In this document: positions 1 to 64,000 of the stretch, one piece after another
How the letters are laid out: the number at the start of each line of letters is the position of its first letter
How positions within the stretch are numbered: position 1 is the first letter of the stretch
DNA from: Elusimicrobiota bacterium
GTDB lineage: Bacteria; Elusimicrobiota; Elusimicrobia; FEN-1173
NCBI GenBank assembly: GCA_016722575.1
Contig: JADKIY010000002.1
Location: 136,734 to 200,733, forward strand
Direction: 5' to 3'
DNA: 64,000 nt
Position numbers and translations under genes: made by a program
The notes under the pieces: model-generated
What the model was told of the DNA's origin: nothing
The model's database searches: none
Seen by the model: the letters and a program-made list of their open reading frames with translations, nothing else

Positions 1-1838
1 ATGGTGCCCATGGACCCCGAGGTCAGCCAGCGCCGGGGCACGGCGGTGCGGCCGTATTGCGCCGCCCACATCTGATGTTGGCCCACGCCCGTCGTTACGA
101 TGGCTTCGCCCCGGGTCATCTCGGCGATCTTTTCCAGGACGGCGTAGGGCTGGATTTTTTCGGCGGTCCGGTTGTAATTCAACGGGTGCGCCTTCCGGGT
201 CGCGTCCGTGTGCTTGATCCAGGCCGAGAAATCCCGCTTGAACCCCCATTTTTTGCCCGCGTCGATCAAATCCCGCAGGCCCCGCTTGGCGTCGGCCACG
301 TGGGACCAGGTCGGCGTTTTCACTTTTCCGATTTCCGCCGGGTCGATGTCCAGGTGGGCGATGAAGGACGCCTTGGGGGCGAATTCCGACACTTTCCCCG
401 CCACCCGGTCGTCGAAGCGCGCGCCCACGGCGAAGAGGAAATCACAGTCCTCCACCGCGTAGTTCCCGTAGGGCGTCCCGTGCATGCCCAGCATGTGCAT
501 GGACAGCGGGTGCCGGTTGTCCAGGGCGCCGATGCCCATGAGCGTCGTCACGACGGGGATATTAAAGGTTTCCGCAAATTCCTTGAGTTCGGCCGACGCG
601 TTGGCGTTGATCACCCCGCCCCCGACATACAATAGAGGCCGGTGGGCCTCGGCCAAACGCTGAAAAAAGGTCCGCCCCTGGGATTCCGACAGCCGGGATT
701 CGGACAGCGCCTCCACCCGCCGGCGATAGCCGCGCAAGGGAAGGAGCCCCGCGCCCTTAAACTGCCCGGGCGTGACCTGGACGTCTTTGGGAATGTCCAC
801 CACCACGGGACCCGGCCGGCCCGTGCGGGCGATCCAAAAAGCCGTGCGCAGGGTGCTTTCCAATTCCTCGGGTTTCTCCACCAAAAAAACGTGCTTGGCG
901 CAGGCCATCATAATGTTGAAAACCGGCGCCTCTTGGAAAGCGTCGGTGCCGATGGCGGGCCGGGGCACCTGCCCCGTCAAAACGACCAGGGGGACCGAAT
1001 CCGCCATGGCGTCTCGAATGGGGGTCACCGTGTTGGTGGCCCCGGGCCCCGAGGTCACGAGCGCCACCCCCACCTGTCCGGTGGAGCGGGCAAACCCGGA
1101 GGCCATGAATCCCGCCCCCTGTTCGTTGGCGGGGACGATGTACCGAATTTTTTTACCCTCCGACTGCTTTTCGTTGAACCGGAAGAAAGCATCGATGGCC
1201 GGCAGAATGGCGCCGCCCGAATAGCCGAACACGGTGGTCACGCCTTCCTGGGCCAAGACCCGGGGAATCATGTCCGCCCCGGTCATGGGCTCTCCCCCCG
1301 TGGGGAGGGCGGCGTCGGCGTGGAGGGCCAAATCGGCCGACATGTCGAGGGTTTTCCCCCGTTGCAACAGCACGCGGCCCGTCCGCGACACCTCTTGGAT
1401 GCCGAAGGGTTCGAGGGCCTTCAGAAGGGCGTCCACCTCGCCGGCCCGGCCGGCGTTTTCGATCACAAAACCCGCGGCGCTGTCGTGCACCCGGGCGTGA
1501 AACGGTTGGCACGAATGGGCCACCCCGGTCCGATCGGTCGATCCGATCTTGACCAGGACCAATTCGCTTTCCACGTTGTCTTCCCAGCTCAGGTCCGACA
1601 CCCGGACCACGTCCACCAATTTATTCAATTGGCTGATGATCTGGCCGATGACCTTGTCGTCGCCTTTGCACACCAGCGAAATTCGGGAAACCCCGGGGAT
1701 TTGAGTGCCGCCGACGGCCAGCGAATCGATGTTGAAGCCGCGGCTGGAAATCAACCCGGCGATGCGGGCCAAAACGCCCGGGCGGTCTTCCACCAGGCAG
1801 GAGAGAAAGTGCGTGTGTTCCGTTGGTTTGTGCGTCAT
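1..1838 (-). CDS. ilvB: Acetolactate synthase; regulatory small subunit (IlvN/IlvH, ACT domain, ~1287..1838) fused in frame to catalytic large subunit (IlvB, TPP enzyme, 1..1286); 3' end runs off the window
   Basis: Minus-strand translation from ATG (comp. 1836-1838) gives 'MTHKPTEHTHFLSCLVEDRPGVLARIAGLISSRGFNIDSLAVGG...' (IlvH-like ACT domain). With no in-frame stop (checked codon by codon over 1287-1838) it continues '...ALPTGGEPMTGADMIPRVLAQEGVTTVFGYSGGAILP...GIGALDNRHPLSMHMLGMHGTPYGNYAV' (AHAS large subunit). No complete minus ORF is listed in the track, consistent with the frame running off position 1. Confidence 0.8.
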   Translation of the reverse strand, partial: MTHKPTEHTHFLSCLVEDRPGVLARIAGLISSRGFNIDSLAVGGTQIPGVSRISLVCKGDDKVIGQIISQLNKLVDVVRVSDLSWEDNVESELVLVKIGSTDRTGVAHSCQPFHARVHDSAAGFVIENAGRAGEVDALLKALEPFGIQEVSRTGRVLLQRGKTLDMSADLALHADAALPTGGEPMTGADMIPRVLAQEGVTTVFGYSGGAILPAIDAFFRFNEKQSEGKKIRYIVPANEQGAGFMASGFARSTGQVGVALVTSGPGATNTVTPIRDAMADSVPLVVLTGQVPRPAIGTDAFQEAPVFNIMMACAKHVFLVEKPEELESTLRTAFWIARTGRPGPVVVDIPKDVQVTPGQFKGAGLLPLRGYRRRVEALSESRLSESQGRTFFQRLAEAHRPLLYVGGGVINANASAELKEFAETFNIPVVTTLMGIGALDNRHPLSMHMLGMHGTPYGNYAVEDCDFLFAVGARFDDRVAGKVSEFAPKASFIAHLDIDPAEIGKVKTPTWSHVADAKRGLRDLIDAGKKWGFKRDFSAWIKHTDATRKAHPLNYNRTAEKIQPYAVLEKIAEMTRGEAIVTTGVGQHQMWAAQYGRTAVPRRWLTSGSMGT

Positions 1839-1913
1839 TGGTTTGTGCCCCAAGTGTTTTTCGATTTCGCTTCCGTTGATTTTCCCGCCCGCCGCCCCGA
1901 ACCGCCCGCGGCT

Positions 1914-1952
1914 TAAAACAAAAACGCCGCCGGAGCTTGGGCGCCGGCGGCG
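1914..1952 (-). terminator. Intrinsic terminator/attenuator hairpin (CGCCGCCGG-N10-CCGGCGGCG) followed by UUUUUGUUUU on the minus-strand RNA, between the ankyrin gene and ilvN
   Basis: Perfect 9-bp GC stem plus U-tract read on the minus strand. The plus-strand reading also gives a hairpin plus T-rich run, so it may act bidirectionally. Confidence 0.55.
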
Positions 1953-1977
1953 GTCGTTTTAAACTTTTTCTCACCGC

Positions 1978-2049
1978 CTACGGCGCAACCCTCTCTCCCA
2001 GGACGACCTGGCTGAGGACGACGACCGTAAGCGCGAGTTTTTTACACAT
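1978..2049 (-). CDS. Candidate ilv leader peptide (23 aa: MCKKLALTVVVLSQVVLGERVAP), rich in Val/Leu, 25 nt upstream of the terminator hairpin
   Basis: ATG (comp. 2047-2049) to TAG (comp. 1978-1980). It has 5 Val and 4 Leu in 23 residues and sits upstream of ilvN-ilvB. A GGCGG just after its stop could pair with the CCGCC in the 5' arm of the terminator as an antiterminator. Confidence 0.4.
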   Translation of the reverse strand: MCKKLALTVVVLSQVVLGERVAP

Positions 2050-2056
2050 CGGTGTT

Positions 2057-2085
2057 ATTTTACTTGATTCACTTTTTCAAGTCAA
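2057..2085 (-). promoter_or_regulatory. sigma70-like promoter TTGACT-N17-TAAAAT (minus strand), -10 ending 7 nt before the leader-peptide ATG
   Basis: Read on the minus strand: 'TTGACTtgaaaaagtgaatcaagTAAAATaacaccgATG'. Confidence 0.4.
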
Positions 2086-2101
2086 TAATTTTATGCCGGA
2101 A

Positions 2102-3394
2102 TCACCGGGCGGGCGTTCCGGAACTTTTCGCGTTGCCCGACTTGTTGGATAAAAAGGATTTCGATCCTCCGGACCGCGGGCCCGGGCGGCTCCCCGCGTT
2201 GGAATCCGTCGTTTTTTTTCCCGCGGCCCCGCTGTCCCGCTGGGCCCGAAGAAAAAAGACCGACTCGGCGTGATGGGCCTCCTCGGCGATGGCCAAGGCC
2301 GTTTTCCCCGCCGCGTTCTTGAGGGTGATGTTTGGGGTGTAGCGGAGAAGAGTTTTGACGCACTTTTCAGCGGAATTCAAGCGGGCGGCGATCATCAACG
2401 CCGTGTCCCCCGCCTTGTTTTGAAGGTTGATCTGGGCCTTGTGTTGCATCAGCTTTTGAATGTAGTCCTCCCGGCGGGCCTCCACCGCTTCCATCAACGC
2501 CGTTTTCCCCTCGTTGGATTTCCGGTTCACATCGGCGTTTCGGTTCAACAATTCGTCCACCAAGGCGTCGCGGCGCCAATCCAACACCGACATGAGCGGC
2601 GTTCGGCCTTCGGCGTCCGCGAGATTAATGTCGGCCCCGGCTTCCATCAACAGTTTGCTTTCGGGGCCTTTATCGGCGAATAGGGCGTGCTGAAGAGCCG
2701 TTCGGCCGTCCTTGGACTGCAGATTGACGGACGCTTTCGCCGCCAGCAGTTTCCGAACGGCTTCGGATTGACCGCTTTCCGCGGCCAGCATCAGGGCGGT
2801 TTTGCCTTCCTTGTCCCGGGCGTTGATGTCGGCTTGGGCCGCCAAAAGCCGGTCGATGGTCTTGGCCCGTTCGATTTCCCCCGCGGGTCCCATCTTGCGG
2901 ACGTGAACGACCGCGGCCATCAACGGGGTGCGCCCGTCCGCGTCGGCGTCGCTGGCCTTCGCCCCGGCGGCCAACAATTGATCGATGATCGCCGACGTGT
3001 AGGCGTCGCCCGCGTACATCAGAGCCGTGCGGCCGTTGGCGTCCCGGGGGCGGACGTCGGCTCCTTTTTTGAGGAGGAGGTCCACGGATTGGCTCCACCC
3101 CTTGCCCGACGCGTTCATCAGCGCGGTCCGTTTCTCTTCGCCCTGAAAATTAATTTTCGCGCCTTCGTCCAACAACACCGTCACGATGTCCGCCGGATCC
3201 CGAAAAGCGAACTTGGCGGCCGCCGTCAAGGGGGAGTCCGTCCCGGAAAGGACGTTCACGTTCGACGAATCCACGCAGGATTTCACCCCTTTTAAATCGC
3301 CCGCCGCCAGGGGCCCCCACACGTCGCAGGCCCCCGCCGGAAATCCCGCCCCGCCCATTAAAACCAAGCCCCAGGCCCATCCGTTTTTACTCAT
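2102..3394 (-). CDS. Secreted ankyrin-repeat protein (signal peptide, possible lipoprotein; ~9 ANK repeats; Ser/Gly-rich disordered C-terminal tail)
   Basis: 430 aa. N-terminus 'MSKNGWAWGLVLMGGAGFPAGAC'. Repeated 'DGRTPLM/EGKTALM...G...V..LL..GA..N' ankyrin motifs. GGAGG RBS 9 nt upstream of the ATG. Confidence 0.8.
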   Translation of the reverse strand: MSKNGWAWGLVLMGGAGFPAGACDVWGPLAAGDLKGVKSCVDSSNVNVLSGTDSPLTAAAKFAFRDPADIVTVLLDEGAKINFQGEEKRTALMNASGKGWSQSVDLLLKKGADVRPRDANGRTALMYAGDAYTSAIIDQLLAAGAKASDADADGRTPLMAAVVHVRKMGPAGEIERAKTIDRLLAAQADINARDKEGKTALMLAAESGQSEAVRKLLAAKASVNLQSKDGRTALQHALFADKGPESKLLMEAGADINLADAEGRTPLMSVLDWRRDALVDELLNRNADVNRKSNEGKTALMEAVEARREDYIQKLMQHKAQINLQNKAGDTALMIAARLNSAEKCVKTLLRYTPNITLKNAAGKTALAIAEEAHHAESVFFLRAQRDSGAAGKKTTDSNAGSRPGPRSGGSKSFLSNKSGNAKSSGTPAR

Positions 3395-3445
3395 CGTTTG
3401 CGTCCTCCGTCCAAAATCGATTTCGGGCCGATCCGGCGCCCGTTT

Positions 3446-3814
3446 TCAGCGTCCCAGCCAGGCCCCGGCGTAAAACATCCCCAGTCCCAGGACCACGCTG
3501 GACGCCACGTATCCGACCGCCGAGAAAAGATGGCCGTCTCGGACCAATCCGGCCGTGTCCAAGGCAAAGGCCGAGAAGGTCGTGAAGGCCCCGCAAAAAC
3601 CCGACATCAACAAAAGCCGTTGCTCGGCCGAAAGCCGAAGGCGCAGGTCCGCCCAAGCGTGAAACAACCCCATCAGAAAACACCCCGTCAGATTCACCGT
3701 CCACGTGGCCCAAAACCCGCGAATCGAAGCCTGGCCGAAGCCCTGGGCCACCCCGTAACGCCCGAGCCCGCCCGCCACGCTGCCGATCACCAACGCCAAA
3801 AGTCCCCGAAGCAT
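3446..3814 (-). CDS. crcB: Fluoride ion channel CrcB/FluC
   Basis: Internal ATG of the 202-aa track ORF. 'MLRGLLALVIGSVAGGLGRY...TWTVNLTGCFLMG...SGFCGAFTTFSAF' is typical of CrcB (~123 aa). The upstream 80 codons of the track ORF are the out-of-frame overlap with the fcl gene. Exact start coordinate is +/-1 nt. Confidence 0.8.
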   Translation of the reverse strand: MLRGLLALVIGSVAGGLGRYGVAQGFGQASIRGFWATWTVNLTGCFLMGLFHAWADLRLRLSAEQRLLLMSGFCGAFTTFSAFALDTAGLVRDGHLFSAVGYVASSVVLGLGMFYAGAWLGR

Positions 3815-3815
3815 C

Positions 3816-4394
3816 TCAGGCCGTATAGGTCCGGTTCGGGGAGACGACAAGCCCCACCCGCCGATCGTGAGGTCGTCGGGGAAGCCGCAAAACGATTTGC
3901 TCGTCAAACGCCAAGCCGACCGACCGCGCGCGTCCGCGCGCCAGGAAACGATCGTAATACCCGCCGCCCGCCCCCAACCGGTCGCCGGCGGGCGTAAACG
4001 CCCGGCCCGGAACCACGAGCAAATCCCGGGGACCCAACGGTCGTTCCGGGCCACGCGGACCGCCCGGTTCCAAAATCCCGTGGACGTTTCGAACGCGGGG
4101 CCCTCGAACCGGCCAGACGGCGAAGCGCAGGGTTTTGGTCGGGGGGTCCACCACCGGCGCCAGAACGATTTTGCCCAAGCGACGGCACAAAGCGATCAAG
4201 GGCGCCGTGTCCAATTCGCCCGGACGGGTCAGGTAAACCGCCACGGCGGGCGCCTGGGCAAAGACCGGAAGGCGGGACAGGCGGCGCGCCACCGCCCCGG
4301 CGCAATCTCGACGGCGCGCGGCGGGAAGGCAACGAAGCGTGTCGCGAAAATGCCGCCGGAGAAAATCCTTGTGGCGAACGTCCTCCCCGGTCAT
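3816..4394 (-). CDS. 5-formyltetrahydrofolate cyclo-ligase (MTHFS/YgfA family)
   Basis: Start 'MTGEDVRHKDFLRRH...' overlaps the rarA stop as ATGA (4391-4394). Motifs 'VAVYLTRPGELDT', 'LLVVPGRAFTPAGDRLGAGGGYYDRFL'. Confidence 0.8.
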   Translation of the reverse strand: MTGEDVRHKDFLRRHFRDTLRCLPAARRRDCAGAVARRLSRLPVFAQAPAVAVYLTRPGELDTAPLIALCRRLGKIVLAPVVDPPTKTLRFAVWPVRGPRVRNVHGILEPGGPRGPERPLGPRDLLVVPGRAFTPAGDRLGAGGGYYDRFLARGRARSVGLAFDEQIVLRLPRRPHDRRVGLVVSPNRTYTA

Positions 4395-5710
4395 GGGGCG
4401 GGCCGCCGCTCGGGCCACAACGCCTCGAAGTGTTCCTTCAAACGCCGCTCGTCCCCCAAGCCGGTGGGCCGGTAAAACGGCTTCCACTGGGGCAAATAGG
4501 TTTGGGCCACGAAGTGCGCCGGAAAGTCGTGGGGGTATTGATACCCTCGCCCGTGACCCCGGGTTTCGCCGTCCCGGTTGGCGTCTTTGAGGGCGTCGGG
4601 AACTTCCCGCCGGGGGCCGTTTTCCACCTCGGACCAGGCGGCGTTGATGGCCGCGTAGGCCGCGTTGGATTTGGGCGCCAGCGCCACGTAGGCGGCCGCT
4701 TGGGCCAGGGGAATCCGCGCTTCGGGCATGCCCAGTTTTTCCACGGCGTCAAAAGCGGCGTTGGCGATCAGAAGCGCCCGGGGGTCCGCGTTGCCCACGT
4801 CTTCGGCGGCGGCCACCAACAGGCGACGGGCCACGAAGCGCGGGTCTTCCCCGGCGGCCAGCATTTTGGCCATCCAGTAGATGGCCGCATCGGGATCCGA
4901 GCCCCGGAGCGATTTAATGAACGCCGAAACGGTGTCGTAGTGTTCGTCCGCCGATTTGTCGTAGCGGAGGGAGCGTCGTTGGGTGGAGGCTTCGGCCACG
5001 GCCAAAGTGACATGGACGCGACCGTCGTTTTCCGGCGTCGTCACAACGGCCAATTCCAAGGCGTTCAAAACCCGCCGAGCGTCCCCGTCGGCCCGGGACA
5101 AAATATGAAGCTCCGCTTCGGGGTCCACCGTCACCGGGCGATTTCCAAAACCCCGGACGTCGTCCCGCAAGGCCCGTTTAAAAAGACCGCGCAGGTCTTC
5201 CATCCCGAGAGGCCGCAATTCGTATACGGTGGACCGGGACAAAAGCGCCGCGTTAACGTAAAAAGACGGATTTTCCGTGGTGAGCCCGATCAAGGTGACC
5301 AAGCCCCGTTCCACGTCGGGCAACAGCGCGTCTTGTTGGGTGCGATTAAAATGGTGGATTTCGTCGACGACGAGAAGGGTTCGACGGCCTTGCCCGCGAC
5401 GGCGCTCTTCGGCCGCCGCCAAAAGCCGGCGGATGTCCGGGACGCCGATGGTGACGGCGTTGGTCCGTTCCACGTGGGCCCGTGTCTTGAGGGCGATCAG
5501 GCGGGCCAGCGCGGTTTTACCGCAGCCCGGGGGACCGAAAAAGATCGCGGAGCCCAGCCGGTCCGCTTCGATGGCCCGGCGGAGGAGTCCGCCCTCCGCC
5601 ACCAACGCCTGTTGCCCGACGAATTCGGACCACTCCCGGGGGGCCAAGCGCGCCGCCAACGGTTCGGGCGACGCCGCCGAAGGCTCGGACGTGGCGAAAA
5701 GGTCTTTCAC
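4391..5710 (-). CDS. rarA: Replication-associated recombination protein A (RarA/MgsA AAA+ ATPase)
   Basis: 439 aa. Walker A 'GPPGCGKTALA', 'LLVVDEIHHFNRTQQDALLP', and the C-terminal MgsA helical domain. Confidence 0.9.
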   Translation of the reverse strand: MKDLFATSEPSAASPEPLAARLAPREWSEFVGQQALVAEGGLLRRAIEADRLGSAIFFGPPGCGKTALARLIALKTRAHVERTNAVTIGVPDIRRLLAAAEERRRGQGRRTLLVVDEIHHFNRTQQDALLPDVERGLVTLIGLTTENPSFYVNAALLSRSTVYELRPLGMEDLRGLFKRALRDDVRGFGNRPVTVDPEAELHILSRADGDARRVLNALELAVVTTPENDGRVHVTLAVAEASTQRRSLRYDKSADEHYDTVSAFIKSLRGSDPDAAIYWMAKMLAAGEDPRFVARRLLVAAAEDVGNADPRALLIANAAFDAVEKLGMPEARIPLAQAAAYVALAPKSNAAYAAINAAWSEVENGPRREVPDALKDANRDGETRGHGRGYQYPHDFPAHFVAQTYLPQWKPFYRPTGLGDERRLKEHFEALWPERRPAP

Positions 5711-6003
5711 GACGCCAGGGCCTTTTCCAGGTTTTCGACGAGACCGCGCAGGCGGCTCTCGTCCTGGGGCGAGAGGTCGGGGTTGTTTTTCTTGCTTCCC
5801 ATTTCAAAAGCGATGTTGAGCGCGGCCAGCACCGCGATTTTCTGGGTGTCGACGAGCCCCAGCTTGTCGGCGATTTCCCGCATTTTCTGGTCGACGTAGG
5901 CGGCCAATTGGCTGGCTTCCAGGGGGGTCAAATTGCCCGGGTCGAGTTCGTAATCTTTTCCGAAAATATTGACGCGGATCTTGTCGCGGACGAGGGGGTT
6001 CAT
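5707..6003 (-). CDS. zapA: Cell division protein ZapA
   Basis: 98 aa, 'VNIFGKDYELDPGNLTP...LAAYVDQKMREI' (ZapA fold). Its stop overlaps the rarA start (ATGA). Confidence 0.75.
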   Translation of the reverse strand: MNPLVRDKIRVNIFGKDYELDPGNLTPLEASQLAAYVDQKMREIADKLGLVDTQKIAVLAALNIAFEMGSKKNNPDLSPQDESRLRGLVENLEKALAS

Positions 6004-6005
6004 GG

Positions 6006-6239
6006 CTACACTCGCAATTTGTCCAATTTCGACAACGCTTTTTCAATCCGCGCTCGAAGCCGTTGGCGCTCTTCGATCAACTCCCCGTGCTCCCGCAACA
6101 GCCGGCGGGCGCGGCGGTTCTCTTCCGTCATCAGGGCCACGTCGGCTTCCAACCGCTCCTTCTCTTTGCGCAAACCGTGGATTTCCGCCACCGCTTGGCG
6201 GACTTTTTCGGTCAGTCGATGGAGGAGGGCGTTTGCCAC
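6006..6239 (-). CDS. ZapB-like coiled-coil cell-division protein
   Basis: 77 aa, entirely heptad coiled coil ('LTEKVRQAVAEIHGLRKEKERLEADVALMTEEN...'), immediately upstream of zapA. Confidence 0.55.
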   Translation of the reverse strand: MANALLHRLTEKVRQAVAEIHGLRKEKERLEADVALMTEENRRARRLLREHGELIEERQRLRARIEKALSKLDKLRV

Positions 6240-6354
6240 GGGCCCAATTTAGCATAGACCCGCCCCGCCCACAAGCGCTTCGTCGTCGGTAAGTTAACGT
6301 TCTTTGTCAAATACGCGAACGTCGTTCGCGCGCGGCCCGGGGGCCGCTCCCAAT

Positions 6355-6382
6355 TGTTCCCGCCTCTCGGAATGTTTATAAT
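6355..6382 (+). promoter_or_regulatory. Candidate promoter (TTGTTC-N16-TATAAT). The -10 ends 6 nt before the ATG at 6389, which implies a leaderless mRNA.
   Basis: 'ttgttccgcctctcggaatgtTTATAATggatccATG'. No SD is possible in the 6-nt gap. Confidence 0.35.
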
Positions 6383-6388
6383 GGATCC

Positions 6389-7165
6389 ATGGCGACCAAG
6401 ACACGCGCTCGTTCGGATTTGTTGACGTACGTGGACCGGGAACCCACCGCCCTGTGGACGTTGTCCTCTCTGGCGACGGCGACCGCGTTGATCGCGGCGC
6501 GGTTCCATTTTTCGTCCTGGGCGGTTTTGGGCATGGCGCTCGTCGCCACGGTGTTTACCTTCAGCGTGCTGTGGGCGATCACGCTCTATCCCCGTACGTA
6601 TCTCGGCGCCCGCTGGGCGTCCATGGCCTTCATGGTCGCGCTCTTTCTCTTGTGCGACGGCATCGGGCAGGTGGGTTTTCAAATGCAATGGCGGCGGTCG
6701 TTCGAAGTGGACGGCGCCTGGAAAGATTTTACCGATCGGGGCAACGTTTGGCGGGTACGCATCCCCTCCAAATGGCAGCCGTTTGAGCTCTACACCCCGG
6801 CGACGGGAACGGTGATCTTCAAACCAACGCGGATGACGCCGGCCATTGAATTTTCCGTCACGCGCCATCCGCGCGCCAAGGACCAGGATCTGGCCGCGGC
6901 CGTGGAAGCGTACTACCTAAACCTGCCCAAAAGCGCCGACACGAAGATCCTGACGGGCACGCCGTTCGATTACGCCCCCGGCGTGGACGCCTATCGGATG
7001 GTCCACCAGGATCCGCAGCAAGCGCTGGTCCTGCGGCAGGAAAACGTTTTCCTTTTTCACGGCGAGGACCTCTACATGCTGACCGCCACCGCGGTTCCCG
7101 CCTGGTTCAACCGCTTCCCGGCGGATTTGGACCGTTTCCTCCGCAGCCTTCGGTTTACCGCTTAA
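6389..7165 (+). CDS. Hypothetical membrane protein (3 predicted TM helices plus ~160-aa soluble C-terminal domain)
   Basis: 258-aa ORF with high-GC codon usage, divergent from zapB. No family recognised. Confidence 0.6.
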   Translation: MATKTRARSDLLTYVDREPTALWTLSSLATATALIAARFHFSSWAVLGMALVATVFTFSVLWAITLYPRTYLGARWASMAFMVALFLLCDGIGQVGFQMQWRRSFEVDGAWKDFTDRGNVWRVRIPSKWQPFELYTPATGTVIFKPTRMTPAIEFSVTRHPRAKDQDLAAAVEAYYLNLPKSADTKILTGTPFDYAPGVDAYRMVHQDPQQALVLRQENVFLFHGEDLYMLTATAVPAWFNRFPADLDRFLRSLRFTA

Positions 7166-7779
7166 CCCCCGCTTTTTTTCGCCGACTCCGTTCGCGCGCG
7201 CAATATCCATCCGATCACGAACACGGCCACCACGACGGCCGTGCCCGCCATCAGGGGCCGACTGTGGTCCAGCAACGATTGCCGGAACCCTTTCAACCCC
7301 GCGTCATGCAAAATGGCCCAAAACGTCCCGGAAAAAAAAGTCATGACGAACGTCCACGGAAAAAGCCCCACGGTACTGGTCCACAAAAAAACGCGAAAAG
7401 GCATGAACGAGAGCCCCGCCAGATAGTTCGTGATGACGAAAGGCGGAAATCCGACCAGTCGAAGGAGGATAAAAGCGCCCGGGGTGGGGTTCTCCAACGC
7501 GGCGACCCACGCGTGGGCCTGCCCGGACCGCTTCAACCACGGTTCCAGGCGCCGCCGACCCAACACCCTCGCCAGTCCAAAGGCCCCGCTGGCCCCCAAC
7601 AGGGCGGCCGCCAGATTGATGATTAATCCTTTCCCGAAACCGAACAACACCCCCCCCGCCACCGGGAATAGGCTGATGGGGGCGATAAAGCACCCGCCCG
7701 CGTAAAGCAGAACGAAAACGGGCGCCGACAGGGGGTTGCCTTGCAGCGCCTCGATGAGGCGGATGAAATGATGAATCAC
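7162..7779 (-). CDS. DedA/TVP38/TMEM64-family membrane protein
   Basis: GTG start (comp. 7777-7779) overlapping the transporter stop (GTGA). 'VIHHFIRLIEALQGNPLSAPVFVLLYAGGCF...GFPPFVITNYLAGLS' (SNARE-associated/DedA motif). Confidence 0.75.
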   Translation of the reverse strand: MIHHFIRLIEALQGNPLSAPVFVLLYAGGCFIAPISLFPVAGGVLFGFGKGLIINLAAALLGASGAFGLARVLGRRRLEPWLKRSGQAHAWVAALENPTPGAFILLRLVGFPPFVITNYLAGLSFMPFRVFLWTSTVGLFPWTFVMTFFSGTFWAILHDAGLKGFRQSLLDHSRPLMAGTAVVVAVFVIGWILRARTESAKKSGG

Positions 7780-9290
7780 GCGGCGGTCCCGTCGCGGGCG
7801 CCGGGCCGGGACAGAAGGCCCGCCAGCCCGAAGGTGACGACGGTCCCCAGAACCACCAGCCAGCTCCACCCCACGGGCACAATTTTCTTTTCCGACAGAA
7901 CGAGCAGAATCAAATTGACGATCGCGCTCGCGACCATCGCGACGGCGTTCCATCCGTCGGACCGACGGCGGGTCAAGAGGCCGAGCAGGAAAATCCCCAA
8001 AAGGGACCCGAACGTCACTCCCCCGATCTTGAAGGCCAACCACAAGATGTTTCGATGGAAGCTGAACCCGTAGGCCAAGGCCGCCAGCAAGACGCCGAAC
8101 ACCGCGACCCCCCACCGCGACAAACGCAACACCTCCCGATCCGTGGGGCGGCGCCCGCGACCTTCAACGTAGGGCCGGTAGAGGTCCGTCACGAAGGACG
8201 TCGCCAAAGAGGCCAACGGGGAATCGATCCCGGCCAACACGATGGCCGACAACATCCAGCCCTTCAACAAGGGCGGCATGACGTGGCCGATAAAATGCGG
8301 AAACACGGCGTCGGGATTCGCGGGGAAGGGAACGGATCCGGCCTGACGAAAGTAAACGAAGAGGCCGGTTCCGATGGTCAAATACGTGAGCAGCACGCCG
8401 AGGCTCACGGCGATCGTGCCCACCATCGTTTTCTGGCTGTCGCGCCGCGTCTCGACGGTCAACAACCGCTGCATTAAATCCTGGTCCGTGCCGAAGGCGG
8501 CCAGGGATCCGAAGAAACCGTTCAAGATGGCAATCCACAGGATGTTCGGGTTGGCGAAGAATTGCCGCCAAAAATGGGGAACGTCGCCGGAGGGGCCCCA
8601 CTCCAGAACCGCCGTGTGCCCCGCCGCGGAGGCCTGGGACCAAATGGCCGCCCACCCCCCCGCCACCGTGTGGCCCAAGAAGGCGATCGTCGCGAGACCT
8701 CCGCCGATAAAAACCAGCGCCTGCACCACGTTGGTCCACACCACGGCCTTCATTCCCCCCAGGGACATGTAGGCGACTCCGACCAAAACAAACACGCCGA
8801 TCACCGGCAAAATCGGCACGTTCAACAGAACGGACAGCGCCAAACACGCGGCCATCAGACGAACCCCGGAGCCCAAGAGCCGCGTTAAGAAAAAGAAAAA
8901 CGAAGCGGCGGTTTGAGTGACGCGCCCGAACCGCGCCCCCAGGAACTGATAAATGGTCGTGCAATTAAATTTGTAGAACGCCGGGATGAAGAGGAAGGCG
9001 ATGACCAAACGGGCGGCGGTCGAGCCGATGAAAAATTGAAGGTACTGCCAGTTCTCGTTGCAGGCCGTGGCCGGAACGGAAATGACGGTCACGGCGCTCA
9101 CTTCGGTGGCGACAAAAGAGAGGCACGCGGCCCACATCGGCATTCGGCGGCCGCCGAGAAAAAAATCGTCGGCCGTGCCTTGCCCCTTCCGAAGGAAAAC
9201 CCCCATCCCCACCATCAGCGCCAGGAGGCCCAGGAGGACGGCCAGGTCCGCCGCGCCGATCAACGACCCGCTGAACGACCAGGCTTCCAT
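7776..9290 (-). CDS. Sodium:solute symporter family transporter; by context a MurT-like putative MurNAc/amino-sugar importer
   Basis: 504 aa, 13-14 TM segments, SSF signature regions. Sits between namZ-like and dedA in a murQ operon. Confidence 0.85.
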   Translation of the reverse strand: MEAWSFSGSLIGAADLAVLLGLLALMVGMGVFLRKGQGTADDFFLGGRRMPMWAACLSFVATEVSAVTVISVPATACNENWQYLQFFIGSTAARLVIAFLFIPAFYKFNCTTIYQFLGARFGRVTQTAASFFFFLTRLLGSGVRLMAACLALSVLLNVPILPVIGVFVLVGVAYMSLGGMKAVVWTNVVQALVFIGGGLATIAFLGHTVAGGWAAIWSQASAAGHTAVLEWGPSGDVPHFWRQFFANPNILWIAILNGFFGSLAAFGTDQDLMQRLLTVETRRDSQKTMVGTIAVSLGVLLTYLTIGTGLFVYFRQAGSVPFPANPDAVFPHFIGHVMPPLLKGWMLSAIVLAGIDSPLASLATSFVTDLYRPYVEGRGRRPTDREVLRLSRWGVAVFGVLLAALAYGFSFHRNILWLAFKIGGVTFGSLLGIFLLGLLTRRRSDGWNAVAMVASAIVNLILLVLSEKKIVPVGWSWLVVLGTVVTFGLAGLLSRPGARDGTAA

Positions 9291-9292
9291 GG

Positions 9293-10498
9293 TCAGGGGT
9301 ACAGCAGGTGGGCGCGGCGGGCCGCGTCGAAATCGGCGGCGCTTTGGTGAAGGACGGCCAGGAGGTCCCCGGGGCTCCGCCCCGCGTTGAAATCGGATTC
9401 AAAAACGGCGCTGCCCACCACCCGGGGCATTTCCGCCCAACGGGGCTGAAACGCCTTGGGGCGGGCGTCCCGGATCAAACACGCGGCGTGGACGAAAAGG
9501 TCCACCGGGCGCGCCCGCCGGGGGGCGTCGATGATCACGCGAACACCGTAACAGCGTTCTCCCCGGTATCGGTCCGACGTCGGCCGAAACGTCACGGAAC
9601 GAAAGCGAAGCCCGTCCAATTTCAGGGCGTTGAGCTTTTTGGCCAGAGGCACGTCTTTGAGCCACGGGGCGCCAAACACTTCAAAAGGGGTCGGGGTGCC
9701 GCGGCCGACCGACACGTTGGTCGACTCAAAAGCGCCGATCCCGCAATAAAGAAGGGCCGCCCGGGCCGTTTTAATGTTGGGGGAGGGCGGCACCCAATTC
9801 AAACCGGTGTCCTCCCACATCATGGACCGCCGCCACCCCTTCAGGGGGATGACCATCAACCGGGCGTTGAGGCCGGCCTGCACATCGTGCCATTGGGCCA
9901 ATTCCCCCACCGTCAACCCGTGCCGCACGGGGATCGAATAGTAGGCGGTGAAATGGCGGACCTCGGTGGAAAGCACCAGGCCCTCCACGGTTGCGCCGCC
10001 CAAGGGATTGGGGCGATCCAACACGATGAATTCCTTGTCCGCCCGAGCGGCCTCTTCCAACGCGTAACCCAGGGTCGTGATGTAGGTGTAAAAGCGCGCG
10101 CCCACGTCCTGCAAGTCGAACACGAGGGCGTCAACCCGCTCGAGCGCCGCCGCGGTGGGGCGCTGATTTTTCCCGTAGAGGCTGAAGATCGGGACGCCCG
10201 TGTCCCGGTAGGTGGTGTCCTCCACGGGCCGACCGTGTTCTTCCGTCCCGCTGAAACCGTGTTCGGGACTGAAAATGGCCGCCAGGGTAACCCCGGGCGT
10301 ATCGATCAGCAAATCCACCAGGTTTTTCCCTTGGCGGTCGACCGAGGTCCGATTGACGATCACCCCGATGCGCTTGCCCCACAACGGAGCGAAGTTTTGG
10401 GATTCCAAAACATCCAAGCCGGTCTCCACCGCGGCGTGGGCGGGACCCACCGCCAGGATCAAAATCGCCATCGCCGCCGCTCGTGGGAGGGCTTTCAT
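9293..10498 (-). CDS. DUF1343-family exo-beta-N-acetylmuramidase (NamZ/YbbC-like), secreted
   Basis: 401 aa, signal peptide 'MKALPRAAAMAILILAVGPAHA'. DUF1343 core ('FDLQDVGARFYTYITTL...LDRPNPLGG'). ATGA overlap with murQ. Confidence 0.8.
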   Translation of the reverse strand: MKALPRAAAMAILILAVGPAHAAVETGLDVLESQNFAPLWGKRIGVIVNRTSVDRQGKNLVDLLIDTPGVTLAAIFSPEHGFSGTEEHGRPVEDTTYRDTGVPIFSLYGKNQRPTAAALERVDALVFDLQDVGARFYTYITTLGYALEEAARADKEFIVLDRPNPLGGATVEGLVLSTEVRHFTAYYSIPVRHGLTVGELAQWHDVQAGLNARLMVIPLKGWRRSMMWEDTGLNWVPPSPNIKTARAALLYCGIGAFESTNVSVGRGTPTPFEVFGAPWLKDVPLAKKLNALKLDGLRFRSVTFRPTSDRYRGERCYGVRVIIDAPRRARPVDLFVHAACLIRDARPKAFQPRWAEMPRVVGSAVFESDFNAGRSPGDLLAVLHQSAADFDAARRAHLLYP

Positions 10499-11391
10499 CG
10501 GGATTTCAGGGCACCGCGCAAAAATCCCTTCGCGGCCCGCAAACGGATTTCCGCCGTCCGACGGTCCACGCCCCGCCGGGCCATGACGATGGCGGTCTTG
10601 GCCCGGCCGTCCGCCAACCGCAAAAGTCGCGTCGCGGCCGCCGGGGACACGCCGCCCAGCCCCGACACCAAACGAGCGGCCCGGGCCCGAAGCTTCTCCG
10701 ACCGGGGTTGGAGATCAACCATCCAATGGTCGTACACCTTGCCGGTTTGGACCATGGCCAGGGTCGTCAGCGTGTTTAGTATGATTTTCGTCGCGGTCCC
10801 CGCTTTAAGCCGCGTGGATCCCGTCAGGGGTTCGGGGCCGGTCCGGGCGGCGATAATCACATCGGCCAAGGCGCGGTTGGAGGGCCGGTTGCAGGTGACG
10901 AGCACCGTGGCGGCCCCCCGTTGACGGGCGGTCCGCAGAGCCGAAAGAACGTAGGGGGTCACGCCGCTGGCGGCGACGCCGACCACGGCGTCCCGAGGGA
11001 GCAAACCCCGCAGGGCCGATCGAGGTTCCCGGGTTCGATCCTCGGCGCCTTCCTGGGAACGGAACACCGCGCGCCGGCCGCCGGCCATCAAAGCGCGAAC
11101 GGTGCCGGAAGGGGTGTTGAAGGTGGGCGGGCATTCGGCGGCTTCCAAGACGCCCAAACGCCCGCTGGTGCCGGCGCCGACAAAAAAGATTCGCCCGCCT
11201 CGGGACAAGGCGAGCGACAATGAGCGCACGCCGCGAACCAACGCGTTTTTTTCTCGGGCGACCGCGGCCACGGCCCGGGCGTTTTCACGGACCATCAGGT
11301 CCACCAGGCCGGGCAAGGGCCTTTGGTCCAATCCCCGGGACGCGGGGTTGGGTTTTTCCGTCGTCAAACGCGCAAATCGTTTTGGATTCAC
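10495..11391 (-). CDS. murQ: N-acetylmuramic acid 6-phosphate etherase MurQ (SIS domain)
   Basis: 298 aa, 'GRIFFVGAGTSGRLGVLEAAECPPTF', 'TGSTRLKAGTATKIILN'. GTG start in the track; a downstream start is possible. Confidence 0.85.
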   Translation of the reverse strand: MNPKRFARLTTEKPNPASRGLDQRPLPGLVDLMVRENARAVAAVAREKNALVRGVRSLSLALSRGGRIFFVGAGTSGRLGVLEAAECPPTFNTPSGTVRALMAGGRRAVFRSQEGAEDRTREPRSALRGLLPRDAVVGVAASGVTPYVLSALRTARQRGAATVLVTCNRPSNRALADVIIAARTGPEPLTGSTRLKAGTATKIILNTLTTLAMVQTGKVYDHWMVDLQPRSEKLRARAARLVSGLGGVSPAAATRLLRLADGRAKTAIVMARRGVDRRTAEIRLRAAKGFLRGALKSR

Positions 11392-11436
11392 GGTTTATTA
11401 GAATAACACTTTCGGTTCGTGAACGGAGGCTCCGCG

Positions 11437-12945
11437 GTGATCGACGAACAATTGATCGGGGAACGGTTGGTTTTCGGCATTCCCGGCCCCCGGCCCACCC
11501 GGGCCGACCTTCAACTTTTTCGGGACACCCACGCCGGGGGGTTGATTCTCTATCGAATCAACTACCGCTCCCCGGTCCAGATCCGCGCCTTGGTCCGGGA
11601 GATGGAAGAGTCCCTGGGTCGCCGTCTCCTCGTGACCGTCGACCACGAAGGCGGCCGGGTGATCATGTTCCAGGGCGGCGTCACTGTTTTTCCCGATAAT
11701 CTCGCCTTCGGCACCGGCGCCACGCCCGCGGACGCCGCCCGGCAGGGCGCCGTGGAAGGCCGGGAATTGCGTCGTCTGGGCATGGACGTGGCGTTCTCCC
11801 CCACGGTGGACGTTTTAACGCGCACCCACAGCCCGAACATCGGCATCCGCTCCTACGGGGACAACCCGGATCGCGTGGCGGCCATGGCGGTGGCCCGATT
11901 GCGCGCCCTTCAGGCCCAGGGCGTGAGCGCCTGCGCCAAACACTTCCCGGGCCTCGGGCCGGCTTCGCTCGACCCCCATTTGGATCTGCCCGTTATCCGA
12001 ACGACCTGGGCCGAAATGCGTCGCTCCCATTTGAAGCCCTTCCGGGCGGCCATCGCCGCCGGGGTGGACATGATCATGTCGTCCCATCCCCTCTACCCCC
12101 GGCTGGAACCCCGCCCTCGAACCCCCGCCACTTTTTCGAAAAAACTGATCACGGGCCTGCTCCGGGAGGAATTGGGGTTTCGCGGCGTGATCGCCTCCGA
12201 CGACCTGGAAATGGGCGCCCTGCGTCGGCTGGCCCCCGTCGGCCGCGCCGCCGTCCTGGCGGCCGCCGCCGGGCACGATTTGATTTTGTGCTGCCACCGG
12301 GCCGATCTCCAGCGCGGGGTTTTCCACGCGTTGCTCGAGGCCGTCCGCTCCGGAGAACTTTCCCGCCGGGACCTGGAATGCTCCGTGGAACGCCTGCGGC
12401 GACTTCGGGGATTCGCTCAAAAACGGTTTGCCCCCGGACCGGCGGTGGCCGACCCCGCGGGAGCGGCCCTGGCCGCCCGCGTCGCGCGCCGAGCGGTCAC
12501 GGTCACGGGCCCGGCGTTGCGGTCGCCGGACGCGCGGCCAGCGAAAACCCTGGTGATTTTCCCCCGTTTCGAACCCCTCTCCCGTCGCATCATGATCGAG
12601 CCGATGATGACACGGCCGGGGGCCTTTTTTAAAAAAACCGTTCCCGATCCCCGGGCGCGGCTCTGCCCGATCGACATCAACCCGGGCCCGCGCGAAAGGC
12701 GCCGGGTTCTTCAGCGTGCCCGAAACGCCGACCAAGTCGTCTACGTTTGTTTCGACGCGCACCTCCAACCGGGCGATCGCGCGCTGATGGCGTCCCTTCA
12801 ACGGCGGCAACCAAAACCGATTCTGGTTCTTCTTCGCAACCCCTACGACCGCGTCTTCGCGGACCCACGCTCGACGGTCGTCACCGCCTTCGGGTTTCGT
12901 CAATGCCAAATCGCCGCCTGCCTGGAACGGATTTTCGGCTCGTGA
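11437..12945 (+). CDS. nagZ: Beta-N-acetylhexosaminidase NagZ (GH3 N-terminal domain) with C-terminal extension
   Basis: 'VDHEGGRV', 'KHFPGLG', 'DDLEMGA' GH3 motifs. GTG at 11437 is preferred (GGAGG 7 nt upstream). The track start is 11419. Confidence 0.85.
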   Translation: MIDEQLIGERLVFGIPGPRPTRADLQLFRDTHAGGLILYRINYRSPVQIRALVREMEESLGRRLLVTVDHEGGRVIMFQGGVTVFPDNLAFGTGATPADAARQGAVEGRELRRLGMDVAFSPTVDVLTRTHSPNIGIRSYGDNPDRVAAMAVARLRALQAQGVSACAKHFPGLGPASLDPHLDLPVIRTTWAEMRRSHLKPFRAAIAAGVDMIMSSHPLYPRLEPRPRTPATFSKKLITGLLREELGFRGVIASDDLEMGALRRLAPVGRAAVLAAAAGHDLILCCHRADLQRGVFHALLEAVRSGELSRRDLECSVERLRRLRGFAQKRFAPGPAVADPAGAALAARVARRAVTVTGPALRSPDARPAKTLVIFPRFEPLSRRIMIEPMMTRPGAFFKKTVPDPRARLCPIDINPGPRERRRVLQRARNADQVVYVCFDAHLQPGDRALMASLQRRQPKPILVLLRNPYDRVFADPRSTVVTAFGFRQCQIAACLERIFGS

Positions 12946-13793
12946 ACCTCGGGGTCGATTTGGGCGGGACGAACCTGCGTTGGGTCTTAACGACCGCCGC
13001 CGGCCGCGCGGTAAAAACCTTCCAGGGACCCGCCGTCCCCCCCAACCAATTGCCCGGTCGGCTACGGAATTCCCTCCCCCCCCTTGGGCGAAAATCGATT
13101 CAACATCTGATCATCGGTTCCAAAGGGGTTTGGGCCCTCCCCGAGCGTCGCGCCCTCCAACGCCGATGCCGGGACCTGGCCCAGCGCGTGACAGTCTTTT
13201 CGGACGTGGAATTGGCTTTTTGGACGTCGGTGGGCCGACGGACCGAATCGGGCCTCTATTTGGCGGTGGGAACGGGGTCTCTGGCCCTCGGTCGCACTCC
13301 CGCGGGCCGTTGGGTGCGCGCCGGCGGCCTGGGTCCGCGCCTCGGCGACGAGGGGTCGGGGTTTTGGATCGGGCGGGAGTATTTGCGGCGGGTGAAAGGA
13401 AAGTCGGCCTCCGACCTTCGGCGTCTTTCGTCGACCCCGGAAGCGGTGCGGCAAACGGCCGCCTTGGCGCGGCGCGTGGCCTTCGGCGCCCCAACCGATT
13501 CACGTTATCGATCGATTCTTCGGGACGCCCAGGAGCAACTCGTTCGGCTGGTGGAGGAGGCGGCCCGCCCTTGGGGGAATCGGCGGGGTTTAAGATTGGG
13601 CGGCGGCGGGGCGGTTTATGAAAACGCCGATTTTCGGTCCGGTTTCTGGCGCCGCCTGCGGCAAAAATGGCCGGGGCGATTCATCCCCGCGGCGCCGGCC
13701 CGCGACGTCGCCCGTCGAGCGGCCCGCGACGCGGAACGCCTCGCTCAGCGCGCGCCGCGCTCCGTGCCGCCGCGCCGCTTGGCCAAAAAGTAA
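12942..13793 (+). CDS. BadF/BadG/BcrA/BcrD-type sugar kinase (N-acetylglucosamine/MurNAc kinase, MurK-like)
   Basis: GTG start overlapping the nagZ stop (GTGA at 12942-12945). 'VNLGVDLGGTNLRW', 'DEGSGFWIGREYL'. Confidence 0.75.
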   Translation: MNLGVDLGGTNLRWVLTTAAGRAVKTFQGPAVPPNQLPGRLRNSLPPLGRKSIQHLIIGSKGVWALPERRALQRRCRDLAQRVTVFSDVELAFWTSVGRRTESGLYLAVGTGSLALGRTPAGRWVRAGGLGPRLGDEGSGFWIGREYLRRVKGKSASDLRRLSSTPEAVRQTAALARRVAFGAPTDSRYRSILRDAQEQLVRLVEEAARPWGNRRGLRLGGGGAVYENADFRSGFWRRLRQKWPGRFIPAAPARDVARRAARDAERLAQRAPRSVPPRRLAKK

Positions 13794-14950
13794 ACCCGCC
13801 CTTTTTCCCAAAAGCCGACGGCGAAGGATTCCCCGGCGGCCCCCCCGCCCACGAAATAGTCCACCCGCCCCGGCCCTTTGATCGCCCCGCCTTCGTCCTG
13901 ATTGACCACAAAACGGGCCGTCTTGTTTTTCGTGTCGGTTTCCATCCACGCCAGGGCGCCCGGGGGATACACGGCGGGATCCGTGGCGATGGACCGCCGG
14001 GGCGTCAAAGGAACGTTCAAGGAACCAAACGCCGCGTCTTTGAGGTCGGACCGGTCGATCTGGAAAAAAACGTAGCGCGGATTGATGTTCAAGAGGGATT
14101 GCCGGGTTCCGGCGTGGGACCGGAGATATTGCTTCATCGCTTCCCGGGAAAACGTTTCGCGGGACAACAGCCCCCGTTCGATCATGGCGCCGCCCACGGA
14201 CCGGTAGGGGAGCCCGTTGTTCCCCGCGTAGCGGATGCGCAGGCGTTCTCCGTTCGGCAACCGCAACCAGCCCGACCCCTGCACCTGCAAAAAGAAAACA
14301 TCCAAGGGATCCGCCGCCCAGGCGATCTCCAAATTCCTACCGGCCAGGCGGCCGCCGGAATCGATCTCCTCCCGGGACCAATAGGGACGAAGATTTCCGC
14401 CGACGCGGCGCCCGATTTGCTTTTCGCCGCTGGGCAACATCGATTCTTCCAGATCGGCCGGCCGGCCGTAGAGGGGCACGGTGAAGGAGGAAGTCCGGGT
14501 CAACGAAGCGTCCAGGTCGTGCTCGTAGTAGGCCGAAAACACGACGTTCCCGTCCGGCGCCGCGCCCGTGGATCGGTATACCCAAAAGGCGTCCCGGACG
14601 CGACGGCCGAAATCCGGCGGATTCGCCGCCAGCCATTCGTCGATCAGCGCCATCCCTTCGGCCATTTCCCGGGCGTTGTAGGCATCGGGACCAAAGTGGA
14701 ACAAACGGTCGGAAGGTTGTTTTTCAAAGTAGCGGCGGCTCGCCCGGACGGCGATTCCCAAGTCCTCCCGATCCAGGTCGTCCAGAAAATCCGGCGCCTC
14801 CTCGGGCGGGAGGCGAAGCAGGGCGGTGGCGGGAACCGGAGCGGTGGACCCCGACCGGGGAACGGCCACGGCGGGCGGGTACCGGTGGATGGGGCCCAGG
14901 CAGCCCGCGGCCAACAGAAAAAAAACCGCCGCCCGCCCGGGATTATTCAC
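13745..14950 (-). CDS. mltA: Membrane-bound lytic murein transglycosylase A (MltA), lipoprotein
   Basis: GTG start 'VNNPGRAAVFFLLAAGC' (lipobox). 'LQVQGSGWLRLPNGERLRIRYAGNNGLPYRSVG' (MltA/3D domain). The upstream 90 codons of the track ORF are unsupported. Confidence 0.8.
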   Translation of the reverse strand: MNNPGRAAVFFLLAAGCLGPIHRYPPAVAVPRSGSTAPVPATALLRLPPEEAPDFLDDLDREDLGIAVRASRRYFEKQPSDRLFHFGPDAYNAREMAEGMALIDEWLAANPPDFGRRVRDAFWVYRSTGAAPDGNVVFSAYYEHDLDASLTRTSSFTVPLYGRPADLEESMLPSGEKQIGRRVGGNLRPYWSREEIDSGGRLAGRNLEIAWAADPLDVFFLQVQGSGWLRLPNGERLRIRYAGNNGLPYRSVGGAMIERGLLSRETFSREAMKQYLRSHAGTRQSLLNINPRYVFFQIDRSDLKDAAFGSLNVPLTPRRSIATDPAVYPPGALAWMETDTKNKTARFVVNQDEGGAIKGPGRVDYFVGGGAAGESFAVGFWEKGRVYFLAKRRGGTERGAR

Positions 14951-15743
14951 GCGGGAAATCGGCCTCAACGGAGGAAATATCCCATCGGACAAAGACGCGC
15001 CGAAGAAGTCCGCGCGCGTCGAAACACAAGCGCCCCTGGATGGGCACCCGCCGGTCCTCTTTGGCAATGCGGAAGTTGTAAACAAACGTTTGAAGGTCGC
15101 CCTCGGGATAACTCGTCGCCGGTTCCCCCAACAAAAACAACGTTTTCGATAAGCTGGGCAATTCCGCCTCGATGTGAGGGGGCAACGAGATCCGTCCGCG
15201 GGCGAGGCGCTTGGTTTCAAAAACCTCCGCGTTGGCGGCTTGTTTCAAGGTTTCCACCAGAACGTTCCGGGGGAACAACAGCATGAAGGTTTCGGGAACG
15301 ATGATTTTGACCAACTTTCCTTCGTGAAAGGCCAAGTCCAGAGACAGGCGGGCCAGGGGCGGGGGACCCGCCGCGGGAACCGTCGATTCGTTCAAAACGA
15401 ACGTTGTGGTTCCGAAAACCACCGGGGCGGGCACGACGGGGGCCGGGGATTCTTCGAATTCGTAGTGGTAAACGTCCTCCCCTTCCGCCGTTTGGTACAA
15501 GGGTTCCGCGCCGATCAGGAATTTGACGTCCTTTGTCTTAAGAACGGGCACGTTAAACCCGATGATCAATTCCGAACGTCCGGAAATATAAAAGTTTTCG
15601 TCGAAATTCCGGAGCTGCTTTTTGATTTCCAAGAGGCGCAGGTAAACGCAACCGGAAAGGAAGGGGACCGCCAAAAGCAAAACCGCGCCCCCGCGCGCAA
15701 AGGCCCGTCGGAAACCCCGCGATCGGGCGGCGCGGCCGGTCAT
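14943..15743 (-). CDS. Hypothetical lipoprotein (classic lipobox FLSGC)
   Basis: ATG overlapping the pheT stop (ATGA at 15740-15743). 'MTGRAARSRGFRRAFARGGAVLLLAVPFLSGC'. 266 aa, no family recognised. Confidence 0.6.
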   Translation of the reverse strand: MTGRAARSRGFRRAFARGGAVLLLAVPFLSGCVYLRLLEIKKQLRNFDENFYISGRSELIIGFNVPVLKTKDVKFLIGAEPLYQTAEGEDVYHYEFEESPAPVVPAPVVFGTTTFVLNESTVPAAGPPPLARLSLDLAFHEGKLVKIIVPETFMLLFPRNVLVETLKQAANAEVFETKRLARGRISLPPHIEAELPSLSKTLFLLGEPATSYPEGDLQTFVYNFRIAKEDRRVPIQGRLCFDARGLLRRVFVRWDISSVEADFPRE

Positions 15744-18127
15744 GAATTCGGCGGAACAACGGCCCGGGGGTGGGCGTGAAAGGCTTCGGCCAAGCCTTTG
15801 AGAATCCGTTCGTGGAGCGCGGCCCCCTCGGCGTCGCTCACGGTCCGATCGGCGTGGCGAAAGGTCACCCGAAACGCCAGGCTGCGTTGGCCCTCGGCCA
15901 CGCCCGCGCCGGTAAACACGTCGAAGAGCCGAACGTTTTCCACCAGTTCGCTTTGGCCGTGAATCCAAAAAACGAGGGAGGACCAGGACACCGTCGCTGG
16001 AAAAATCATTGAAAAATCCCGGATCAAAGGGGGTTGATTGGACAGGCCCTGAAACCGCAAGGGCAGAAATTCCCCCTCGGCCGCCAGCGTCAAATCCAAT
16101 TCCCCGGCCAGGGTGTCCGGCGGCAAATCCCACGCCGCGGCCCGGCGGGGGTGCAAACGGCCAAACACACCGAGGGAGCGGCCGTTTAACACGACCGTTT
16201 GCGATTCGCCGGGATGAAAGGCGGGATGTTCGGAGGTTTCAAAACGAACGCCCTTCAAACGCCACTCTTTTAAGAGCGCCTTGGTCCAGGCTTTGGCGTC
16301 CCAAAACGACAGGGGACGCGTGGAATATTTCCAGTGGTCCTCTTCGGAGGCGCCCACGGCCACCCAGGCGGTGGCGTCCCTTTCCACCGCCGTCCCGCCC
16401 GTGAGCCGAAAGACCCGGGCGTTTTCAAACAAACGGACGTTGCCCGCCCCCCGCCGCCGGTTGTGCCGGGCGTTCGAAAGCAAATTGATTAAAAGAGTCG
16501 GGTTGAGGCAATCGCCCGCCGTGGAGAGGGGATTGTCCAGTTCGGCCAGGTCCGCGCCGTCCGAACCGCTCCAATCCGTCCAATCGGTCCGGGACACCAG
16601 CCCGCTGTTTCGCGCTTCCCGGAACCCCCACCCCACCCACCGGGCGCCGGCCCGCTGGGACAATTCGCGCGCGGGCAAAGGATGGTCGATCACGCGGGTG
16701 GCCGCCCGCCGCCGTTCGGGAATACGGTCGTACCCCACGCCCCGGGCGATCTCTTCGGCCACATCGGCCGTTTCGCGCACGTCGGCGCGGTGGACGGGCG
16801 GCGTGAGGGAGAGCCGGTCGCCCGACCCGCTGACCTTGAAACCCAAAGCGATCAGGGCTTTTTTCACCGGGGCCGGGGTCAAGGGCATTCCCAGCAATTC
16901 CCCGATCCGGTCCACCGAAACGTTGACGATGAGCGGTTTTTCGGGTTTTGACGCCGCGTCGCAATGCCCCGTCAGTCGCCCTCCCCCGGTTTGAAGAATC
17001 AATTGAACCGCGCGGGCGCTGGCGGCCTCCGCCAGGGCGGGGTCGGTTCCCCGCTCAAATCGATAGGAACTCTCGGTGGACAGATTCCATCGCCCCCGAG
17101 CCCGCCGAATTTCCGCGGGAAGAAAAACGGCGCTTTCCAAAAACAGGTCGGTGGATTCCGCGGTGACCGAGGCCGGGCGTCCGCCCAACACCCCGGCCAA
17201 GGCCTGGGGCCGCGCGGCGTCGGCGATGACCAACGCCCCGTCCACGGGACGAACGACGCCGTCCAACCCCTCCAGGGTTTCCCCCGCCCGTCCGCGACGA
17301 ACCACGATTCGGGATTCCGCCAATTTCGCCCGGTCGAAGGCGTGCAGGGGGTGGCCCCACTCCAGCAGCACGTAATTGGTGACGTCCACCACGTTGTTGA
17401 TGGAACGGAGCCCGCAACGCTCCAACCGCAAACGCATCCAAAGCGGCGAGGCCGTCACGCGCACGCCTTCCAAAACGCGCCCAATGTATCGGGAACAGGC
17501 GGCCGGGTCTTCGATTTTGACGTCGTTTTTTCGGGCCGGGGCTTTGGGCACGGTCGGCGGTTTCCAGGCCAGGGGGCGCCCGGCCGCGGCGGCCAATTCC
17601 CGGGCCAAACCCCAATGAGACAGGGCGTCCGGCCGGTTCGGGGTGATTTCCACTTCCAAAATTTCATCGTCCAACCCCAGGGCCTTCACGATGGATTCGC
17701 CCAGCGTCGCGTCGACCGGCAGCTCGAAGAGCCCGGCGTGTTCGTCGCTCAACCCCAATTCCCTGGCCGAACACATCATGCCCTGGGAGTCGACCCCCCG
17801 CAGGGCCCGCGCTTCGATTTTCAAATCCCCGGGAAGCGTGGCGCCCAAACGGGCCAAGGGATAGACCCCGCCCGCCGTGACGTTGGGGGCGCCGCAGACG
17901 ACGTTCCAGCGATCCTTCCCGTCGAACACGCGGCACACGCGCAGTTTGTCGGCGTTGGGGTGTTTTTCCACCGCTTCCACCCGGGCCACCACCACGTTGG
18001 TTAAAACGCCGCCCACCCGGGCCACGGAGGGAACGTCGAACCCCGCTCGTCGAAGGCGCGCCGCCGCTTCCGGGGCGGTCAGCGGTTCCGGCAGAAATTC
18101 GTTGAGCCACGCCAGGGACGCCTTCAT
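15740..18127 (-). CDS. pheT: Phenylalanine--tRNA ligase beta subunit
   Basis: 795 aa, 'MKASLAWLNEFLP...', with tRNA-binding, B3/B4, B5 and FDX-ACB domains. Confidence 0.95.
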   Translation of the reverse strand: MKASLAWLNEFLPEPLTAPEAAARLRRAGFDVPSVARVGGVLTNVVVARVEAVEKHPNADKLRVCRVFDGKDRWNVVCGAPNVTAGGVYPLARLGATLPGDLKIEARALRGVDSQGMMCSARELGLSDEHAGLFELPVDATLGESIVKALGLDDEILEVEITPNRPDALSHWGLARELAAAAGRPLAWKPPTVPKAPARKNDVKIEDPAACSRYIGRVLEGVRVTASPLWMRLRLERCGLRSINNVVDVTNYVLLEWGHPLHAFDRAKLAESRIVVRRGRAGETLEGLDGVVRPVDGALVIADAARPQALAGVLGGRPASVTAESTDLFLESAVFLPAEIRRARGRWNLSTESSYRFERGTDPALAEAASARAVQLILQTGGGRLTGHCDAASKPEKPLIVNVSVDRIGELLGMPLTPAPVKKALIALGFKVSGSGDRLSLTPPVHRADVRETADVAEEIARGVGYDRIPERRRAATRVIDHPLPARELSQRAGARWVGWGFREARNSGLVSRTDWTDWSGSDGADLAELDNPLSTAGDCLNPTLLINLLSNARHNRRRGAGNVRLFENARVFRLTGGTAVERDATAWVAVGASEEDHWKYSTRPLSFWDAKAWTKALLKEWRLKGVRFETSEHPAFHPGESQTVVLNGRSLGVFGRLHPRRAAAWDLPPDTLAGELDLTLAAEGEFLPLRFQGLSNQPPLIRDFSMIFPATVSWSSLVFWIHGQSELVENVRLFDVFTGAGVAEGQRSLAFRVTFRHADRTVSDAEGAALHERILKGLAEAFHAHPRAVVPPNS

Positions 18128-19179
18128 GAAAATTGCTCCAGAAACCGCAGGTCGTTTTCGTAGAAGAGCCGGAGGTCGTCGACGCCGTATTTAAACATGG
18201 CGACGCGCTCCACGCCGATGCCGAAGGCGAACCCGGACCATTGTTCGGGGTCCAAGCCCACGCCGCGAAACACGTTGGGGTGCACCAATCCGGCGCCCAA
18301 CATTTCCACCCATCCCGTCTGTTTGCACACCCGGCATCCTTTTCCGTCGCACAAGGTGCAGGAGATGTCCACCTCGGCGCCGGGTTCGACAAACGGAAAA
18401 TACGAGGGGCGCAAACGCACTTGGACCCCGGGACCAAACACCGTTTCCGCGAACAGCCCCAACGCCCCTTTCAAATCGGCCATGGAAATGTCCCGGTCCA
18501 CCGCGAGGCCTTCGACTTGGTGGAAAACGAAGGAATGGGTGGCGTCCACGTTCTCGTGGCGGTAGACCCGTCCCGGGGCCACGATGTAGAGGGGCGGGGC
18601 GTGGGTCTTCAAGAATCGGATTTGAACCGGCGAAGTGTGGGTGCGCATCAAAAGCGGCTTCCCCGCGGCGTCCCGGAGGGCCTTCAGATAAAAGGTGTCG
18701 TGGCTGTCGCGGGCGGGGTGATCGGGCGGATGATTGAGGGCGGTGAAATTCGTGTCGTCGTCCTCGATTTCCGGACCCTCGGCCACGGAAAATCCCGAAC
18801 GTCGGAAAGCGTCGGTGATTTCATTCATGACGCGCGTGAGGGGGTGGAGGCTTCCGGACAGGAAGGCGGTTCCGGGAAGCGAAAGGTCCGGTTTGTCCCG
18901 GGTCAAGGCGGCGGACAAGGCGACATCGTCCAGCGCCTTTTTCTTTTCGGAGAGGGATTTTTCGAGCTGGTTTTTGAGTTCGTTGGCGCGACGCCCGGCG
19001 TCGCGCCGCTCGTCGGGAGAAAGGCCCGGCAAGGCCTGAAGAAGAACCGTGAGCCGGCCCGCGGCCCGCCCCAGGTATTTGAGCCGGAAGGCCTCCAGCG
19101 CCTCGGACGTGCCCAACGCCGACAGCTCGCCCAGGGCCTCGCTCTTGAGTTTTTCCAAATCCTCCACAAGCGCGGTCAT
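18124..19179 (-). CDS. pheS: Phenylalanine--tRNA ligase alpha subunit
   Basis: 351 aa with class II aaRS motifs. ATGA overlap with pheT. Confidence 0.95.
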   Translation of the reverse strand: MTALVEDLEKLKSEALGELSALGTSEALEAFRLKYLGRAAGRLTVLLQALPGLSPDERRDAGRRANELKNQLEKSLSEKKKALDDVALSAALTRDKPDLSLPGTAFLSGSLHPLTRVMNEITDAFRRSGFSVAEGPEIEDDDTNFTALNHPPDHPARDSHDTFYLKALRDAAGKPLLMRTHTSPVQIRFLKTHAPPLYIVAPGRVYRHENVDATHSFVFHQVEGLAVDRDISMADLKGALGLFAETVFGPGVQVRLRPSYFPFVEPGAEVDISCTLCDGKGCRVCKQTGWVEMLGAGLVHPNVFRGVGLDPEQWSGFAFGIGVERVAMFKYGVDDLRLFYENDLRFLEQFS

Positions 19180-19216
19180 GGGCGGTCGATCGCCGGCGGT
19201 CCGGGATCCGAGGCGG

Positions 19217-19582
19217 TTAGGCGGCTTTGGCGGAGAGGTTGTCCCGCGCGACGTCGGCCAATTGCTTGAACGACGCCGGATCGGCGGAGGCCAGATTGGC
19301 GAGCATTTTGCGGTCCAGGACCACGCCGGCCTTTTTCAGGCCCGACAGGAACCGGGAGTAGCTCAGCCCTTCTTGACGGGCGGCGGCGTTGATGCGCTGA
19401 ATCCAAACGGCGCGCAAATCGCCTTTTTTCTGTTTGCGGCCGCGATACATGTGCCGCATGGACATTTCCAAATGCTGCAGGACCATGCGCCAACGGGATT
19501 TCTTGGTGGCGTAGGCTCCTTTGGCTCGGCGGAACCATTTCTTTTTTCGTTGACGGGTGTAAACGACGCTTTTAACGCGCAT
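19217..19582 (-). CDS. rplT: 50S ribosomal protein L20
   Basis: 'MRVKSVVYTRQRKKK...WIQRINAAARQEGLSYSRFLSGLKKAGVVLDRKMLA'. Confidence 0.95.
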   Translation of the reverse strand: MRVKSVVYTRQRKKKWFRRAKGAYATKKSRWRMVLQHLEMSMRHMYRGRKQKKGDLRAVWIQRINAAARQEGLSYSRFLSGLKKAGVVLDRKMLANLASADPASFKQLADVARDNLSAKAA

Positions 19583-19772
19583 AGGGCAAGAGTGTCCTGA
19601 TGATTTTGGATTGAATTTTGTTCAACTTGTTGTCTTTGCGAAAACGGCGTCGGCGGTTGGACGACATGCCGATCAGCAAATGCCGGCGTCCCTGCGTCTG
19701 GTGCATGACGAGGCCGTTGGCCGTCACCCGGAACCGCTTTTTCGAACCGCTGTGGCTTTTGATTTTGGGCAT
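19572..19772 (-). CDS. rpmI: 50S ribosomal protein L35
   Basis: 'MPKIKSHSGSKKRFRVTANGLVMHQTQGRRH'. Confidence 0.95.
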   Translation of the reverse strand: MPKIKSHSGSKKRFRVTANGLVMHQTQGRRHLLIGMSSNRRRRFRKDNKLNKIQSKIIRTLLPYAR

Positions 19773-19780
19773 GATCCGTC

Positions 19781-20299
19781 CTATTTTTTCTGGGGCGCCA
19801 GCATGAGGATCATTCGATTCCCCATCATCATGGGGTTCGACTCCACCGTGGCCAGCTCGCCCAAATGCTCCTTGAGGCGTTCGATGATCCGCTGCCCGAG
19901 ATCCTTGTGTTCCATTTCCCGGCCGCGAAACATCACCGTGATTCGAACTTTGTCACGGTCTTCCAAAAATTTCTGCACCGCCTTCAGCTTGGTCACGAAA
20001 TCGTGCTCCCCGATCTGCGGACGGAAGCGGATTTCCTTGACGTGGCCGCCCTTCTGGTGCTTGCGGGCTTCCTTCTTCTGTTTTTCCTTCTCGTAGCGGT
20101 ATTTCGAGAAGTCCACCACCTTGCAAACGGGCGGTTGCGCCTGGGGCGCGACTTCCACCAAATCTTTGCCGCGATCTTGGGAGATACGAATCGCTTCTTC
20201 GAGGGTCTTGACGCCGAGCTGGGTGCCGTCTTCGTCAATCAGCCGAACCTGTTGAGCGCGTATCTGGTTGTTGATCCGGGGCTCGCCGGATTTGACCAT
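19781..20299 (-). CDS. infC: Translation initiation factor IF-3
   Basis: 'PRINNQIRAQQVRLIDEDGTQLGV...VDFSKYRYEKEKQKK...VKEIRFRPQIGEHDF...MFRGREMEHKDLG'. Start uncertain: internal ATG at 20299 is chosen, the track TTG is at 20341, and IF-3 genes often use atypical starts. Confidence 0.85.
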   Translation of the reverse strand: MVKSGEPRINNQIRAQQVRLIDEDGTQLGVKTLEEAIRISQDRGKDLVEVAPQAQPPVCKVVDFSKYRYEKEKQKKEARKHQKGGHVKEIRFRPQIGEHDFVTKLKAVQKFLEDRDKVRITVMFRGREMEHKDLGQRIIERLKEHLGELATVESNPMMMGNRMILMLAPQKK

Positions 20300-20392
20300 G
20301 GGTCGTGAAAACGGACGCGGGTAGATGCTCTTAACCTCCAAACCCGTGGGCGATGAAAACCATCGTGTTCGCCGGGGGCCTATTTAAAATAC

Positions 20393-20422
20393 GAAAAAAA
20401 ACAGAGGAGGGGTCCCTCCTCC
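20393..20422 (-). terminator. Rho-independent terminator (GAGGAGGG..CCCUCCUC hairpin plus U8) downstream of the YfgM-like gene, before infC
   Basis: Minus-strand RNA 5'-GAGGAGGGACCCCUCCUCUGUUUUUUUUCG-3'. Confidence 0.5.
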
Positions 20423-20478
20423 GTTCGTCGAAGCGGTTTGATTTTAACAGAACGATTTCCCGGTGTCAAGCGCGGAGG

Positions 20479-21183
20479 TCACGGCCGGACCGCCGCCGGG
20501 GCGGGAGCGGCGCTCGGCGAATGGGACCGCGCCTCCGCCAACGACGCCTGGGCGTCGGCCACCCAAACGGATTTGGGATAGAGAGTCACCAGTTTTTCAA
20601 ACGCGCGCTGGGCGTCGGCCCAACGACCGGCCGCCATCTCGGCCCGTCCCAAATCCATATACGCGCGGGGGGCGAGGAAATGCTCCGGATACTCCTTCAA
20701 AAACCGTTGATACAGCCCGGCCGCTTCGGCCCACTTTTCAAGTCCCGCCGCGCAGAACGCTTGGCCGGAAAGGAACAAGGCGCGGTAGGCCGGCTCGGTG
20801 GCTTGGGCCAGCGCTTCCCCGTAAACGGCTTCGGCTTCTTTCATTTTGTTGTCGGCCAGCAGCAGTTCGCCCTTCATCACGAAGGCTTGCATGGCGGCCG
20901 CGCTCGAGCGGTTGGTTGCCAAAACGGCGTCCAACGTTTGAAGGGCTTCCTTCACCTTCCGGGCGCCGGCCTGGTTCCGCGCCACGGACAATTGATCCGC
21001 CGCCCGTTCCGCCAGCCGCTCGCGGTTCAGCAAAATAAAGAACGTCAGAACCCCGCCGATCAGGCCCACCCCCGCCGCCAAGGCCAATTGCGCCCAGTGC
21101 CGCCGGACCCAGCGGGCCGCCGGGGATTCCTCCGAACGGGGGCCGTTCGGGCGATAGGTCGGGAACGTCGTCGTCATCGTCAT
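20479..21183 (-). CDS. Membrane-anchored TPR-like protein (YfgM-like: N-terminal TM helix plus TPR-like periplasmic domain)
   Basis: 234 aa, 'WAQLALAAGVGLIGGVLTFFILL' TM segment followed by Ala-rich TPR-like helices. Confidence 0.6.
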   Translation of the reverse strand: MTMTTTFPTYRPNGPRSEESPAARWVRRHWAQLALAAGVGLIGGVLTFFILLNRERLAERAADQLSVARNQAGARKVKEALQTLDAVLATNRSSAAAMQAFVMKGELLLADNKMKEAEAVYGEALAQATEPAYRALFLSGQAFCAAGLEKWAEAAGLYQRFLKEYPEHFLAPRAYMDLGRAEMAAGRWADAQRAFEKLVTLYPKSVWVADAQASLAEARSHSPSAAPAPAAVRP

Positions 21184-21211
21184 CCTCTTTTCTTTGTCCG
21201 CGCAACCTCCA

Positions 21212-21285
21212 CGCCCCCGGGCGGAGTTGAACCACCAACCTTCTCCTTAGGACGGAGCCGCTCTATCCAGTTGAGCTACGGGGGC
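21212..21285 (-). tRNA. tRNA-Arg (anticodon CCU); no encoded CCA
   Basis: Reverse complement 'GCCCCCGTAGCTCAACTGGATAGAGCGGCTCCGTCCTAAGGAGAAGGTTGGTGGTTCAACTCCGCCCGGGGGCG'. Cloverleaf with 7-bp acceptor, GTTCAAC T-loop and anticodon loop GTCCTAA (one G.A at pair 27-43). Confidence 0.8.
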
Positions 21286-21306
21286 TCGGAGGTGGAGCGT
21301 GAAGGG

Positions 21307-21843
21307 TTAAAAGCGAATCAGCGCGGTCACGTCCAACGCCGGAAGCTTTGAACGCCCGCTGAGAAACTCCAATTCGATCACGAAGGCCAGCCCCACGGCG
21401 TCGCCGCGGGCCTTCTGGACGAGCCGCACGACGGCTTCGGCGGTGCCGCCGGTCGCGAGCACGTCGTCGACAACCAACACCCGATCGCCCGGCGCGAGGG
21501 CGTCGACGTGCATTTCGAGCGTGTCCGTGCCGTATTCCAGGGCGTAGGTCGTGGAAATCGTCTCGAAGGGGAGTTTCCCCTTTTTTCGGACGGGGATCAC
21601 GCCCACGCCCAACGCCTGCGCCACGGCCGAACCGAAAATGAACCCCCGGGACTCGATGGCGACCACTTTGTTCGCCCGAAGACGGCGGCCGGCGTCGGCC
21701 AGCAAGGCGATGGTCATTAAAAACGCGGGACCGTCGGACAAGAGCGGCGTGATGTCTTTAAACACGATGCCCTTTTTCGGAAAATCCGGAATGTCCCGAA
21801 TAAACCGCTTTAAATCCGTGGCCGGAGCGGTGGACAGCGCCAT
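21307..21843 (-). CDS. apt: Adenine phosphoribosyltransferase
   Basis: 178 aa, 'VLVVDDVLATGGTAEA' PRPP-binding motif. Confidence 0.9.
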   Translation of the reverse strand: MALSTAPATDLKRFIRDIPDFPKKGIVFKDITPLLSDGPAFLMTIALLADAGRRLRANKVVAIESRGFIFGSAVAQALGVGVIPVRKKGKLPFETISTTYALEYGTDTLEMHVDALAPGDRVLVVDDVLATGGTAEAVVRLVQKARGDAVGLAFVIELEFLSGRSKLPALDVTALIRF

Positions 21844-21844
21844 G

Positions 21845-22675
21845 TCAAATCAACCCCATTCGCTGCGCCACGCGTCGAAGGCGCGCCAACCCGCGCTCCT
21901 CCAGCTGGCGAACCCGTTCCCGGGAAAGGCGAAGCTTTTTCCCCACCTCTTCCAAGGTCATCGGATCGCGGCCGGTCAATCCGAAGCGCATGTCCAAAAT
22001 GCTTTTCTCCCGGGGCCCGATTTGGATGAGGGCGTGGGCCAGGTCGTCCCGAACGCGGAGCAGGGAAAAAATCTCGTCCGGCCCTTGGTCCGAGCGATCG
22101 GACACGATGTCCCGAATGAAAAGATTTTCGTCTTCGTCCAAGGGGGTGTCGAGACTGCCGACCGATTTGGCCGCCTCGTGGGCGTCGATGATGCTTTTGA
22201 TCTGCCGGGCGGACAAATTCAACTTCTTGCCCATTTCCTGCAGGGTCGGGTTGCGGCCCAGGCTGATGGACATCCGGTCCCACTCCCGCAGCCATTTTCG
22301 AAGGGCCTCGAGGGCGTGCGGCGGGATGCGAATGGTTTTGGACTGTTCGTCGTAGGCGCGACGGACGGCCTGTTCGATCCAATAGGCCGCGTACGTCGAA
22401 AACCGGAAACCGCGTTTGGGATCGAATTTATCCACCGCGTGCATCAGACCCAAATTCCCCTCCTCGATTAAATCGAGAAAGTCCACGCCGGGGCGGTAAT
22501 ATTTTTTTGCGATCGGTATGACGAGCCGGAGATTGGTTTCGACGATGCGTCGTTTGGCCTTTTTGTCGCCCCGCTTCGCCGCGCGCCAGAGGGCGGACAC
22601 ATCGTCTTTGGAAACATCCTGAAGGCGCTTTACGCCGTGAAAATAGAGGGTTACCGCGTCCAAGCTTTCTCTCAT
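21845..22675 (-). CDS. RNA polymerase sigma-70 family factor (regions 1.2-4; RpoS/RpoD-like group 2/3 size)
   Basis: 276 aa, '[16 protein letters not shown]', '[54 protein letters not shown]', and region 4 '[28 protein letters not shown]'. Confidence 0.85.
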
Positions 22676-22690
22676 GATCCTCCCGCCGAG

Positions 22691-22966
22691 TCAACCCGCG
22701 ATGTCAAAACCGTGATCCCGCGCCCCGCCGGCCGAACACCGAACGGCGTCGACCCGCTCCACCCGCGCCCAGGGGTGCGCGGTTTGAAGGCGCGCCAGCA
22801 ATCCATCGAGCGACGCCGGGGGCCCCTCGGCTTCCGCCAAAACGCTGCCGTCGGGCTCGTTGCGCACCCAACCGAGAATCCCGCGTTCCGAGGCTTCCCG
22901 CTGGCAAAAAGCGCGAAACCCCACGCCCTGCACGCGCCCAAAAAACCGCCAACGCACACGTTCCAC
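22691..22966 (-). CDS. acyP: Acylphosphatase
   Basis: 91 aa, 'GRVQGVGFRAF...GWVRNEPDGSV'. Confidence 0.85.
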   Translation of the reverse strand: MERVRWRFFGRVQGVGFRAFCQREASERGILGWVRNEPDGSVLAEAEGPPASLDGLLARLQTAHPWARVERVDAVRCSAGGARDHGFDIAG

Positions 22967-22994
22967 GATGCCGCCTTTCGGCTTCTCCCGGATC

Positions 22995-23067
22995 TCGGGG
23001 TGCAGGGACTTGAACCCTGGACCTCTTGGTCCCGAACCAAGCGCGCTACCAGCTGCGCTACACCCCG
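22995..23067 (-). tRNA. tRNA-Pro (anticodon CGG); no encoded CCA
   Basis: Reverse complement 'CGGGGTGTAGCGCAGCTGGTAGCGCGCTTGGTTCGGGACCAAGAGGTCCAGGGTTCAAGTCCCTGCACCCCGA'. Clean cloverleaf; anticodon loop TTCGGGA. Confidence 0.85.
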
Positions 23068-23083
23068 GGATCCGGCAGTGCCG

Positions 23084-23920
23084 TTAGGAGCCTTCCCAAA
23101 CCGGTTCAAAACAATACCATTGCTCGGCGTGTTGGGCCAGGTATTTTCCCAATACTTGGGCCATCTTGTCCAATAGAATTTGCACCGCGGCGTGGCCCTT
23201 GCCGGTGGGCCAGATGGGATCTTCCACCACCACCCGGTAACGCCCGGGGCCTTCCATCAAAACGAACCCCGGCACGAGGGGCGCGCCCGATCGCGCGGCG
23301 AACAAAAAGGGCCCCCGGGGAAGCCGGGCGGGACGTCCGCAGAGGCTCACGATTTCCCCCGCTTCGCCGAACGGGCGATCGGCCAATATCGCCACGGATT
23401 CGCGCCGCTCCAAAACCCGCGCCACGCCCAGGGCCGCGCCTTTTCCAACGGCCAAATAATTCAAACCCGGCGCCCGCCGTTCTTGAATGTATTTTTGCAT
23501 GGCCTTGGACGTGTAGGGTTGATACACCGCCGTCACCGGCCAACCCCAACCGGCGAGCACCCGCCCGCCGAGTTCCCAGTTTCCCAAATGCGACGTCAGG
23601 AAAATCGTCCCGTGGCCGTGTCGGCGCGCCTCTTCGGCCTTCTCGCGGCCCTCCACGCGGATATTCACCGGCGGATGAGCCAGAAAATCCGAAAGGGTCA
23701 TGCCGAAATTCTCAAACACCCGCTCCACGCGATAGCGGGTTCCGGCCCAGGCGTTGATCACCGCCAGGTTTTTTTCCACGGCGACCCGTTTGTCCGGAAA
23801 CAGCCGGCTCACCCCCCGCCCGATGGCGGAAGCGCAAGCGTAGCGGGGTCCGTCGGGAAGTTGGCGCACCGTCCGGCTGGCGCCGGCCAATCCCAGGGCC
23901 CACAGGGGTTCCCAGTTCAT
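23084..23920 (-). CDS. lpxL: Lipid A biosynthesis late acyltransferase (LpxL/HtrB lysophospholipid-acyltransferase family)
   Basis: 278 aa from ATG 'MNWEPLW...' overlapping the GT28 stop (ATGA). 'HLGNWELGG' HX4D-type acyltransferase motif. The 5' 270 codons of the track ORF are unsupported. Confidence 0.75.
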   Translation of the reverse strand: MNWEPLWALGLAGASRTVRQLPDGPRYACASAIGRGVSRLFPDKRVAVEKNLAVINAWAGTRYRVERVFENFGMTLSDFLAHPPVNIRVEGREKAEEARRHGHGTIFLTSHLGNWELGGRVLAGWGWPVTAVYQPYTSKAMQKYIQERRAPGLNYLAVGKGAALGVARVLERRESVAILADRPFGEAGEIVSLCGRPARLPRGPFLFAARSGAPLVPGFVLMEGPGRYRVVVEDPIWPTGKGHAAVQILLDKMAQVLGKYLAQHAEQWYCFEPVWEGS

Positions 23921-25050
23921 CGCGGACCGCGTTCCATCAGAGCGCGGATCGCCTCGGCGGCGTCGTACGCCGCCCGGGGACGGGCCAGCGGCCGGCCGTT
24001 TTCCCGAAGGCGGTCCAATCGTTGGCGGTTGGACAAAAGTTGTTGGGCCAGACGGGTCAGGTCCTCCAAGGTGTCGGCGCGCTCCGCCGCCCCGTACCGC
24101 AGCAGGTGCTCGGCGTTTCGTTCTTCCTGGCCGGGGATGGGCTGAATGATGATCATGGGCAGGCCCTTGGCCAAGGACTCCGCCGTGGTCAAACCGCCGG
24201 ATTTTGAAATCAGCAAATCCGCCGCGTCCATGAGACGATGAATCGTCCGGATTTGACCCATGACGCGAACGGAGCGGTCTTCGGCAAAGCGCCGATGCAT
24301 CTTGCCGAGCAGCCGTCGATTGGAACCGCAAACGGCGATCACCTGGGGGGCCGCCGGCAGGCGTCGCAAGGAACTCACCACGTCTTCCATGGGACCCAAC
24401 CCGTAATTGCCTCCCATCACCAGGACCGTCGAACGCTGGGGGGCCAAGCCCAGGGCCATTCGTTCGGCCCGCTTGTCGCCCGGAAGGCCGAAATGGGGGT
24501 CGATGGGGATGCCCGTCACGCGAATCCGGGCTTCGGGGACGCCCACCCGGGTCATTTTTCGCCGCACTTCCTCGCTGGGCACCAGATAGAGATCGACCTG
24601 CGGGGAAATCCAATAATTGTGAACGCCGAAATCGGTCAAAACGCCGACCAAGGGCAGTTTGATTTTCCCGCGCTCCTTGAGCGCCGCCAGGAGCCCCACG
24701 GGAACGGCCTGGGTGCACACCAAGCATCGGGGGCGGAACCCCCGGAGGACCTCGACGATCCGTCCCGTGTTGAACACGTTCAGAAGTTCGCGAAGGTCCC
24801 GGGTGGCTTTTTCAATGTGGGGATTGTCGTAAAGGAAATCCCACAATTGGGGCGCGAATTTCAAGACCTGCAAATAGAGTTTTGAAACGATTTTCCCCAG
24901 GACGGGGTTGGCGTAGCTGATGGAATTGACCCCCTCGCATTCAATCGCAGGGTGGCCGTGGCGAAGAACCGACATGACGGCTTCGGCCGCGCGCCGGTGC
25001 CCGCTGGCGGGCGAGATGTAACAGAAGAGGACACGCTTGGGAATCGACAA
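23917..25050 (-). CDS. GT28-family diacylglycerol glycosyltransferase (MGDG synthase/UgtP-like)
   Basis: 377 aa, 'VLFCYISPASGHRRAAEAV' N-terminal MGDG-synthase motif and a C-terminal GT-B domain ('LISKSGGLTTAESLAKGLPMII'). Confidence 0.75.
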   Translation of the reverse strand: MSIPKRVLFCYISPASGHRRAAEAVMSVLRHGHPAIECEGVNSISYANPVLGKIVSKLYLQVLKFAPQLWDFLYDNPHIEKATRDLRELLNVFNTGRIVEVLRGFRPRCLVCTQAVPVGLLAALKERGKIKLPLVGVLTDFGVHNYWISPQVDLYLVPSEEVRRKMTRVGVPEARIRVTGIPIDPHFGLPGDKRAERMALGLAPQRSTVLVMGGNYGLGPMEDVVSSLRRLPAAPQVIAVCGSNRRLLGKMHRRFAEDRSVRVMGQIRTIHRLMDAADLLISKSGGLTTAESLAKGLPMIIIQPIPGQEERNAEHLLRYGAAERADTLEDLTRLAQQLLSNRQRLDRLRENGRPLARPRAAYDAAEAIRALMERGPR

Positions 25051-25145
25051 GGGTGGACGGCGTTCTAAGCTCGGATTGGCGCTTTCAAAAGGAAAGAACG
25101 CCCACAGCGATCATCGGTCGTCCTTCCGGAACCTTTAAAAAAATA

Positions 25146-25217
25146 TCGGGGCGGTGGGGATTGAACCCACGACCTCTCGCACCCCAAGCGAGTGCGCTAC
25201 CACTACGCTACGCCCCG
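25146..25217 (-). tRNA. tRNA-Pro (anticodon GGG); no encoded CCA
   Basis: Reverse complement 'CGGGGCGTAGCGTAGTGGTAGCGCACTCGCTTGGGGTGCGAGAGGTCGTGGGTTCAATCCCCACCGCCCCGA'. Anticodon loop TTGGGGT. Confidence 0.85.
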
Positions 25218-25248
25218 AAAATTTATATGGCCATTCGCCCGCGCGGGC

Positions 25249-25635
25249 TTAGGACTTTGAATCCACCGAAAGAGGCCTTTTCAACTCGCTCAACAGTTCG
25301 GCCATGTCGCGCTTCAGTTCCTTCAAAACTTCAACGGCGGCGGAAGTTTCCTTAAAAGCCAGGGGGATCTGCTCGGCGCCGCGCCGGTTTTGGGCGCGAA
25401 GTTCTTTCTTCGCCCCCTCGAGCGTCAACCGTCGGTCTTCCACCAATTCCCGAATGCGCCCAATGGTTTCGACGTCCCGTCGGCCGAACCGCCGATGGCC
25501 CGTGCCCCGACGCGCCGGCCGGACCAGGCCGAAAGCGCGTTCCCAATAACGCAGAACATGGGGTTTGACGCCGGAGAGGCGCGACACTTCGCCGATGGAA
25601 AAATATTCCTTGTCCGGCGGTATCGTCAACAACAT
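25249..25635 (-). CDS. MerR-family transcriptional regulator
   Basis: 'YFSIGEVSRLSGVKPHVLRYWERAFGLVRPARRGTGHRRF' HTH plus C-terminal coiled coil. Confidence 0.85.
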   Translation of the reverse strand: MLLTIPPDKEYFSIGEVSRLSGVKPHVLRYWERAFGLVRPARRGTGHRRFGRRDVETIGRIRELVEDRRLTLEGAKKELRAQNRRGAEQIPLAFKETSAAVEVLKELKRDMAELLSELKRPLSVDSKS

Positions 25636-25751
25636 TGTTGTAATTAAACCAAAATCGGGAAGTCATTACAACGCGTTTTTTCGGGCCCGGCCAACGAATC
25701 GACGAGGGGGCCCCGACCGCCCGACGAAAACAAGGCGGGCGCCTCGTCCCG

Positions 25752-26495
25752 TTACGAAAGGGCGGACGAGCCGGCGCCTCGCCGGACCAAATACGCCTTT
25801 CGGCGGGCCGTCGCCAGACGTTCAATGGCGTAACGAAGGGCCGTTCGGGGCATTTGAGGACCGTGCCGGTCCAGAAAATCCGTCAGGCACCTTTCCGAAC
25901 AACGCTTTCCCACCTCCCGCAACATCCACCCCACGGCCTTGTGAATTAAATCGTGCTTGTCCGAGAGCAAACGTTCGGCGATGCGGATCGCCGGCCGGGG
26001 ATCGCCCTTTTTTGTGAAATGAAAAGTCGCGATCATGGCCACCCGGCGGGTCCACAAATGCTTGGACCGGGCCAACCGGTCCAGAAGCGCCGAGGATTTC
26101 CCCTCCAACGCCTCGCCGACCAACGTCGCCGCGGAACTATCCACCAGGTCCCAATTATTGACCCGGCGCAGGCGACGAAGATAGAACCGATGAAGGCGGA
26201 ACCGCTCGCGCGGAAGGGCTTTATGAAATTGAATCAACAGGACGAACAGGGCCGTCAATCGTTCTTCGTGCACGGGGCTTTTTAAAAGTTCGGCGATCGA
26301 GGCCCGCGGCAGGGCGCCATGGGCTTTGGCGATGCGGCGCTGTTCCGGCACCGGGACGCCCAAAAAACGGTCGCCGGCGCCGTAGTCCCCCGGCCCCGTT
26401 TTGAAGAAGCTCGACAGGATAGGTATTTTTTCGGCCCGCGCGGCGCGCCGCAGGGCCCGCCGCAGGTCGGACGCCCCCGGAACGGGGACGGTCAT
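25752..26495 (-). CDS. DNA alkylation repair enzyme (AlkD-like HEAT-like repeat glycosylase family)
   Basis: 247 aa, 'FFKTGPGDYGAGDRFLGVPVPEQRRIAK...WDLVDSSA' family pattern. Confidence 0.75.
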   Translation of the reverse strand: MTVPVPGASDLRRALRRAARAEKIPILSSFFKTGPGDYGAGDRFLGVPVPEQRRIAKAHGALPRASIAELLKSPVHEERLTALFVLLIQFHKALPRERFRLHRFYLRRLRRVNNWDLVDSSAATLVGEALEGKSSALLDRLARSKHLWTRRVAMIATFHFTKKGDPRPAIRIAERLLSDKHDLIHKAVGWMLREVGKRCSERCLTDFLDRHGPQMPRTALRYAIERLATARRKAYLVRRGAGSSALS

Positions 26496-26496
26496 T

Positions 26497-26754
26497 TCAG
26501 AGCAAATCCTTGGCCATCTTGAATTTCACCCGCCGTCGCGGCGGGATCAACACCGGCTCCCCGGTGCGGGGATTGCGGGCGGGTTTGCTTTTTCGCATCA
26601 CCACGTGAAAACTTCCAAATCCTTGGACGACCACCTTGTCGCCGTCGCGCAGCGCCTTGCGCATCGCCTCAAACAGCTGGGTCACCGCGGCCTTCGCTTC
26701 CAATTGCGTGCCCACCACGTTGGACACCACCGCCGCCAAATCCGCTTTATTCAT
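26497..26754 (-). CDS. hup: HU-family nucleoid DNA-binding protein
   Basis: 'MNKADLAAVVS...GFGSFHVVMRKSKPARNPRTGEPVLIPPRRRVKFKMAKDL'. Confidence 0.9.
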   Translation of the reverse strand: MNKADLAAVVSNVVGTQLEAKAAVTQLFEAMRKALRDGDKVVVQGFGSFHVVMRKSKPARNPRTGEPVLIPPRRRVKFKMAKDLL

Positions 26755-26768
26755 ACCGCCGTCGCCTC

Positions 26769-27800
26769 CTATTTATTCTTGACAAATTGTTCCAGGTGCT
26801 GCATTTCCTCCACGGGGGGCCGCGCCAACAGTTCCTTCACGGCCTCCCGGGCCGTTTTGCCTTCATACAAGCAACCGTACAAAGCGTGAATGATCGGCAC
26901 GTCGAGCCCGAACCGGTCGGCCAATTGCTTGGCGCTCTTGGCCGTCGGCAAACCTTCGGCCACCATGGTCATTTCCGCCAAGGCCTGGGGAACGGTTTTG
27001 CCCTGGCCGATTTTTTCACCAAACGCGCGGTTGCGGGAGTGGCGGGAGGTGCACGTCACGATCAAGTCCCCCAGGCCGGCCAAGCCGAAAAATGTGATCA
27101 CCTGGGCGCCGCACGCCGCGCCGAGACGGGCGATTTCGTTCAACCCGCGGGTCATGAGGGCCGCCTTGGTGTTGTCGCCCATGCCCAACCCGTCGGACAC
27201 GCCGCAGGCGACGGCGTAGACATTTTTCAATGCCCCCGCCAATTCCACGCCGATGAAATCCGGACTGGTGTAGACCCGCAGATGGTCGGTGTTGAACAGG
27301 GCGACGACCCGGTCCCGAAAGGGCTCGGGGCCGGCGGCGACCACGGCGGTCGGAAGGGATTTGGCCACCTCCTCCGCGTGGGACGGCCCGGCCAGAACCG
27401 AGACGCGGTCCTTCAGGGCCGGGACTTCGTCGACGATCACCTCCGTCATCCGCTTCAACGAATTGTTCTCGATCCCCTTCGTCACGCTGACCGCCCAGGC
27501 CCCCGGGGCGAGCCGCCCGGTCGATCGAACGGCGCGGAACGTTTGACGCACGTATTCGGAAGGAACGGCGCTCAGCACCACCGGGCGACCGTCCAAGGCC
27601 CCGGCCAAATCGTTGGTCACCGTGGCCTTGGGGTGCAGTTCCAACTGCGGCATGAAGGAAAGGCGCCGGGTTTTCTGAAGGGATTCGGCGCGTTCCCGGT
27701 TGAACTCCCAGACCACCACGTCCCGACCTTGGCGGGCCAAATGATCCGCCAAGGTGGCTCCCCAGCTGCCACCGCCCAATACCGCGACGCGTTCCATCAT
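26769..27800 (-). CDS. gpsA: NAD(P)H-dependent glycerol-3-phosphate dehydrogenase
   Basis: ATG 'MMERVAVLGGGSWGATLA' overlapping the plsY stop (ATGA at 27797-27800). The 5' 198 codons of the track ORF are spurious. Confidence 0.9.
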   Translation of the reverse strand: MMERVAVLGGGSWGATLADHLARQGRDVVVWEFNRERAESLQKTRRLSFMPQLELHPKATVTNDLAGALDGRPVVLSAVPSEYVRQTFRAVRSTGRLAPGAWAVSVTKGIENNSLKRMTEVIVDEVPALKDRVSVLAGPSHAEEVAKSLPTAVVAAGPEPFRDRVVALFNTDHLRVYTSPDFIGVELAGALKNVYAVACGVSDGLGMGDNTKAALMTRGLNEIARLGAACGAQVITFFGLAGLGDLIVTCTSRHSRNRAFGEKIGQGKTVPQALAEMTMVAEGLPTAKSAKQLADRFGLDVPIIHALYGCLYEGKTAREAVKELLARPPVEEMQHLEQFVKNK

Positions 27801-28408
27801 GGTGCCGCCCTGTTTTCCGCGTTCCCGAATCGAACCGGAGGTTCTTCCCCGCGCATCAAACGACGCATGTTGGGAATGTGCTTGTAAACGACGAAAAGGC
27901 CGAGGATCAAAGCCAGGTTCCGTTCCGCGCTCGGCGCCCCCCGCCAAAAGGCGACCGCGGGAAGCGTCACCGCGGCCAACAACGAGCCGACGGAAACACG
28001 GCGCGACAATCCAAAACCGACCGCGAAGGCCAACACGGCGAAGAGCATGGGCCCCGGAAGGAGGGCGATGAACACGCCGCCGGAAGTGGCCACCCCCTTG
28101 CCGCCCCGAAACCCCACCCAGGGCGACCCGCTGTGGCCCAACACCGCGGCCACCCCGACCGCCACGGGAACCAGCCCCCCCGGTCCAAATCGCAGGCAAA
28201 GAAAAACCGGGAGCCACCCCTTGACCATGTCGATTAGAAGCGTCGCAATCCCCGCGCCGCGACCCACCGACCGAAAAACATTGGTGGCGCCGACGTTGCC
28301 CGACCCCACGGTCCGAATGTCGATCCCCCGCAGGGCCCGCCCCATCCAATAAGCCGTCGGCAGGGAGCCCAAGGCGTAGCCCAGCAGTATCCACACCCCC
28401 CCGATCAC
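27797..28408 (-). CDS. plsY: Glycerol-3-phosphate acyltransferase PlsY
   Basis: 203 aa, 'GSGNVGATNVFR...'. GTG start overlapping the der stop (GTGA). Confidence 0.9.
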   Translation of the reverse strand: MIGGVWILLGYALGSLPTAYWMGRALRGIDIRTVGSGNVGATNVFRSVGRGAGIATLLIDMVKGWLPVFLCLRFGPGGLVPVAVGVAAVLGHSGSPWVGFRGGKGVATSGGVFIALLPGPMLFAVLAFAVGFGLSRRVSVGSLLAAVTLPAVAFWRGAPSAERNLALILGLFVVYKHIPNMRRLMRGEEPPVRFGNAENRAAP

Positions 28409-29736
28409 GCTTTGCCCCGTTTGAATTTGAGGTGAACGGGCGAGCCCGCGAAGCCGTAGGCGGCCCGGAAGGCCCGCTCCAAATGACGTTCGTAGGAAAA
28501 GTGAATGTCCGCCGGGTCCATGTTGGTCTTGATGACGATGGTCGGGGGAGCGACGCCCACCTGAGCCGCTCGGTAAAATTTAAGTTTTTGCCCGCCTCGG
28601 GAATAGGGCCGGTCCTGCACCAGGCGCCAAAAGAAGGCGGTCACTTCTTCGTCGTCCAACCGGCGGTGAAATTCCTCGTGGGCGGCGGCCAGGGCCTTCA
28701 GCAACGCGTCAACCTGTTCGCCGGTTTTGGCCGAGAGGAACACCAGGGGGCTGTAGGCCAAAAAGGGCATGCCGTCGCCGGCGCGGGAGCGGTAATATTG
28801 AATCGTCGGGCCGGTGTCGCTGATCAAATCCCACTTGTTGATCCCCACCACCGAGGCCCGGGCCTTTTCGTCGATCAATCGCCCCACCGCCACATCGCCT
28901 TCGGTCATGCCCGACGTCACGTCCACCAGGAGGAGCGCCACTTCGCAGCGGTCCAGGGCCCGTTCGGCCATGAGGCGGGTCAACCCCTCCAAGGCGTCCG
29001 CCTTGGATTTTTTGGCGCGGAGTCCGGCCGTGTCCACGAACACAAAGCGACGGCCGTCCCGTTCCAACCGGGTGTCCACGGTGTCCCGGGTGGTGCCCGG
29101 CACGTCCGAGACGATCATCCGCTTCTCCCCCAACAGGCAGTTGACCAGGGAGGATTTTCCGACGTTCGGTCGCCCCACGATGGCGACCCGGATTTCGTCC
29201 TGGGACGACGGCGCTTCGGCGTCCGCGGGGCGGGGAATTTTCTCCTCGAGCATTTCCAGCAAACCGTTGATTCGCCGTCCGTGGGTCGCCGATATCCCCA
29301 GGAGCGGCGAAAAACCCAGACGCGCGAATTCGCCCGTGGCCGTGTCCCGGCGGGCGTCGTCCGATTTATTGACCACCACGATCACGCGTTTTGATTGGGG
29401 TCGAAGGAGTCGGGCGAAGGACTGATCCGAGGCGGTGAGGCCCTCGCCCGCGTCCACCACCCACACCACCGCGTCGGCCCGGCGGATCCACTCTTCCACC
29501 TGGGCCCGTACGGAGGTCAACACGTCGTCGTTGCCCGGGGAATAACCGCCCGTGTCGATGACGCGGAAGAGGCGTCCGTTCCAATGGCAGTCGCCCTCCA
29601 GCCAATCCCGGGTCGTTCCGGCGATGGGCGAGGTGAGGGCCCGGCGGCTTTCGCAGAGCCGGTTGAACAAGGTGGATTTTCCCACGTTGGGGCGTCCGAC
29701 GATGACGACGGTGGGAGGGGCGGCGTTCGCGCTCAT
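28405..29736 (-). CDS. der: Ribosome biogenesis GTPase Der (EngA), tandem GTPase domains plus KH-like domain
   Basis: ATG 'MSANAAPPTVVIVGRPNVGKSTLFN...AIVGRPNVGKSSLVN' overlapping the pgsA stop (ATGA). The upstream 88 codons of the track ORF are spurious. Confidence 0.9.
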   Translation of the reverse strand: MSANAAPPTVVIVGRPNVGKSTLFNRLCESRRALTSPIAGTTRDWLEGDCHWNGRLFRVIDTGGYSPGNDDVLTSVRAQVEEWIRRADAVVWVVDAGEGLTASDQSFARLLRPQSKRVIVVVNKSDDARRDTATGEFARLGFSPLLGISATHGRRINGLLEMLEEKIPRPADAEAPSSQDEIRVAIVGRPNVGKSSLVNCLLGEKRMIVSDVPGTTRDTVDTRLERDGRRFVFVDTAGLRAKKSKADALEGLTRLMAERALDRCEVALLLVDVTSGMTEGDVAVGRLIDEKARASVVGINKWDLISDTGPTIQYYRSRAGDGMPFLAYSPLVFLSAKTGEQVDALLKALAAAHEEFHRRLDDEEVTAFFWRLVQDRPYSRGGQKLKFYRAAQVGVAPPTIVIKTNMDPADIHFSYERHLERAFRAAYGFAGSPVHLKFKRGKA

Positions 29737-30278
29737 CCCAGTTCCCCCAGCTTCCGCGACCCGATCCACACGTAATCGACGGCGGAGAGCGTCGTCGCCA
29801 GAATCGTCGCCCCCAACGCCCAGGGCAAGACCCCCGCGCCCGGCACGGTCAAGGCCAGGACGACGGTGGCCATTTGAAGGAAGGTGGTGCCCTTGCCCAG
29901 CCAGCGGGGCTCCACGGTAAAGTTGCGGGTCAAAATATAAATCACGTTCCAGCCGATCAAGATGAACAAGTCCCGGGAAAAAACCACCACGAACACCCAC
30001 AGGGGAAACACCCGCAGGTGGGCCAAGGCCAAATAGGACGAGGACAATAAAAGCTTATCGGCGATGGGGTCCAAGTATTTGCCGAGGGTCGTTTGCTCCC
30101 CCCGCCAACGGGCCACCGCCCCGTCCAACACGTCGGAGAGCGCCGCCAAAAGGAAAATCAGGACGGGCCAAACCCGGGCGCCGCTCAACAAACCGATGAT
30201 CACCACGGGGGTTAAGAGAAGCCGAACCAGCGTGATTCGGTTCGCCCAAGTCAAAGCGCGTCGCGGATGTTTGGTCAC
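29733..30278 (-). CDS. pgsA: CDP-diacylglycerol--glycerol-3-phosphate 3-phosphatidyltransferase
   Basis: 'LTWANRITLVRLLLTP...DVLDGAVAR...DPIADKLL'. GTG start (comp. 30276-30278) overlapping the hflX stop (GTGA). Confidence 0.85.
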   Translation of the reverse strand: MTKHPRRALTWANRITLVRLLLTPVVIIGLLSGARVWPVLIFLLAALSDVLDGAVARWRGEQTTLGKYLDPIADKLLLSSSYLALAHLRVFPLWVFVVVFSRDLFILIGWNVIYILTRNFTVEPRWLGKGTTFLQMATVVLALTVPGAGVLPWALGATILATTLSAVDYVWIGSRKLGELG

Positions 30279-31522
30279 GAAAGTCCCAATTCCTTTCTCA
30301 ATTGTCCCCAATTCTTTTCGTCCAAGCGGACGCGCACGCGGGTTCCCTCCGCCTCCGCCGTCTTTTCCAGCAAATGGCCCGCCTCGTGAATTCGCGGCAT
30401 GAGATCTCGCCGGGCGTGGGGCACCAGAAACACCCGTTCTTTGAGCGTTTCGTCCAGCCGTTCCTCAACCCGGGTTAAAAATTCGCCCAGCCCTTCCCCC
30501 GTCGTGGCGCTGGCCAGCAACCGCGACTCGCGCTGATGGACCGCTCGTTGGGCGGGCGTCAAGGCGTCGGTTTTGTTGAACAGTTCAATTTGCGGCATTT
30601 GATCGGCGTCGAGCGTTTTAAGAACGTCCCGCACGACGTCCCGCTGGGAAATCCATTCCGCGCTTTGGGCGTCGATCACGTGAACCAGCAGGTCCGCGTT
30701 GCGCGCCTCTTCCAAGGTGGCGTGGAAGGCCGCCACCAAATGATGCGGCAGGTGTTGAATAAAGCCCACCGTGTCCACGAAAAGGGCCGCCCGACCGCTG
30801 GGCAAACGCGCCCGGCGGGTCGTCGGGTCCAGCGTGGCGAACAATTTGTCGTCGGCGTAAACCGCCCCGGCGGGGTTTTCCCGCAAAGCGTTTAGGAGGG
30901 TCGATTTTCCGGCGTTGGTGTAACCCACCAGGGCCACCAGGGGCATGGGCAATCGCTGGCGGTTCTCCCGCTGGAGGGCCCGTTGGCGTCGGACTTCCTC
31001 GATTTCGCGGCGCAAGCGGGTGATGCGGTCCCGGATCCGCCGCTGGCTGATTTCCAATTTCCGTTCGCCGGGCCCCCGGGTGCCGATGCCGCCGACCTGC
31101 TGTTCAAACCGTCCGAATTTCTCCGTGACGCGGGGGAGCAGGTAATTCATCTGCGCCAGCTCGACCTGCAATTTCCCTTCCCGCGTGCGGGCGCGCTGGG
31201 CGAAAATGTCGAGGATCAACCGCGTGCGGTCGATGATTTTGGCCGGGATTTTCTCCTGAAGATTTTGCTGTTGGGTCGGCGAGAGGTCGTCGTTGATCAC
31301 GACCGCGCCCCACCCTTTTTCGGCCACGGCGCGCGCGATTTCCTCCACCTTGCCTTTGCCGATCAAGGTCGCGGGATCCCGGGACACCCGCTCCTGAATC
31401 CACACGTCTTCGGCGACCCCGCCGGCCGTTTCCAACAACCCCTTCAATTCGTTCAGGGAGGAATCGGCCGTGGCGTTGTTTTTGCCCTTCAGATGAAGTC
31501 CGACGAGGAGCGCGCGTTCCAT
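30275..31522 (-). CDS. hflX: GTPase HflX
   Basis: 415 aa, 'VALVGYTNAGKSTLLNAL', HflX N-terminal and coiled-coil domains. Confidence 0.9.
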   Translation of the reverse strand: MERALLVGLHLKGKNNATADSSLNELKGLLETAGGVAEDVWIQERVSRDPATLIGKGKVEEIARAVAEKGWGAVVINDDLSPTQQQNLQEKIPAKIIDRTRLILDIFAQRARTREGKLQVELAQMNYLLPRVTEKFGRFEQQVGGIGTRGPGERKLEISQRRIRDRITRLRREIEEVRRQRALQRENRQRLPMPLVALVGYTNAGKSTLLNALRENPAGAVYADDKLFATLDPTTRRARLPSGRAALFVDTVGFIQHLPHHLVAAFHATLEEARNADLLVHVIDAQSAEWISQRDVVRDVLKTLDADQMPQIELFNKTDALTPAQRAVHQRESRLLASATTGEGLGEFLTRVEERLDETLKERVFLVPHARRDLMPRIHEAGHLLEKTAEAEGTRVRVRLDEKNWGQLRKELGLS

Positions 31523-31569
31523 GCGGCCCGTATTTTAGCGGTTCCGGAGGCCCGGGGGAAGGAAAAGCC

Positions 31570-32547
31570 TCAGGCCTTCAGGCGGGCGAGGATCCCCTCC
31601 GCCACTTGACGAGGGTCCAGGGGGACCGCGACGGCGATCCATTCCAAGGATTTCTCCCCCCGAAACCAGGTCATCTGCCGCTTCGCGTATTGGCGGGTTT
31701 GCCGGTAAAACAATTCCGACGCTTCGCCCGGACTCAATTCGCCCGCCAGACACCGAACGGCCTCCCGGTAACCCAGGGATTCAAAACCCGGCGCCTTGGC
31801 GGGGACGTGGCGGGACAACAACGACCCGGTTTCTTTCAGAAGGTCCGGCCACAAACGCGCGCAACGCCGTTTCAAATGTTCGTCGTATTCCCCCGCCGGC
31901 CATTTTAATCCGAACCATCGGAAAGACCACGGGACGGCGGTCCCGGCGGTTCGATGCCAATGGGTGATGGGTTTTCCGGTCAAACGGTAAATTTCCAATG
32001 CCCGGATGACCCGCTGCAAATTGTTCGGCGGAATGGCGGCCGCCGCCTCGGGATCCACCGCGGCCAAACGGGCGTGAAGGGCGGGCCGCCCCTCCCGCGC
32101 CGCGAGGTCGGCCAATTCGCTTCGCAGGGCGTCGTCGCCCCGGGGCAACTCGGCGATGCCACGGGCCAGGGCGCGGAGGTAGAGTCCCGTCCCCCCCGCG
32201 ACCACCACCCGGCGACCCCGCGCCCGAATGTCCTCGATCGCGGCCGCGGCTTCCCGGGCAAACCGTCCGGCGTCGTAACGCTCCTCCGGAGCCAGAAAAT
32301 CCACCAGGTGGTGAACGACGCCGTCGCTCACGTAGCGATTTTCGCCATCGACCAGAGCCCAGGCGCCCCGGGGTTTCGCCGTGCCCGCGGAGAGGTCCCG
32401 GTAAACCTGACGGGAATCCGCCGACACCACTTCGGCGTCCAATGCCCGAGCCAGGCGCGTCGCCACCTCGGTTTTGCCGCTTCCGGTCGGCCCGGCGATA
32501 ATGACCACGGGATCGGTGGGGATCAAAGGCCCTCCGGAGGTCCCCAA
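31570..32547 (-). CDS. miaA: tRNA dimethylallyltransferase
   Basis: 'VVIIAGPTGSGKTEVATRLA...VVSADSRQVYRDL'. The start may be slightly downstream of the track start, which overlaps the next gene by 25 nt. Confidence 0.9.
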   Translation of the reverse strand: MGTSGGPLIPTDPVVIIAGPTGSGKTEVATRLARALDAEVVSADSRQVYRDLSAGTAKPRGAWALVDGENRYVSDGVVHHLVDFLAPEERYDAGRFAREAAAAIEDIRARGRRVVVAGGTGLYLRALARGIAELPRGDDALRSELADLAAREGRPALHARLAAVDPEAAAAIPPNNLQRVIRALEIYRLTGKPITHWHRTAGTAVPWSFRWFGLKWPAGEYDEHLKRRCARLWPDLLKETGSLLSRHVPAKAPGFESLGYREAVRCLAGELSPGEASELFYRQTRQYAKRQMTWFRGEKSLEWIAVAVPLDPRQVAEGILARLKA

Positions 32548-32900
32548 ACCAAATCACACAGGGGAGAGAGAACCGGTCGCATCCGGGACACCACGGCGTA
32601 AACGGCTTCGGCCAAACCTCGGAACAAAACGTGTTGTCCGTAAAGTTTCAACCCAAGTCCGCCCCCGGGGGATTGGGCCAGGGCGTTAAAGACCGCCCCG
32701 GCGCCGGACTTCCATTCGCCATCGGCCGACACAAACAGCACGGATTTTTCCAATCGGGATTTCCCTTCGGGAGGAAGCTCCAGGGCGCGGGAGGCCGGCA
32801 CGAGCGTCAAACGGCCGCCGGTCTTTTTCCCGAGCCACGCGGCCCAACGGCGGCAAAAAGCGCAGCGATCGTCGTAAATCAGGCGGGGGGCGGAGACCAC
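32523..32900 (-). CDS. Thiol-disulfide oxidoreductase DCC (DUF393) family protein
   Basis: 'IYDDRCAFCRRW' CxxC motif. GTG at comp. 32898-32900 is preferred (family members start 5-10 aa before the CxxC). The track start is 32960. Confidence 0.7.
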   Translation of the reverse strand: MVSAPRLIYDDRCAFCRRWAAWLGKKTGGRLTLVPASRALELPPEGKSRLEKSVLFVSADGEWKSGAGAVFNALAQSPGGGLGLKLYGQHVLFRGLAEAVYAVVSRMRPVLSPLCDLVWGPPEGL

Positions 32901-32907
32901 GCCGGAC

Positions 32908-33720
32908 TCAATAATGACCGAGGGTGCCCTCGGCCTTGGCCCGGCGCAAGGCGGACCCAAAAGTCACAACGCCCACGGGCCACATCACGAGGCTGAAAAT
33001 CGCCAACGCCGTCATCTGGGGCAACACCTCCCGCCAACCGGCGCCCACCAACAGGGTTTTTCGCAGGCCCTCCAGGGCGTGGGTCATGGGGATCAGCAAG
33101 GCGAATTTTTTCAATCCCCCCGGCAGCGCCTCCATCGGGAAATACACGCCGCCCAGCAACGTGCTGGTGGCCTCCATAAACCAGGTCACGGGATTGCCCC
33201 GTTTAAAGCTCATGATGAAGGCCGCGGCGAAAATGCCCAGGCCCATGAAAGCCGCCAGGGTCAGCGCCAAAATGGCCAGCGCCGGGCCGACGTTGGCCGA
33301 CCGAAGATTCAACCCGAACACCAGGGCGCCGAGCGCCAAGTAGACGCCGACCCGGAGGGTGGCGTAAAGGAAATCCCACAGGGCCGATCCGAGAAGGAAC
33401 CGCGGCGTGCTGAGCGGGGTCATCAACAACGGCTCCAGCGTGTTCAGGAATTGCTCCTGCCGGAGCGATTGGGAAAAGGAATTCAACCCCACGTTCTGAT
33501 AGGCCGCGAAGGCCACGCCGATCAAAACAAAGGCGAAATAATCCCCGCCGTAATTTTTCAAAAACGGCATCGCGGCCGAACCGAACATTTTCGCGATGAA
33601 ATAGTACGTCGCGGCGCTGAAAAAAACGCCGCCCATGTCCATCACGAACCCCACTTTGTACGACACGTGGATGGTGGCGTCCCGACGAAGAAACGCCCAA
33701 AGGGTTCGCAGGGTTTTCAC
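32908..33720 (-). CDS. ABC-2 type transporter permease
   Basis: GTG 'VKTLRTLWAFLRRD...' overlapping the ATPase stop (GTGA at 33717-33720). Six TM segments. The upstream 157 codons of the track ORF are spurious. Confidence 0.75.
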   Translation of the reverse strand: MKTLRTLWAFLRRDATIHVSYKVGFVMDMGGVFFSAATYYFIAKMFGSAAMPFLKNYGGDYFAFVLIGVAFAAYQNVGLNSFSQSLRQEQFLNTLEPLLMTPLSTPRFLLGSALWDFLYATLRVGVYLALGALVFGLNLRSANVGPALAILALTLAAFMGLGIFAAAFIMSFKRGNPVTWFMEATSTLLGGVYFPMEALPGGLKKFALLIPMTHALEGLRKTLLVGAGWREVLPQMTALAIFSLVMWPVGVVTFGSALRRAKAEGTLGHY

Positions 33721-34514
33721 GAGGCCGCCCCCTCCCCCGCGGGGGAAGCGGCGGGGCTTTCCGTCAACCGGTGAAAAAAAGTTTCCAAATCGAAGGACGG
33801 CGTCTTTTCCAGGGCGGCCGCGATGGAGCCCTCGAACCGCACCCGTCCGTCGCCCAACACCACCCAATGGTCCGAGATTTTGCGCGCGTCGTCCAAATGG
33901 TGGGTGGAAATCAGGACGGTTTTTTTCCGCCGGCCGCACCATTCGTCGCGGATGACCTCCCGCAATCGGGAGGCGAAGCGGGGGTCCAGGTTTTGATGGG
34001 GTTCGTCCAGGATCAACAGCGACGGGTCGTGCAGGTCCGCCCGCGCCAGCAAATACCGTTGTTTTTGCCCGCTGGAGAGTTCCCGAAAGGGGCGATCCAA
34101 ACTGCCGGCGAGGTCCAGCAAGTCCGAAAGCTCCCGCAATCGCTTTTCGAAGACCGCGTTGGAAAGTCCGTGCATCTGCCCGTAAAACCACAAATTCATC
34201 CGGGCCGACAAGCGGCCGTAAAACGATTGATCTTCCGTGGAGGCAAACCCGATCTTTTCCTTGGCGCGCACCGACGCCCGGTGCGCGTCGACCCCGTCCA
34301 GAAGGACGCGGCCGCCGTCGGGCAGGAGCAGGGTGCCGATGGTTTTAAGCAAGGTGGTTTTGCCGGAGCCGTTGGGGCCCAGCAGGCACACCAATCCGCC
34401 CGGAGGAACCTGAAAGGACACGTTCTTTAACACGGGCCGGGGGCCCCGGGAGGACGGAAAAGATTTGGAGACGTCGAGAACGCGAAGACCGGACACGGGA
34501 ACGGCCGGCGTCAA
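33717..34514 (-). CDS. ABC transporter ATP-binding protein
   Basis: Walker A 'GPNGSGKTT', signature 'LSSGQKQR', Walker B 'LILDEP'. Start proposed at TTG overlapping the HD-GYP stop (TTGA at 34511-34514). The alternative GTG at 34496 gives 'VSGLRVLDVSKSF'. Confidence 0.8.
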   Translation of the reverse strand: MTPAVPVSGLRVLDVSKSFPSSRGPRPVLKNVSFQVPPGGLVCLLGPNGSGKTTLLKTIGTLLLPDGGRVLLDGVDAHRASVRAKEKIGFASTEDQSFYGRLSARMNLWFYGQMHGLSNAVFEKRLRELSDLLDLAGSLDRPFRELSSGQKQRYLLARADLHDPSLLILDEPHQNLDPRFASRLREVIRDEWCGRRKKTVLISTHHLDDARKISDHWVVLGDGRVRFEGSIAAALEKTPSFDLETFFHRLTESPAASPAGEGAAS

Positions 34515-35557
34515 AGGCCCCGGACCCACCAGCGCTGGGCGCGGAGGGCGAGGGCCAATCGTTGATCGGTGGTTTTGATTTTGGTTTCGTCGAGGGCTTC
34601 GGTGATGAAGGCGCCGGGCTTGGTGCCCAAATTGACGACGCGCTGACCGTCCACGCGGCCGCCTTTTTCGTCGATCATCACCCACACGCGCGGGCGGAGC
34701 GGCAGGCCCGGGCTGGTGGTCAGCACCCGGCCGATTTCGCCGGTGGACAAACGGACGAAGGACCCCGGCGGGTAAAGGGAAAAGGTGTCGATCATGGCGC
34801 GGATCAAGAGGGGATCGAACTCCGCCGCGTTCTCTTCCACGAAAGAGCGAAGCACCTCGTGGGGAACCGTGCGGGGGCGCCAGGGCCGCATGTGGGTCAT
34901 GGCCTCGTAGACGTCGGCCATGGCGATGATTTTGGCGAAGAGGTGGATGCGGTCGGCCGACAACTTGGCGGGGTACCCCTGGCCTTCCTCCCGCTCGTGC
35001 GATTCGCCGATGACCCGGGAGACCATCGCTTTTAAATCGTCGGTCCACCCGTCAAAAAGATCCAACAGTATTTGCCCTTCTTCCACGTGCGCCCGGAGCC
35101 GCTGGGTCTCCTCGGGGCTGAGCTTCGTCGGTTTCGCGGTGATTTCCATGTGGGCGATGAGCCCCAGGTCGTGAAGAAAAGCGGCAAGGCCCACGGTCTC
35201 CAAGTCGTCGCCCCGAAGGTCCAGGGCCATGCCGAGGCGCAGGGCGACGATGGTGACGTTGACCACGTGGCTGAAGAGGAAATGGTCGGAAGCGGAGCGG
35301 TCGGCCAGGGCCAGGATCTCCTGGTCCCCCCCGGCCAGAAGGCCGATGATTTTACGGACGGGGGCCCAGGGCAGGGCCAACGAGTGGGAAGCCGTGGCGG
35401 CGGATTCGACGACTTTGGTCGGGTCTTCCCCCAGGGCGGGGGCGATTTTCTTGTATAACTCCCGGGCCGCGGCCATCACGTCCCCGTACACGTCCGCTGG
35501 ACGGGGCGCGGACGCGGGGCCCCCTCCGGGAAGCGCGGTGGACGGGGCCTCGGTCAT
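34511..35557 (-). CDS. HD-GYP domain protein (c-di-GMP phosphodiesterase-type HD hydrolase)
   Basis: 348 aa, 'HDLGLI', 'HEREEGQGYP' (HD...GYP signature). Confidence 0.8.
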   Translation of the reverse strand: MTEAPSTALPGGGPASAPRPADVYGDVMAAARELYKKIAPALGEDPTKVVESAATASHSLALPWAPVRKIIGLLAGGDQEILALADRSASDHFLFSHVVNVTIVALRLGMALDLRGDDLETVGLAAFLHDLGLIAHMEITAKPTKLSPEETQRLRAHVEEGQILLDLFDGWTDDLKAMVSRVIGESHEREEGQGYPAKLSADRIHLFAKIIAMADVYEAMTHMRPWRPRTVPHEVLRSFVEENAAEFDPLLIRAMIDTFSLYPPGSFVRLSTGEIGRVLTTSPGLPLRPRVWVMIDEKGGRVDGQRVVNLGTKPGAFITEALDETKIKTTDQRLALALRAQRWWVRGL

Positions 35558-35568
35558 GGATATTTAAT

Positions 35569-38013
35569 TCAACGGGCGGGTCCGACCGAGACGCGGACGT
35601 CGACCGTTTTGGCCGAAGACAAGGGCAACACGTCGCCGGCCAGGGGGCGGCCGTCGACGACGATTTTCTGGGAACCCGCGGACAGGGAAGGATCCCGCTT
35701 GATGGAGATTTGGTAGTTGACGCCGCGGAAACGCCGGGTGGCCCGGGCTTCGTTCCAGGGCGGCGGCAGGCAGGGGCGCACCATCAAACCGTCCCAAGTG
35801 GGCCGGATGCCCAAAATCCATTCCGTGGAAATCCGGTAGAGCCACGCCGCCGACCCGGTGTACCACGTCCACCCGCCCCGACCGGGGGTGGGCGAGCCGG
35901 GGCCGTCCACGTTCCCGGGGGTCACGTAGGGTTCGCACCGATAGAGGTCGGCGTCGGCCGCGCCGCGCAGGACCGGGGACATTTTCTGGTAAAGCTCCCA
36001 GGCTTTGTGGGCGCGCCCCAGGGCGCATTCCATTTGGAGGGCCCAGACGGCGGCGTGGAAGTAGATGCCGCCGTTTTCCCGCGTCGTCGGAGAATAGCGG
36101 GTCAAATACCCCACTTTTTCATCCGGCACCGTGTAGGCCGGCGTCAGAAGCAACGGGCCGTGGGGGCCGTAGAGATATTTTTCCAGGGATTTCAGAACGG
36201 TTTTTTTGCGGGCCTCCGAATCCACCGTCCCGCTCAACACCGCCCAGGTTTGGCAGTTCAGGAAAATGCGCCCCTCTTTGTTTTTCTTGGACCCCAGGGG
36301 CGACCCGTCGTCGGTCGTCGCGCCCAAATACCATTCGCCGTCCCAGCCGTGCTTGTTGACGGCGGTTTTGAGTTTCTCGGCGCTTTTGCGGTAGCGGGCG
36401 GCGCGCGACTTTTCCTTGGCCGGCAACACCTTGAGGGCCACGGCCCGGTCGGTGGCATCGGCCCAGTCCCGAAGAATCCCGTAAAGGAAATGCGCCATCC
36501 AAACGCTTTCGCCCTTCCCGCCCGCCCCGGCGGCGGACAAGCCGTCGTTCCAGTCGGCCTCGCCCAGGAGCGGCAATCCCCGGGGCGACAGCCGGGTCAG
36601 GGCTTTCTCAATGGCGCGAACCGCGTGGTCGTGCAGGGTGCCCGTCTCGGTGGTTTTGGTTCCGGGCTTGGCCGCGAAGGGCGCTTTTTCCGCCAGGACC
36701 GACCACTGGCCGGTTTCCTTCAAATAGTTCATCAAGACGAAGGGAAGCCAAAGGAGATCGTCGGAGAAACGCGACGGATGCCCTTCTTCCGACAGCGGGT
36801 GCCACCAGTGGTACACGGTGCCGTCGCCGAACTGATGAGCCGCGTGCAAATGAATTTGTTTTCGCGTTCCCTCGGGGTCCAGGGGCAGGAACACCTGGCT
36901 GTCCTGGAGCTGATCGCGGAAACCGTAGGCGCCGCCCATCTGGTAATAGGCCGTGCGGCCCCAGAGGCGGCCCGAGAGGGCCTGGTATTTGAGCCAGGTG
37001 TTCGTCAACAAATCGAACCCCTTGTCGGGGGTTTCCACCGGGAAAGCGCCGATGTATTTGTCCCAGAACATTTCCGTCCGTCCCCAGGCGTTGTCCACTT
37101 CGGAGAAATCCATGTAGCGCCGGGCCTTGACCAGGGCTTGGGACTGGGAGTCCGCCGCGCCCACGGTGAACAGGACGCTGCGCTCTTCCCCGGCCTTGAG
37201 TTCGACGGGCACGCAGAGGCTGGCGATGCCGTCGTCCCATTTGTGGGTGGTGGGGCCCGTGTAGCGCCCTTCACGGAGGGCGGCCGGGGCCTGGAGCGTG
37301 CCGTAATTGCCCAAAAAGGCCTGCTTGTCGCCCGAGGCGTCCCGGGTCGGCAAATTGACGGCGTGCCAGGCCACGTGGTCCCAGGTTCGGTTCCACAACT
37401 GGCCCTTGGAATTCTTGAGCGGCGACATCCGCTTTTTGGCGAGAACGATTTTCTTGTCGTCTTGAAAGGCGGTCTCGATGAACGTCCGGTGAAACTCCCG
37501 GTGCCAGTCCGGCGACTCGCCCAAATTCCATTCCAAATAGGTCCAGAGGCTCAGGGAGCGGGGCGTTTTGGAGGTGTTCTTGATCCGCAGGCGCCAGACT
37601 TCCAGGGGCTCTCCTTCGGGGACGAACACCAGCCACTGGGCTTGAATCCCCTCGTTTTGGGAGGTGATGATCGTGTAGCCCACGCCGTGAATGACTTCGT
37701 AGCTCTCGGGTTTCGCCTGGACCGGCTGCCAGCCCACGGACCAGAACTTGCCCGACTTGTCGTCCCGCATGTAAATGGTGCGGCCCATGACGTCTTGAAT
37801 CAAATCCTGGTTCCAACGGGTGATGCGGTTCAAGGTGGCGTGGTTCAGCCAGCTGTAGCCGCTTCCCGTCTGGGACATGGCGACGCCGTAGGTCCCCGAG
37901 GACATGATGTTGACCCAGGGCCGGGGCGTGTCCGGCCGGCTGATGATGAAACTCGCGCCGTCCTCGGCGAATTGGCCGTAGGGGGTGCGGTAAGGAAAGG
38001 TTGGGTTGGGCAT
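35569..38013 (-). CDS. GH94-family glycoside phosphorylase (cellobiose/chitobiose phosphorylase-like)
   Basis: 814 aa. 'PRPWVNIMSSGTYGVAMSQTGSGYSW', 'ENGGIYFHAAVWAL', 'RPTWDGLMVRPCLP' parallel Cellulomonas/Cellvibrio cellobiose phosphorylase. Confidence 0.85.
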   Translation of the reverse strand: MPNPTFPYRTPYGQFAEDGASFIISRPDTPRPWVNIMSSGTYGVAMSQTGSGYSWLNHATLNRITRWNQDLIQDVMGRTIYMRDDKSGKFWSVGWQPVQAKPESYEVIHGVGYTIITSQNEGIQAQWLVFVPEGEPLEVWRLRIKNTSKTPRSLSLWTYLEWNLGESPDWHREFHRTFIETAFQDDKKIVLAKKRMSPLKNSKGQLWNRTWDHVAWHAVNLPTRDASGDKQAFLGNYGTLQAPAALREGRYTGPTTHKWDDGIASLCVPVELKAGEERSVLFTVGAADSQSQALVKARRYMDFSEVDNAWGRTEMFWDKYIGAFPVETPDKGFDLLTNTWLKYQALSGRLWGRTAYYQMGGAYGFRDQLQDSQVFLPLDPEGTRKQIHLHAAHQFGDGTVYHWWHPLSEEGHPSRFSDDLLWLPFVLMNYLKETGQWSVLAEKAPFAAKPGTKTTETGTLHDHAVRAIEKALTRLSPRGLPLLGEADWNDGLSAAGAGGKGESVWMAHFLYGILRDWADATDRAVALKVLPAKEKSRAARYRKSAEKLKTAVNKHGWDGEWYLGATTDDGSPLGSKKNKEGRIFLNCQTWAVLSGTVDSEARKKTVLKSLEKYLYGPHGPLLLTPAYTVPDEKVGYLTRYSPTTRENGGIYFHAAVWALQMECALGRAHKAWELYQKMSPVLRGAADADLYRCEPYVTPGNVDGPGSPTPGRGGWTWYTGSAAWLYRISTEWILGIRPTWDGLMVRPCLPPPWNEARATRRFRGVNYQISIKRDPSLSAGSQKIVVDGRPLAGDVLPLSSAKTVDVRVSVGPAR

Positions 38014-38056
38014 GGGTTGTCTCCTTAAAATCGTTTCCGGCGCCCGGCGGGCGTCA

Positions 38057-40522
38057 CTACCACGTCAGTTGAATTTCCGTTTCAGCGCCTTCGGCTTCAA
38101 AATCGAGTCGGGCCTCGCCCGCGCTCCAGGCGGCCGTCGATTTGCCGCCCGCCACCGACACGCGGGGCTTGGCCGGCAAAGCGATCCGGGCCTGGTATTT
38201 GGCCCCGGGCAGGGTGGCGAACACCAGCTTCGCCTTGCGCCCCCGCACCACGGCGTCCAGGACCTCGGCTGTAGCGTACACAAGACGGACGTTTCGGTCC
38301 AGCGGAATATTAAGAGGCAAAACGGCCCCCGAAAGCGGCGCCAAGGGGAGGGTGCCGGTGGCCGGCAACCGCCACCGCCCGTTCCCCCCGGGCCGGGGCA
38401 GGGACACCGCGGCTTTCCGCTCGGTGAAATGGTAATTGAACACAAAAAGAAAACCGTATTCGCCGTTGCACCGAAGCACGGCCTGAATGTCCCAGGGCTC
38501 GCAAACCACCTGGGGCGTCAACCCGAGGCCCTTGGCCCAATCCCGCACCCAGTCCCGAAAGTGATCGAACACGTGGGGCAGGCCGAACCCGACCACCAAC
38601 GCTTCGCCCCGACCCACGCGGGTGTGGACGGCCCCCGCGCCCGAAGGCAGTTCCGCCCGGGTTCGCGCCTTGGCCTCGGTGGCGTAGGTTTGAATGGGTC
38701 CCTGCACCCATTGGTCGGCCCCGTCTTCCTTGAACAAATTGCCCTTTTGCTCCCCCGTCACCGAGAGGCCCAGGGCGTCCGCCAGAGTGGTGTCGGCTTC
38801 GCCCCGCAAGTCTTTCACGGGCAGTCGGGGGCCCAAAATTAATTTTCCCCCTTCGCGGACATAGGCCGCCAACTTGGCCTGGGTGTCGTGGTCCATGAAA
38901 TCCAAGGAATAAACCCAAAGGCTCCCGTGCTTCCGCAGAACGTCCAGGGAGGATCGCTGAACGTCCGTGTAGTCGTAGCTGAAGCCCGCCAGTTGCACCA
39001 GCCGGGCCACGCCGTCGTACCACAGATTTGTCCGTTGACCTTCGATTCCGTCCACCCAGGGGCCGGCCCAATACTCCGTGCCGTAATAGGGCAGATAAAA
39101 ACCGAAAGTGGTGTCCACGGCCTTCTTGGTCTGGGCCAGGAAGGGCCCGGCCCACTTTAAGAAACGGCCGAAATCCTTTAATGGTTCGAGGTGGGGGCGC
39201 GTTTCCCCCTTGGGGCCGATGGGCGCCTGCCAGTCGTGGTAGGTGCCGAAGGCGCCGTAGCCCGGGGGGTTCACGCCGCCCGCGAACATGTAGGCGTTCA
39301 ACCCGGAAAGGCCCTGCCCGACGGAACTCTTCACGTTGAGCGCCACCTGCTGGGGATAAAGTCGGGGCCGGTCCCGCATGATGCCCGTTTGAAGTTCCGC
39401 GCACACGACCGGGAGGGGCGACTCCGCCAGGGGCTCGAAGGGCGGCAGGGCGGGCAGGCGCCCTTCGGCGGCGGGGTTCAATTTCTCAACCGCGCCGTTC
39501 ACCGCCACCGCCCCCAGCATGCGCGTCACTTCGGTGGTCAGGGCCACGTCGTGGAAATTTTCAAAATCCAAGTGCCGCATCTGGTAAGCCCCGCCGAAAA
39601 TCAGCTTCGGCGTCAAAATCGGGAAGTCCCGGAACATGGAGGTGGTCATGGGCGCCCAGTTGCCGCGGCCCCGAATGTCGTAGTCGTAGAACTGCGGGAT
39701 GTTGCAGAAGAGCGGAACGTCCACGCCCAGGTCCCGGGCCCGCCGGGCGAGCAAGTGGAAATAGGTGGCGTAGTACCGGCGGTAGAAAAGCGACCAGTCC
39801 AAGTGAATGACCACCCGGTCCGCGTCGGCGTCTTCGCTCTTGGGCTGGTGCACTTCGTCGAACGAGGCGTAGGCGGTTTTGTAGGCGTCGTTCAAAGCTT
39901 GAATCGTTCCGTGGGTTTCCTGAATGAACCGGCGGTACATGCGGTTCACGTGGTCTTTGTGGTCGGCGCCCTTTTGAAGCCAGTGGACCATGGCGACTTC
40001 GTTGCAAAGCTGAACGGCCAACACGTTGCCGCCCTTGGTGGTCTGCCGACGGACGATGTCCGGCAACAGGGCGTCGTACCACCGGGCCACTTTTTCCTGG
40101 AACACGGGGTGCAGGTAGGACAAAATCGTCACGTGGGGCAGGTTGCCGACGTTCCGACGACCGGTCACGAACACGTCGGGGTAGCCGGAAAGCAGCCAGC
40201 CGGGGATGCCTTCGTTCACCAACTCCGCGTTGGACACGGGCCCCACCCGAGCGGAGACGAACAAGCCCAGGGACTTGGCCGTATCCAGGAAGGTCATCAC
40301 GTCCCGCTCGGGGTGCGTTTCCCCCGTCAGGTCGATGCGCCCTTCCTCCGGCTCGTGCCAGCTCCAGGGGATGTAGGTGCTCACGGTGTTGAAACCGGCG
40401 TTTTTAAGCGCCGTCAACCGCGCGCGCCATTGGGTTTTGGGGATGCGGAAATAGTGCACTTCGCCCGAGTAGAGGAAAAACGGGCGGCCGTTGAGGGAGA
40501 AATAACCGTTGGTCAATTCCAT
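38057..40522 (-). CDS. GH35 beta-galactosidase (no signal peptide)
   Basis: 821 aa, 'GYFSLNGRPFFLYSGEVHYFRIP', 'NTVSTYIPWSWHEP' GH35 catalytic-domain motifs. Confidence 0.9.
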   Translation of the reverse strand: MELTNGYFSLNGRPFFLYSGEVHYFRIPKTQWRARLTALKNAGFNTVSTYIPWSWHEPEEGRIDLTGETHPERDVMTFLDTAKSLGLFVSARVGPVSNAELVNEGIPGWLLSGYPDVFVTGRRNVGNLPHVTILSYLHPVFQEKVARWYDALLPDIVRRQTTKGGNVLAVQLCNEVAMVHWLQKGADHKDHVNRMYRRFIQETHGTIQALNDAYKTAYASFDEVHQPKSEDADADRVVIHLDWSLFYRRYYATYFHLLARRARDLGVDVPLFCNIPQFYDYDIRGRGNWAPMTTSMFRDFPILTPKLIFGGAYQMRHLDFENFHDVALTTEVTRMLGAVAVNGAVEKLNPAAEGRLPALPPFEPLAESPLPVVCAELQTGIMRDRPRLYPQQVALNVKSSVGQGLSGLNAYMFAGGVNPPGYGAFGTYHDWQAPIGPKGETRPHLEPLKDFGRFLKWAGPFLAQTKKAVDTTFGFYLPYYGTEYWAGPWVDGIEGQRTNLWYDGVARLVQLAGFSYDYTDVQRSSLDVLRKHGSLWVYSLDFMDHDTQAKLAAYVREGGKLILGPRLPVKDLRGEADTTLADALGLSVTGEQKGNLFKEDGADQWVQGPIQTYATEAKARTRAELPSGAGAVHTRVGRGEALVVGFGLPHVFDHFRDWVRDWAKGLGLTPQVVCEPWDIQAVLRCNGEYGFLFVFNYHFTERKAAVSLPRPGGNGRWRLPATGTLPLAPLSGAVLPLNIPLDRNVRLVYATAEVLDAVVRGRKAKLVFATLPGAKYQARIALPAKPRVSVAGGKSTAAWSAGEARLDFEAEGAETEIQLTW

Positions 40523-40598
40523 TGTATGAGCGTGTCCGCGGTTAGAAGAGCGATTACACTAGCAAAGAATTTCACAGGGCGGAAGGCGGTTTGTTACA

Positions 40599-41366
40599 AT
40601 GGGAGGCATGAAGCGAATCGGCAAATTGGCCGGAACCGGCGCATTGATTTTCACCTTGGCTTACCTCGGGTTTACCCCCGCGGGCCTGGGGTTTTTCGGC
40701 CAGCCCGCCCGGGTCCCCACCCTCCGTGAATTGACGACGGCCAACCCCGCCACGACCGCCTATATGGAAATTCGGCGACGGGAGGCGAACGCTCTGGGCA
40801 AAAAATGGAATCCGCGTTTTACCTGGGTTCCCTTGACCCGCGTATCCCCCGCCCTGGTGAACGCCGTTTTGGCCGCCGAAGACAGCACTTTCTATCATCA
40901 CCACGGCATCGAATGGGGCCTCACCCGGGACGCGCTTTTGGAAAACCTTCGGCGGGGCGAAAAGGCCCGGGGCGCCAGCACCATCACCCAACAGGTCGCC
41001 CGCAACCTGTATCTCTCCCCGCAAAAAAGTTATTTGCGAAAAATCCGTGAAATGATTTTGGCCCAGCGCCTGGAACAAACCCTGACCAAGCGCCGGATCC
41101 TGGAAATTTACCTCAACATCGCGGAGTGGGGCCCCGGCGTTTTCGGCGCCGAAGCCGCCTCCCAGACTTATTTCGGCAAACCGGCCTCGGCGCTCACCTG
41201 GGACGAGGCCGTCTCTCTAACGGCGGTACTCCCCAGCCCCCGCCGCCACGCGGCCAACGGCGACCGCCCTTGGATCAACGTCCGTCGGAAGTGGGTGTGG
41301 TCCCGGCTCGTTGAAACCCGCCGCTACACGCCGCCGCCCGAAGACCCGCCCGTTCCCGCCCCGTGA
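40599..41366 (+). CDS. mtgA: Monofunctional biosynthetic peptidoglycan transglycosylase (GT51)
   Basis: 255 aa, 'EDSTFYHHHGIEW', 'GASTITQQVARNLYL'. Confidence 0.85.
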   Translation: MGGMKRIGKLAGTGALIFTLAYLGFTPAGLGFFGQPARVPTLRELTTANPATTAYMEIRRREANALGKKWNPRFTWVPLTRVSPALVNAVLAAEDSTFYHHHGIEWGLTRDALLENLRRGEKARGASTITQQVARNLYLSPQKSYLRKIREMILAQRLEQTLTKRRILEIYLNIAEWGPGVFGAEAASQTYFGKPASALTWDEAVSLTAVLPSPRRHAANGDRPWINVRRKWVWSRLVETRRYTPPPEDPPVPAP

Positions 41367-42778
41367 TTCCCACGGCCGCCCTCAAATACCTCACCGTTAT
41401 TGACGCCGGCCTGGCGATCCTGTTCTCCATCGTCGTCATTTCCAAAAAACGAGACCCCGCCGTCACCCTGGCCTGGGTTTTGGGATTTTTCTTCCTCCCG
41501 CTTTTGGGCGTCCTCCTTTACGTTTTCTTCGGCTATCAACGAATCCGCCTTCGTCGACGCCAAACGCCGAACCCCAGCGGCCGCCTACCGTCCATTCGGG
41601 CCCCCGACGCTTTGGCCGCCGTGCCGGAACCCCTGCGCGGCGTGGCGGATTTGGCCGATCGTTTGACCGAATACCCCGTCACCGCCGGAAACCGGGTGGA
41701 TGTTTTCACCCGGGCCGACGACACCGACCACGCCCTGACCGCCGCCATCCGGGGCGCCCGGCGGCACATCCACATGTGCTATTACATTTTCGAGCCCGAT
41801 TCCGACGGGATTTTCTTCCGGGACCTCCTGGCCGAAAAAGCCCGGGAAGGCGTTCAGGTGCGCCTGCTCATGGACGCCGTGGGTTCCTTCAGCGTGGACG
41901 ACGACTTTCTGGCGCCCCTCCGCCGCGCGGGAGCCAGGGTGGATTTCTTCGGCCCCTTCGGCACCTTCCGCCGCCCCTGGGCCTTCAACTTCCGCAATCA
42001 CCGGAAATTGACCGTCATCGACGGCCACGTGGGCTTTTTGGGCAGTCAGAACATCGGCCACCATTTTTGGCGGGTGGGGTCCCGGCGCATCGCCTGGCGG
42101 GAAACCGACGTGCGGTTGGAGGGCGCGGCGGTGGAGGAACTGCAAACCGTCTTCGCCGAAGACTGGCACTTCGTCACCCGGGAAAACCTGGCCGGGGAGG
42201 ACTTTTTCCCTCCGCCGGCGCCCGTCGCGGCGGGTTCGACGCTGGTCCAGGCCCTGCCCACGGGCCCCGACCGGAAAGAAAACGCCCTCGCCTTTATTTT
42301 CGTCGAAGCCCTGCACACGGCCCGGGAACGGGTGACCATCACGACGCCCTATTTCATCCCCACCCCGGCGGTGGTCCTGGCCCTGGAAGGCGCGGCCCGG
42401 CGGGGCGTCCGCGTGGACCTGCTGGTCCCCCGGCGCACGGACCACCCGGTGGTCACCTGGGCGGGCCGGAGCTATTTCGACGAGTTTCTGGAAAGCGGCG
42501 TGCGGATCTTCGAATACGGCGAGGCCTTCCTGCACTCCAAGGTGGTGACGGTGGACGGCCGGCTGGCCCTCCTGGGTTCCGCCAACATGGACACCCGGAG
42601 CTTTCTAATCAACTTTGAATTGAGTCTTCTGGTTTACGATGAAAAAGTCGTGGAACGTCTGGTGCATACTTTCGATAAAACGGCGGGCCAGTCCGTGGCC
42701 TTCGCCGCCAGGGCCGCTCGGGCCCCCGTCCGTCATTTCGCCGAAGGCCTCTGCCGGGTCCTTTCCCCCCTTCTTTAA
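41363..42778 (+). CDS. cls: Cardiolipin synthase (PLD superfamily, two HKD motifs)
   Basis: GTG start overlapping the mtgA stop (GTGA at 41363-41366). 'NHRKLTVIDG' and 'FLHSKVVTVDGRLALLGSANMD'. Confidence 0.9.
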   Translation: MIPTAALKYLTVIDAGLAILFSIVVISKKRDPAVTLAWVLGFFFLPLLGVLLYVFFGYQRIRLRRRQTPNPSGRLPSIRAPDALAAVPEPLRGVADLADRLTEYPVTAGNRVDVFTRADDTDHALTAAIRGARRHIHMCYYIFEPDSDGIFFRDLLAEKAREGVQVRLLMDAVGSFSVDDDFLAPLRRAGARVDFFGPFGTFRRPWAFNFRNHRKLTVIDGHVGFLGSQNIGHHFWRVGSRRIAWRETDVRLEGAAVEELQTVFAEDWHFVTRENLAGEDFFPPPAPVAAGSTLVQALPTGPDRKENALAFIFVEALHTARERVTITTPYFIPTPAVVLALEGAARRGVRVDLLVPRRTDHPVVTWAGRSYFDEFLESGVRIFEYGEAFLHSKVVTVDGRLALLGSANMDTRSFLINFELSLLVYDEKVVERLVHTFDKTAGQSVAFAARAARAPVRHFAEGLCRVLSPLL

Positions 42779-42917
42779 CCCTTAAAAGCCGGTTGATTGG
42801 GCTTGTCCGTCCCAGGGCTTTATTTTTTTTCGTCATCCCGGTACGGGCATAACCGGTATCCAGACCGACTCAAACCGCAGGACCCTGGATCCCGGCTAAA
42901 ATCAGGCCGGGATGACG
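42779..42917. repeat. Palindromic repeat element, copy A (139-nt unit; ~87-nt structured core 42831..42917 bounded by 11-bp inverted repeat CGTCATCCCGG/CCGGGATGACG)
   Basis: Direct repeat of copy B (~85% identity over the unit, including the upstream 'cccttaa..gattggg.ttgtccgtccc..ttttttt' segment). Nested inverted repeats 'atccag..ctggat' and 'atcccggc..gccgggat'. Confidence 0.8.
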
Positions 42918-42960
42918 CACTTATCGACGGGAAATGCCCTTACCAAAACCGCATTGGCTT

Positions 42961-43093
42961 TAACCCTTAAGATTGGGTTTGTCCGTCCCCTATGCATTTT
43001 TTTCTCGTCATCCCGGTATGGGTCTAACCGGGATCCAGACCGAGGCAAACCGCAGGACCCCTGGATCCCGGCTAAACAAACGCCGGGATGACG
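42961..43093. repeat. Palindromic repeat element, copy B
   Basis: '...ctcgtcatcccggtatgggtctaaccgggatccagaccgaggcaaaccgcaggacccctggatcccggctaaacaaacgccgggatgacg'. Confidence 0.8.
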
Positions 43094-43128
43094 ACCTTGA
43101 CTGAATTAAACAGGGGATTTATCCCGGG

Positions 43129-43156
43129 TCCTCCTCCCCCCTTGAGGGGGAGGAGG
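43129..43156. terminator. GC-rich perfect hairpin (CCTCCTCCCCC-cttga-GGGGGAGGAGG) plus second small hairpin (CTCTTT..AAAGAG) at the 3' end of the acyltransferase gene; probable terminator
   Basis: 11-bp perfect stem seen directly. The minus-strand reading is followed by 'tgtttaatt' (weak U-tract). Confidence 0.4.
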
Positions 43157-43179
43157 GAGGAGGGGGGTGCCTCTTTCCG

Positions 43180-44280
43180 TCAAAGAGAATCCGCCGCGGG
43201 CCTTCGAAAGATTCGTAAACCGCCAAAAGCTCGATCGAAAAAGAACCCCAATTTTTTTCGCAGAGTCGAACGAAAACGGTTTTCGATCAAGCCATGGACC
43301 GCGACAGCGGCCAATATCAACGGAACGGTCAACAGCGCCCGCCCCCCCGGGGTTTTTCCCCAGGGGAACAAAGCGAACAAAACGTACCCCACGTCCTGGT
43401 GAAGGAGATAGAGCGGATAGGAAATCGCTCCCAGGGCCACGAACCACCGGCCCAAGGGCCGCGTGCCGATGGGTTGGTGCCAGAATTGGTCCGTCAGCGC
43501 CCCGAAAACCAATAGAACCCCGCAAAGGAACCCGAATCCGACGGACAAGCCGTCCATGGGCAGGGACGGCGCCTTTTCGCCCCCCATCCAGGGCAGTGCG
43601 GCCAACGCGCCCAGGGCGGCCAGCCATTGCCAACCGCCCCGGCCGGGATTTCCGTGGCGTATTTCCCAACCGGCCATTCCGAGGAGGAAAAGCGGCAGGT
43701 AGGGAAAAAAATCCGTCCAGTAGCCGGGCCCGCCGAACCGACCCAAAAGCGCGTTGCCCAATAAACTCACGCCAAAAATCACCCAGAAGGGTTTGAGGCG
43801 TGGAAGGGCGAAGAAAGCCAGGCCGATCAGCCAATAGAATTTAAACTCCACCAGGAGGGACCAATAGGCCCCGTCGACAAAGGCGTAATGGTTGACCGGC
43901 GCGCCCCAGAGGCGCGGCAAAAGAGTCGGAAGGTTGATGGCGGGAAGGAAGACCATGGTTTTGGCCATGTCCATAAAGCCGTGGATCCGGTCCGGCCGGG
44001 CCAGGGGAAAGCCCCGCTCCACCGCCGTCGTTAAAACGGCGCACACCCAGAGGGCGGGCAGGAGCCGGGCGTAGCGCTTGGCCAAAAAGTCGCCCAGGGA
44101 GGCGCTTCCCCGCACGCTCGGCAACATGCAGTAGCCGCTGATCATGAAAAAAAGGGCCACCCCGTAAACGCCGATACGGCCCACGGGGTCGGCCAGTTCG
44201 AAGTGATAAAAGAGGACCGCGGCGATGCTGAGCCCCCGCAGGGCGTCGATGGCGCCTTCGCGGGATTTGTCGTCGGTCAA
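43180..44280 (-). CDS. Acyltransferase family 3 (OafA/YrhL-like membrane O-acyltransferase)
   Basis: 366 aa, 'AIDALRGLSIAAVLFYHF', multi-TM, 'YPLYLLHQ'. TTG start in the track. Confidence 0.8.
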   Translation of the reverse strand: MTDDKSREGAIDALRGLSIAAVLFYHFELADPVGRIGVYGVALFFMISGYCMLPSVRGSASLGDFLAKRYARLLPALWVCAVLTTAVERGFPLARPDRIHGFMDMAKTMVFLPAINLPTLLPRLWGAPVNHYAFVDGAYWSLLVEFKFYWLIGLAFFALPRLKPFWVIFGVSLLGNALLGRFGGPGYWTDFFPYLPLFLLGMAGWEIRHGNPGRGGWQWLAALGALAALPWMGGEKAPSLPMDGLSVGFGFLCGVLLVFGALTDQFWHQPIGTRPLGRWFVALGAISYPLYLLHQDVGYVLFALFPWGKTPGGRALLTVPLILAAVAVHGLIENRFRSTLRKKLGFFFDRAFGGLRIFRRPAADSL

Positions 44281-44290
44281 GGGCGGGGGT

Positions 44291-45100
44291 TCAACGTTTT
44301 GTTTTCATCCGGGAATAGCGATCCATCAGGCGCTGTTCCTCGGCCGTCAAACTGTCGATGCCGTCGGCGGAAATCTTTTCCAAGATCCGGTCCACTTCCT
44401 GGCCCAGCTCGTGAAACTGGACGACTTCTTTTTTTTCCTTCCGCTGGATGGACCAATCCCCCACCCGCCCCAGGGCCCGGCGGAGGTCGTAGCGCAGCGT
44501 TCCGGATTTAAGATACAGAAAACCCGTCAACATGCCGCCCAGGTGGGCGATGTTGGCCAGGCGCGAGTGGGTCCCCGCGAAGCCCATGAGGAATTCAATG
44601 GCCGCGAAGAGGATCACCGCCTGCCAGGCCCGCATGGGGATCATGAAATAGATGTAAAAGACGGACATGGGGGACATCATGGCGAAGGCCACCAAGAGGC
44701 CGTAAATGGCGCCCGAGGCCCCGATGACCGGGAAAATGGAGTTGGGCTCCAGCAGAAGGTTAAAGGCCGCCGCCCCGACCCCGCAGAGGAAGTAATAAAA
44801 CAGGAACGACCTGGTCCCCCATCGGTTCTCCAGTTCCCGCCCCAGGGACCAGAGCATGAAGAGGTTGAAGAGCAGATGGAAAAATCCGCCGTGCAGAAAC
44901 AAATAAGTGACCGGCTGCCACAGCCAATACTCGTGCACCACCATCGTCGGGGTGAGCCCGAAATAGCGAATTAGGGATGGGCCGCCCGCCGCTTCCAGGA
45001 ACCATTGGAGGAGGAAAACAATTCCCGTGGCGGTGAGCAAAAACTTCACCGCCGGCGGCAGGGACCGGTAGGAGAGGGGTTGGTTAAATACCATTTTCAC
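44291..45100 (-). CDS. Rhomboid-family intramembrane serine protease (GlpG-like) with C-terminal soluble extension
   Basis: 'GASGAIYGLL' (catalytic Ser) and 'AHLGGMLTG' (catalytic His), 6 TM segments. Confidence 0.8.
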   Translation of the reverse strand: MKMVFNQPLSYRSLPPAVKFLLTATGIVFLLQWFLEAAGGPSLIRYFGLTPTMVVHEYWLWQPVTYLFLHGGFFHLLFNLFMLWSLGRELENRWGTRSFLFYYFLCGVGAAAFNLLLEPNSIFPVIGASGAIYGLLVAFAMMSPMSVFYIYFMIPMRAWQAVILFAAIEFLMGFAGTHSRLANIAHLGGMLTGFLYLKSGTLRYDLRRALGRVGDWSIQRKEKKEVVQFHELGQEVDRILEKISADGIDSLTAEEQRLMDRYSRMKTKR

Positions 45101-45111
45101 TCATTTCAAAT

Positions 45112-45201
45112 CGTCGTCCCGGCGTGCCTGTAGCCGGGACCCAGAACGACGTGAGGACGGACCACCCCTTGGATCCCGGCCAAAAACCCGCCGGGATGAC
45201 G
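45112..45201. repeat. Palindromic repeat element, copy C (core only)
   Basis: 'cgtcGtcccggcgtgcctgtagccgggacccagaacgacgtgaggacggaccaccccttggatcccggccaaaaacccgccgggatgacg'. Same terminal inverted repeat and 'ctggatcccggc.aaaa' block. The A>G change keeps pairing as G.U only on the plus-strand RNA. Confidence 0.7.
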
Positions 45202-45289
45202 AAAAGATGGGTCAACCGGTCTCTCACCGGCATGACTCGGCAACGTTGTCCCTTGAATCGAACTGGTATTTTTTTCGGTGCGGTTGGGC

Positions 45290-45317
45290 TTGATCAATTA
45301 ATTTTCCGTGCTATAAT
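45290..45317 (+). promoter_or_regulatory. sigma70 promoter TTGATC-N16-(TGc)TATAAT with extended -10, upstream of the fiber-like gene
   Basis: 'TTGATCaattaattttccgtgcTATAAT'. GGAGG SD 7 nt before the ATG at 45381. Confidence 0.5.
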
Positions 45318-45380
45318 CAAAAAGATTTACATCCCGTTCCTGACCTCAAAGTATTATCAACAGCGATCCAGGAGGCCCGT

Positions 45381-46862
45381 CATGGGCGTTAAAAAATCAA
45401 TTTCACGGACATGGTATATCTTTCTCGCGGCCCTGACGAGCGCCGCCATTGCCCACGCGGGGGTTCCCACCAAGATCACCTACCAAGGACGGGTTTTCAA
45501 ATCCGGCGTCGCCGTGACGGGATCCCACACGCTGAATTTAACCGTCGTTGACGCAAACAATACAGCCGACCGTCGAAGCATCGCGCCCATTAATGTTACC
45601 TTGCCCGCGAACGGGGAATTTAGCGTGACCTTTGATCTCCCCCGGATTCGAATGGGACACCAAAGACCCGCAATTGGAAGTGAAGTCGACGGTGATTTAT
45701 TGACCCCCTGGATGATTTCGGCGTCACCCCCTACAGCCTCTTGGCCTCCAGCGTGGCCGCCAACGGTGTTTCAACGCGCTCTTTGCAGGACGGCTCCGTG
45801 ACGAACGTCAAAGTTTCGACGGTGTCCGCCTCGAAAATCATTCTACCCGGCGGCTCCACCCCCATTTCCACCTGGCAATTGGGCGCCGGCAATTTCATCG
45901 ACGCTTCCAAAGTCGCCCTTCCCGGCAGCACCGCTACCGTCGCCTCCTGGCAATACGGCGCTACCGGCTTCATCGATGTCGCCAAAGTGACTGGCACCAT
46001 CCCCACGACTCCCGTGGCCCACGCCACCTCCCACGGACTGGTCGGCACAGACCCATTGAACGGTCTTTCCCCACTACAAATTTCAGGCTCTGCCGTGGTT
46101 TTGCGTTCCACATCGTCCCAAACCATTCAGCCCCAGGTCGGAAGTGATGTGGTTCCCTTAGTTATTAAACCCAACGCCAGCGTTCCTGCAGGGAGCATAA
46201 ACGCTCTTGAGGTATTTACGAATGCCTCGACCACGTCCGTGACAATTCGCGGGGATGGCTTAATGACGGTAAAGGGAACATTGACAGCCAACGGGCCAGT
46301 GAACGCCACCAACGGGCTGACAATTACCGGGAGCCTAAACGTCAGCACGATTGTGCCGAGCGGGAATTTGAATATTAGCGGGCGAGTTCGCGATAATTAC
46401 GGCTATCTCGTCCCCCCCGGAACGATTGTGGCTTTTGCCGGAACGACGGCGCCATCCGGTTGGCTATTATGCGATGGCTCCACAAAAGACAAGTCAATCC
46501 AGCCCGAGTTAAGTGAGTTAAAATTAGTCCTGGGGTCCACCTATGGGGCAGAAACTGCAAATACATTCGTTCTGCCAAATCTAAAAGGACGCGTTCCGAT
46601 GGGATCCGGAATTGGCGCCAGCGCGACCAATTGGACGATTGGAATAAGCACTGGATCGGAAACATACACGCTTTCGATAGCTCAAATCCCACCGCACCAT
46701 CATGGTGGAGTTGTTATTAGCCATACGACAGATGAATTTTCCGCCAATAATAGCCAAGCAATTAAAACAATAACCTACGGCAATACTCAGGATGAAGGCG
46801 GTGGTCAGCCCCATCCCATCATGCAACCCTCCTTGGTCGTAAATTACATAATTAAGTACTGA
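45381..46862 (+). CDS. Secreted phage tail-fibre-like protein with C-terminal tail-collar domain (PF07484-type), interrupted by an apparent -1 frameshift at a C5 tract (45704-45708); low-GC gene
   Basis: Frame 1 45381..45801 ('MGVKKSISRTWYIFLAALTSAAIAHA' signal peptide...). Frame 0 45696..46862 ('FIDPLDDFGVTPYSLLASSVAANG...GTIVAFAGTTAPSGWLLCDGS...LPNLKGRVPMGSG...' collar domain). One extra C in 'tgaCCCCCtgg' restores a single ~493-aa ORF. Confidence 0.65.
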
Positions 46863-46888
46863 TTTATTTTTTAAAAGGGCAATTCAAA

Positions 46889-47485
46889 ATGAAAAGGTTT
46901 CTTCCACTATTGCTTGCCGCAATCAATCTCATTTCCCCCCTCAAGGCCGCCGATCAATCCGTTCAGTCGACGATAAATCGGATGGCCAACGAGTTAACGG
47001 CCACTTACCGATCCAAATCACCCAACGCGAAGCGAGCGCGCCTGGCCATTCTGGACCTTCAAGCCAGCGAAGATTTAAACAAACAACGTATTGGACCGGC
47101 GCTCACAGACATGATCACCAACGAATTCGTCAACAAATCCGATTTCATCGTCCTTGAGCGTGAACTTTTCGGCAAAATCATGGAAGAACACCAACTCCTA
47201 GCCAACTTCGGCGACGTTTCAAACGCCATCAAGGTAGGAAAGGTTTTGGGGGCTGAGGTGGTCTTGCTTGGGAGTGTCACCCAATTCAAAAGCGACCTTC
47301 GAATCAACCTGCGCTTGGTAAACACCGAAACAACCGAAATACTTAGCACCACATCCGGCATGGTTTCATTAAGCGAATTTTCCAAAGAAAATCCAATTTT
47401 CCCAGGATTTGTCCCTATCACTCAAAAAATCGGCTTATTTGCGGTCTTTGAATATCGTTTCCTGGCAAAACGAACACACCAATAA
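46889..47485 (+). CDS. Periplasmic/lipoprotein-type protein with CsgG/TolB-N-like fold (secreted, 198 aa); low-GC gene
   Basis: Signal peptide 'MKRFLPLLLAAINLISPLKA'. 'RLAILDLQA...LTDMITNEFVNKSDFIVLEREL...ILEEHQL...GKVLGAEVVLLGSVTQF...LRINLRLVNTETTEIL' matches the CsgG/FlgO-like pattern. Confidence 0.6.
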   Translation: MKRFLPLLLAAINLISPLKAADQSVQSTINRMANELTATYRSKSPNAKRARLAILDLQASEDLNKQRIGPALTDMITNEFVNKSDFIVLERELFGKIMEEHQLLANFGDVSNAIKVGKVLGAEVVLLGSVTQFKSDLRINLRLVNTETTEILSTTSGMVSLSEFSKENPIFPGFVPITQKIGLFAVFEYRFLAKRTHQ

Positions 47486-48059
47486 TAACCTCAGAAGGTG
47501 CAAGAATTAATGAAATTAATGTTTCAAATTTCTCTTTAGGTTATACAGGCTTGGGGATTCGTTACTTCCCAACAAGGATTATTTTTATCGAAGGATCAGT
47601 CCTCCAAGTAAGCGGCAACAATAACACCAGCAAATCGTTCAATATTTCGGGAAATTCAGGGATAATTGGCAGTTTTCAGGCAAAGGGCAAAGCTTTACGG
47701 TTCAGATTTGGAACAAAAAGAAAACATACTGAAAATCTTTGTTTCCTCCTCTCTCGGCTTTTCGATTCAAAAACTTGACCTTGCGACTGGCGTGGTTCTG
47801 CGAATGGAATCCCAAACCTATCCAAAACAGTCCCTAATTTCAGCATTGGTGCAACCATGAATATTCAACAAAGACTCGCGATTGGCTTGCAAATTCGATG
47901 CGATCTAAGGAAACTTGATGTCCAAAGAAACAGGCTCAAATCAAAAAGTATATTCCCTCAACCCGTTAGTCATTTCCCCTCAACTCACGTTCTATTTCTA
48001 GTCTGAAACAATAATTGCCCGACAAATCCCTCACCCCCATCTTTCTATTCGCCGCGTTT

Positions 48060-51000
48060 ATGTTGGGCACGGCGCGGTTTGCGCCGCGGTGGGCTTTGCG
48101 GCGGCCGGCCCTGGTGGGGGTTCTTACGGCGGCGCTCGTTGTTTGGGGCATCGTTTCCATGCGGGGGCTCCCGGTGGAGCTCATGCCCAACGCGGCGTCG
48201 GACACCGTCACCGTCACGGTGGGCGTCCGGGGCGGCATGTCCCCCACGGACGTGGAAGCCCTCATCGTCCGCCCCCTCGAAGACGGGTTGGGGGACCTCC
48301 CCCGCCTTAAAACCCTGATCTCCAGCGCCAAAAAAGACCGGGGCGTGGTCACCCTCGATTTCCACCCCGGGGTCGACATGAAGCGCGTCACCGCCGAGGT
48401 GAACGAACGCGTGGACCGCGCCCTGGCCCGCCTGCCCGCCGAAATCGAAAAACCCGTTATCGCCCACTTTGAGGAAAACGACGCCCCCGTCTACATCGCC
48501 GCGGTCCTAAGCGACCGCCTCTCGCCCGAGAGCGTCCGCAAAATCATCGACGACAACATCAAAGACCACCTCCTTCGGACGCCCGGCGTGGCCAACGTGG
48601 AAATCGGCGGTGGGCGGGAAGGCAAGATCCTGGTGGAGCTCAACCGGGATCGCCTGGCCGCCTACGGCCTTTCCCCCCACCAAATCACCAGCCTCCTGGG
48701 CCGCCGGAACGTCGCCCTTCAAGTCGGAAGCGTCACCGGGGACGCCCGCGTGACCCCCGTGCGGCTCGTGGGCACCCTTAAAAACCTGGAGGATTTCCGA
48801 AAGGTCGTGGTGGCCCGGGACCCGTCGGGAGGCACCGTCCGGCTGGAAAACGTCGCCACCGTGACCGACAGCTACCTGGAACCGGAGAGCCTCTCCCGGT
48901 TGAACGGCCAGGCCGCCGTGTCGCTCTACGTTCAAAAAGAATCCTCCGCCAACACCCTGCGGGTCGTGCGTGACCTGGAAAAAGCCTGGGACAAAGCCTG
49001 GCGCAACCTGCCGGCCGGAACGCGGAAAGACCTTCGACACGTGGTCGTCTCCAACCAGGCCCTGGGGATATTGGCGGCGGTTGTTTCGGTTCGTGTGTCC
49101 CTGGCCTGCGGGATTCTGTTGATCCTCCTTTCCCTCTGCCTTGTTGAAAGCGAGCGCCTTTCCACCAAGCGCATGGCGGGCGTCGTCATGGGAATGCTAT
49201 TGGCGCTCATGTGCGTTACCGCCCTGCTTAAAATCAGCGACGCCCGCATGGAGCCCCTCTACTGGATACTTCTGGGGCTATTTCTCCTATTGGCTTTTTT
49301 CGACCCGGACATCCGGCCTGGGCTCATCGTGGCGGGCAGCATGCCCCTTTCGGCGCTTTTCTGCTTTCTGCTCTTCCAGGCCTGCGGGTTGACCCTGAAC
49401 GTCATGAGTCTCTTCGGCCTGGCCCTGGGGCTCGGCATGTTGGTGGACAACGCCACCGTGGTCTATGAACACATCAACGAACTCGGCCTCCCCCCGCCCG
49501 GCCCGGCCGCCCGGGAAGCGGCGCTCAAAGCCACGGAGGAAATGGTCATCCCCTTGATCGGCGGCACCGTCACCAACGCCATCGTTTTCGTTCCCTTTCT
49601 TTTTCTGTCCCGGGAAATCCAGTTGATGTACACCGACGTGGCGGCGGCCGTGGGGGCCTCCCTCTTCGCCTCCCTGGGAATTTCCTTAACGGCGGTTCCC
49701 CTACTGGCCTCGGGACTCATGCTTAAAGGCGCGCCGAAATGGCCGACGTTCCCGGGGCCATTCGAATCCCGGGCCAAAAAATGGGGCGAGGGCTTAAACA
49801 GGTTGGGGACGGTTTTGTGGGAGCGCGGTGCGGCCTTCTCAAAGCGCGCGATGGAGAGAGCCCGGGCCTTTTACGCCGCCCGACTTAAGCCCCGTTTCAA
49901 TTCACTGGCCGGGCACCATTCCCTGGCGGGTTTGCCGCCCTGGGCAGCGCTGGTTTTGTTTGTGGTGTTGTTTGCTGGGTTGTGGGCGCTCGGGGGCAAG
50001 ACGCCGGCCAAGATTTTCTTTCTGCTCACGGCCCTGGGGCTCACGGCGGCGGGCTTCGCGCTTTTCCGGGGTTTTGAGCGCCACTGGCCGCGCCTTTTTC
50101 ACCGTCGGGCGGAAACCCTGGCCGCGGCGCTCTTGCTGGCGGCGGCCGCCACGGCGGTGATTTTTAAGGCCACCGAACGGGACTTTCAAACCTCCGGGGA
50201 ATTGGACGAATTCGTCGTCTTTCTGGAACTCTCCTCGGGGGTCCGGCTGGAGGTGTCGAACGCGGTGGCGGCCGAGGTGGAAAAGATTTTGGACACGGAC
50301 CCGGAGGTGGCCCCCACCATCAAAACGGCCGTCAGCCGGGTGGAAGGTTGGTCCTCCAAAATTTACGTCACCCTCGTTCCCCGGGCCCAACGGCGATTGA
50401 GCGCCGAGCAGGTTCAGGACCTCCTTCGGGTGAAGCTCAAAGGCGTGGGGAGCGACAAGGACCCCAACGCCTTCGTCCACTTCTCCAGCCCCCGAACGGG
50501 GCAGGAAATCACCGTGGAAGTCCTGGGCCCCGACTACGGCGTCTTGGAACAGTTGGCCCAGCAAATTTGCGGCTCACTGGAAAAAATCCCCGGGCTTTCC
50601 GACGTTAAAATGCGCTACCGCCCCGGCCGGCCCGAGGTCTTGGCCGTGGTGGACCCCGACCGGGCGGCCCGGGCCGGCCTTTCCGCCGAGGCCGTGGCCG
50701 AAACCACCCACGCCCTGGTGCGGGGCCTTCGGGCCACCACCTTCCGCACGGGCGGCCGCCAGACGGAAACCATCGTCCGCCTCCGCCGGGAAGATTCCGA
50801 AAACCTGAACGCACTGGCGGACCTGCCCCTGGGCGGCCCCTCGGGCCGCACCCTGCGGCTGACGGAGGTGGCGGACCTCACCATGTCCAAGATGCCCAAC
50901 GAGATTTTCCGGGAAAACAAAGCCCGGCTCATTCAGATCACCGCCAACCGCACGCGCCTCTCCCTGGGCCGGGCCGCCGAGGAAATCCAGGCCGCCCTGG

Positions 51001-51617
51001 ACGCCATGAATTTCCCCCTGGACTACCACGCCGCCCTGGACCGGGAAGTGACGGACATGGCGCGGTCCATCAACCAACTGACAGCGGGCATCTTGGTCAT
51101 GATTTTTCTTGTGTACGTGGTGCTGGTGGTTCTCTTTGAATCCCTGGTGGAACCCTTCATCATCCTAAGCGCCGTCCCTCTCTGCCTGATCGGCGTGGCG
51201 GGCGGGTTGGTCTTTTTCGGCCTTCCTTTAAGCACCGGGGTGCTGGTGGGGGTCATCATGTTGGCCGGGGTGGTGGTCAATAACGCCATTATGCTTTTAG
51301 ACCATCTCAACAACTACACCGACCGGCACGAGCCCCTGGCCGACCGGCTAAAAAAGTCCGTTTTGGCCCGCATGCGGCCTATTTTCCTGACTGCGGGAAG
51401 CGCCGTTTTGGGTTTTCTACCCATGATGCTGGACACCTCCGAAAGCGGCGTTCTGTGGCGGCCATTGGCTGTGACGCTCGTTTTCGGGTTGATTTTCTCT
51501 ACTGTTTTGACACTTTACGTCACCCCCGCCTTGACCCACTTCCTATTAAGGGACATCCCCCAATGGCTGGCCAGACGACGGTTTCTAGCCAAAATAGCCC
51601 CCAACCCCGCCGCCTAG
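48060..51617 (+). CDS. RND-family efflux transporter permease (AcrB/HAE-type), 1,185 aa from ATG (track TTG start at 48015)
   Basis: 12-TM RND architecture with two large periplasmic loops, 'GLALGLGMLVDNATVV', 'AILVMIFLVYVVLVVLFES'. No adjacent membrane-fusion-protein or OMF gene. Confidence 0.85.
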   Translation: MLGTARFAPRWALRRPALVGVLTAALVVWGIVSMRGLPVELMPNAASDTVTVTVGVRGGMSPTDVEALIVRPLEDGLGDLPRLKTLISSAKKDRGVVTLDFHPGVDMKRVTAEVNERVDRALARLPAEIEKPVIAHFEENDAPVYIAAVLSDRLSPESVRKIIDDNIKDHLLRTPGVANVEIGGGREGKILVELNRDRLAAYGLSPHQITSLLGRRNVALQVGSVTGDARVTPVRLVGTLKNLEDFRKVVVARDPSGGTVRLENVATVTDSYLEPESLSRLNGQAAVSLYVQKESSANTLRVVRDLEKAWDKAWRNLPAGTRKDLRHVVVSNQALGILAAVVSVRVSLACGILLILLSLCLVESERLSTKRMAGVVMGMLLALMCVTALLKISDARMEPLYWILLGLFLLLAFFDPDIRPGLIVAGSMPLSALFCFLLFQACGLTLNVMSLFGLALGLGMLVDNATVVYEHINELGLPPPGPAAREAALKATEEMVIPLIGGTVTNAIVFVPFLFLSREIQLMYTDVAAAVGASLFASLGISLTAVPLLASGLMLKGAPKWPTFPGPFESRAKKWGEGLNRLGTVLWERGAAFSKRAMERARAFYAARLKPRFNSLAGHHSLAGLPPWAALVLFVVLFAGLWALGGKTPAKIFFLLTALGLTAAGFALFRGFERHWPRLFHRRAETLAAALLLAAAATAVIFKATERDFQTSGELDEFVVFLELSSGVRLEVSNAVAAEVEKILDTDPEVAPTIKTAVSRVEGWSSKIYVTLVPRAQRRLSAEQVQDLLRVKLKGVGSDKDPNAFVHFSSPRTGQEITVEVLGPDYGVLEQLAQQICGSLEKIPGLSDVKMRYRPGRPEVLAVVDPDRAARAGLSAEAVAETTHALVRGLRATTFRTGGRQTETIVRLRREDSENLNALADLPLGGPSGRTLRLTEVADLTMSKMPNEIFRENKARLIQITANRTRLSLGRAAEEIQAALDAMNFPLDYHAALDREVTDMARSINQLTAGILVMIFLVYVVLVVLFESLVEPFIILSAVPLCLIGVAGGLVFFGLPLSTGVLVGVIMLAGVVVNNAIMLLDHLNNYTDRHEPLADRLKKSVLARMRPIFLTAGSAVLGFLPMMLDTSESGVLWRPLAVTLVFGLIFSTVLTLYVTPALTHFLLRDIPQWLARRRFLAKIAPNPAA

Positions 51618-51688
51618 CCGTTTGTTACAACTGATTTACTTTTCGTTCATCACGTTTTTATCCTCTCCGTGATATACTCTGCGCTACC

Positions 51689-52285
51689 GTGAAACTCCGT
51701 CTCAAACTACTCTCCATCAGTATTTTAATTTCAGCCCCCCTCCGGGGCGAAATTCACGACCCGACCGGCTCCGGTCTGCGGGTGACGGACGTGGTGGGGT
51801 TCTCCGGTCAAATCATCTCAAGCACCACGAGCCTTCGATCCGCCTCCAGCATCGGCGTTCTTGGCTCCACCATTACTCTTCACGCCACCTCGGGACTCGA
51901 ACTGCGCACCGGACTTTGGGGCGGCGGGCCCTCGCTCAAATCGACTGCCCTCGAACAAACCATCATCTTTGGCGCGCCTCGAACCGCCCGCCTCGTGATC
52001 CCCCCGGGAGCCATCGCGCGGGACTACGCTGTCTTCACCGGCACCAGCCCCGCCACGGAGCCCTTGAACGCTTCCCCCGCTATTCTCCAAACCGCCACGC
52101 GCAATCTGGCGCGGGCCAGTTCCTACAGCAACCCGGCCAACGGCCGTTTGTGGGAAATCTACGTTCAAGACGATAACGGTATTAAGCAATCCGGCGCTCT
52201 CCTTCGCTCCGCAACGCTCACACTTCCCTTTGACGACGTCGACCAGGACGGGCACGTGGACGGCAGCGCGCCCCCGTTCGCGTGA
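51689..52285 (+). CDS. Secreted hypothetical protein (signal peptide); probably the N-terminal part of one ancestral gene with 52282..52734
   Basis: GTG start preceded by an extended -10 'gTGaTATACT'. 'MKLRLKLLSISILISAPLRGE'. Stop overlaps the next start (GTGA). Confidence 0.55.
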   Translation: MKLRLKLLSISILISAPLRGEIHDPTGSGLRVTDVVGFSGQIISSTTSLRSASSIGVLGSTITLHATSGLELRTGLWGGGPSLKSTALEQTIIFGAPRTARLVIPPGAIARDYAVFTGTSPATEPLNASPAILQTATRNLARASSYSNPANGRLWEIYVQDDNGIKQSGALLRSATLTLPFDDVDQDGHVDGSAPPFA

Positions 52286-52734
52286 AAACTCTTTCCATCT
52301 GGTGGCTAGACGAAGTCCATTCGCTGTGGGTCAAAGTCCCGAACCCGACGATCAACACTTCCAGCCAAACCGTCACGGCGCTCATTCCCCACTTTTCGGT
52401 CTACGCCGTCATGGGAGCGCCCTCCTTCGACCCCTCGGAATCCTTCGCCTTCCCCGTGCCCTGGCGGCCGGCGGGGCCCAACGCCGGAAGCGCGGCGGGC
52501 CAAACGGGCACCTTGGCGGGCGGCATCACCTTCACCAATTTGCCGGACGCCTGCACCATCCGCCTTTACACCCTATCGGGCGGGTTGATCCGGGAGATCA
52601 ACCACAGCGTGGGCCTCCAGGAAACCTGGGACGGCCGAAGCGCCGACGGCGAGAATGTCGCCAGCGGCACCTATGTCTGGGTCGTGTCCGCCAACGGCTC
52701 CAAGAAAACCGGCAAACTGGCGGTCATCCGATGA
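52282..52734 (+). CDS. Protein ending in a T9SS-type / FlgD-Ig-like C-terminal beta-sandwich sorting domain; lacks its own signal peptide
   Basis: C-terminus 'ITFTNLPDACTIRLYTLSGGLIREINHSVGLQETWDGRSADGENVASGTYVWVVSANGSKKTGKLAVIR' (Por_Secre_tail/FlgD_ig pattern). One extra C in the C5 tract 52271-52275 would fuse it in frame to 51689..52285. Confidence 0.6.
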   Translation: MKTLSIWWLDEVHSLWVKVPNPTINTSSQTVTALIPHFSVYAVMGAPSFDPSESFAFPVPWRPAGPNAGSAAGQTGTLAGGITFTNLPDACTIRLYTLSGGLIREINHSVGLQETWDGRSADGENVASGTYVWVVSANGSKKTGKLAVIR

Positions 52735-53891
52735 TCGGCCTTCGCCGATTTTCCGGCAAAATTCTTTTTGGAGGCGCGATCGCGTTTCTTGGCTCGACGG
52801 GTTGGGCTTCCGATGGAAGCACCGGGGCGGAATTTCTAAAGATCGGCGCCGGAGCGCGGCCCGCGGCCCTGGGCGACACCCAGGCGGCGCTGTCCGAAGG
52901 CGCCCTGGCGGCCCTCTGGAACCCCGCGGCCCTGGGCGGCCTTTCCTCGGCCGAAATCAGCCTCACCCACAACCGGTGGTTTGAAGGCATCCAGGACCAG
53001 CGCTTTGTGGCCGCCGTCCCGACCAAGTCGGTCGGCACCCTGGCCCTGGCCTACGAACGCCTGGCCATCAACGACTTTCTCTCCTTCGACGCCCAGGGCA
53101 CCAACACCGGGGCGGTCAACTCCGGCGACAGCGTGATTTCCCTGGCCTGGGGGCGAAACCTCGCCCAGGGCGCCACCGGCGGCAGCGGCCTCTACGCCGG
53201 ATTGGCCGCCAAAAGCATCAACGAAAAAATCGCGGGCGTCAGCGCCTCGGGCTTCGCCTTGGATTTTGGATTTCTGTTCCGCCCCTGGGGCCTCACCGCC
53301 CAACGCCTCCCCTGGGTTCGCCGCTCCAGCCTGGGCTTCTACGCGAAGAACCTGGGCCAGGGCCTCAAATTCGACGAGGAAAACGCCCCCCTTCCGACGG
53401 AATACGACCTGGGCGCGGGCTACAGCCAACCCCTGGGCGGCGACATTCTTAACCTCGGCCTCGATTACCACCTGGTGACCGGCGAAACCGCCGCCGTGAG
53501 CGCCGGCATGGAATATTGGATGAAAAACCTTCTGGCCCTCCGCCTGGGCTACCGGACTTCCGACGTGAACGGCCTGGGTTTCCGCGCCGGGGCGGGTTTC
53601 AAGGTCGGCAAAATCCAGGCCGACTACGCCTGGGCCGCCACCGGCGAAGATTTCGGGCCCTCCCACCGGATCACTCTCACCTACCGTTTTGGTCCCGCCG
53701 CCGTGGCCCCCGGCCTGGCCGCCGACCTGGTCGACGACTACATCGCCCGGGGCAAGCGCCACATGGAACTGGGTCTCTACGACCGCGCGATTTTGGAATT
53801 CAACGAAGCGCTCTCCATCCACCCCGGCGACGAATCGGTCCGGGCCCTGCTGATGGAATGCGGCGAGAAAATGGAGAAAGCGGCCCCGTGA
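52731..53891 (+). CDS. Outer-membrane beta-barrel protein of the PorV/PorQ (UPF0164, FadL-superfamily) type
   Basis: ATG overlapping the previous stop (ATGA). Signal peptide, N-terminal 'GAEFLKIGAGARPAALGDTQAALSEGALAALWNPAAL' signature, alternating beta-strand pattern, C-terminal aromatic 'LTYRF'. Confidence 0.65.
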   Translation: MIGLRRFSGKILFGGAIAFLGSTGWASDGSTGAEFLKIGAGARPAALGDTQAALSEGALAALWNPAALGGLSSAEISLTHNRWFEGIQDQRFVAAVPTKSVGTLALAYERLAINDFLSFDAQGTNTGAVNSGDSVISLAWGRNLAQGATGGSGLYAGLAAKSINEKIAGVSASGFALDFGFLFRPWGLTAQRLPWVRRSSLGFYAKNLGQGLKFDEENAPLPTEYDLGAGYSQPLGGDILNLGLDYHLVTGETAAVSAGMEYWMKNLLALRLGYRTSDVNGLGFRAGAGFKVGKIQADYAWAATGEDFGPSHRITLTYRFGPAAVAPGLAADLVDDYIARGKRHMELGLYDRAILEFNEALSIHPGDESVRALLMECGEKMEKAAP

Positions 53892-55129
53892 GCCGTTCCG
53901 CCGTTTTCGGCGCGGCGGCCCTCTTCCTTTTACCGTCGATCGCCCAAACCGCTCCCCCCGTTCCCGAGGCGGCCATCGCCCCGGCCAACGATCTCAAACA
54001 AATCCTGAAAACGGCCCGGCAATTGGAATTGAAGGGCGATTACCGCGCCGCCTGCCGGACCTACCTCTCCGCCCTCCCCGATCACGCCGCCGACCTTCGA
54101 ATCCAAACCGGTCTCAAGCGCGCCGCCGGCGCCCTGGCCCGGGACATGGACGCCCAACGGCAAAAAGCCACGGACCGCTACGTGCGCGACGCCCAAATGA
54201 GCGCCGACCGGTCCTACGCCTACCAGAAAAGCCAGCGGGACCGGGTCGTCAAAGCGAAACGGTTGATTTCGAAGGGCCAATACCTGGCCGCCTCGGACGC
54301 GCTGAACACGATATTGGAGGAATCTCCCGGCATGGACGAAGCCCGGGACCAGTTGGACCGCGCCACGCGGCTCATGGCGGGTCGGCTCAAGCGCGGCAAG
54401 TTTCCGACGGTGCAACACCAGGCGGTCTGGGAAGGACTTGTCTTTTACAATCGCGCGGATTTTGAATCCGCCGCCCGCTCCCTGCGCCTGGCCCTCAGCG
54501 CCGGTTCGATTCCGACCGATCTCGCGGACGCCCGGGTGGAAAATTACGCCGTGCTGGCCGAGAAGAAACAGGCCCTGGCCCTCTGGCGCCAGGAGCGGCA
54601 AATCCTCCTCCTCAAAGCCGAGAACGCCAAGAAAGACGGCGACCTGGCCGCGGCCAAGGCCTCCTACGAACGAATTTTGAATAAAGACCCCGGCGACGCC
54701 GACGCCCGAGCCGGCCTGGAAAACCTGGGCTCCGTCGTGAAAGCCGTCGAAAAAGCCGTGGTCAAAGAAGTGCGCCGCAAGGAAGTCCCCGACCTCCTGG
54801 CCAAGGGCACCATCGACATGGTCCACGAACGTTACACCGACGCCCTGGAATCTTTTCACGCCGTTTTGCAGTTGGAACCCGACAACGCCGAAGCCAAGGA
54901 ACAGATCAACGAAGTGCAGCGGCTCATGAAAGGGCGCAAGCTCTACGTCCCCCCCGTGAACGTCAAGAGCGCCGCCGACGATAAATACCGGGAAGGCCTC
55001 AAACTCTACGGCAACGAACAATATTCCGAAGCCCAGGCCGCCTTTGAAGAAGCCCTCCAAATCGACCCCAAGCACGACGACGCCCGCCAAGCTCTCAAAC
55101 GCTTAAAAGACCAAGCCAAGCAACCGTAA
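53888..55129 (+). CDS. Secreted tetratricopeptide-repeat protein
   Basis: GTG overlapping the PorV-like stop (GTGA). Signal peptide 'VSRSAVFGAAALFLLPSIAQTAPP'. Multiple TPR-like helical pairs, with a C-terminal 'YSEAQAAFEEALQIDPKHDDARQAL'. Confidence 0.7.
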   Translation: MSRSAVFGAAALFLLPSIAQTAPPVPEAAIAPANDLKQILKTARQLELKGDYRAACRTYLSALPDHAADLRIQTGLKRAAGALARDMDAQRQKATDRYVRDAQMSADRSYAYQKSQRDRVVKAKRLISKGQYLAASDALNTILEESPGMDEARDQLDRATRLMAGRLKRGKFPTVQHQAVWEGLVFYNRADFESAARSLRLALSAGSIPTDLADARVENYAVLAEKKQALALWRQERQILLLKAENAKKDGDLAAAKASYERILNKDPGDADARAGLENLGSVVKAVEKAVVKEVRRKEVPDLLAKGTIDMVHERYTDALESFHAVLQLEPDNAEAKEQINEVQRLMKGRKLYVPPVNVKSAADDKYREGLKLYGNEQYSEAQAAFEEALQIDPKHDDARQALKRLKDQAKQP

Positions 55130-55193
55130 ATCGGCTCCCGTTTTTCCCCGCCGTTTGGATGTAAAATCATTGGAAACTATCTGTTTTTACTGA

Positions 55194-55222
55194 TTGACAT
55201 CTTTTATATTCCGTAATATAGT
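55194..55222 (+). promoter_or_regulatory. Near-consensus sigma70 promoter TTGACA-N17-TATAGT for the giant YD-repeat gene
   Basis: 'TTGACAtcttttatattccgtaaTATAGT' in an AT-rich intergenic region. ~57-nt leader with 'aggaaacgaggg' RBS region before the ATG at 55288. Confidence 0.55.
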
Positions 55223-55287
55223 AGTAGCAACTCACCCAGGGCTGCATACTTCTTTTAAATACTAATTCGACGCGAGGAAACGAGGGC

Positions 55288-58200
55288 ATGGCGACCGCCA
55301 AACCTCTGTTGATTCGACCCCTATTCCTTCTGGCCCGGCGCCTACGCCGGGTCGGTTTTGTTTGTGGGCGGTTGGCCTTCCCCGCCCTCCGTTTATCGAC
55401 GGCGGGGGCCTTCCTTTTCGTCACCCTGGCGACCCCCTTCTCCCAGGCCCGGGCCCAGAGCCGGGCGTCCTTCTCCTCCCGCCAATACGACGAGTTTTCC
55501 ACTTCCCGGGAAGACGGCGACTACTTCAGCCCCGACCGCCTTCGCCAACGCCTCCACACCTTGGACACCATGGTGGAGGGCCTCAACAACCGTTTCGCCC
55601 GGCTCCAGGGCCGTTCCTTGGACCGCGGCGCGTCGGAGAACCTGACGCCCCAGGTGTTCCAAGCCGCGCTGGAACGATTCCAGGCGGCCGCCCAATTCTC
55701 CTCGGAAATTGAAATGAAGCGGGCCCAGTTCTCCCAAACCCTGGCCTCCGCCGGGGGCTTCCAGTTCCGTTCCTACCCCGACGGCCGCCGAATGTGGTTT
55801 AAAAACGGCCGAGTCCACCGCATCGAAAACGAAAAAATCACCGACGGCCAGGGCCGGGTCGGCCACCAGGACGTGGTGGACATGGCCTACGACAAACGAG
55901 GGAATCTCCTTTCCTCCAAAACCATCCTCCGGGACGCCGACGGGCATCTGACCACCAAAAACTGGGTCGGGACCTACGCCGACGGGCCCAACGGGAAATC
56001 CGTTCTGGCCTCCTTCGCCGAAACCACCTGGGACCCCCTGGGGAACGAAACCAAAATCGAACGGACCGGCCTGACCTACGGCGACGGCGGGAAAAATGCG
56101 ATCTCCTATCAGGAAACGACCACCGACAAATACGGGCAGACCGCCCGGCGCACCGTCACGGGCTCCTCCTACGATGGGGACGGAAACCTTCTTTCCTTTC
56201 ACGAAGAATCCGAGGAAAACGGCGTCGCCCTGTCCAAGGATTGGTCCGGCGCCGTCTACCAGAAATACCAACGGGACGGCAAAGACGCCTGGCGCCTGAC
56301 CTCCTACAGCGAAACCACGACCGACGCCCAGGGGCGCCAAAGCCGCCGGGAGTGGGGCGGCGCGACCTACGACGAAAACAATTCCTTAAAGACCTACACC
56401 CAGAAAGACACCGACTCCTCCGGCGAAAGCCGGGTTCTGACCTGGGGCGGGGCCCGCTACGACGCCCGGGGCAACGTGACGGAATTTACGGAAACCCGGA
56501 CGGGTCCGGAGGGAGAGTCGCGGCGGACCTGGCGGGGCGGCCAATACGACGCCCACAGCCGCCTGACCGATTTTGAGGAGTTGAACGTCGACGCCCAGGG
56601 CGTCTCCACCAGCCGCCGCTGGTCGGGGGCGGAATACAACGCCAAAGGCGACCTTCTCCGATATCGCGAAACCGACGTGGACGGCCACGGTTTGGAATCG
56701 GTTCGAACCTGGACGGCCGGTTCCTACAACGACGGACGCCTCACCGCTTACTCCGAAACGACCGTGGACGACCGGGGCCACGCGGCCCTTCGTCAATGGA
56801 ACGGGCTTTACGGCGCCGACCGTCGGTTGGGCTCCTTCAGCGAAGAGTCCACCGATGCCCTGGGGAACGTCACCCGACGGGGCCAGGAGGGATTGACCTA
56901 CGATTCCCTGGGCCGCGCCCAGGCCTACGACGAATGGTCCGAGGACGCCTTTGGCCAGCGAACGGCGTCCCGTTGGACCGCCGCGGGCTACGACCTCAAG
57001 GATCGCCTCACCGGTTACCAATTAATCGAAACCCTTCCCTCCGGCCGAACCATGACGACCGCCCGAAGCGCCATGACTTACGACTCCGCCGGGCGGTTGG
57101 CGCAATACGACGACGCCCTGACGGCCCAGGGAGGAAATTCCCCCGACGCCACGGGGCGGCAGACGGTCCGGGTCCTGTCCTTTGATGCCTTTGGCCAGGC
57201 CACGCTGACCCAAACCACCTCCACCAACGCCCTGGGCGAAGCGACCGAGCGGACCCACCAAGCGGAATACGACGGCCGGGGCCGGTTGGCCTCCACCGCC
57301 GACACCCTCCGGTCCGCCGACGGCGCGCCGGACGTCGCCCGTTGGTCCGTCGACGCCTTTGACGAATACGACCGCGCCACGGCCACCCGGGAAATCACGG
57401 GCGCGGGCGAAAGCGAAAAAACAAAAGTTTGGTCGGGCCGGTTCGATTCCAAAGGACTCGCGACGGAATCCACCGAAACGACCACCGACGCCCGGGGCCT
57501 TTCCATCACCACCCGCCTCTCCGACGCCGTCCACAACGCCCAGGGCCGGTTGACGGATTCCCTGCAAGTCACCCAACGCTCGGACATGCCCGGCGTGACC
57601 ATCGAAACCCGAACGACCGAGCGAACCTACGACCGGGCCGGCGCCGTGACCGGCGGGCGGGAAGTCACCCGAACCACCGGGGAATGGAACGGCCAACCCC
57701 TGGATGTCACCACCGTCCGCCGGACGGAGGAAGCCGTTCTGGCCGACGGGTTCGTCACGGGCTATCGGCAAACCGTCCTCACGACCGGCGTCTCGGACGG
57801 GAGATCCCTTCACACCCAGGATGAAACTCGCGTCGCTTTGGGCGCGAAGGGAGATCGCACCGAGACCACCCATCGGTTGGCCTTTGGGAAGGACGAAATC
57901 CTTGAAACCGACGCCTATTCGACCCTGCGGCGAACCAACCTGCTGGCGGACCTGGCCGGCCGCGCCCTTTCCTACACTGAGGAACGGTCCGAAGATTTCT
58001 CCCCCTTGGCCAAAACAACGACCCGGCGGGAAAACCGCTATTCGGCCGCGGGAGTCCTGACAGGGTTCACCGAGGACTCCGTGGACGGCCTGGGGCTCCG
58101 CTCCCACAGCGAAACCATCGGCCTGGTGGAGAACGCCGCCGGCCAACAGATCGCCAGTCGGGAACGCATCACGCACCCCGGCCAAACGGTGGTGGTGGAC

Positions 58201-61200
58201 GAGATCGCCAAATCCGAAATAGTCTATTCCCCCCTGGGCCAATTGGCTTCCTACCGGGAACAAACCCTTTCGACCGGGCCCGGGCTTTCCAACGCCGCCG
58301 ACGCCCGTAAAACCCTGAGCTACGACGGGGCCGGCCGAGTCGCCGTCTCGAGCGAAACGGGCACGCGAAACGGCGCGGCCTATACCACCAACACCTTCAA
58401 CGCCGCCTTCGATTTGAAAGGCCGCCCAGTTCATTCCGTGGAAGAATCCACGGGCCCCGGCGGTCCCTCCGACATCGAACGGTCCGCCGTCGCCTTCGAC
58501 GATTTCGGCCGGCGGGTTTCCTACCACGAAGAAGGCGTTGCCGGCGGGTCCATGGTCCATCAAACCGTCGCCACGGAATACGACGCCCTGGGCCGGGAGG
58601 CGGCCACCGAAACCACCGGTTTCCGGGAATCGGGCGCCTTCCGCGAGCGGAGCGAAACCACGGGGATCAACGATTTGGGCCAATCGACCGGCCGGCGGGT
58701 CACGGGGCATTCGGCCGCCGAAGGCGATTACGCTTATTCCCAGACCGGACAGGTTTACGGCCTGGCCGGTGATTTAATTTCGTTTGATAAAGAACGCACC
58801 GATGTCGACGGCATCACCCGTTCCCATTGGGCGTCCAAAGGCGCCGACGCCCGGGGCCGCTCCCTGGGTTATACCGAGACCGGGTCGGTCGCCAAAGACG
58901 GCCAGCCCCTTTACGAGTTCACGACCGAGCAAACGGCCGGGGCCTACACCCTTCAAAACCAAGCGGCCTCCTACGACGCCGTCACCACCAAACGATTCTC
59001 CAACGGCCCGGTGGAAACCGCCGCCACCCATTGGACCGACGGGGCCTACGACGCCCAGGGCCGCTTGACGGGCTTTAAAGAAACCCAAACGACGACGTTG
59101 ACCGACAACGGCCAAACGAAAACGTCCACGACCTCCCGCCTTCGGGAAAGCGCCACCTACTACGACGACAACGGGCCCGGCCATCTCAAAGGCCAGTTGG
59201 CCTCCACGGTCGAAGTCCTGCTGGACGATTTGTCGCCGGAAAAAGCCCGGCGGGTCCGAACCGCCGGCATGACCTACGACGCCGAGGGCCGTTTGATCGG
59301 CGCCGAATCCACGACCGGCGAGGTGAACCGGCTGAAGGACGCGCTCCGGCGCCTGGGCGATCTGCTGGGCGGCGGCGCGAAGGCGGGCGGAAACATTTTG
59401 ACCGGCCTGCGCCAACTTTTGGAGAACACCGCCGACCTAACCTCCGACGTTGTGGCCTGGGCAAAGGACAACCTGGTTTCCCCCACCCAGGTCTTCCTGG
59501 AGGGCCTGGGCGCCTGGCTGGCCGACGTGGCGGGTGGCAAAGGCGCCGCCAATCCCGCGCTGGACCGCGAAGCCGTGTCGGAACTGGTTTATCGAATTCA
59601 CGAAAAGGCCGGCGGCGCCAACCTCGAGGAGATCCCCGCGGGATTTCAGTCCGCCGCCGCGGCGTTGGGGACCTTCGACCAAACGCTCACGGTGACCCGC
59701 GCCGTGGACAAAGTGTTTGACCCCCAGGGCCGGGCCACCGCCTGGCGCGAGATCGCCCTTTCCGCCTCGGCCCCGGACCGCCCGGCCGTCACCGACGTTC
59801 GCGTCACCTACAAGGACAATTCCCGACTCCTCTCGACCTACGCCGCCCGTACCGTGGAAGGCGAAAAAGTGACCCAGCTTTTCCGGGACCATTACGCCTA
59901 CGACGCCTTAAACCGCGGTCTCTACCGCGAAGCGACCTTCGAGGGCGAGGACCTCGCTGTTCTCTCCGTTGAAAAAGGGAATGTTTCCACCACCGGCGCC
60001 CAGTGGGGCTCGCTAAAAGGCGAGGCGCGCTCCCTGCTCCTCTCGGACATATTGGAGGGCAGCACGGAAATCATCGGCAAGGTGGATTTCAAACGAATCG
60101 ACGACGCGACCTTTGACGCGGCCGGGAACATGCTGGACATTTTCGGAACCCGAACGACTCGGGGAATTGTTTTGTCGGATTTCGCCCAAGGGCAAGCCAT
60201 CCCAAGCGATTACGGCGCCATGGTCGAATCCGCGCTGAAGGCGGCCCAGGCCGAATACGACCAATCCCTCGCCGCCCTCGCCGAAATCGCCGACGCGGCG
60301 GAAGCCCAAGCCTCCCTTCAAAAAAACGCGGTCGCCCGGGACCAAGGGGCGGTTCAGGACGCCGACGACTTGTTGAAAGCCGCCATCGCCGCCAAGGAAG
60401 ACGCCCTGGCGCGGCTGGCGCAGGCCGGCAAACGAAAATCCGAACTGGAGGCGGCCGTGGCGCAGTTCGTTTCCGACCGCAAGGAAATCGACCGTCAATC
60501 AATCACCCCGCGAACTCCCATTGCGCCCATTGTTTCCCCCGAATACGTGAAAGACGGCAAAACCTATGTGGACGTCACGACCACCCAGTGGTACCAAGTT
60601 CTCAAATTCGACGACGCCGGCAACTTGGTTAAGACCTTTGTCCAACGCCTGACGACGGATCGCAATCTGGTCGGGGGCCATGGCGGCGGGCCCGTCGACC
60701 GCACCGTGACCGAATCCGAAGCCGATCCGGGGAGTCTTTTCGGATTTTCGTCTGGGAATCGAGGAACCGAGATATTGTTAAAAGCCGACGACGGCCACGG
60801 CGCCTGGGCCGACAAACTTCCCCAAGGGGACGCCCCCAGCTTCCAAATCGACGGCAAGCGCCTTTTCTCTTTGAGTCCATCCGCCGTCGCCGCCCTCACC
60901 CGGTTGGCCGACCTTCACCGATCCCTCGCCGCCACGGTCGCCGAAACCGACCAATCCACCACGAATTTCAATGCGGCCGTTATCGCCGTTAACACCGCCG
61001 CCGCCGACCTGCAAACGGCCAACGCGGCCTTGGCCGTTTCCCAGTCGGCCCTGGACGCCGCCCAAAGCGCCGCGCAATCGGCCCAATCGGAACTTCAAAA
61101 CATAAAAGTCCAAGGATTGTCCGGCCTCGAAAACAAAAAAATCGCCATCGCGGGCGAATTTGCCGCCAACGCCGCCGCCCTGGCTAAAACGCTTTCGGGT

Positions 61201-64000
61201 TTGGATTTGCTCCTTAACGGATCCCTCCGACTGACCGAAGCGGACGCCCTGGCCCTGGTCACCCGGGGGACCTTCGACCACGCCGGACAATCCCTTTCCC
61301 TGGCCGCCTTGGCTTCCGCCAAGGTCAAGACGAGTCTTAACAACGAGGAACACTTCGCCCAGTTATCCGTCGCCAATCCTCAAAAATCCGTTTCCCTTTC
61401 CTGGCAAGGCGAATTGATGTTGAACGGAGCGCCATTGGCCAAGAGCGCCCTGTCCGCCGCCTTGACCCCCAACGCCTTGGCGGCCCCGCCCGCTGCCGAC
61501 GGTTCCGTGGCCGGCCTTTCCGTCGCGGAGGGCGGCCGCTTAACCATTAACCGAACCCTGGCCCAAACCCAGGACGCCGCCGGGCGGATCACCGGCCAAA
61601 ACACCGAAACCCTCACCCTCTCCCGCACCGACGGCAAAACGACGGCCCGCCGAACCCTGCAAGACACCGCGGGGCAACAATACGACGCCCGGGGCCAGTT
61701 GATCGGCTACGTCCGAACCACCCGGGAGGACGGCAAAGACCCGGTGGTGGAAACTCTCACGGGCGCCGAGTACGACGACAGCGGCCGCCAGACCTCCAGC
61801 GATGTCCGCGTGACGGAGAGTTCCCCCAACGGGCTTCTCTCCCGCAACGTCCACACCGATGTTCTTTCTATTAACGCCGCCGGCCAAGCCGTCCGAAGCC
61901 GCCGCGTGGTCGACTCCGGCGGGCAAATCACCGTCACCCAGGACATGGCCGACACTCTTTTTGACGGTGAAGGTCGGGCGGTTTTTGCCTTGTCCGAATC
62001 CGTCGGCTCGTCCCGGGAATCCTGGGAACGGGCGGGCGGTAACTTCGCGGCCCTGACCGGGGAACGTACCCGCTCGGCCGGTTGGACCACGGCCTTCGAT
62101 GACCGCGGCCAGGCCCTGTCGACCCTTCGGGTTTCAACGCCCAACTTTGGCGGAACCGCCCAGCATTTCGTCATTGAAACAAACCGAAACACCTACGACG
62201 ACGCGGGACGACTGTCTCTCTCCACCACCGACTCGACGGAATTCGGCTACGACCCCAAAACCCGCTCGTCCCTCTACAAATCCGGTCGCGAGGAACGGCG
62301 GGCCCTCGCTTTCACGGCCGGGGGCCAGGCCCTCCGCGAACGGATCACCCGGACGGAGAACGGCCTGACGAGCGTCACCGAGGACGAAGCGGACCGGTTC
62401 TTTGACGCCCAGGGCCGAGTGGTTCAAACCCAAACCGTGTCCACCGACGCCCAGGGCCTTAAATCCCATTCCCTTTGGAAAGCCCTGGCCTTCGACGCCG
62501 ACGGACGGTCTCTGCGGTTCGAGCGAACGACCACCGATGCCGCGGGCCTCAAAACCGTCGAGCGATCCGCCGAGGACGCCGCCTACGACGATCGGGGCCG
62601 ATTGACGAGCCAATCCCTGGACCTGACCGAATGGAACGACCAGGGCACCCAATCCCGCTCCTACCGCAAAACCGAAGATCAATTCGACTACGACGGCTTC
62701 GGCCGTGTATTGAGCCTGCGCCAGACCACCGATAAAACCGACGCCAACGGCGCGGCGTTGCGCGACACCAAAACCCTGGCCTATCGCTACGATCAACAGG
62801 GCCGGGCCGTCAATACGTGGACCGACGGAATCGAAACCGCCGGCGGCCAAACCCGGGATTATCACTACGGCACCGCCGTCCTTGCCTTCGACGCCCAGGG
62901 CCGCAATGCCCGAACGCGAACCACCACCATTCAAGACGGTCTTCGAACCGACCGGTTCTCGACCTCCGACATTTCGTACGACGCCCAGGGCCGCGTAATT
63001 AAGAGCCGCGACCTGGTCCACCAATGGGGCACGGGCCTGGACGCCTACACGAGCGAAGAGACGACGAACAGCCTCTTTGACGACTGGGGACGGGCTGTGG
63101 ACTCCCTTTCCATCGTGACCAACGGGGCGTTGAAAACCGTGTCCCATTCCCACGACTTGGCTTTCGACGCCAACGGGCGGCTCACGCGGCAGACGATCGA
63201 CGTTCACGAGTCCTCCACCCTGCCCGGCATCGAATTGACCGCCGACCGCACCATCACCCAAACGGACATGAATTACGACGCCATCGGCAATCTCGTGGAT
63301 TACACGAAGGTCGTTAAGGAAGGGGAATTGGAAGCGACCAGCCGGCCGGCCCTTCTGGAATACGACAAGAACGGGCGCGCGGTTGTTTCCTTGGAGCGCG
63401 TCACCGACAACCTTGGCCGGGACGAGATCGTCGGCAACGTGGGTTCCCAATACAACGCCCTGGGCCAGCTGATCGGCGGTCAGTCCATCACGGTCAAAGG
63501 CAACCCGGAGGCGTTGAACACCAAACAGCTTTCGGGGTTGGTCGCGGCGATTTTGGACGGGGATATGCAAACGGCCAAGGGACAAGCCCTTGTGAAATCC
63601 CTGGGCCTGGAGGGCCTGTCGGCCAACCGCACCGTTTCCCCCAACCGGTACGACGCCCAGGGGCGGTTGGTTTACACCGACACGGTGATGGACAAAGCCG
63701 GCTGGGCCCTGGCGGACGTGGCGAAAACCGAAGTCCTTTTCGATCAAACCATCTCCCGCGGCGACGCTTGGTGGTATGACGCGCAATTGAATGAGCGGTC
63801 CAAAGCCCTGGAGGCCCAGGGGTTCAAAATCACGGATAAAACTTTCCGGACCGAAGGAAACACCAGCGATCATCGCTACTGCTACGCCGCCCTCACTTAC
63901 ACCCGGCAAGTGAAGACTTACAAAGACACCCACGAGCGCTCCACCACCGCCGTGACGGCCTTTGACGCCTTAAACCGCCCCATCGCCCAAACCATCGCCA
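55288..64000 (+). CDS. Giant secreted YD/RHS-repeat protein (>=2,904 aa, runs off window) with central Ala/Gln-rich coiled-coil segment
   Basis: Single open frame from the ATG at 55288 to the window end (not in the track because it is partial). Signal peptide 'MATAKPLLIRPLFLLARRLRRVGFVCGRLAFPALRLSTAGAFLFVTLATPFSQA'. Dozens of 'YDxxGRLtxxxExxtD' YD repeats, reflected in the recurring nucleotide motif 'tacgacgcccagggccg'. The ~60200..61400 region reads 'AAQAEYDQSLAALAEIADAAEAQASLQKN...LQTANAALAVSQSALDAAQSAAQSAQSELQN' (coiled coil). Confidence 0.85.
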   Translation, partial: MATAKPLLIRPLFLLARRLRRVGFVCGRLAFPALRLSTAGAFLFVTLATPFSQARAQSRASFSSRQYDEFSTSREDGDYFSPDRLRQRLHTLDTMVEGLNNRFARLQGRSLDRGASENLTPQVFQAALERFQAAAQFSSEIEMKRAQFSQTLASAGGFQFRSYPDGRRMWFKNGRVHRIENEKITDGQGRVGHQDVVDMAYDKRGNLLSSKTILRDADGHLTTKNWVGTYADGPNGKSVLASFAETTWDPLGNETKIERTGLTYGDGGKNAISYQETTTDKYGQTARRTVTGSSYDGDGNLLSFHEESEENGVALSKDWSGAVYQKYQRDGKDAWRLTSYSETTTDAQGRQSRREWGGATYDENNSLKTYTQKDTDSSGESRVLTWGGARYDARGNVTEFTETRTGPEGESRRTWRGGQYDAHSRLTDFEELNVDAQGVSTSRRWSGAEYNAKGDLLRYRETDVDGHGLESVRTWTAGSYNDGRLTAYSETTVDDRGHAALRQWNGLYGADRRLGSFSEESTDALGNVTRRGQEGLTYDSLGRAQAYDEWSEDAFGQRTASRWTAAGYDLKDRLTGYQLIETLPSGRTMTTARSAMTYDSAGRLAQYDDALTAQGGNSPDATGRQTVRVLSFDAFGQATLTQTTSTNALGEATERTHQAEYDGRGRLASTADTLRSADGAPDVARWSVDAFDEYDRATATREITGAGESEKTKVWSGRFDSKGLATESTETTTDARGLSITTRLSDAVHNAQGRLTDSLQVTQRSDMPGVTIETRTTERTYDRAGAVTGGREVTRTTGEWNGQPLDVTTVRRTEEAVLADGFVTGYRQTVLTTGVSDGRSLHTQDETRVALGAKGDRTETTHRLAFGKDEILETDAYSTLRRTNLLADLAGRALSYTEERSEDFSPLAKTTTRRENRYSAAGVLTGFTEDSVDGLGLRSHSETIGLVENAAGQQIASRERITHPGQTVVVDEIAKSEIVYSPLGQLASYREQTLSTGPGLSNAADARKTLSYDGAGRVAVSSETGTRNGAAYTTNTFNAAFDLKGRPVHSVEESTGPGGPSDIERSAVAFDDFGRRVSYHEEGVAGGSMVHQTVATEYDALGREAATETTGFRESGAFRERSETTGINDLGQSTGRRVTGHSAAEGDYAYSQTGQVYGLAGDLISFDKERTDVDGITRSHWASKGADARGRSLGYTETGSVAKDGQPLYEFTTEQTAGAYTLQNQAASYDAVTTKRFSNGPVETAATHWTDGAYDAQGRLTGFKETQTTTLTDNGQTKTSTTSRLRESATYYDDNGPGHLKGQLASTVEVLLDDLSPEKARRVRTAGMTYDAEGRLIGAESTTGEVNRLKDALRRLGDLLGGGAKAGGNILTGLRQLLENTADLTSDVVAWAKDNLVSPTQVFLEGLGAWLADVAGGKGAANPALDREAVSELVYRIHEKAGGANLEEIPAGFQSAAAALGTFDQTLTVTRAVDKVFDPQGRATAWREIALSASAPDRPAVTDVRVTYKDNSRLLSTYAARTVEGEKVTQLFRDHYAYDALNRGLYREATFEGEDLAVLSVEKGNVSTTGAQWGSLKGEARSLLLSDILEGSTEIIGKVDFKRIDDATFDAAGNMLDIFGTRTTRGIVLSDFAQGQAIPSDYGAMVESALKAAQAEYDQSLAALAEIADAAEAQASLQKNAVARDQGAVQDADDLLKAAIAAKEDALARLAQAGKRKSELEAAVAQFVSDRKEIDRQSITPRTPIAPIVSPEYVKDGKTYVDVTTTQWYQVLKFDDAGNLVKTFVQRLTTDRNLVGGHGGGPVDRTVTESEADPGSLFGFSSGNRGTEILLKADDGHGAWADKLPQGDAPSFQIDGKRLFSLSPSAVAALTRLADLHRSLAATVAETDQSTTNFNAAVIAVNTAAADLQTANAALAVSQSALDAAQSAAQSAQSELQNIKVQGLSGLENKKIAIAGEFAANAAALAKTLSGLDLLLNGSLRLTEADALALVTRGTFDHAGQSLSLAALASAKVKTSLNNEEHFAQLSVANPQKSVSLSWQGELMLNGAPLAKSALSAALTPNALAAPPAADGSVAGLSVAEGGRLTINRTLAQTQDAAGRITGQNTETLTLSRTDGKTTARRTLQDTAGQQYDARGQLIGYVRTTREDGKDPVVETLTGAEYDDSGRQTSSDVRVTESSPNGLLSRNVHTDVLSINAAGQAVRSRRVVDSGGQITVTQDMADTLFDGEGRAVFALSESVGSSRESWERAGGNFAALTGERTRSAGWTTAFDDRGQALSTLRVSTPNFGGTAQHFVIETNRNTYDDAGRLSLSTTDSTEFGYDPKTRSSLYKSGREERRALAFTAGGQALRERITRTENGLTSVTEDEADRFFDAQGRVVQTQTVSTDAQGLKSHSLWKALAFDADGRSLRFERTTTDAAGLKTVERSAEDAAYDDRGRLTSQSLDLTEWNDQGTQSRSYRKTEDQFDYDGFGRVLSLRQTTDKTDANGAALRDTKTLAYRYDQQGRAVNTWTDGIETAGGQTRDYHYGTAVLAFDAQGRNARTRTTTIQDGLRTDRFSTSDISYDAQGRVIKSRDLVHQWGTGLDAYTSEETTNSLFDDWGRAVDSLSIVTNGALKTVSHSHDLAFDANGRLTRQTIDVHESSTLPGIELTADRTITQTDMNYDAIGNLVDYTKVVKEGELEATSRPALLEYDKNGRAVVSLERVTDNLGRDEIVGNVGSQYNALGQLIGGQSITVKGNPEALNTKQLSGLVAAILDGDMQTAKGQALVKSLGLEGLSANRTVSPNRYDAQGRLVYTDTVMDKAGWALADVAKTEVLFDQTISRGDAWWYDAQLNERSKALEAQGFKITDKTFRTEGNTSDHRYCYAALTYTRQVKTYKDTHERSTTAVTAFDALNRPIAQTIA

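Follow-up and report, generated by a model that had tools for sequence, protein, structure and literature searches.

Organization of the locus

The window, the whole 64-kb stretch of DNA analysed here, carries four plus-strand open reading frames (ORFs) at 51689-52285, 52282-52734, 52731-53891 and 53888-55129, which meet at 4-nt junctions (GTGA at 52282-85, ATGA at 52731-34 and GTGA at 53888-91). GC content across the window is 58-67%, with a single dip to 47%. The four chained frames and their overlaps are present as originally predicted; the gene number is not, as the module comprises three genes, one of them frameshifted, or four if a conserved upstream RND gene is included. Together these genes make up the distal part of a gene block conserved in Elusimicrobiota, which runs from an orphan RND permease through a protein with a C-terminal domain (CTD) and a PorV/PorQ-like barrel to a TPR protein. 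The features of the block and its surroundings are as follows.

48015..51617, + strand: orphan RND permease, 1200 aa, first gene of the block (Pfam ACR_tran, 572.8 bits)
51689..52285, + strand: ORF A, N-terminal fragment of the CTD protein, aligning to the N-terminal two thirds of relatives' single ORFs
52271..52276, + strand: frameshift site, CCCCCG in the window versus CCCCCGG in the intact relative (DNA alignment with L089)
52282..52734, + strand: ORF B, C-terminal fragment of the same gene as ORF A (relatives' single ORFs and DNA alignment)
52450..52731, + strand: CTD, a T9SS/FlgD-Ig-type beta-sandwich of 94 aa with a conserved Lys at -9
52731..53891, + strand: PorV/PorQ-family 14-strand outer-membrane barrel, 386 aa (NF033709, AF2 model, Foldseek)
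53718..53888, + strand: three-helix TPR-like tail at the barrel C-terminus, residues ~330-386 (Pfam and AF2 model)
53888..55129, + strand: secreted all-TPR protein, 413 aa, with a signal peptide without lipobox Cys
55194..55222, + strand: sigma-70-type promoter-like site, TTGACA-17-TATAGT, 11/12 matches, ahead of the giant gene
55288..64000 (runs off the window), + strand: giant YD-motif protein, 3369 aa in full (Y[DN]xxG motifs; P0120)

The CTD protein and its frameshift

ORF A contains a signal peptide (read by eye), a linker and most of a beta-sandwich domain, and it matched no Pfam or NCBIfam model. The homologous CTD protein of relatives is a single protein of 299-359 aa. One of these, P0042, is intact, 348 aa long and 96% identical, and reads DGSAPPVRVKSLSIWWLDE straight through the junction; its DNA is GCGCCCCCGGTG, and the window at the same place has GCGCCCCC-GTT. 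Restoring one base to the window yields DGSAPPVRVKTLSIWW, in agreement with DGSAPPVRVKSLSIWW of P0042. These alignments show that a 1-nt deletion at about 52275/52276 has split a single 348-aa gene into ORFs A and B, and that real coding in the ORF B frame begins at about 52276 and not at the GTG. The first GTGA overlap is therefore a by-product of the deletion, leaving a module of three genes. With its CTD gene frameshifted, the module may be inactive in this assembly, provided that the deletion is genuine. AF2 modelling of the intact relative (96% identity) gave pLDDT values below 50 for residues 16-76, the linker, and values over 90 from about residue 80 onward. The passenger, ~170 aa long, is a small beta-sandwich without a family match.

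The CTD itself narrowly misses the curated TIGR04183 and PF13860 cut-offs. NCBIfam matched it to the PorZ C-terminus (E 1.8e-8) and to TIGR04183 at 20.5 bits (cut-off 23), and Pfam to FlgD_ig (PF13860) at 24.3 and to CHU_C at 23.6 (cut-off 27 for both). The best Foldseek matches were PorZ (5m11) and PorU (6za2), with the NucA CTD (8glk_D) and FlgD also matched, and a profile of the CTD family matched the PorZ C-terminus at 9.8e-6. At E<=1e-3, 4332 cluster representatives matched the domain. Among the 135 top hits, it ends <=3 aa from the C-terminus of the host protein in 129, the hosts ranging from 90 to 2044 aa; a Lys at -9 is present in 113 of these 129, in keeping with the nearly invariant Lys of type A CTDs (PMC10994853). 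Some family members pass TIGR04183 (L013, 23.1), several homologues have precomputed PF13860 matches, and P0099, from Elusimicrobia, bears the NCBI name 'T9SS type A sorting domain-containing protein'. Fold and behaviour thus support the T9SS/FlgD-Ig-type sorting domain originally predicted, despite the narrowly missed cut-offs.

The PorV/PorQ-like barrel

The barrel protein carries a signal peptide and an N-terminal hatch bearing an NPA motif, and its AF2 model (pLDDT 90) has 14 strands. It passed NF033709 with 138.5 bits (cut-off 90; E 3.6e-40; model positions 1-326 of 326). The best equivalog was that of PorQ (NF033711), at 76.6 bits far under its cut-off of 220; the PorV equivalog NF033710 gave 59.6 bits (cut-off 250). 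The PorP/SprF models also stayed below cut-off (TIGR03519, 20.8 versus 90.55; PF11751, 14.2 versus 22.3). The top two Foldseek matches were PorV structures (8gl6_F, 4.8e-16; 6h3i_F, 3.6e-13; TM 0.63-0.70), compared with 4.7e-8 for FadL, and the family profile matched PorV in the PDB at 1.3e-43, compared with ~1e-5 for TodX/TbuX; Flavobacterium johnsoniae PorV was the top match by fold and by profile. The prediction of a PorV-like barrel is borne out by these results, and the NF033709 score and the lead of PorV in fold and profile show the protein to be more than a generic FadL.

Beyond the barrel, the AF2 model shows three tail helices (residues 330-346, 350-363 and 368-383). Pfam TPR_2/TPR_14 matched residues 337-375 under cut-off (E ~4e-4), and the family profile also matched designed TPR proteins. 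The tail is presumed to be periplasmic. At the Elusimicrobiales locus L021, a PorV-like barrel and a TPR extension of ~300 aa form one polypeptide. Treponema UPF0164 proteins (PF03687) are FadL-like outer-membrane proteins, some with helical C-terminal extensions, and the FadL orthologues of Treponema pallidum likewise have a helical or TPR tail at the C-terminal end of their barrel; we know of no CTD partner in treponemes. PF03687 is among the precomputed Pfam matches of many barrel homologues, and the window barrel did not match it at E<=0.1 in Pfam.

The TPR protein and the RND permease

The secreted TPR protein matched TPR_19 (46.5 bits), TPR_2 (41.8 bits) and TPR_1 (35.2 bits) in Pfam; no beta-propeller or OmpA_C peptidoglycan-binding domain was recognised in NCBIfam or Pfam. 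It is 26-93% identical to the gene directly after the barrel in L001, L002-4, L005, L006/7 and L008-L011, and weakly similar to the barrel extension of L021 (BLASTP E 0.003). The GTGA overlap between the barrel and TPR genes is common only to the window and its 96% relative L005, and is absent at this junction in the three other relatives checked (L001, L002 and L006).

The RND permease scored well under the cut-offs of the NCBIfam RND permease subfamilies. A gene 42-70% identical to it occupies the corresponding place, with the same orientation, in L001, L002-4, L006/7, L010 and L011. Upstream of it in the window lie ORFs for a Collar protein and a CsgG-like protein. A tripartite RND efflux system was rejected: in the window, L002, L006 and L010, the genes directly flanking the RND gene encode neither an MFP (adaptor) nor an OEP (outer-membrane factor); L001 and L006 have separate complete OEP-MFP-RND sets a few kb downstream. 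The permease is co-inherited with the three downstream genes, with which it is probably co-transcribed. Known anchoring models have no place for the conserved RND gene.

Conservation of gene order across Elusimicrobia and other phyla

The predicted conservation of gene order was checked in relatives and found, the block being kept across Elusimicrobia loci. The order RND-CTD-barrel-TPR is retained in the window, L001, L002-4, L006/7, L010 and L011, with barrel identity down to 40-46%, and the ATGA stop/start overlap between CTD and barrel genes is kept in seven loci, the window included. The close relatives are all Elusimicrobia MAGs. At L008, a distant paralogous trio runs barrel, Big_5-CTD protein, TPR protein, without the RND gene.

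A gene ending in this CTD directly adjoins a PorV-family gene on the same strand in about 65 of the 80 loci, which come from many phyla; this adjacency holds without the RND gene. The CTD neighbour is PorU in Zixibacteria, Ignavibacteria and Rhodothermales (767 bits in L045), and a variable non-PorU protein in Elusimicrobia, WOR-3, Marinimicrobia, Eisenbacteria, Gemmatimonadota, Latescibacterota and Poribacteria. Every CTD paralogue examined adjoins a barrel of its own; some PorV-family barrels in other phyla lack a CTD neighbour. All barrels scanned beside non-PorU CTD proteins (window, L008, L018 and L022) had a better score for PorQ than for PorV, and the reverse held for the two scanned barrels that adjoin PorU.

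Comparison with known systems

The arrangement had been called no textbook operon, but the idea that it lacks any precedent is not supported: PorU and PorV-family genes adjoin on the same strand, in the geometry of the window, in many genomes of the Fibrobacterota-Chlorobiota-Bacteroidota (FCB) superphylum, and type-B-CTD/PorP-like/PorE-like cassettes have been described in Bacteroidota (PMC9143113). The PorU-PorV and PorZ-PorQ attachment pairs of Porphyromonas gingivalis and F. johnsoniae likewise combine a retained beta-sandwich CTD protein with a 14-strand PorV/PorQ-family barrel; the window CTD best matches the PorZ and PorU CTDs, and the barrel best matches PorV structures. However, the window passenger differs from both a C25 sortase and a double beta-propeller, its barrel fails both equivalog cut-offs and bears a TPR tail, and the cassette has a TPR protein after it and an RND permease before it, in an Elusimicrobiota host.

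In the type-B cassettes, each CTD protein binds to a cognate FadL-fold barrel of its own, which in turn binds a periplasmic protein with TPRs, as in the complex of PorE (TPR), PorP (barrel) and PG1035 (CTD); the genes are often adjacent, porE-like genes adjoining porP-like genes, with one barrel per cargo (PMC9143113). The window differs in that its barrel belongs to the PorV/PorQ family and not to PorP/SprF, its CTD is type-A/PorZ-like with only a sub-threshold CHU_C match, and neither a beta-propeller nor an OmpA_C domain was recognised in its TPR protein. The FadL/TodX channels for hydrophobic compounds share the 14-strand barrel, N-terminal hatch and NPA motif, although the similarity of the window barrel to them is much weaker than to PorV. 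We know of no FadL genes paired with genes for CTD proteins.

A proposed anchoring mechanism

By analogy with PorZ-PorQ, PorU-PorV or type-B-CTD/PorP/PorE, we somewhat favour the reading that the block encodes a cognate anchor pair tethered to a TPR partner. The barrel gene comes next after the CTD gene and is translationally coupled to it. The CTD protein (348 aa when intact) would be exported by Sec, and its 94-aa CTD would attach non-covalently to extracellular loops of this cognate 14-strand barrel, so that the N-terminal beta-sandwich would be displayed at the cell surface. The inferred docking would parallel the way in which PorQ carries PorZ, PorV carries PorU, and PorP/SprF carries type-B-CTD proteins. 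The periplasmic TPR tail of the barrel may in turn bind the secreted TPR protein, as in PorP-PorE, and thereby fix or organise the complex; such a partner has precedent in the PorE-PorP-PG1035 complex (PMC9143113) and in the barrel-TPR fusion of L021. For the RND permease, lipid or ligand supply, or energy input, are candidate roles.

The original prediction spoke of a dedicated surface-attachment or secretion shuttle. Attachment is indeed the best reading, and a fixed anchor is likelier than a shuttle because the barrel's PorQ score exceeds its PorV score, each CTD paralogue examined has a barrel of its own, and the closest matches of the CTDs are those that PorZ and PorU retain. The route of the CTD to PorV in T9SS leads through the SprA/Sov translocon. 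None of SprA/Sov, PorK/L/M/N and PorU was found among ~35 scanned ORFs of the 64-kb window, and no T9SS core genes occurred in the Pfam-annotated flanks of relatives (<=10 kb on each side of the module). As no translocon gene was seen in these regions, and as NCBI taxonomy places Elusimicrobiota as a phylum directly under Pseudomonadati, outside FCB, how the CTD protein crosses the outer membrane is unexplained by the anchor model.

Alternative interpretations

The block might instead move a hydrophobic or lipid substrate across the envelope, with the RND permease as driver, the TPR protein as periplasmic adaptor, the FadL-fold barrel as lateral-release conduit and the CTD protein as a lid or accessory. 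The RND gene, always directly upstream on the same strand, is the best-conserved block member (42-70%), and the lack of an adaptor or TolC-type gene directly beside it in the window, L002, L006 and L010 would fit this arrangement, as would the FadL fold with its NPA hatch motif and the barrels of other phyla that stand without a CTD neighbour. We nevertheless consider such transport unlikely: by E-value, the lead of PorV over FadL/TodX is 8 orders of magnitude for fold and ~38 for profile, and both the L008 trio and the cross-phylum CTD-barrel adjacency occur without the RND gene. To our knowledge, there is also no precedent for a TPR protein standing in for a membrane-fusion adaptor, which counts against this reading.

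That the block is an ordinary accessory of a complete T9SS encoded elsewhere in the genome appears quite improbable. Here a PorV-type shuttle would take the CTD protein, and perhaps others, from SprA/Sov, and a PorU sortase would cleave the CTD. The closeness of the barrel to F. johnsoniae PorV in fold and profile is consistent with this, as are the T9SS-type CTD with its conserved Lys, which tags thousands of different proteins, and the NCBI name of P0099. Against it stand the PorV equivalog score (59.6 versus 250, with PorQ scoring higher), the separate adjacent barrel of each CTD paralogue examined, and the lack of SprA, PorK/L/M/N and PorU in the window ORFs and flanks scanned. Furthermore, PMC12421860 describes T9SS as unique to the FCB superphylum, and our literature search found no paper linking Elusimicrobia with T9SS or PorV.

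The giant YD gene downstream had been linked to the module, and a check of its product for the same sorting domain had been suggested; the link is not supported. Its ORF is open from 55228, with an ATG at 55288, and continues past the window end, and the gene starts 158 nt downstream of the module on the same strand. The protein has 25 Y[DN]xxG motifs (0.24 in shuffles), and matched no Pfam family at E<=0.01 and no NCBIfam family at E<=0.001. P0120, a 100% identical, 3369-aa protein from an Elusimicrobia MAG with the NCBI name 'RHS repeat protein', provides its full length; the full protein has no CTD match at its C-terminus, where the sequence is unrelated. The promoter-like site ahead of the gene is the sole such site in 51400-55500 (shuffles average 0.6). 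No homologue of the giant was found in 88 other loci, nor within 10 kb of the module in L001-L008; one, P0126, lies upstream of the module on the module's 18-kb contig in one other Elusimicrobiota MAG. The C-termini of the giant homologues are unrelated, in that respect resembling polymorphic toxins. We judge the giant to be an independent neighbour in a separate unit, not a cassette member. That the CTD protein and barrel form its dedicated exporter or anchor, as shared strand, proximity and P0126 might suggest, is therefore very unlikely and already largely refuted by the missing CTD, the separate near-consensus promoter-like site, the unconserved synteny and the unrelated homologue C-termini.

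Implications for Elusimicrobiota

Type 9 secretion has not been described in Elusimicrobiota, and the cassette is a recognisable variant of known anchoring pairs. Going beyond the anchor pair favoured above, we tentatively raise the possibility, unlikely as we hold it to be, of a self-contained, translocon-independent surface-display module in Elusimicrobiota, in which the PorQ/PorV-like barrel would capture and hold its cognate CTD protein, and the periplasmic scaffold and motor of T9SS would be replaced by the TPR protein, in the periplasm, and the RND permease, driven by protons. If true, such a module would be a new protein route onto the outer membrane, or else the T9SS attachment step in a minimal or ancestral form.

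Gene organization and the interrupted reading frame

The block comprises the genes for an RND permease, a protein ending in a T9SS-style C-terminal domain (CTD), a PorV-like β-barrel and a TPR protein, and is followed by the gene for a giant protein with YD motifs. The reading frames are as follows.

Features of the block and its downstream neighbor (window coordinates)
48015–51617, + strand, RND permease upstream of ORF A (1200 aa; Pfam ACR_tran 572.8 bits)
51689–52285, + strand, ORF A (198 aa)
52282–52734, + strand, ORF B (150 aa)
52731–53891, + strand, ORF C, barrel (386 aa counted from ATG)
53888–55129, + strand, ORF D, TPR protein (413 aa counted from GTG)
55288 (ATG) to the window end and beyond, + strand, giant YD ORF downstream of D, open throughout

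The junctions A/B, B/C and C/D read GTGA, ATGA and GTGA, just as described in the original prediction of four chained ORFs. All four ORFs are present, but the gene count has to be lowered: A and B form a single gene, which leaves three genes (four if the RND permease is counted). In relatives, a single protein of 299–359 aa aligns to A and then to B. A search with the repaired A+B fusion retrieved P0042, an intact relative of 348 aa, at 96% identity and 100% query cover. The A/B junction in this protein reads DGSAPPVRVKSLSIWWLDE; the DNA encoding it (locus L089) reads GCGCCCCCGGTG at this point, whereas the window reads GCGCCCCC-GTT. From this comparison, a base is missing from the window at about 52275/52276, and it is this 1-nt deletion that gives rise to the first GTGA overlap. 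The gap may be a true mutation or an error of assembly; the 1.1-Mb contig suggests a long-read, indel-prone assembly. Programmed −1 frameshifting at GCG CCC CCG, where a −1 slip would give APPVRVK again, was rejected as the default because a canonical slippery heptamer is absent, the 96% relative has one base more and the assembly is likely indel-prone.

The GC content of the window is mostly 60–67%, with a drop to 47% at 46–48 kb. The low-GC stretch (45.1–48.0 kb, 47% GC) carries a 373-aa Collar protein (45741–46862, +; PF07484, 63 bits) close upstream of the RND gene. Between the two genes lie a 198-aa secreted CsgG/FlgO/LpoB-type protein (46889–47485, +; PF03783, 53.9 bits) and, after it, about 500 nt of AT-rich DNA without a convincing ORF. 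Collar proteins also occur near the block in relatives, directly upstream of the RND gene in L001 (3495–4838) and downstream in L002/L003.

Conservation within Elusimicrobia

The gene order, read in the original prediction as that of a coupled module, recurs in Elusimicrobia relatives. The succession RND permease, CTD protein, barrel and TPR protein is kept in L001, L002–4, L006/7, L010 and L011, at identities to the window of 42–70%, 41–60%, 40–66% and 30–56%, respectively, and the last three genes are visible on the short contigs L005 and L009. The CTD gene's stop and the barrel gene's start overlap as ATGA in the window, L089, L005, L002, L006, L010 and L011, which argues for translational coupling of these two genes. 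The genes flanking the block differ between loci and include two-component genes, WecG, Collar proteins or toxin–antitoxin genes. All close homologs come from Elusimicrobia MAGs; NCBI's taxonomy ranks Elusimicrobiota as a separate phylum directly under Pseudomonadati. One relative, L001 (GCA_016721625.1), has a 557-aa protein without a family match (12280–13953) whose gene shares a 4-nt overlap with the TPR-gene stop, like a fifth block gene; this ORF is absent from that position in other relatives.

Properties of the barrel, CTD and TPR proteins

The barrel matches the NCBIfam PorV/PorQ family model NF033709 at 138.5 bits (cut-off 90) and stays below the cut-offs of the NCBIfam equivalogs PorQ (76.6 versus 220), PorV (59.6 versus 250) and PorP/SprF (20.8 versus 90.55). 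Its AlphaFold2 model (pLDDT 90) displays an N-terminal hatch, 14 strands and three C-terminal helices (residues 330–383), the last giving sub-threshold TPR matches. In Foldseek searches against the PDB, Flavobacterium johnsoniae PorV ranks first (8gl6_F, 4.8e-16; 6h3i_F, 3.6e-13; TM 0.63–0.70), with FadL at 4.7e-8, and the barrel-family profile matches PorV at 1.3e-43 and TodX/TbuX at only ~1e-5. The NF033709 score and the lead of PorV in both comparisons set the barrel apart from a generic FadL transporter, the reading that would have counted against the original prediction.

The N-terminal 250 aa of the CTD protein have no family match in Pfam or NCBIfam. The P0042 model (pLDDT 84) comprises a signal peptide, a low-confidence linker (16–76), a confident β-sandwich region (~80–250) and a C-terminal β-sandwich (253–348). 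The sorting domain originally proposed falls marginally below the cut-offs of TIGR04183 (20.5 versus 23) and FlgD_ig (24.3 versus 27), and slightly short of that of CHU_C (23.6 versus 27); the proposal gains from another model, the PorZ C-terminus, which the last 94 aa of the window protein match at E 1.8e-8 (NCBIfam) and the family profile at 9.8e-6. Foldseek with the whole P0042 model gave PorZ (5m11, 2.4e-7) and PorU (6za2, 8.9e-6) as best hits, and also returned FlgD and the NucA CTD of the substrate-bound translocon (8glk_D, TM 0.71).

A search of 1.84 billion cluster representatives with only the 94-aa domain gave 4332 matches at E ≤ 1e-3. In 129 of the 135 top matches, the domain ends no more than 3 residues from the C-terminus of hosts ranging from 90 to 2044 aa, and 113 of these 129 have Lys at position −9. 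Judged by its C-terminal placement on varied hosts and this Lys, the domain appears to act like a sorting or anchoring tag. In type A CTDs, a nearly invariant Lys near the C-terminal end contacts PorV (PMC10994853). With the family-specific CTD HMM, no second CTD-bearing ORF or second PorV-like gene was found in the window.

The TPR protein has a signal peptide and matches TPR_19 (46.5 bits) and TPR_2 (41.8) but no more specific family; it matches the TPR portion of PorE only weakly (E 1.1e-4), which is not diagnostic. In L021 (Elusimicrobiales), about 300 aa of TPR repeats share one polypeptide with a PorV-like barrel, a fusion that fits, by analogy, with barrel–TPR contact. The window TPR protein was rejected as a homolog of this extension, the similarity being too weak. 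The L021 ORF lies at 1543–3465 (−), and similar ORFs for PorV-like barrels of this size (611–617 aa) occur in L029, L044 and L050. In L021, L044 and L050, the large barrel stands beside a second PorV-like gene, which in L021 and L044 has its own CTD-protein gene (~790 aa).

Distribution across bacterial phyla

GTDB species genomes were scanned with the barrel alignment, yielding 80 loci from many phyla, and two HMMs were built, the first on the C-terminal 85 aa of CTD-family proteins and the second on the barrel family. With these, a CTD-ending gene was found directly adjoining a PorV-family gene on the same strand in roughly 65 of the 80 loci. The CTD neighbor is PorU in Zixibacteria, Ignavibacteria, Rhodothermales and KSB1, a class defined by L045 (NF033707, 767 bits) and, for other neighbors, by phmmer against the L045 sequence. 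A variable non-PorU protein (175–1860 aa), whose sole recognized part is a PorZ/PorU-like CTD, takes this place in Elusimicrobia, WOR-3, Marinimicrobia, Eisenbacteria, Gemmatimonadota, Latescibacterota and Poribacteria. PorQ outscored PorV for all four scanned barrels beside non-PorU CTD proteins (window, L008, L018, L022), and PorV outscored PorQ for both scanned PorU-adjacent barrels (n = 2). These scores and the cross-phylum adjacency place the window pair in a broad class in which a variable CTD protein is paired with a PorQ-like barrel; the arrangement is not unprecedented.

The PorU-adjacent PorV-family proteins are large (730–1065 aa; L045 3964–6609, L053 932–4096 and ~35 similar loci in Zixibacteria and Ignavibacteria), with a ~500–700-aa insertion lacking a family match between the N-terminal hatch motif and the remaining barrel.

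A putative cognate anchor and its alternatives

We propose, at slightly better than even confidence, that the cassette is a cognate anchor. The CTD protein would leave by Sec and its CTD would dock on the loops of a PorQ/PorV-like barrel dedicated to it, which the TPR protein would hold from the periplasmic side. In F. johnsoniae, SprB binds SprF, the PorP-like protein cognate to it; ten PorP-like proteins are thought to be cargo-specific, and six of the genes adjoin porE-like genes (PMC9143113). The window trio shares the three-part logic of the type-B-CTD/PorP-like/PorE-like cassettes but uses other family members.

The RND permease is co-inherited with the block, and FadL is among the structural matches of the barrel; a distant paralogous trio in L008 (barrel, Big_5-plus-CTD protein and TPR protein, in this order) has no RND gene. 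RND-driven transport of a hydrophobic substrate through a FadL-fold barrel is, on balance, an unlikely account.

That the block belongs, as an accessory, to a complete T9SS seems less likely again. The PorZ- and PorV-type matches would suit it; no T9SS core genes were found among ~35 other window ORFs scanned, which are housekeeping or unrelated (ilvB, rarA, murQ, nagZ, namZ, mltA, pheST, der, hflX, miaA, cls, mtgA, GH94, a rhomboid protease, an acyltransferase and others), and none were seen in the Pfam-annotated flanks of relatives. T9SS has been described as restricted to the FCB superphylum (PMC12421860) or to Bacteroidota, and our literature search found no publication linking Elusimicrobia with T9SS or PorV. 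Elsewhere in the window lie a cell-wall recycling cluster (7779–15220: sodium/solute symporter, NamZ exo-muramidase, MurQ etherase, NagZ-like hexosaminidase and MltA-like transglycosylase) and a 430-aa ankyrin-repeat protein (2105–3394, −) whose best NCBIfam matches are ankyrin parts of Legionella Dot/Icm effectors, odd in a free-living bacterium.

A device serving the adjacent giant YD protein, the link originally suspected, is very improbable: the giant gene has its own promoter-like site (TTGACA-17-TATAGT, 11/12 matches, in the 158-nt spacer ahead of it), the C-terminus of its product gave no CTD HMM match even with filters off, and this neighbor is not kept in relatives. No giant homolog was found in the other 88 loci, and on this and the CTD-less C-terminus the protein was rejected as cargo; one relative has a homolog upstream of the module on the same 18-kb contig. 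At 100% identity, the ORF matches a protein of 3369 aa that comes from an Elusimicrobia MAG (1.10-Mb contig) and is labeled RHS by NCBI. It has 25 Y[DN]xxG motifs (0.24 in shuffles) and no Pfam or NCBIfam match, repeat models included. The full-length copy has a hydrophobic stretch ~75–100 residues ahead of its C-terminus. The C-termini of the giant homologs are unrelated to each other; in the Elusimicrobia homologs (3767–4904 aa), some of these regions carry short tandem peptide repeats, e.g., SEARVRD. We treat the protein, possibly polymorphic-toxin-like, as an independent neighbor of the block.

Implications

In T9SS research, CTD recognition by PorV-type barrels is one step of a large machine limited to Bacteroidota and relatives. 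Here, a CTD and a PorV/PorQ-like barrel form a coupled pair in a phylum not known for T9SS, alongside a TPR protein and an orphan RND pump. Automated annotation already names block components in relatives, e.g., "PorV/PorQ family protein"; the new elements are the conserved block of four genes and the fact that it occurs in a phylum outside FCB. If SprA and PorKLMN are absent from these genomes, the pair would show that CTD–barrel docking can stand alone, and would provide a compact and tractable model for work on CTD–barrel binding and the origin of the T9SS attachment complex. If T9SS is present, its known range would widen and a PorQ-like class of cognate anchors would be added. Either way, a CTD-ending gene beside a PorV-family gene is a usable annotation heuristic across phyla.

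Follow-up and report, generated by a model that had tools for sequence, protein, structure and literature searches.

A giant long-YD repeat protein of Elusimicrobiota, probably from a family with exchangeable C-terminal toxin regions

At the right-hand end of the window, the 64-kb stretch of Elusimicrobiota DNA analyzed here, a reading frame begins at position 55288 and stays open for 2,904 codons up to the window edge at 64000. All features described below lie on the + strand. A stop-free run of that length has a chance expectation of about 4e-36, and none of the codons from 55288 onward is an in-frame stop. The frame is the front part of MBL0349606.1 (here P0001), a database protein of 3,369 aa from an Elusimicrobia MAG, and thus the gene runs on past the window. 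These results confirm the proposal of an earlier note on this DNA that a giant open frame of more than 2,900 aa is present and dispose of its concern that a stop had been missed. NCBI names the protein 'RHS repeat protein.' A PHROGs search returned nothing, and no significant match in the PDB was obtained by sequence search, whether the query was the whole protein or a profile of its repeat unit.

The gene is preceded by a sigma-70-type promoter, with TTGACA at 55194 to 55199, a 17-nt spacer, and TATAGT at 55217 to 55222. This is the sole 11/12 match to such a promoter within the 6 kb from 51000 to 57000. The promoter is invariant in the relative at locus L004, whose protein has an open frame and is 89% identical in amino acid sequence, and the promoter and 5' untranslated region together are about 97% identical there. 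Homology between L004 and the window stops about 125 nt upstream of the ATG, with unrelated sequence beyond. The suggestion that the gene has its own promoter is therefore well supported. A ribosome-binding site assigned by consensus, GAGGAA (55274 to 55279), lies 8 nt ahead of the ATG at 55288 and is also conserved in L004.

The translation starts with a long putative signal peptide (aa 1 to 56; 55288 to 55455), which comprises a basic, extended n-region, a hydrophobic core (aa 37 to 51), and an A-R-A cleavage motif of the AxA type (aa 54 to 56). Equivalent signal-peptide-like segments were found in the homologues P0002 to P0008 and P0010. The segment at aa 37 to 56 and its counterparts are consistent with the earlier suggestion that the protein is secreted. 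A conserved N-terminal head module follows at aa 57 to 197 (55456 to 55878) and has no Pfam match. Conservation over the head module and the first repeats is among the highest in the protein, with identities of 0.51 to 0.52 over aa 101 to 300.

An exhaustive search of 1.84 billion proteins with a profile of the N-terminal repeat block found 300 relatives. Many of these matches cover only profile positions 4 to 83, approximately, and always fall at about aa 120 to 200 of their own sequence. Ten short proteins that share the head module alone were mostly unannotated fragments when searched against Pfam. All named family members, and all genomic loci seen, belong to Elusimicrobia/Elusimicrobiota. 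Homologues are collinear with P0001 at about 41% identity over aa 33 to 3359, and block length is exactly conserved among them.

The protein contains two blocks of repeats. The N-terminal block (aa 198 to 1338; 55879 to 59301) has 33 HMM-detectable units of about 30 aa and is predicted to form a continuous antiparallel beta-meander. The C-terminal block has 24 units between aa 2129 and about 3233, with 17 detectable in the part within the window (aa 2129 to 2904; 61672 to 64000) and the last 7 beyond it. The core of the repeat is G-x-x-Y-D-x-x-G-R-L-x-x-Y-x-E-T-T-x-D-x-x-G. The YD-type motif occurs 30 times, versus 0.27 +/- 0.51 occurrences expected, and autocorrelation peaks at lags of 29 to 30 and 59 to 60. 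The most frequent unit length is 30 aa among the HMM units, and the median two-strand period in the structure model is also 30.

The database name and the YDxxGRL turn motif that the repeats have in common with RHS proteins might indicate a canonical RHS/YD polymorphic toxin, which is a closed cocoon around a C-terminal toxin that is released by the aspartyl protease of the RHS core and delivered by a type VI secretion system (T6SS) or a Tc-like partner. The sequence comparisons argue otherwise. In the Rhs structure 8qja the common motif returns about every 21 aa, versus 30 aa here, and the repeat profile found no Rhs structure significantly (8qja; E = 4.4). Pfam models, including PF05593 (RHS_repeat), gave no matches at an E value of 1 or below for either the window part or full-length P0001. 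The YD-repeat model TIGR01643 (YD_repeat_2x) reached 11.7 bits on one stretch of P0001 (aa 3167 to 3193), below its cutoff of 15.8, and one family member had a subthreshold RHS_repeat match. There was no NCBIfam match to the RHS-associated core (TIGR03696) in P0001, and the PxxxxDPxGL motif, searched for as PxxxxDPxG, was absent from all 11 family members, P0001 to P0011. Canonical RHS proteins are very abundant. The finding of just 300 proteins with the N-block profile, far below the number expected for RHS proteins, suggests that this profile does not detect canonical RHS. Thus, of the two YD/RHS repeat blocks claimed in the earlier note, the blocks themselves are real, but their assignment to the RHS/YD database families failed, because no HMM passes its cutoff. 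The database name should be treated with the same caution.

Structure prediction revealed a closer resemblance. AlphaFold modeled the N-terminal block as a continuous antiparallel beta-meander of 77 strands, in which the only helices are two short terminal ones of 3 to 5 residues. The strands average about 11 residues; canonical YD strands are shorter. A Foldseek search with the repeat-block model gave 14 significant matches with a probability of 1.00 and E values down to 1e-25, all of them Rhs, teneurin, or Tc shells, although global superposition of the model on those shells was poor (TM, 0.2 to 0.26). The shell-type fold proposed previously is therefore sustained at the local level. The repeat blocks are predicted to be a spiralling antiparallel beta-sheet that locally belongs to the RHS/teneurin/Tc fold class. 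These matches count in favor of a canonical RHS toxin, but at the level of family membership that reading is largely refuted, and we consider it highly improbable. As judged from the primary sequence, the 30-aa long-YD repeat is a distinct unit, and the protein is not a canonical RHS protein.

A long antiparallel sheet could alternatively form an open, hollow tubule. Giant proteins of Omnitrophota have been described as forming RHS-like antiparallel beta-helix tubules of more than 1,000 aa, with interspersed exterior alpha-helices and a proposed role in cell-cell antagonism (West-Roberts et al. 2023 preprint). By this analogy the long-YD protein would be a long, single-stranded antiparallel beta-helix that a predatory or episymbiotic cell would use as a conduit or for penetration. 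The likeness, as judged from the published description, is that these giant proteins, which come from a related candidate-phylum radiation, also have an antiparallel beta-sheet that runs on without a break for a very long distance. However, the exterior helices of the Omnitrophota tubules are regularly interspersed, whereas the N-block model has none, and the proteins here are 3 to 5 kaa rather than tens of kaa. A tubule is therefore quite unlikely.

The region between the two blocks is predicted to contain a coiled-coil stalk. An AlphaFold2 model of aa 1335 to 2130 begins with a linker (aa 1339 to 1634; 59302 to 60189) of low-confidence helices (aa 1339 to 1469) and then YD-like beta-hairpins (aa 1470 to 1634), with one repeat match at aa 1477. 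Two long helices follow: helix 1 has 89 residues (aa 1642 to 1730; 60211 to 60477; block pLDDT, about 81 to 89), and helix 2 has 107 residues (aa 1864 to 1970; 60877 to 61197; block pLDDT, about 77 to 89). Between them is a variable tip (aa 1731 to 1863; 60478 to 60876), where pLDDT is below 50. The tip lies where the body is least conserved, with identities of 0.18 to 0.25 across aa 1601 to 2000. A mixed alpha/beta connector (aa 1971 to 2128; 61198 to 61671) leads to the second repeat block. The prediction agrees with the embedded coiled-coil domain that had been expected within 60200 to 61400. The two helices may pair in antiparallel fashion, and helix length suggests a stalk of about 13 to 16 nm. 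A fold search with the middle region found no match at an E value of 0.001 or below, and the best nonsignificant matches were antiparallel coiled-coil hairpins, such as those of MukB, JetC, and colicin Ia.

Beyond the window, P0001 ends with a G/P-rich linker, a hydrophobic segment (aa ~3293 to 3311), the junction motif NYLQGKNMGDTMMM, and a stop at aa 3369. The family version of this motif is S-Y-M-x-G-Q/K-N-x-G-D-x-M-M. The stop lies directly after the junction motif, 6 codons past the last residues that align with the first hydrophobic helix of the homologues, and full-length relatives exceed P0001 by 400 to 1,900 aa. All five relatives with a readable 3' end continue into an extension, as one open reading frame in four cases and as two adjacent frames in L002. 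The extensions are 1,400 to 1,900 aa long, with hydrophobic, glycine-rich segments after the junction.

Comparison of tips across related genomes revealed abrupt divergence at this point. The relatives P0003 and P0004 (the latter together with its next open reading frame), which are not strains of the organism in the window, are 85 to 98% identical up to aa ~3350 and 18 to 41% identical after aa ~3350 to 3400. After the junction motif, the two types of extension are shuffled relative to the similarity of the bodies. Two of the five readable extensions carry RES and/or TNT domains. RES was detected in L002 (30.9 bits) and L007 (32.7 bits; cutoff, 23.2), and a TNT domain is located at the extreme C terminus in L007 (93.3 bits; E, 1.3e-26). 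RES is recognised as a domain of polymorphic toxins (PMC3482391). Small genes overlap or adjoin the giant genes of relatives on the downstream side, encoding DUF6966 in L002 and DUF8255 in L001. To the extent that sequence can tell, the family behaves as polymorphic toxins.

P0001 as annotated, searched over its full 3,369 aa, has no extension, no effector or toxin domain, and no RHS core. Domain searches likewise recognised no toxin domain in the tips of several relatives. Both observations count against the explanation that we favor below. The earlier proposal of a polymorphic toxin with a variable C-terminal tip consequently holds for the relatives but not for P0001 in its annotated form. 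Two outcomes that the earlier note had named as refuting its reading are thus observed, namely no passing YD-repeat HMM match and a C terminus with neither an RHS core nor an effector domain. A scan of the genome contigs with the P0001 C terminus found no match, and when metagenomes were scanned with an alignment of the C-terminal module, the sole match was a 52% relative, L007. Extension sequences used as queries in two homology searches recovered no protein from the P0001 contig; these searches had limited sensitivity (a word prefilter applied to Gly/Ala-rich sequence), as shown by their missing P0002, the parent of the query, and the other known extension carriers. The position of the stop just past the junction implies that the toxin tip of P0001 either is absent or is encoded downstream. 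Thus, either P0001 is a copy that has been disarmed or truncated, or the missing extension lies in the following open reading frame, as in L002, or is hidden by an assembly indel.

The early stop and the missing length relative to full-length relatives could mark a decaying remnant, that is, a pseudogene truncated when its toxin cassette was lost or recombined. Two further genes of the cluster also appear to be split across reading frames, with apparent frame switches at about 45.70 to 45.73 kb and about 52.28 kb. However, those splits could equally be assembly indels, the 3,369-codon frame is intact, and the L004 gene, with its open frame, is conserved in both its protein and its promoter. 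We regard decay as very doubtful. Alternatively, the protein might lack a toxin function in this organism and instead serve as a giant adhesin on the cell surface or as a structural fibre. The beta spiral would then act as a stiff spacer, and binding of a substrate or of a partner cell would fall to the coiled-coil tip. The lack of a toxin domain in P0001, the variable stalk tip, the strong and conserved promoter, and the outer-membrane and TPR neighbours are consistent with such a role. Yet the stop lies just past the toxin junction of the family rather than at a distinct adhesin terminus, every relative with a readable 3' end has an extension, two of them with RES and/or TNT, and exactly conserved block lengths are unlike a simple length-variable spacer. 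An adhesin is therefore unlikely, though it deserves consideration.

Immediate upstream neighbours of the giant gene are a gene for a PorV/PorP-like outer-membrane beta-barrel with a C-terminal TPR (52731 to 53891), which scored 21.9 bits against a PorV cutoff of 27, and a gene for a TPR protein (53858 to 55129). These two are 62% and 53% identical to genes in L002. They are absent upstream of the giant gene in L004 and are kept elsewhere in the gene cluster of the family, not always adjoining the giant gene. The earlier note had placed the gene next to a PorV-like/C-terminal-sorting-domain (CTD) module. The genes are there, but with subthreshold scores, and the functional tie is weak because the 89%-identical L004 has a different upstream neighbour. 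The idea that the giant protein is cargo of a type IX secretion system was rejected; it has no CTD, and the CTD-like open reading frame is a separate small gene.

Farther upstream are a collar-domain protein whose sequence is divided between two frames (45124 to 46862), a CsgG-family open reading frame (46889 to 47485), and an AcrB-like RND transporter (48015 to 51617). The order collar-OEP-adaptor-AcrB-giant gene recurs in L001, L002, and L006 at about 40% protein identity, but the RND pump in the window is only 27 to 28% identical to those at these loci and lacks OEP and adaptor neighbours. Its association with the giant gene may be no more than synteny. A Pfam survey of the window genes identified housekeeping genes, glycosidases, the RND pump, and the PorV-like and TPR proteins, with no PAAR, VgrG, TcA/Tc, or wall-anchoring module that might serve as a delivery partner. 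No secretion system known for such proteins was found in the window, a further point against the explanation favored below. The absence of PAAR, VgrG, and Tc genes nearby is a further argument against a canonical RHS toxin. A two-partner CdiA/TpsA toxin was also rejected. The giant protein has no TPS domain, FHA repeats (Pfam, NCBIfam), or VENN motif, and the window has no CdiB/TpsB (POTRA/ShlB-type) gene.

The explanation that best accounts for these results, and that we hold to be probable, is that P0001 is a Sec-exported giant of a small Elusimicrobiota family with a conserved delivery body and an exchangeable C-terminal toxin region. Sec would export the protein, which would then reach the cell surface and be displayed there. 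The tip of the stalk may contact a target, and the hydrophobic, glycine-rich segments past the junction motif may insert into its membrane. The distal RES and/or TNT domains, which degrade NAD, would intoxicate the target cell, with the small downstream genes possibly acting as immunity genes. Features of polymorphic toxins (Zhang et al. 2012, PMC3482391) include an N-terminal secretion signal, which can be read in P0001; C-terminal divergence at a fixed junction, which is seen in the relatives; a C-terminal toxin domain, which is present in L002 and L007 and absent from P0001 as annotated, which stops past the junction; and a cognate immunity gene directly downstream, for which the small genes in L001 and L002 are candidates.

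The extensions, at 1,400 to 1,900 aa, look too large for a shell to enclose. This counts against the favored explanation and means that delivery must work differently from delivery by RHS proteins. A more far-reaching conception, to which we give little credence at present, is that the long-YD giants are an undescribed class of contact-dependent toxins. Instead of an RHS cocoon, an autoprotease, and a T6SS, such a class would have a YD-type spiral scaffold from which a coiled-coil sensor projects. Its junction motif would be new and would lead into a region that inserts into membranes and on to NADase warheads in tandem (RES plus TNT). Export would run through the co-conserved collar/OEP/adaptor/RND set or through the PorV-like barrel and TPR proteins. 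If true, giant proteins of a deep-branching diderm phylum would cross the outer membrane by a new export route.

CdiA is a giant Sec-dependent protein with a conserved junction motif before a polymorphic C-terminal toxin and a hydrophobic region for membrane entry. The long-YD giants resemble it, as a functional analogy only, in a mid-repeat region that may recognise targets, a junction motif, a hydrophobic region, and small downstream genes. The architecture differs, because CdiA is a parallel beta-helix, whereas the long-YD giants are predicted to have an antiparallel YD-type sheet. Colicin Ia, a helical hairpin with a receptor-binding tip, offers another analogy to the two helices of about 90 to 107 residues that flank the tip here, but the fold match (E = 1.0) is no evidence of homology. 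The Omnitrophota giants are much larger and have a conserved T2SS-like locus, in contrast to the RND/OEP and collar protein of the long-YD family.

YD/RHS shells are a widespread means of toxin packaging; Rhs effectors of bacteria, insecticidal Tc toxins, and the teneurins of animals all have them. The long-YD giants share with Rhs proteins (8qja, 8uy4), TcB-TcC (6h6e, 4igl), and teneurins (6fb3) the antiparallel beta-hairpin meander with a YDxxGRL-type turn and, at the family level, a conserved body followed by variable C-terminal toxins. They differ in repeat length (30 versus about 21 aa), in lacking a recognizable RHS core, DPxGL motif, and autoprotease, in the division of the repeats into two blocks by a coiled-coil stalk, in a postjunction region with hydrophobic segments that looks too large to encapsulate, and in having no T6SS or Tc partner nearby. 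The long-YD family would thus use the same kind of sheet with another repeat length and no autoproteolytic core, joined to a coiled-coil stalk and a large, NAD-degrading region after the junction. If this is confirmed, it will be possible to test for interbacterial antagonism in Elusimicrobiota, a poorly known and mostly uncultured phylum, and to ask how these bacteria export proteins of 3 to 5 kaa without a type V or type VI secretion system. The mining of polymorphic toxins would gain a new junction motif, and the definition of YD-shell toxins would broaden.

The giant gene, on the + strand, was open from its ATG at 55288 through 2,904 stop-free codons to the edge of the window, a run with a chance probability of about 4e-36 at the gene's base composition. 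A search for an in-frame stop across this part found none, and the length of more than 2,900 aa proposed in the earlier note therefore stands. The full protein (P0001; MBL0349606.1) is 3,369 aa long, was 100% identical to the window-encoded part in a database search, and is named 'MAG: RHS repeat protein [Elusimicrobia bacterium]' by NCBI, on a 1.10-Mb contig. Read by eye, its N-terminus has a long basic stretch, a hydrophobic core, and A-R-A at residues 54 to 56, and comparable segments are present in all homologues, consistent with the signal peptide that had been proposed. Over 54001 to 64000 the coding strand of the gene has an AT skew of +0.13 to +0.23 with negative GC skew, exceeding most of the window; we presume that these skews reflect the Thr/Asp/Glu/Arg/Ala-rich composition of the repeats.

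The promoter described previously, TTGACA at 55194 (+ strand) with a 17-nt spacer and TATAGT ending at 55222, was found in place as the sole 11/12 match in 6 kb. In L004, a relative's locus encoding a protein 89% identical to the window giant protein, the ca. 125 nt from just 5' of the -35 box to the ATG were ca. 97% identical to the window, and sequence farther upstream was unrelated. This pattern indicates that the promoter accompanies its gene and is constrained, and that the upstream TPR and PorV-like genes of the window are non-obligate neighbors. An 11-bp hairpin (9 GC) followed by TTTTGTTTGT lies at 55330 to 55364 (+ strand), within the first 26 codons, and is nearly invariant in L004. 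Either an attenuator or RNA element superimposed on the n-region of the signal peptide, or plain coding constraint, could account for it.

An iterative HMM recovered 60 repeat units in the giant protein: 33 in aa 198 to 1338 (N block), 24 in aa 2129 to 3233 (C block), and 3 scattered. The modal unit is 30 aa, with the core G-x-x-Y-D-x-x-G-R-L-x-x-Y-x-E-T-T-x-D-x-x-G, and the YD-type motif occurred 30 times versus 0.27 ± 0.51 in shuffled sequence. Glycine and aromatic autocorrelation of the N block peaked at lags 29 to 30 and 59 to 60 and that of the C block at lag 30, with no such peaks in the middle region. The two repeat blocks are real. Thus, the claim of two YD-repeat blocks holds for the YD-type motif and its 30-aa period but not for the RHS/YD models, none of which gave a passing match.

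The RHS label, and with it the proposed YD-repeat HMM check, failed in each search. Pfam gave no match at an E value of ≤1 to the window part or to full-length P0001, and the sole NCBIfam match was TIGR01643 at 11.7 bits, below its cutoff of 15.8; NCBIfam found no RHS-associated core in the giant protein. A regular expression for PxxxxDPxG found the motif in none of 11 family members, RHS_repeat had one subthreshold occurrence in the family (19 bits; cutoff, 22), and phmmer of the giant protein against all PDB sequences returned no match. A repeat-unit profile shared with the Rhs structure 8qja the 10-residue YDxxGRL turn alone (E = 4.4), and in 8qja such turns are spaced ca. 21 residues apart. 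An exhaustive HMMER census with a profile of aa 150 to 1345 against 1.84 billion representative proteins yielded 300 matches at an E value of ≤1e-3, 141 of them at ≤1e-10. Canonical RHS proteins greatly outnumber these 300, so the profile apparently falls short of reaching them. Judged by these defining sequence features, the giant protein is not an RHS protein, though it appears to be built and used like one.

The predicted fold points locally toward RHS-type shells. AlphaFold2 on aa 150 to 1345, with four homologues in the alignment, gave a mean pLDDT of 82.9 and a pTM of 0.39, with 77 strands (mean, 10.8 residues; 70% strand), mostly 5-residue turns, and helices limited to two short terminal ones. 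Foldseek against the PDB returned 16 matches at an E value of ≤0.001. The best 14 of the 16 (probability, 1.00; E, 1e-25 to 3e-14) were Rhs effectors, teneurins, a teneurin-like protein, and Tc TcB-TcC; the remaining 2 were DDB1 propellers (probability, 0.20 to 0.30). These matches suggest a YD-shell-like local architecture, with low TM-scores of 0.2 to 0.26. The predicted sheet is curved and hollow, and the N block appears structurally related to RHS/teneurin/Tc shells, a sealed RHS cocoon being putative. The block may instead be an open tubule, as predicted for giant proteins of Omnitrophota (bioRxiv 10.1101/2023.11.21.568195). However, those tubules bear exterior helices, which the N block lacks. 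The length of the stretch aa 150 to 1345 speaks for a closed object of defined size, since it measures exactly 1,196 aa in each of five homologues with just 34 to 44% identity to the window protein.

Between the blocks, AlphaFold2 on aa 1335 to 2130 (mean pLDDT, 65) predicted YD-like hairpins at aa 1470 to 1634 and helices of 89 residues (aa 1642 to 1730) and 107 residues (aa 1864 to 1970), agreeing with the embedded coiled coil anticipated earlier. At 1.5 Å per residue the helices would be ca. 13 to 16 nm long. The ca. 135 residues between them had a pLDDT below 50 and are the least conserved stretch of the body (0.18 to 0.25 identity). A fold search of the middle region against solved structures gave no significant match, the nearest being the antiparallel coiled-coil hairpins of MukB, JetC, and colicin Ia. 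The middle region may form a stalk that projects from the body, its variable tip plausibly recognizing a target.

P0001 is collinear over aa 33 to 3359 with relatives P0002, P0003, and P0004 (ca. 41% identity) and P0006 (32%). Every named relative and every genomic locus found was from Elusimicrobia/Elusimicrobiota. The relatives run on beyond the stop of P0001 for 1,400 to 1,900 aa, with hydrophobic glycine-rich segments, coiled coil, and short 7-aa tandem repeats. This extension is in a single ORF in P0002, P0003, P0006, L006, and L007 and is divided between two adjacent ORFs in L002. The 7-aa units form 3 to 4 perfect tandem copies at equivalent positions in P0002, P0003, and P0006, with a different unit in each (SEARVRD, RSGARQT, and GGVEVKR).

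Tips polymorphic among relatives, as the earlier note expected, were found. P0003 versus P0004 plus its next ORF had 85 to 98% identity to aa ca. 3350 and 18 to 41% from aa ca. 3400, the break following the conserved junction motif S-Y-M-x-G-(Q/K)-N-x-G-D-x-M-M. Past this motif comes a hydrophobic helix and then the extension, of which there are at least two types, distributed without regard to body similarity. Such abrupt divergence, with extension types independent of the body, is characteristic of polymorphic toxin systems. RES matched distal parts of L002 (30.9 bits) and L007 (32.7 bits; cutoff, 23.2), and TNT matched the far C-terminal end of L007 (93.3 bits; E = 1.3e-26). NAD+ is the common target of RES and TNT toxins. 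RES had been described earlier as a domain of polymorphic toxins (Zhang et al. 2012, PMC3482391). Small genes that overlap or directly adjoin the giant genes 3' (DUF6966 in L002 and DUF8255 in L001) are immunity candidates only. P0158, a 2,761-aa protein annotated as an alpha/beta hydrolase (PF05990) on a 2.76-Mb contig of an Elusimicrobia MAG, had 47% identity to part of the extension profile, which suggests reuse of the extension modules with different enzymatic tips.

P0001 itself ends ...NYLQGKNMGDTMMMDVA-PRSEPL-stop, 6 codons past the last residues aligning with the relatives' first hydrophobic helix. Its toxin region is therefore missing, encoded by a following ORF (the arrangement in L002), or hidden by an indel. 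An indel-prone assembly is plausible because two cluster genes appear frame-split. The phage-tail-collar-domain gene at 45124 to 46862 (+ strand) consists of ORFs 45124 to 45801 and 45741 to 46862 in different frames, switching at ca. 45700 to 45730. It is undivided elsewhere (559 to 573 aa in L001 and L002; one 490-aa ORF in L006), and the split is an assembly indel, a pseudogene, or a programmed frameshift. On the same strand, a 198-aa ORF with a signal peptide (51689 to 52285) overlaps by 4 nt a 150-aa ORF in another frame (52282 to 52734) that lacks a signal peptide and has subthreshold matches to the type IX secretion system (T9SS) C-terminal domains CHU_C (23.6 bits) and FlgD_ig (24.3 bits; cutoff, 27). 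A frame change may have divided a single secreted protein into these two ORFs.

The window is mostly ordinary chromosome (PheT, Der, GpsA, HflX, lipid-A acyltransferase, and glycoside hydrolases), and no T6SS, TpsB, or T1SS genes were found within it. In L001 (2218 to 9642), L002 (2215 to 9822), and L006 (35 to 7338), genes for a collar-domain protein, a TolC-like OEP, an RND adaptor, and an AcrB-like transporter precede the giant gene, whose product shares only ca. 40% identity with that of the window. The window cluster contains genes for the collar protein and a divergent AcrB-like transporter (27 to 28% identity), together with PorV-like and TPR genes, which also head the L002 cluster (62% and 53% identity, respectively); no match to the OEP or adaptor genes of L001 and L002 was found in the window. 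RND pumps are not known to export proteins, so their recurring linkage to the giant gene in L001, L002, and L006 is unexplained. The module of PorV-like and C-terminal-domain genes previously placed beside the giant gene is present, with its TPR gene and subthreshold domain matches, but the unrelated sequence upstream in L004 shows that it is not a constant neighbor. GC content dips to 0.468 at 46000 to 48000, versus ca. 0.63 elsewhere, and this segment, with its 198-aa CsgG-family lipoprotein-like ORF (46889 to 47485, + strand; PF03783, 53.9 bits), may, from its composition, have been horizontally acquired. In L003, the P0006 gene is preceded at a distance of ca. 3.4 kb, on the same strand and beyond three smaller genes, by a still larger ORF (1 to 6564; 8,401 aa as listed, running off the locus); this genome has its giant genes in a cluster.

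The earlier observation is for the most part correct, apart from its RHS label. Overall, we consider it somewhat probable that the giant protein is a new variant of the YD-shell polymorphic toxin, with named members solely in Elusimicrobiota. Giant secreted polymorphic toxins are already well known as a general category. What would be noteworthy in this family is the altered repeat, the absence of an RHS core, the insertion of a stalk, and a new motif at the junction.
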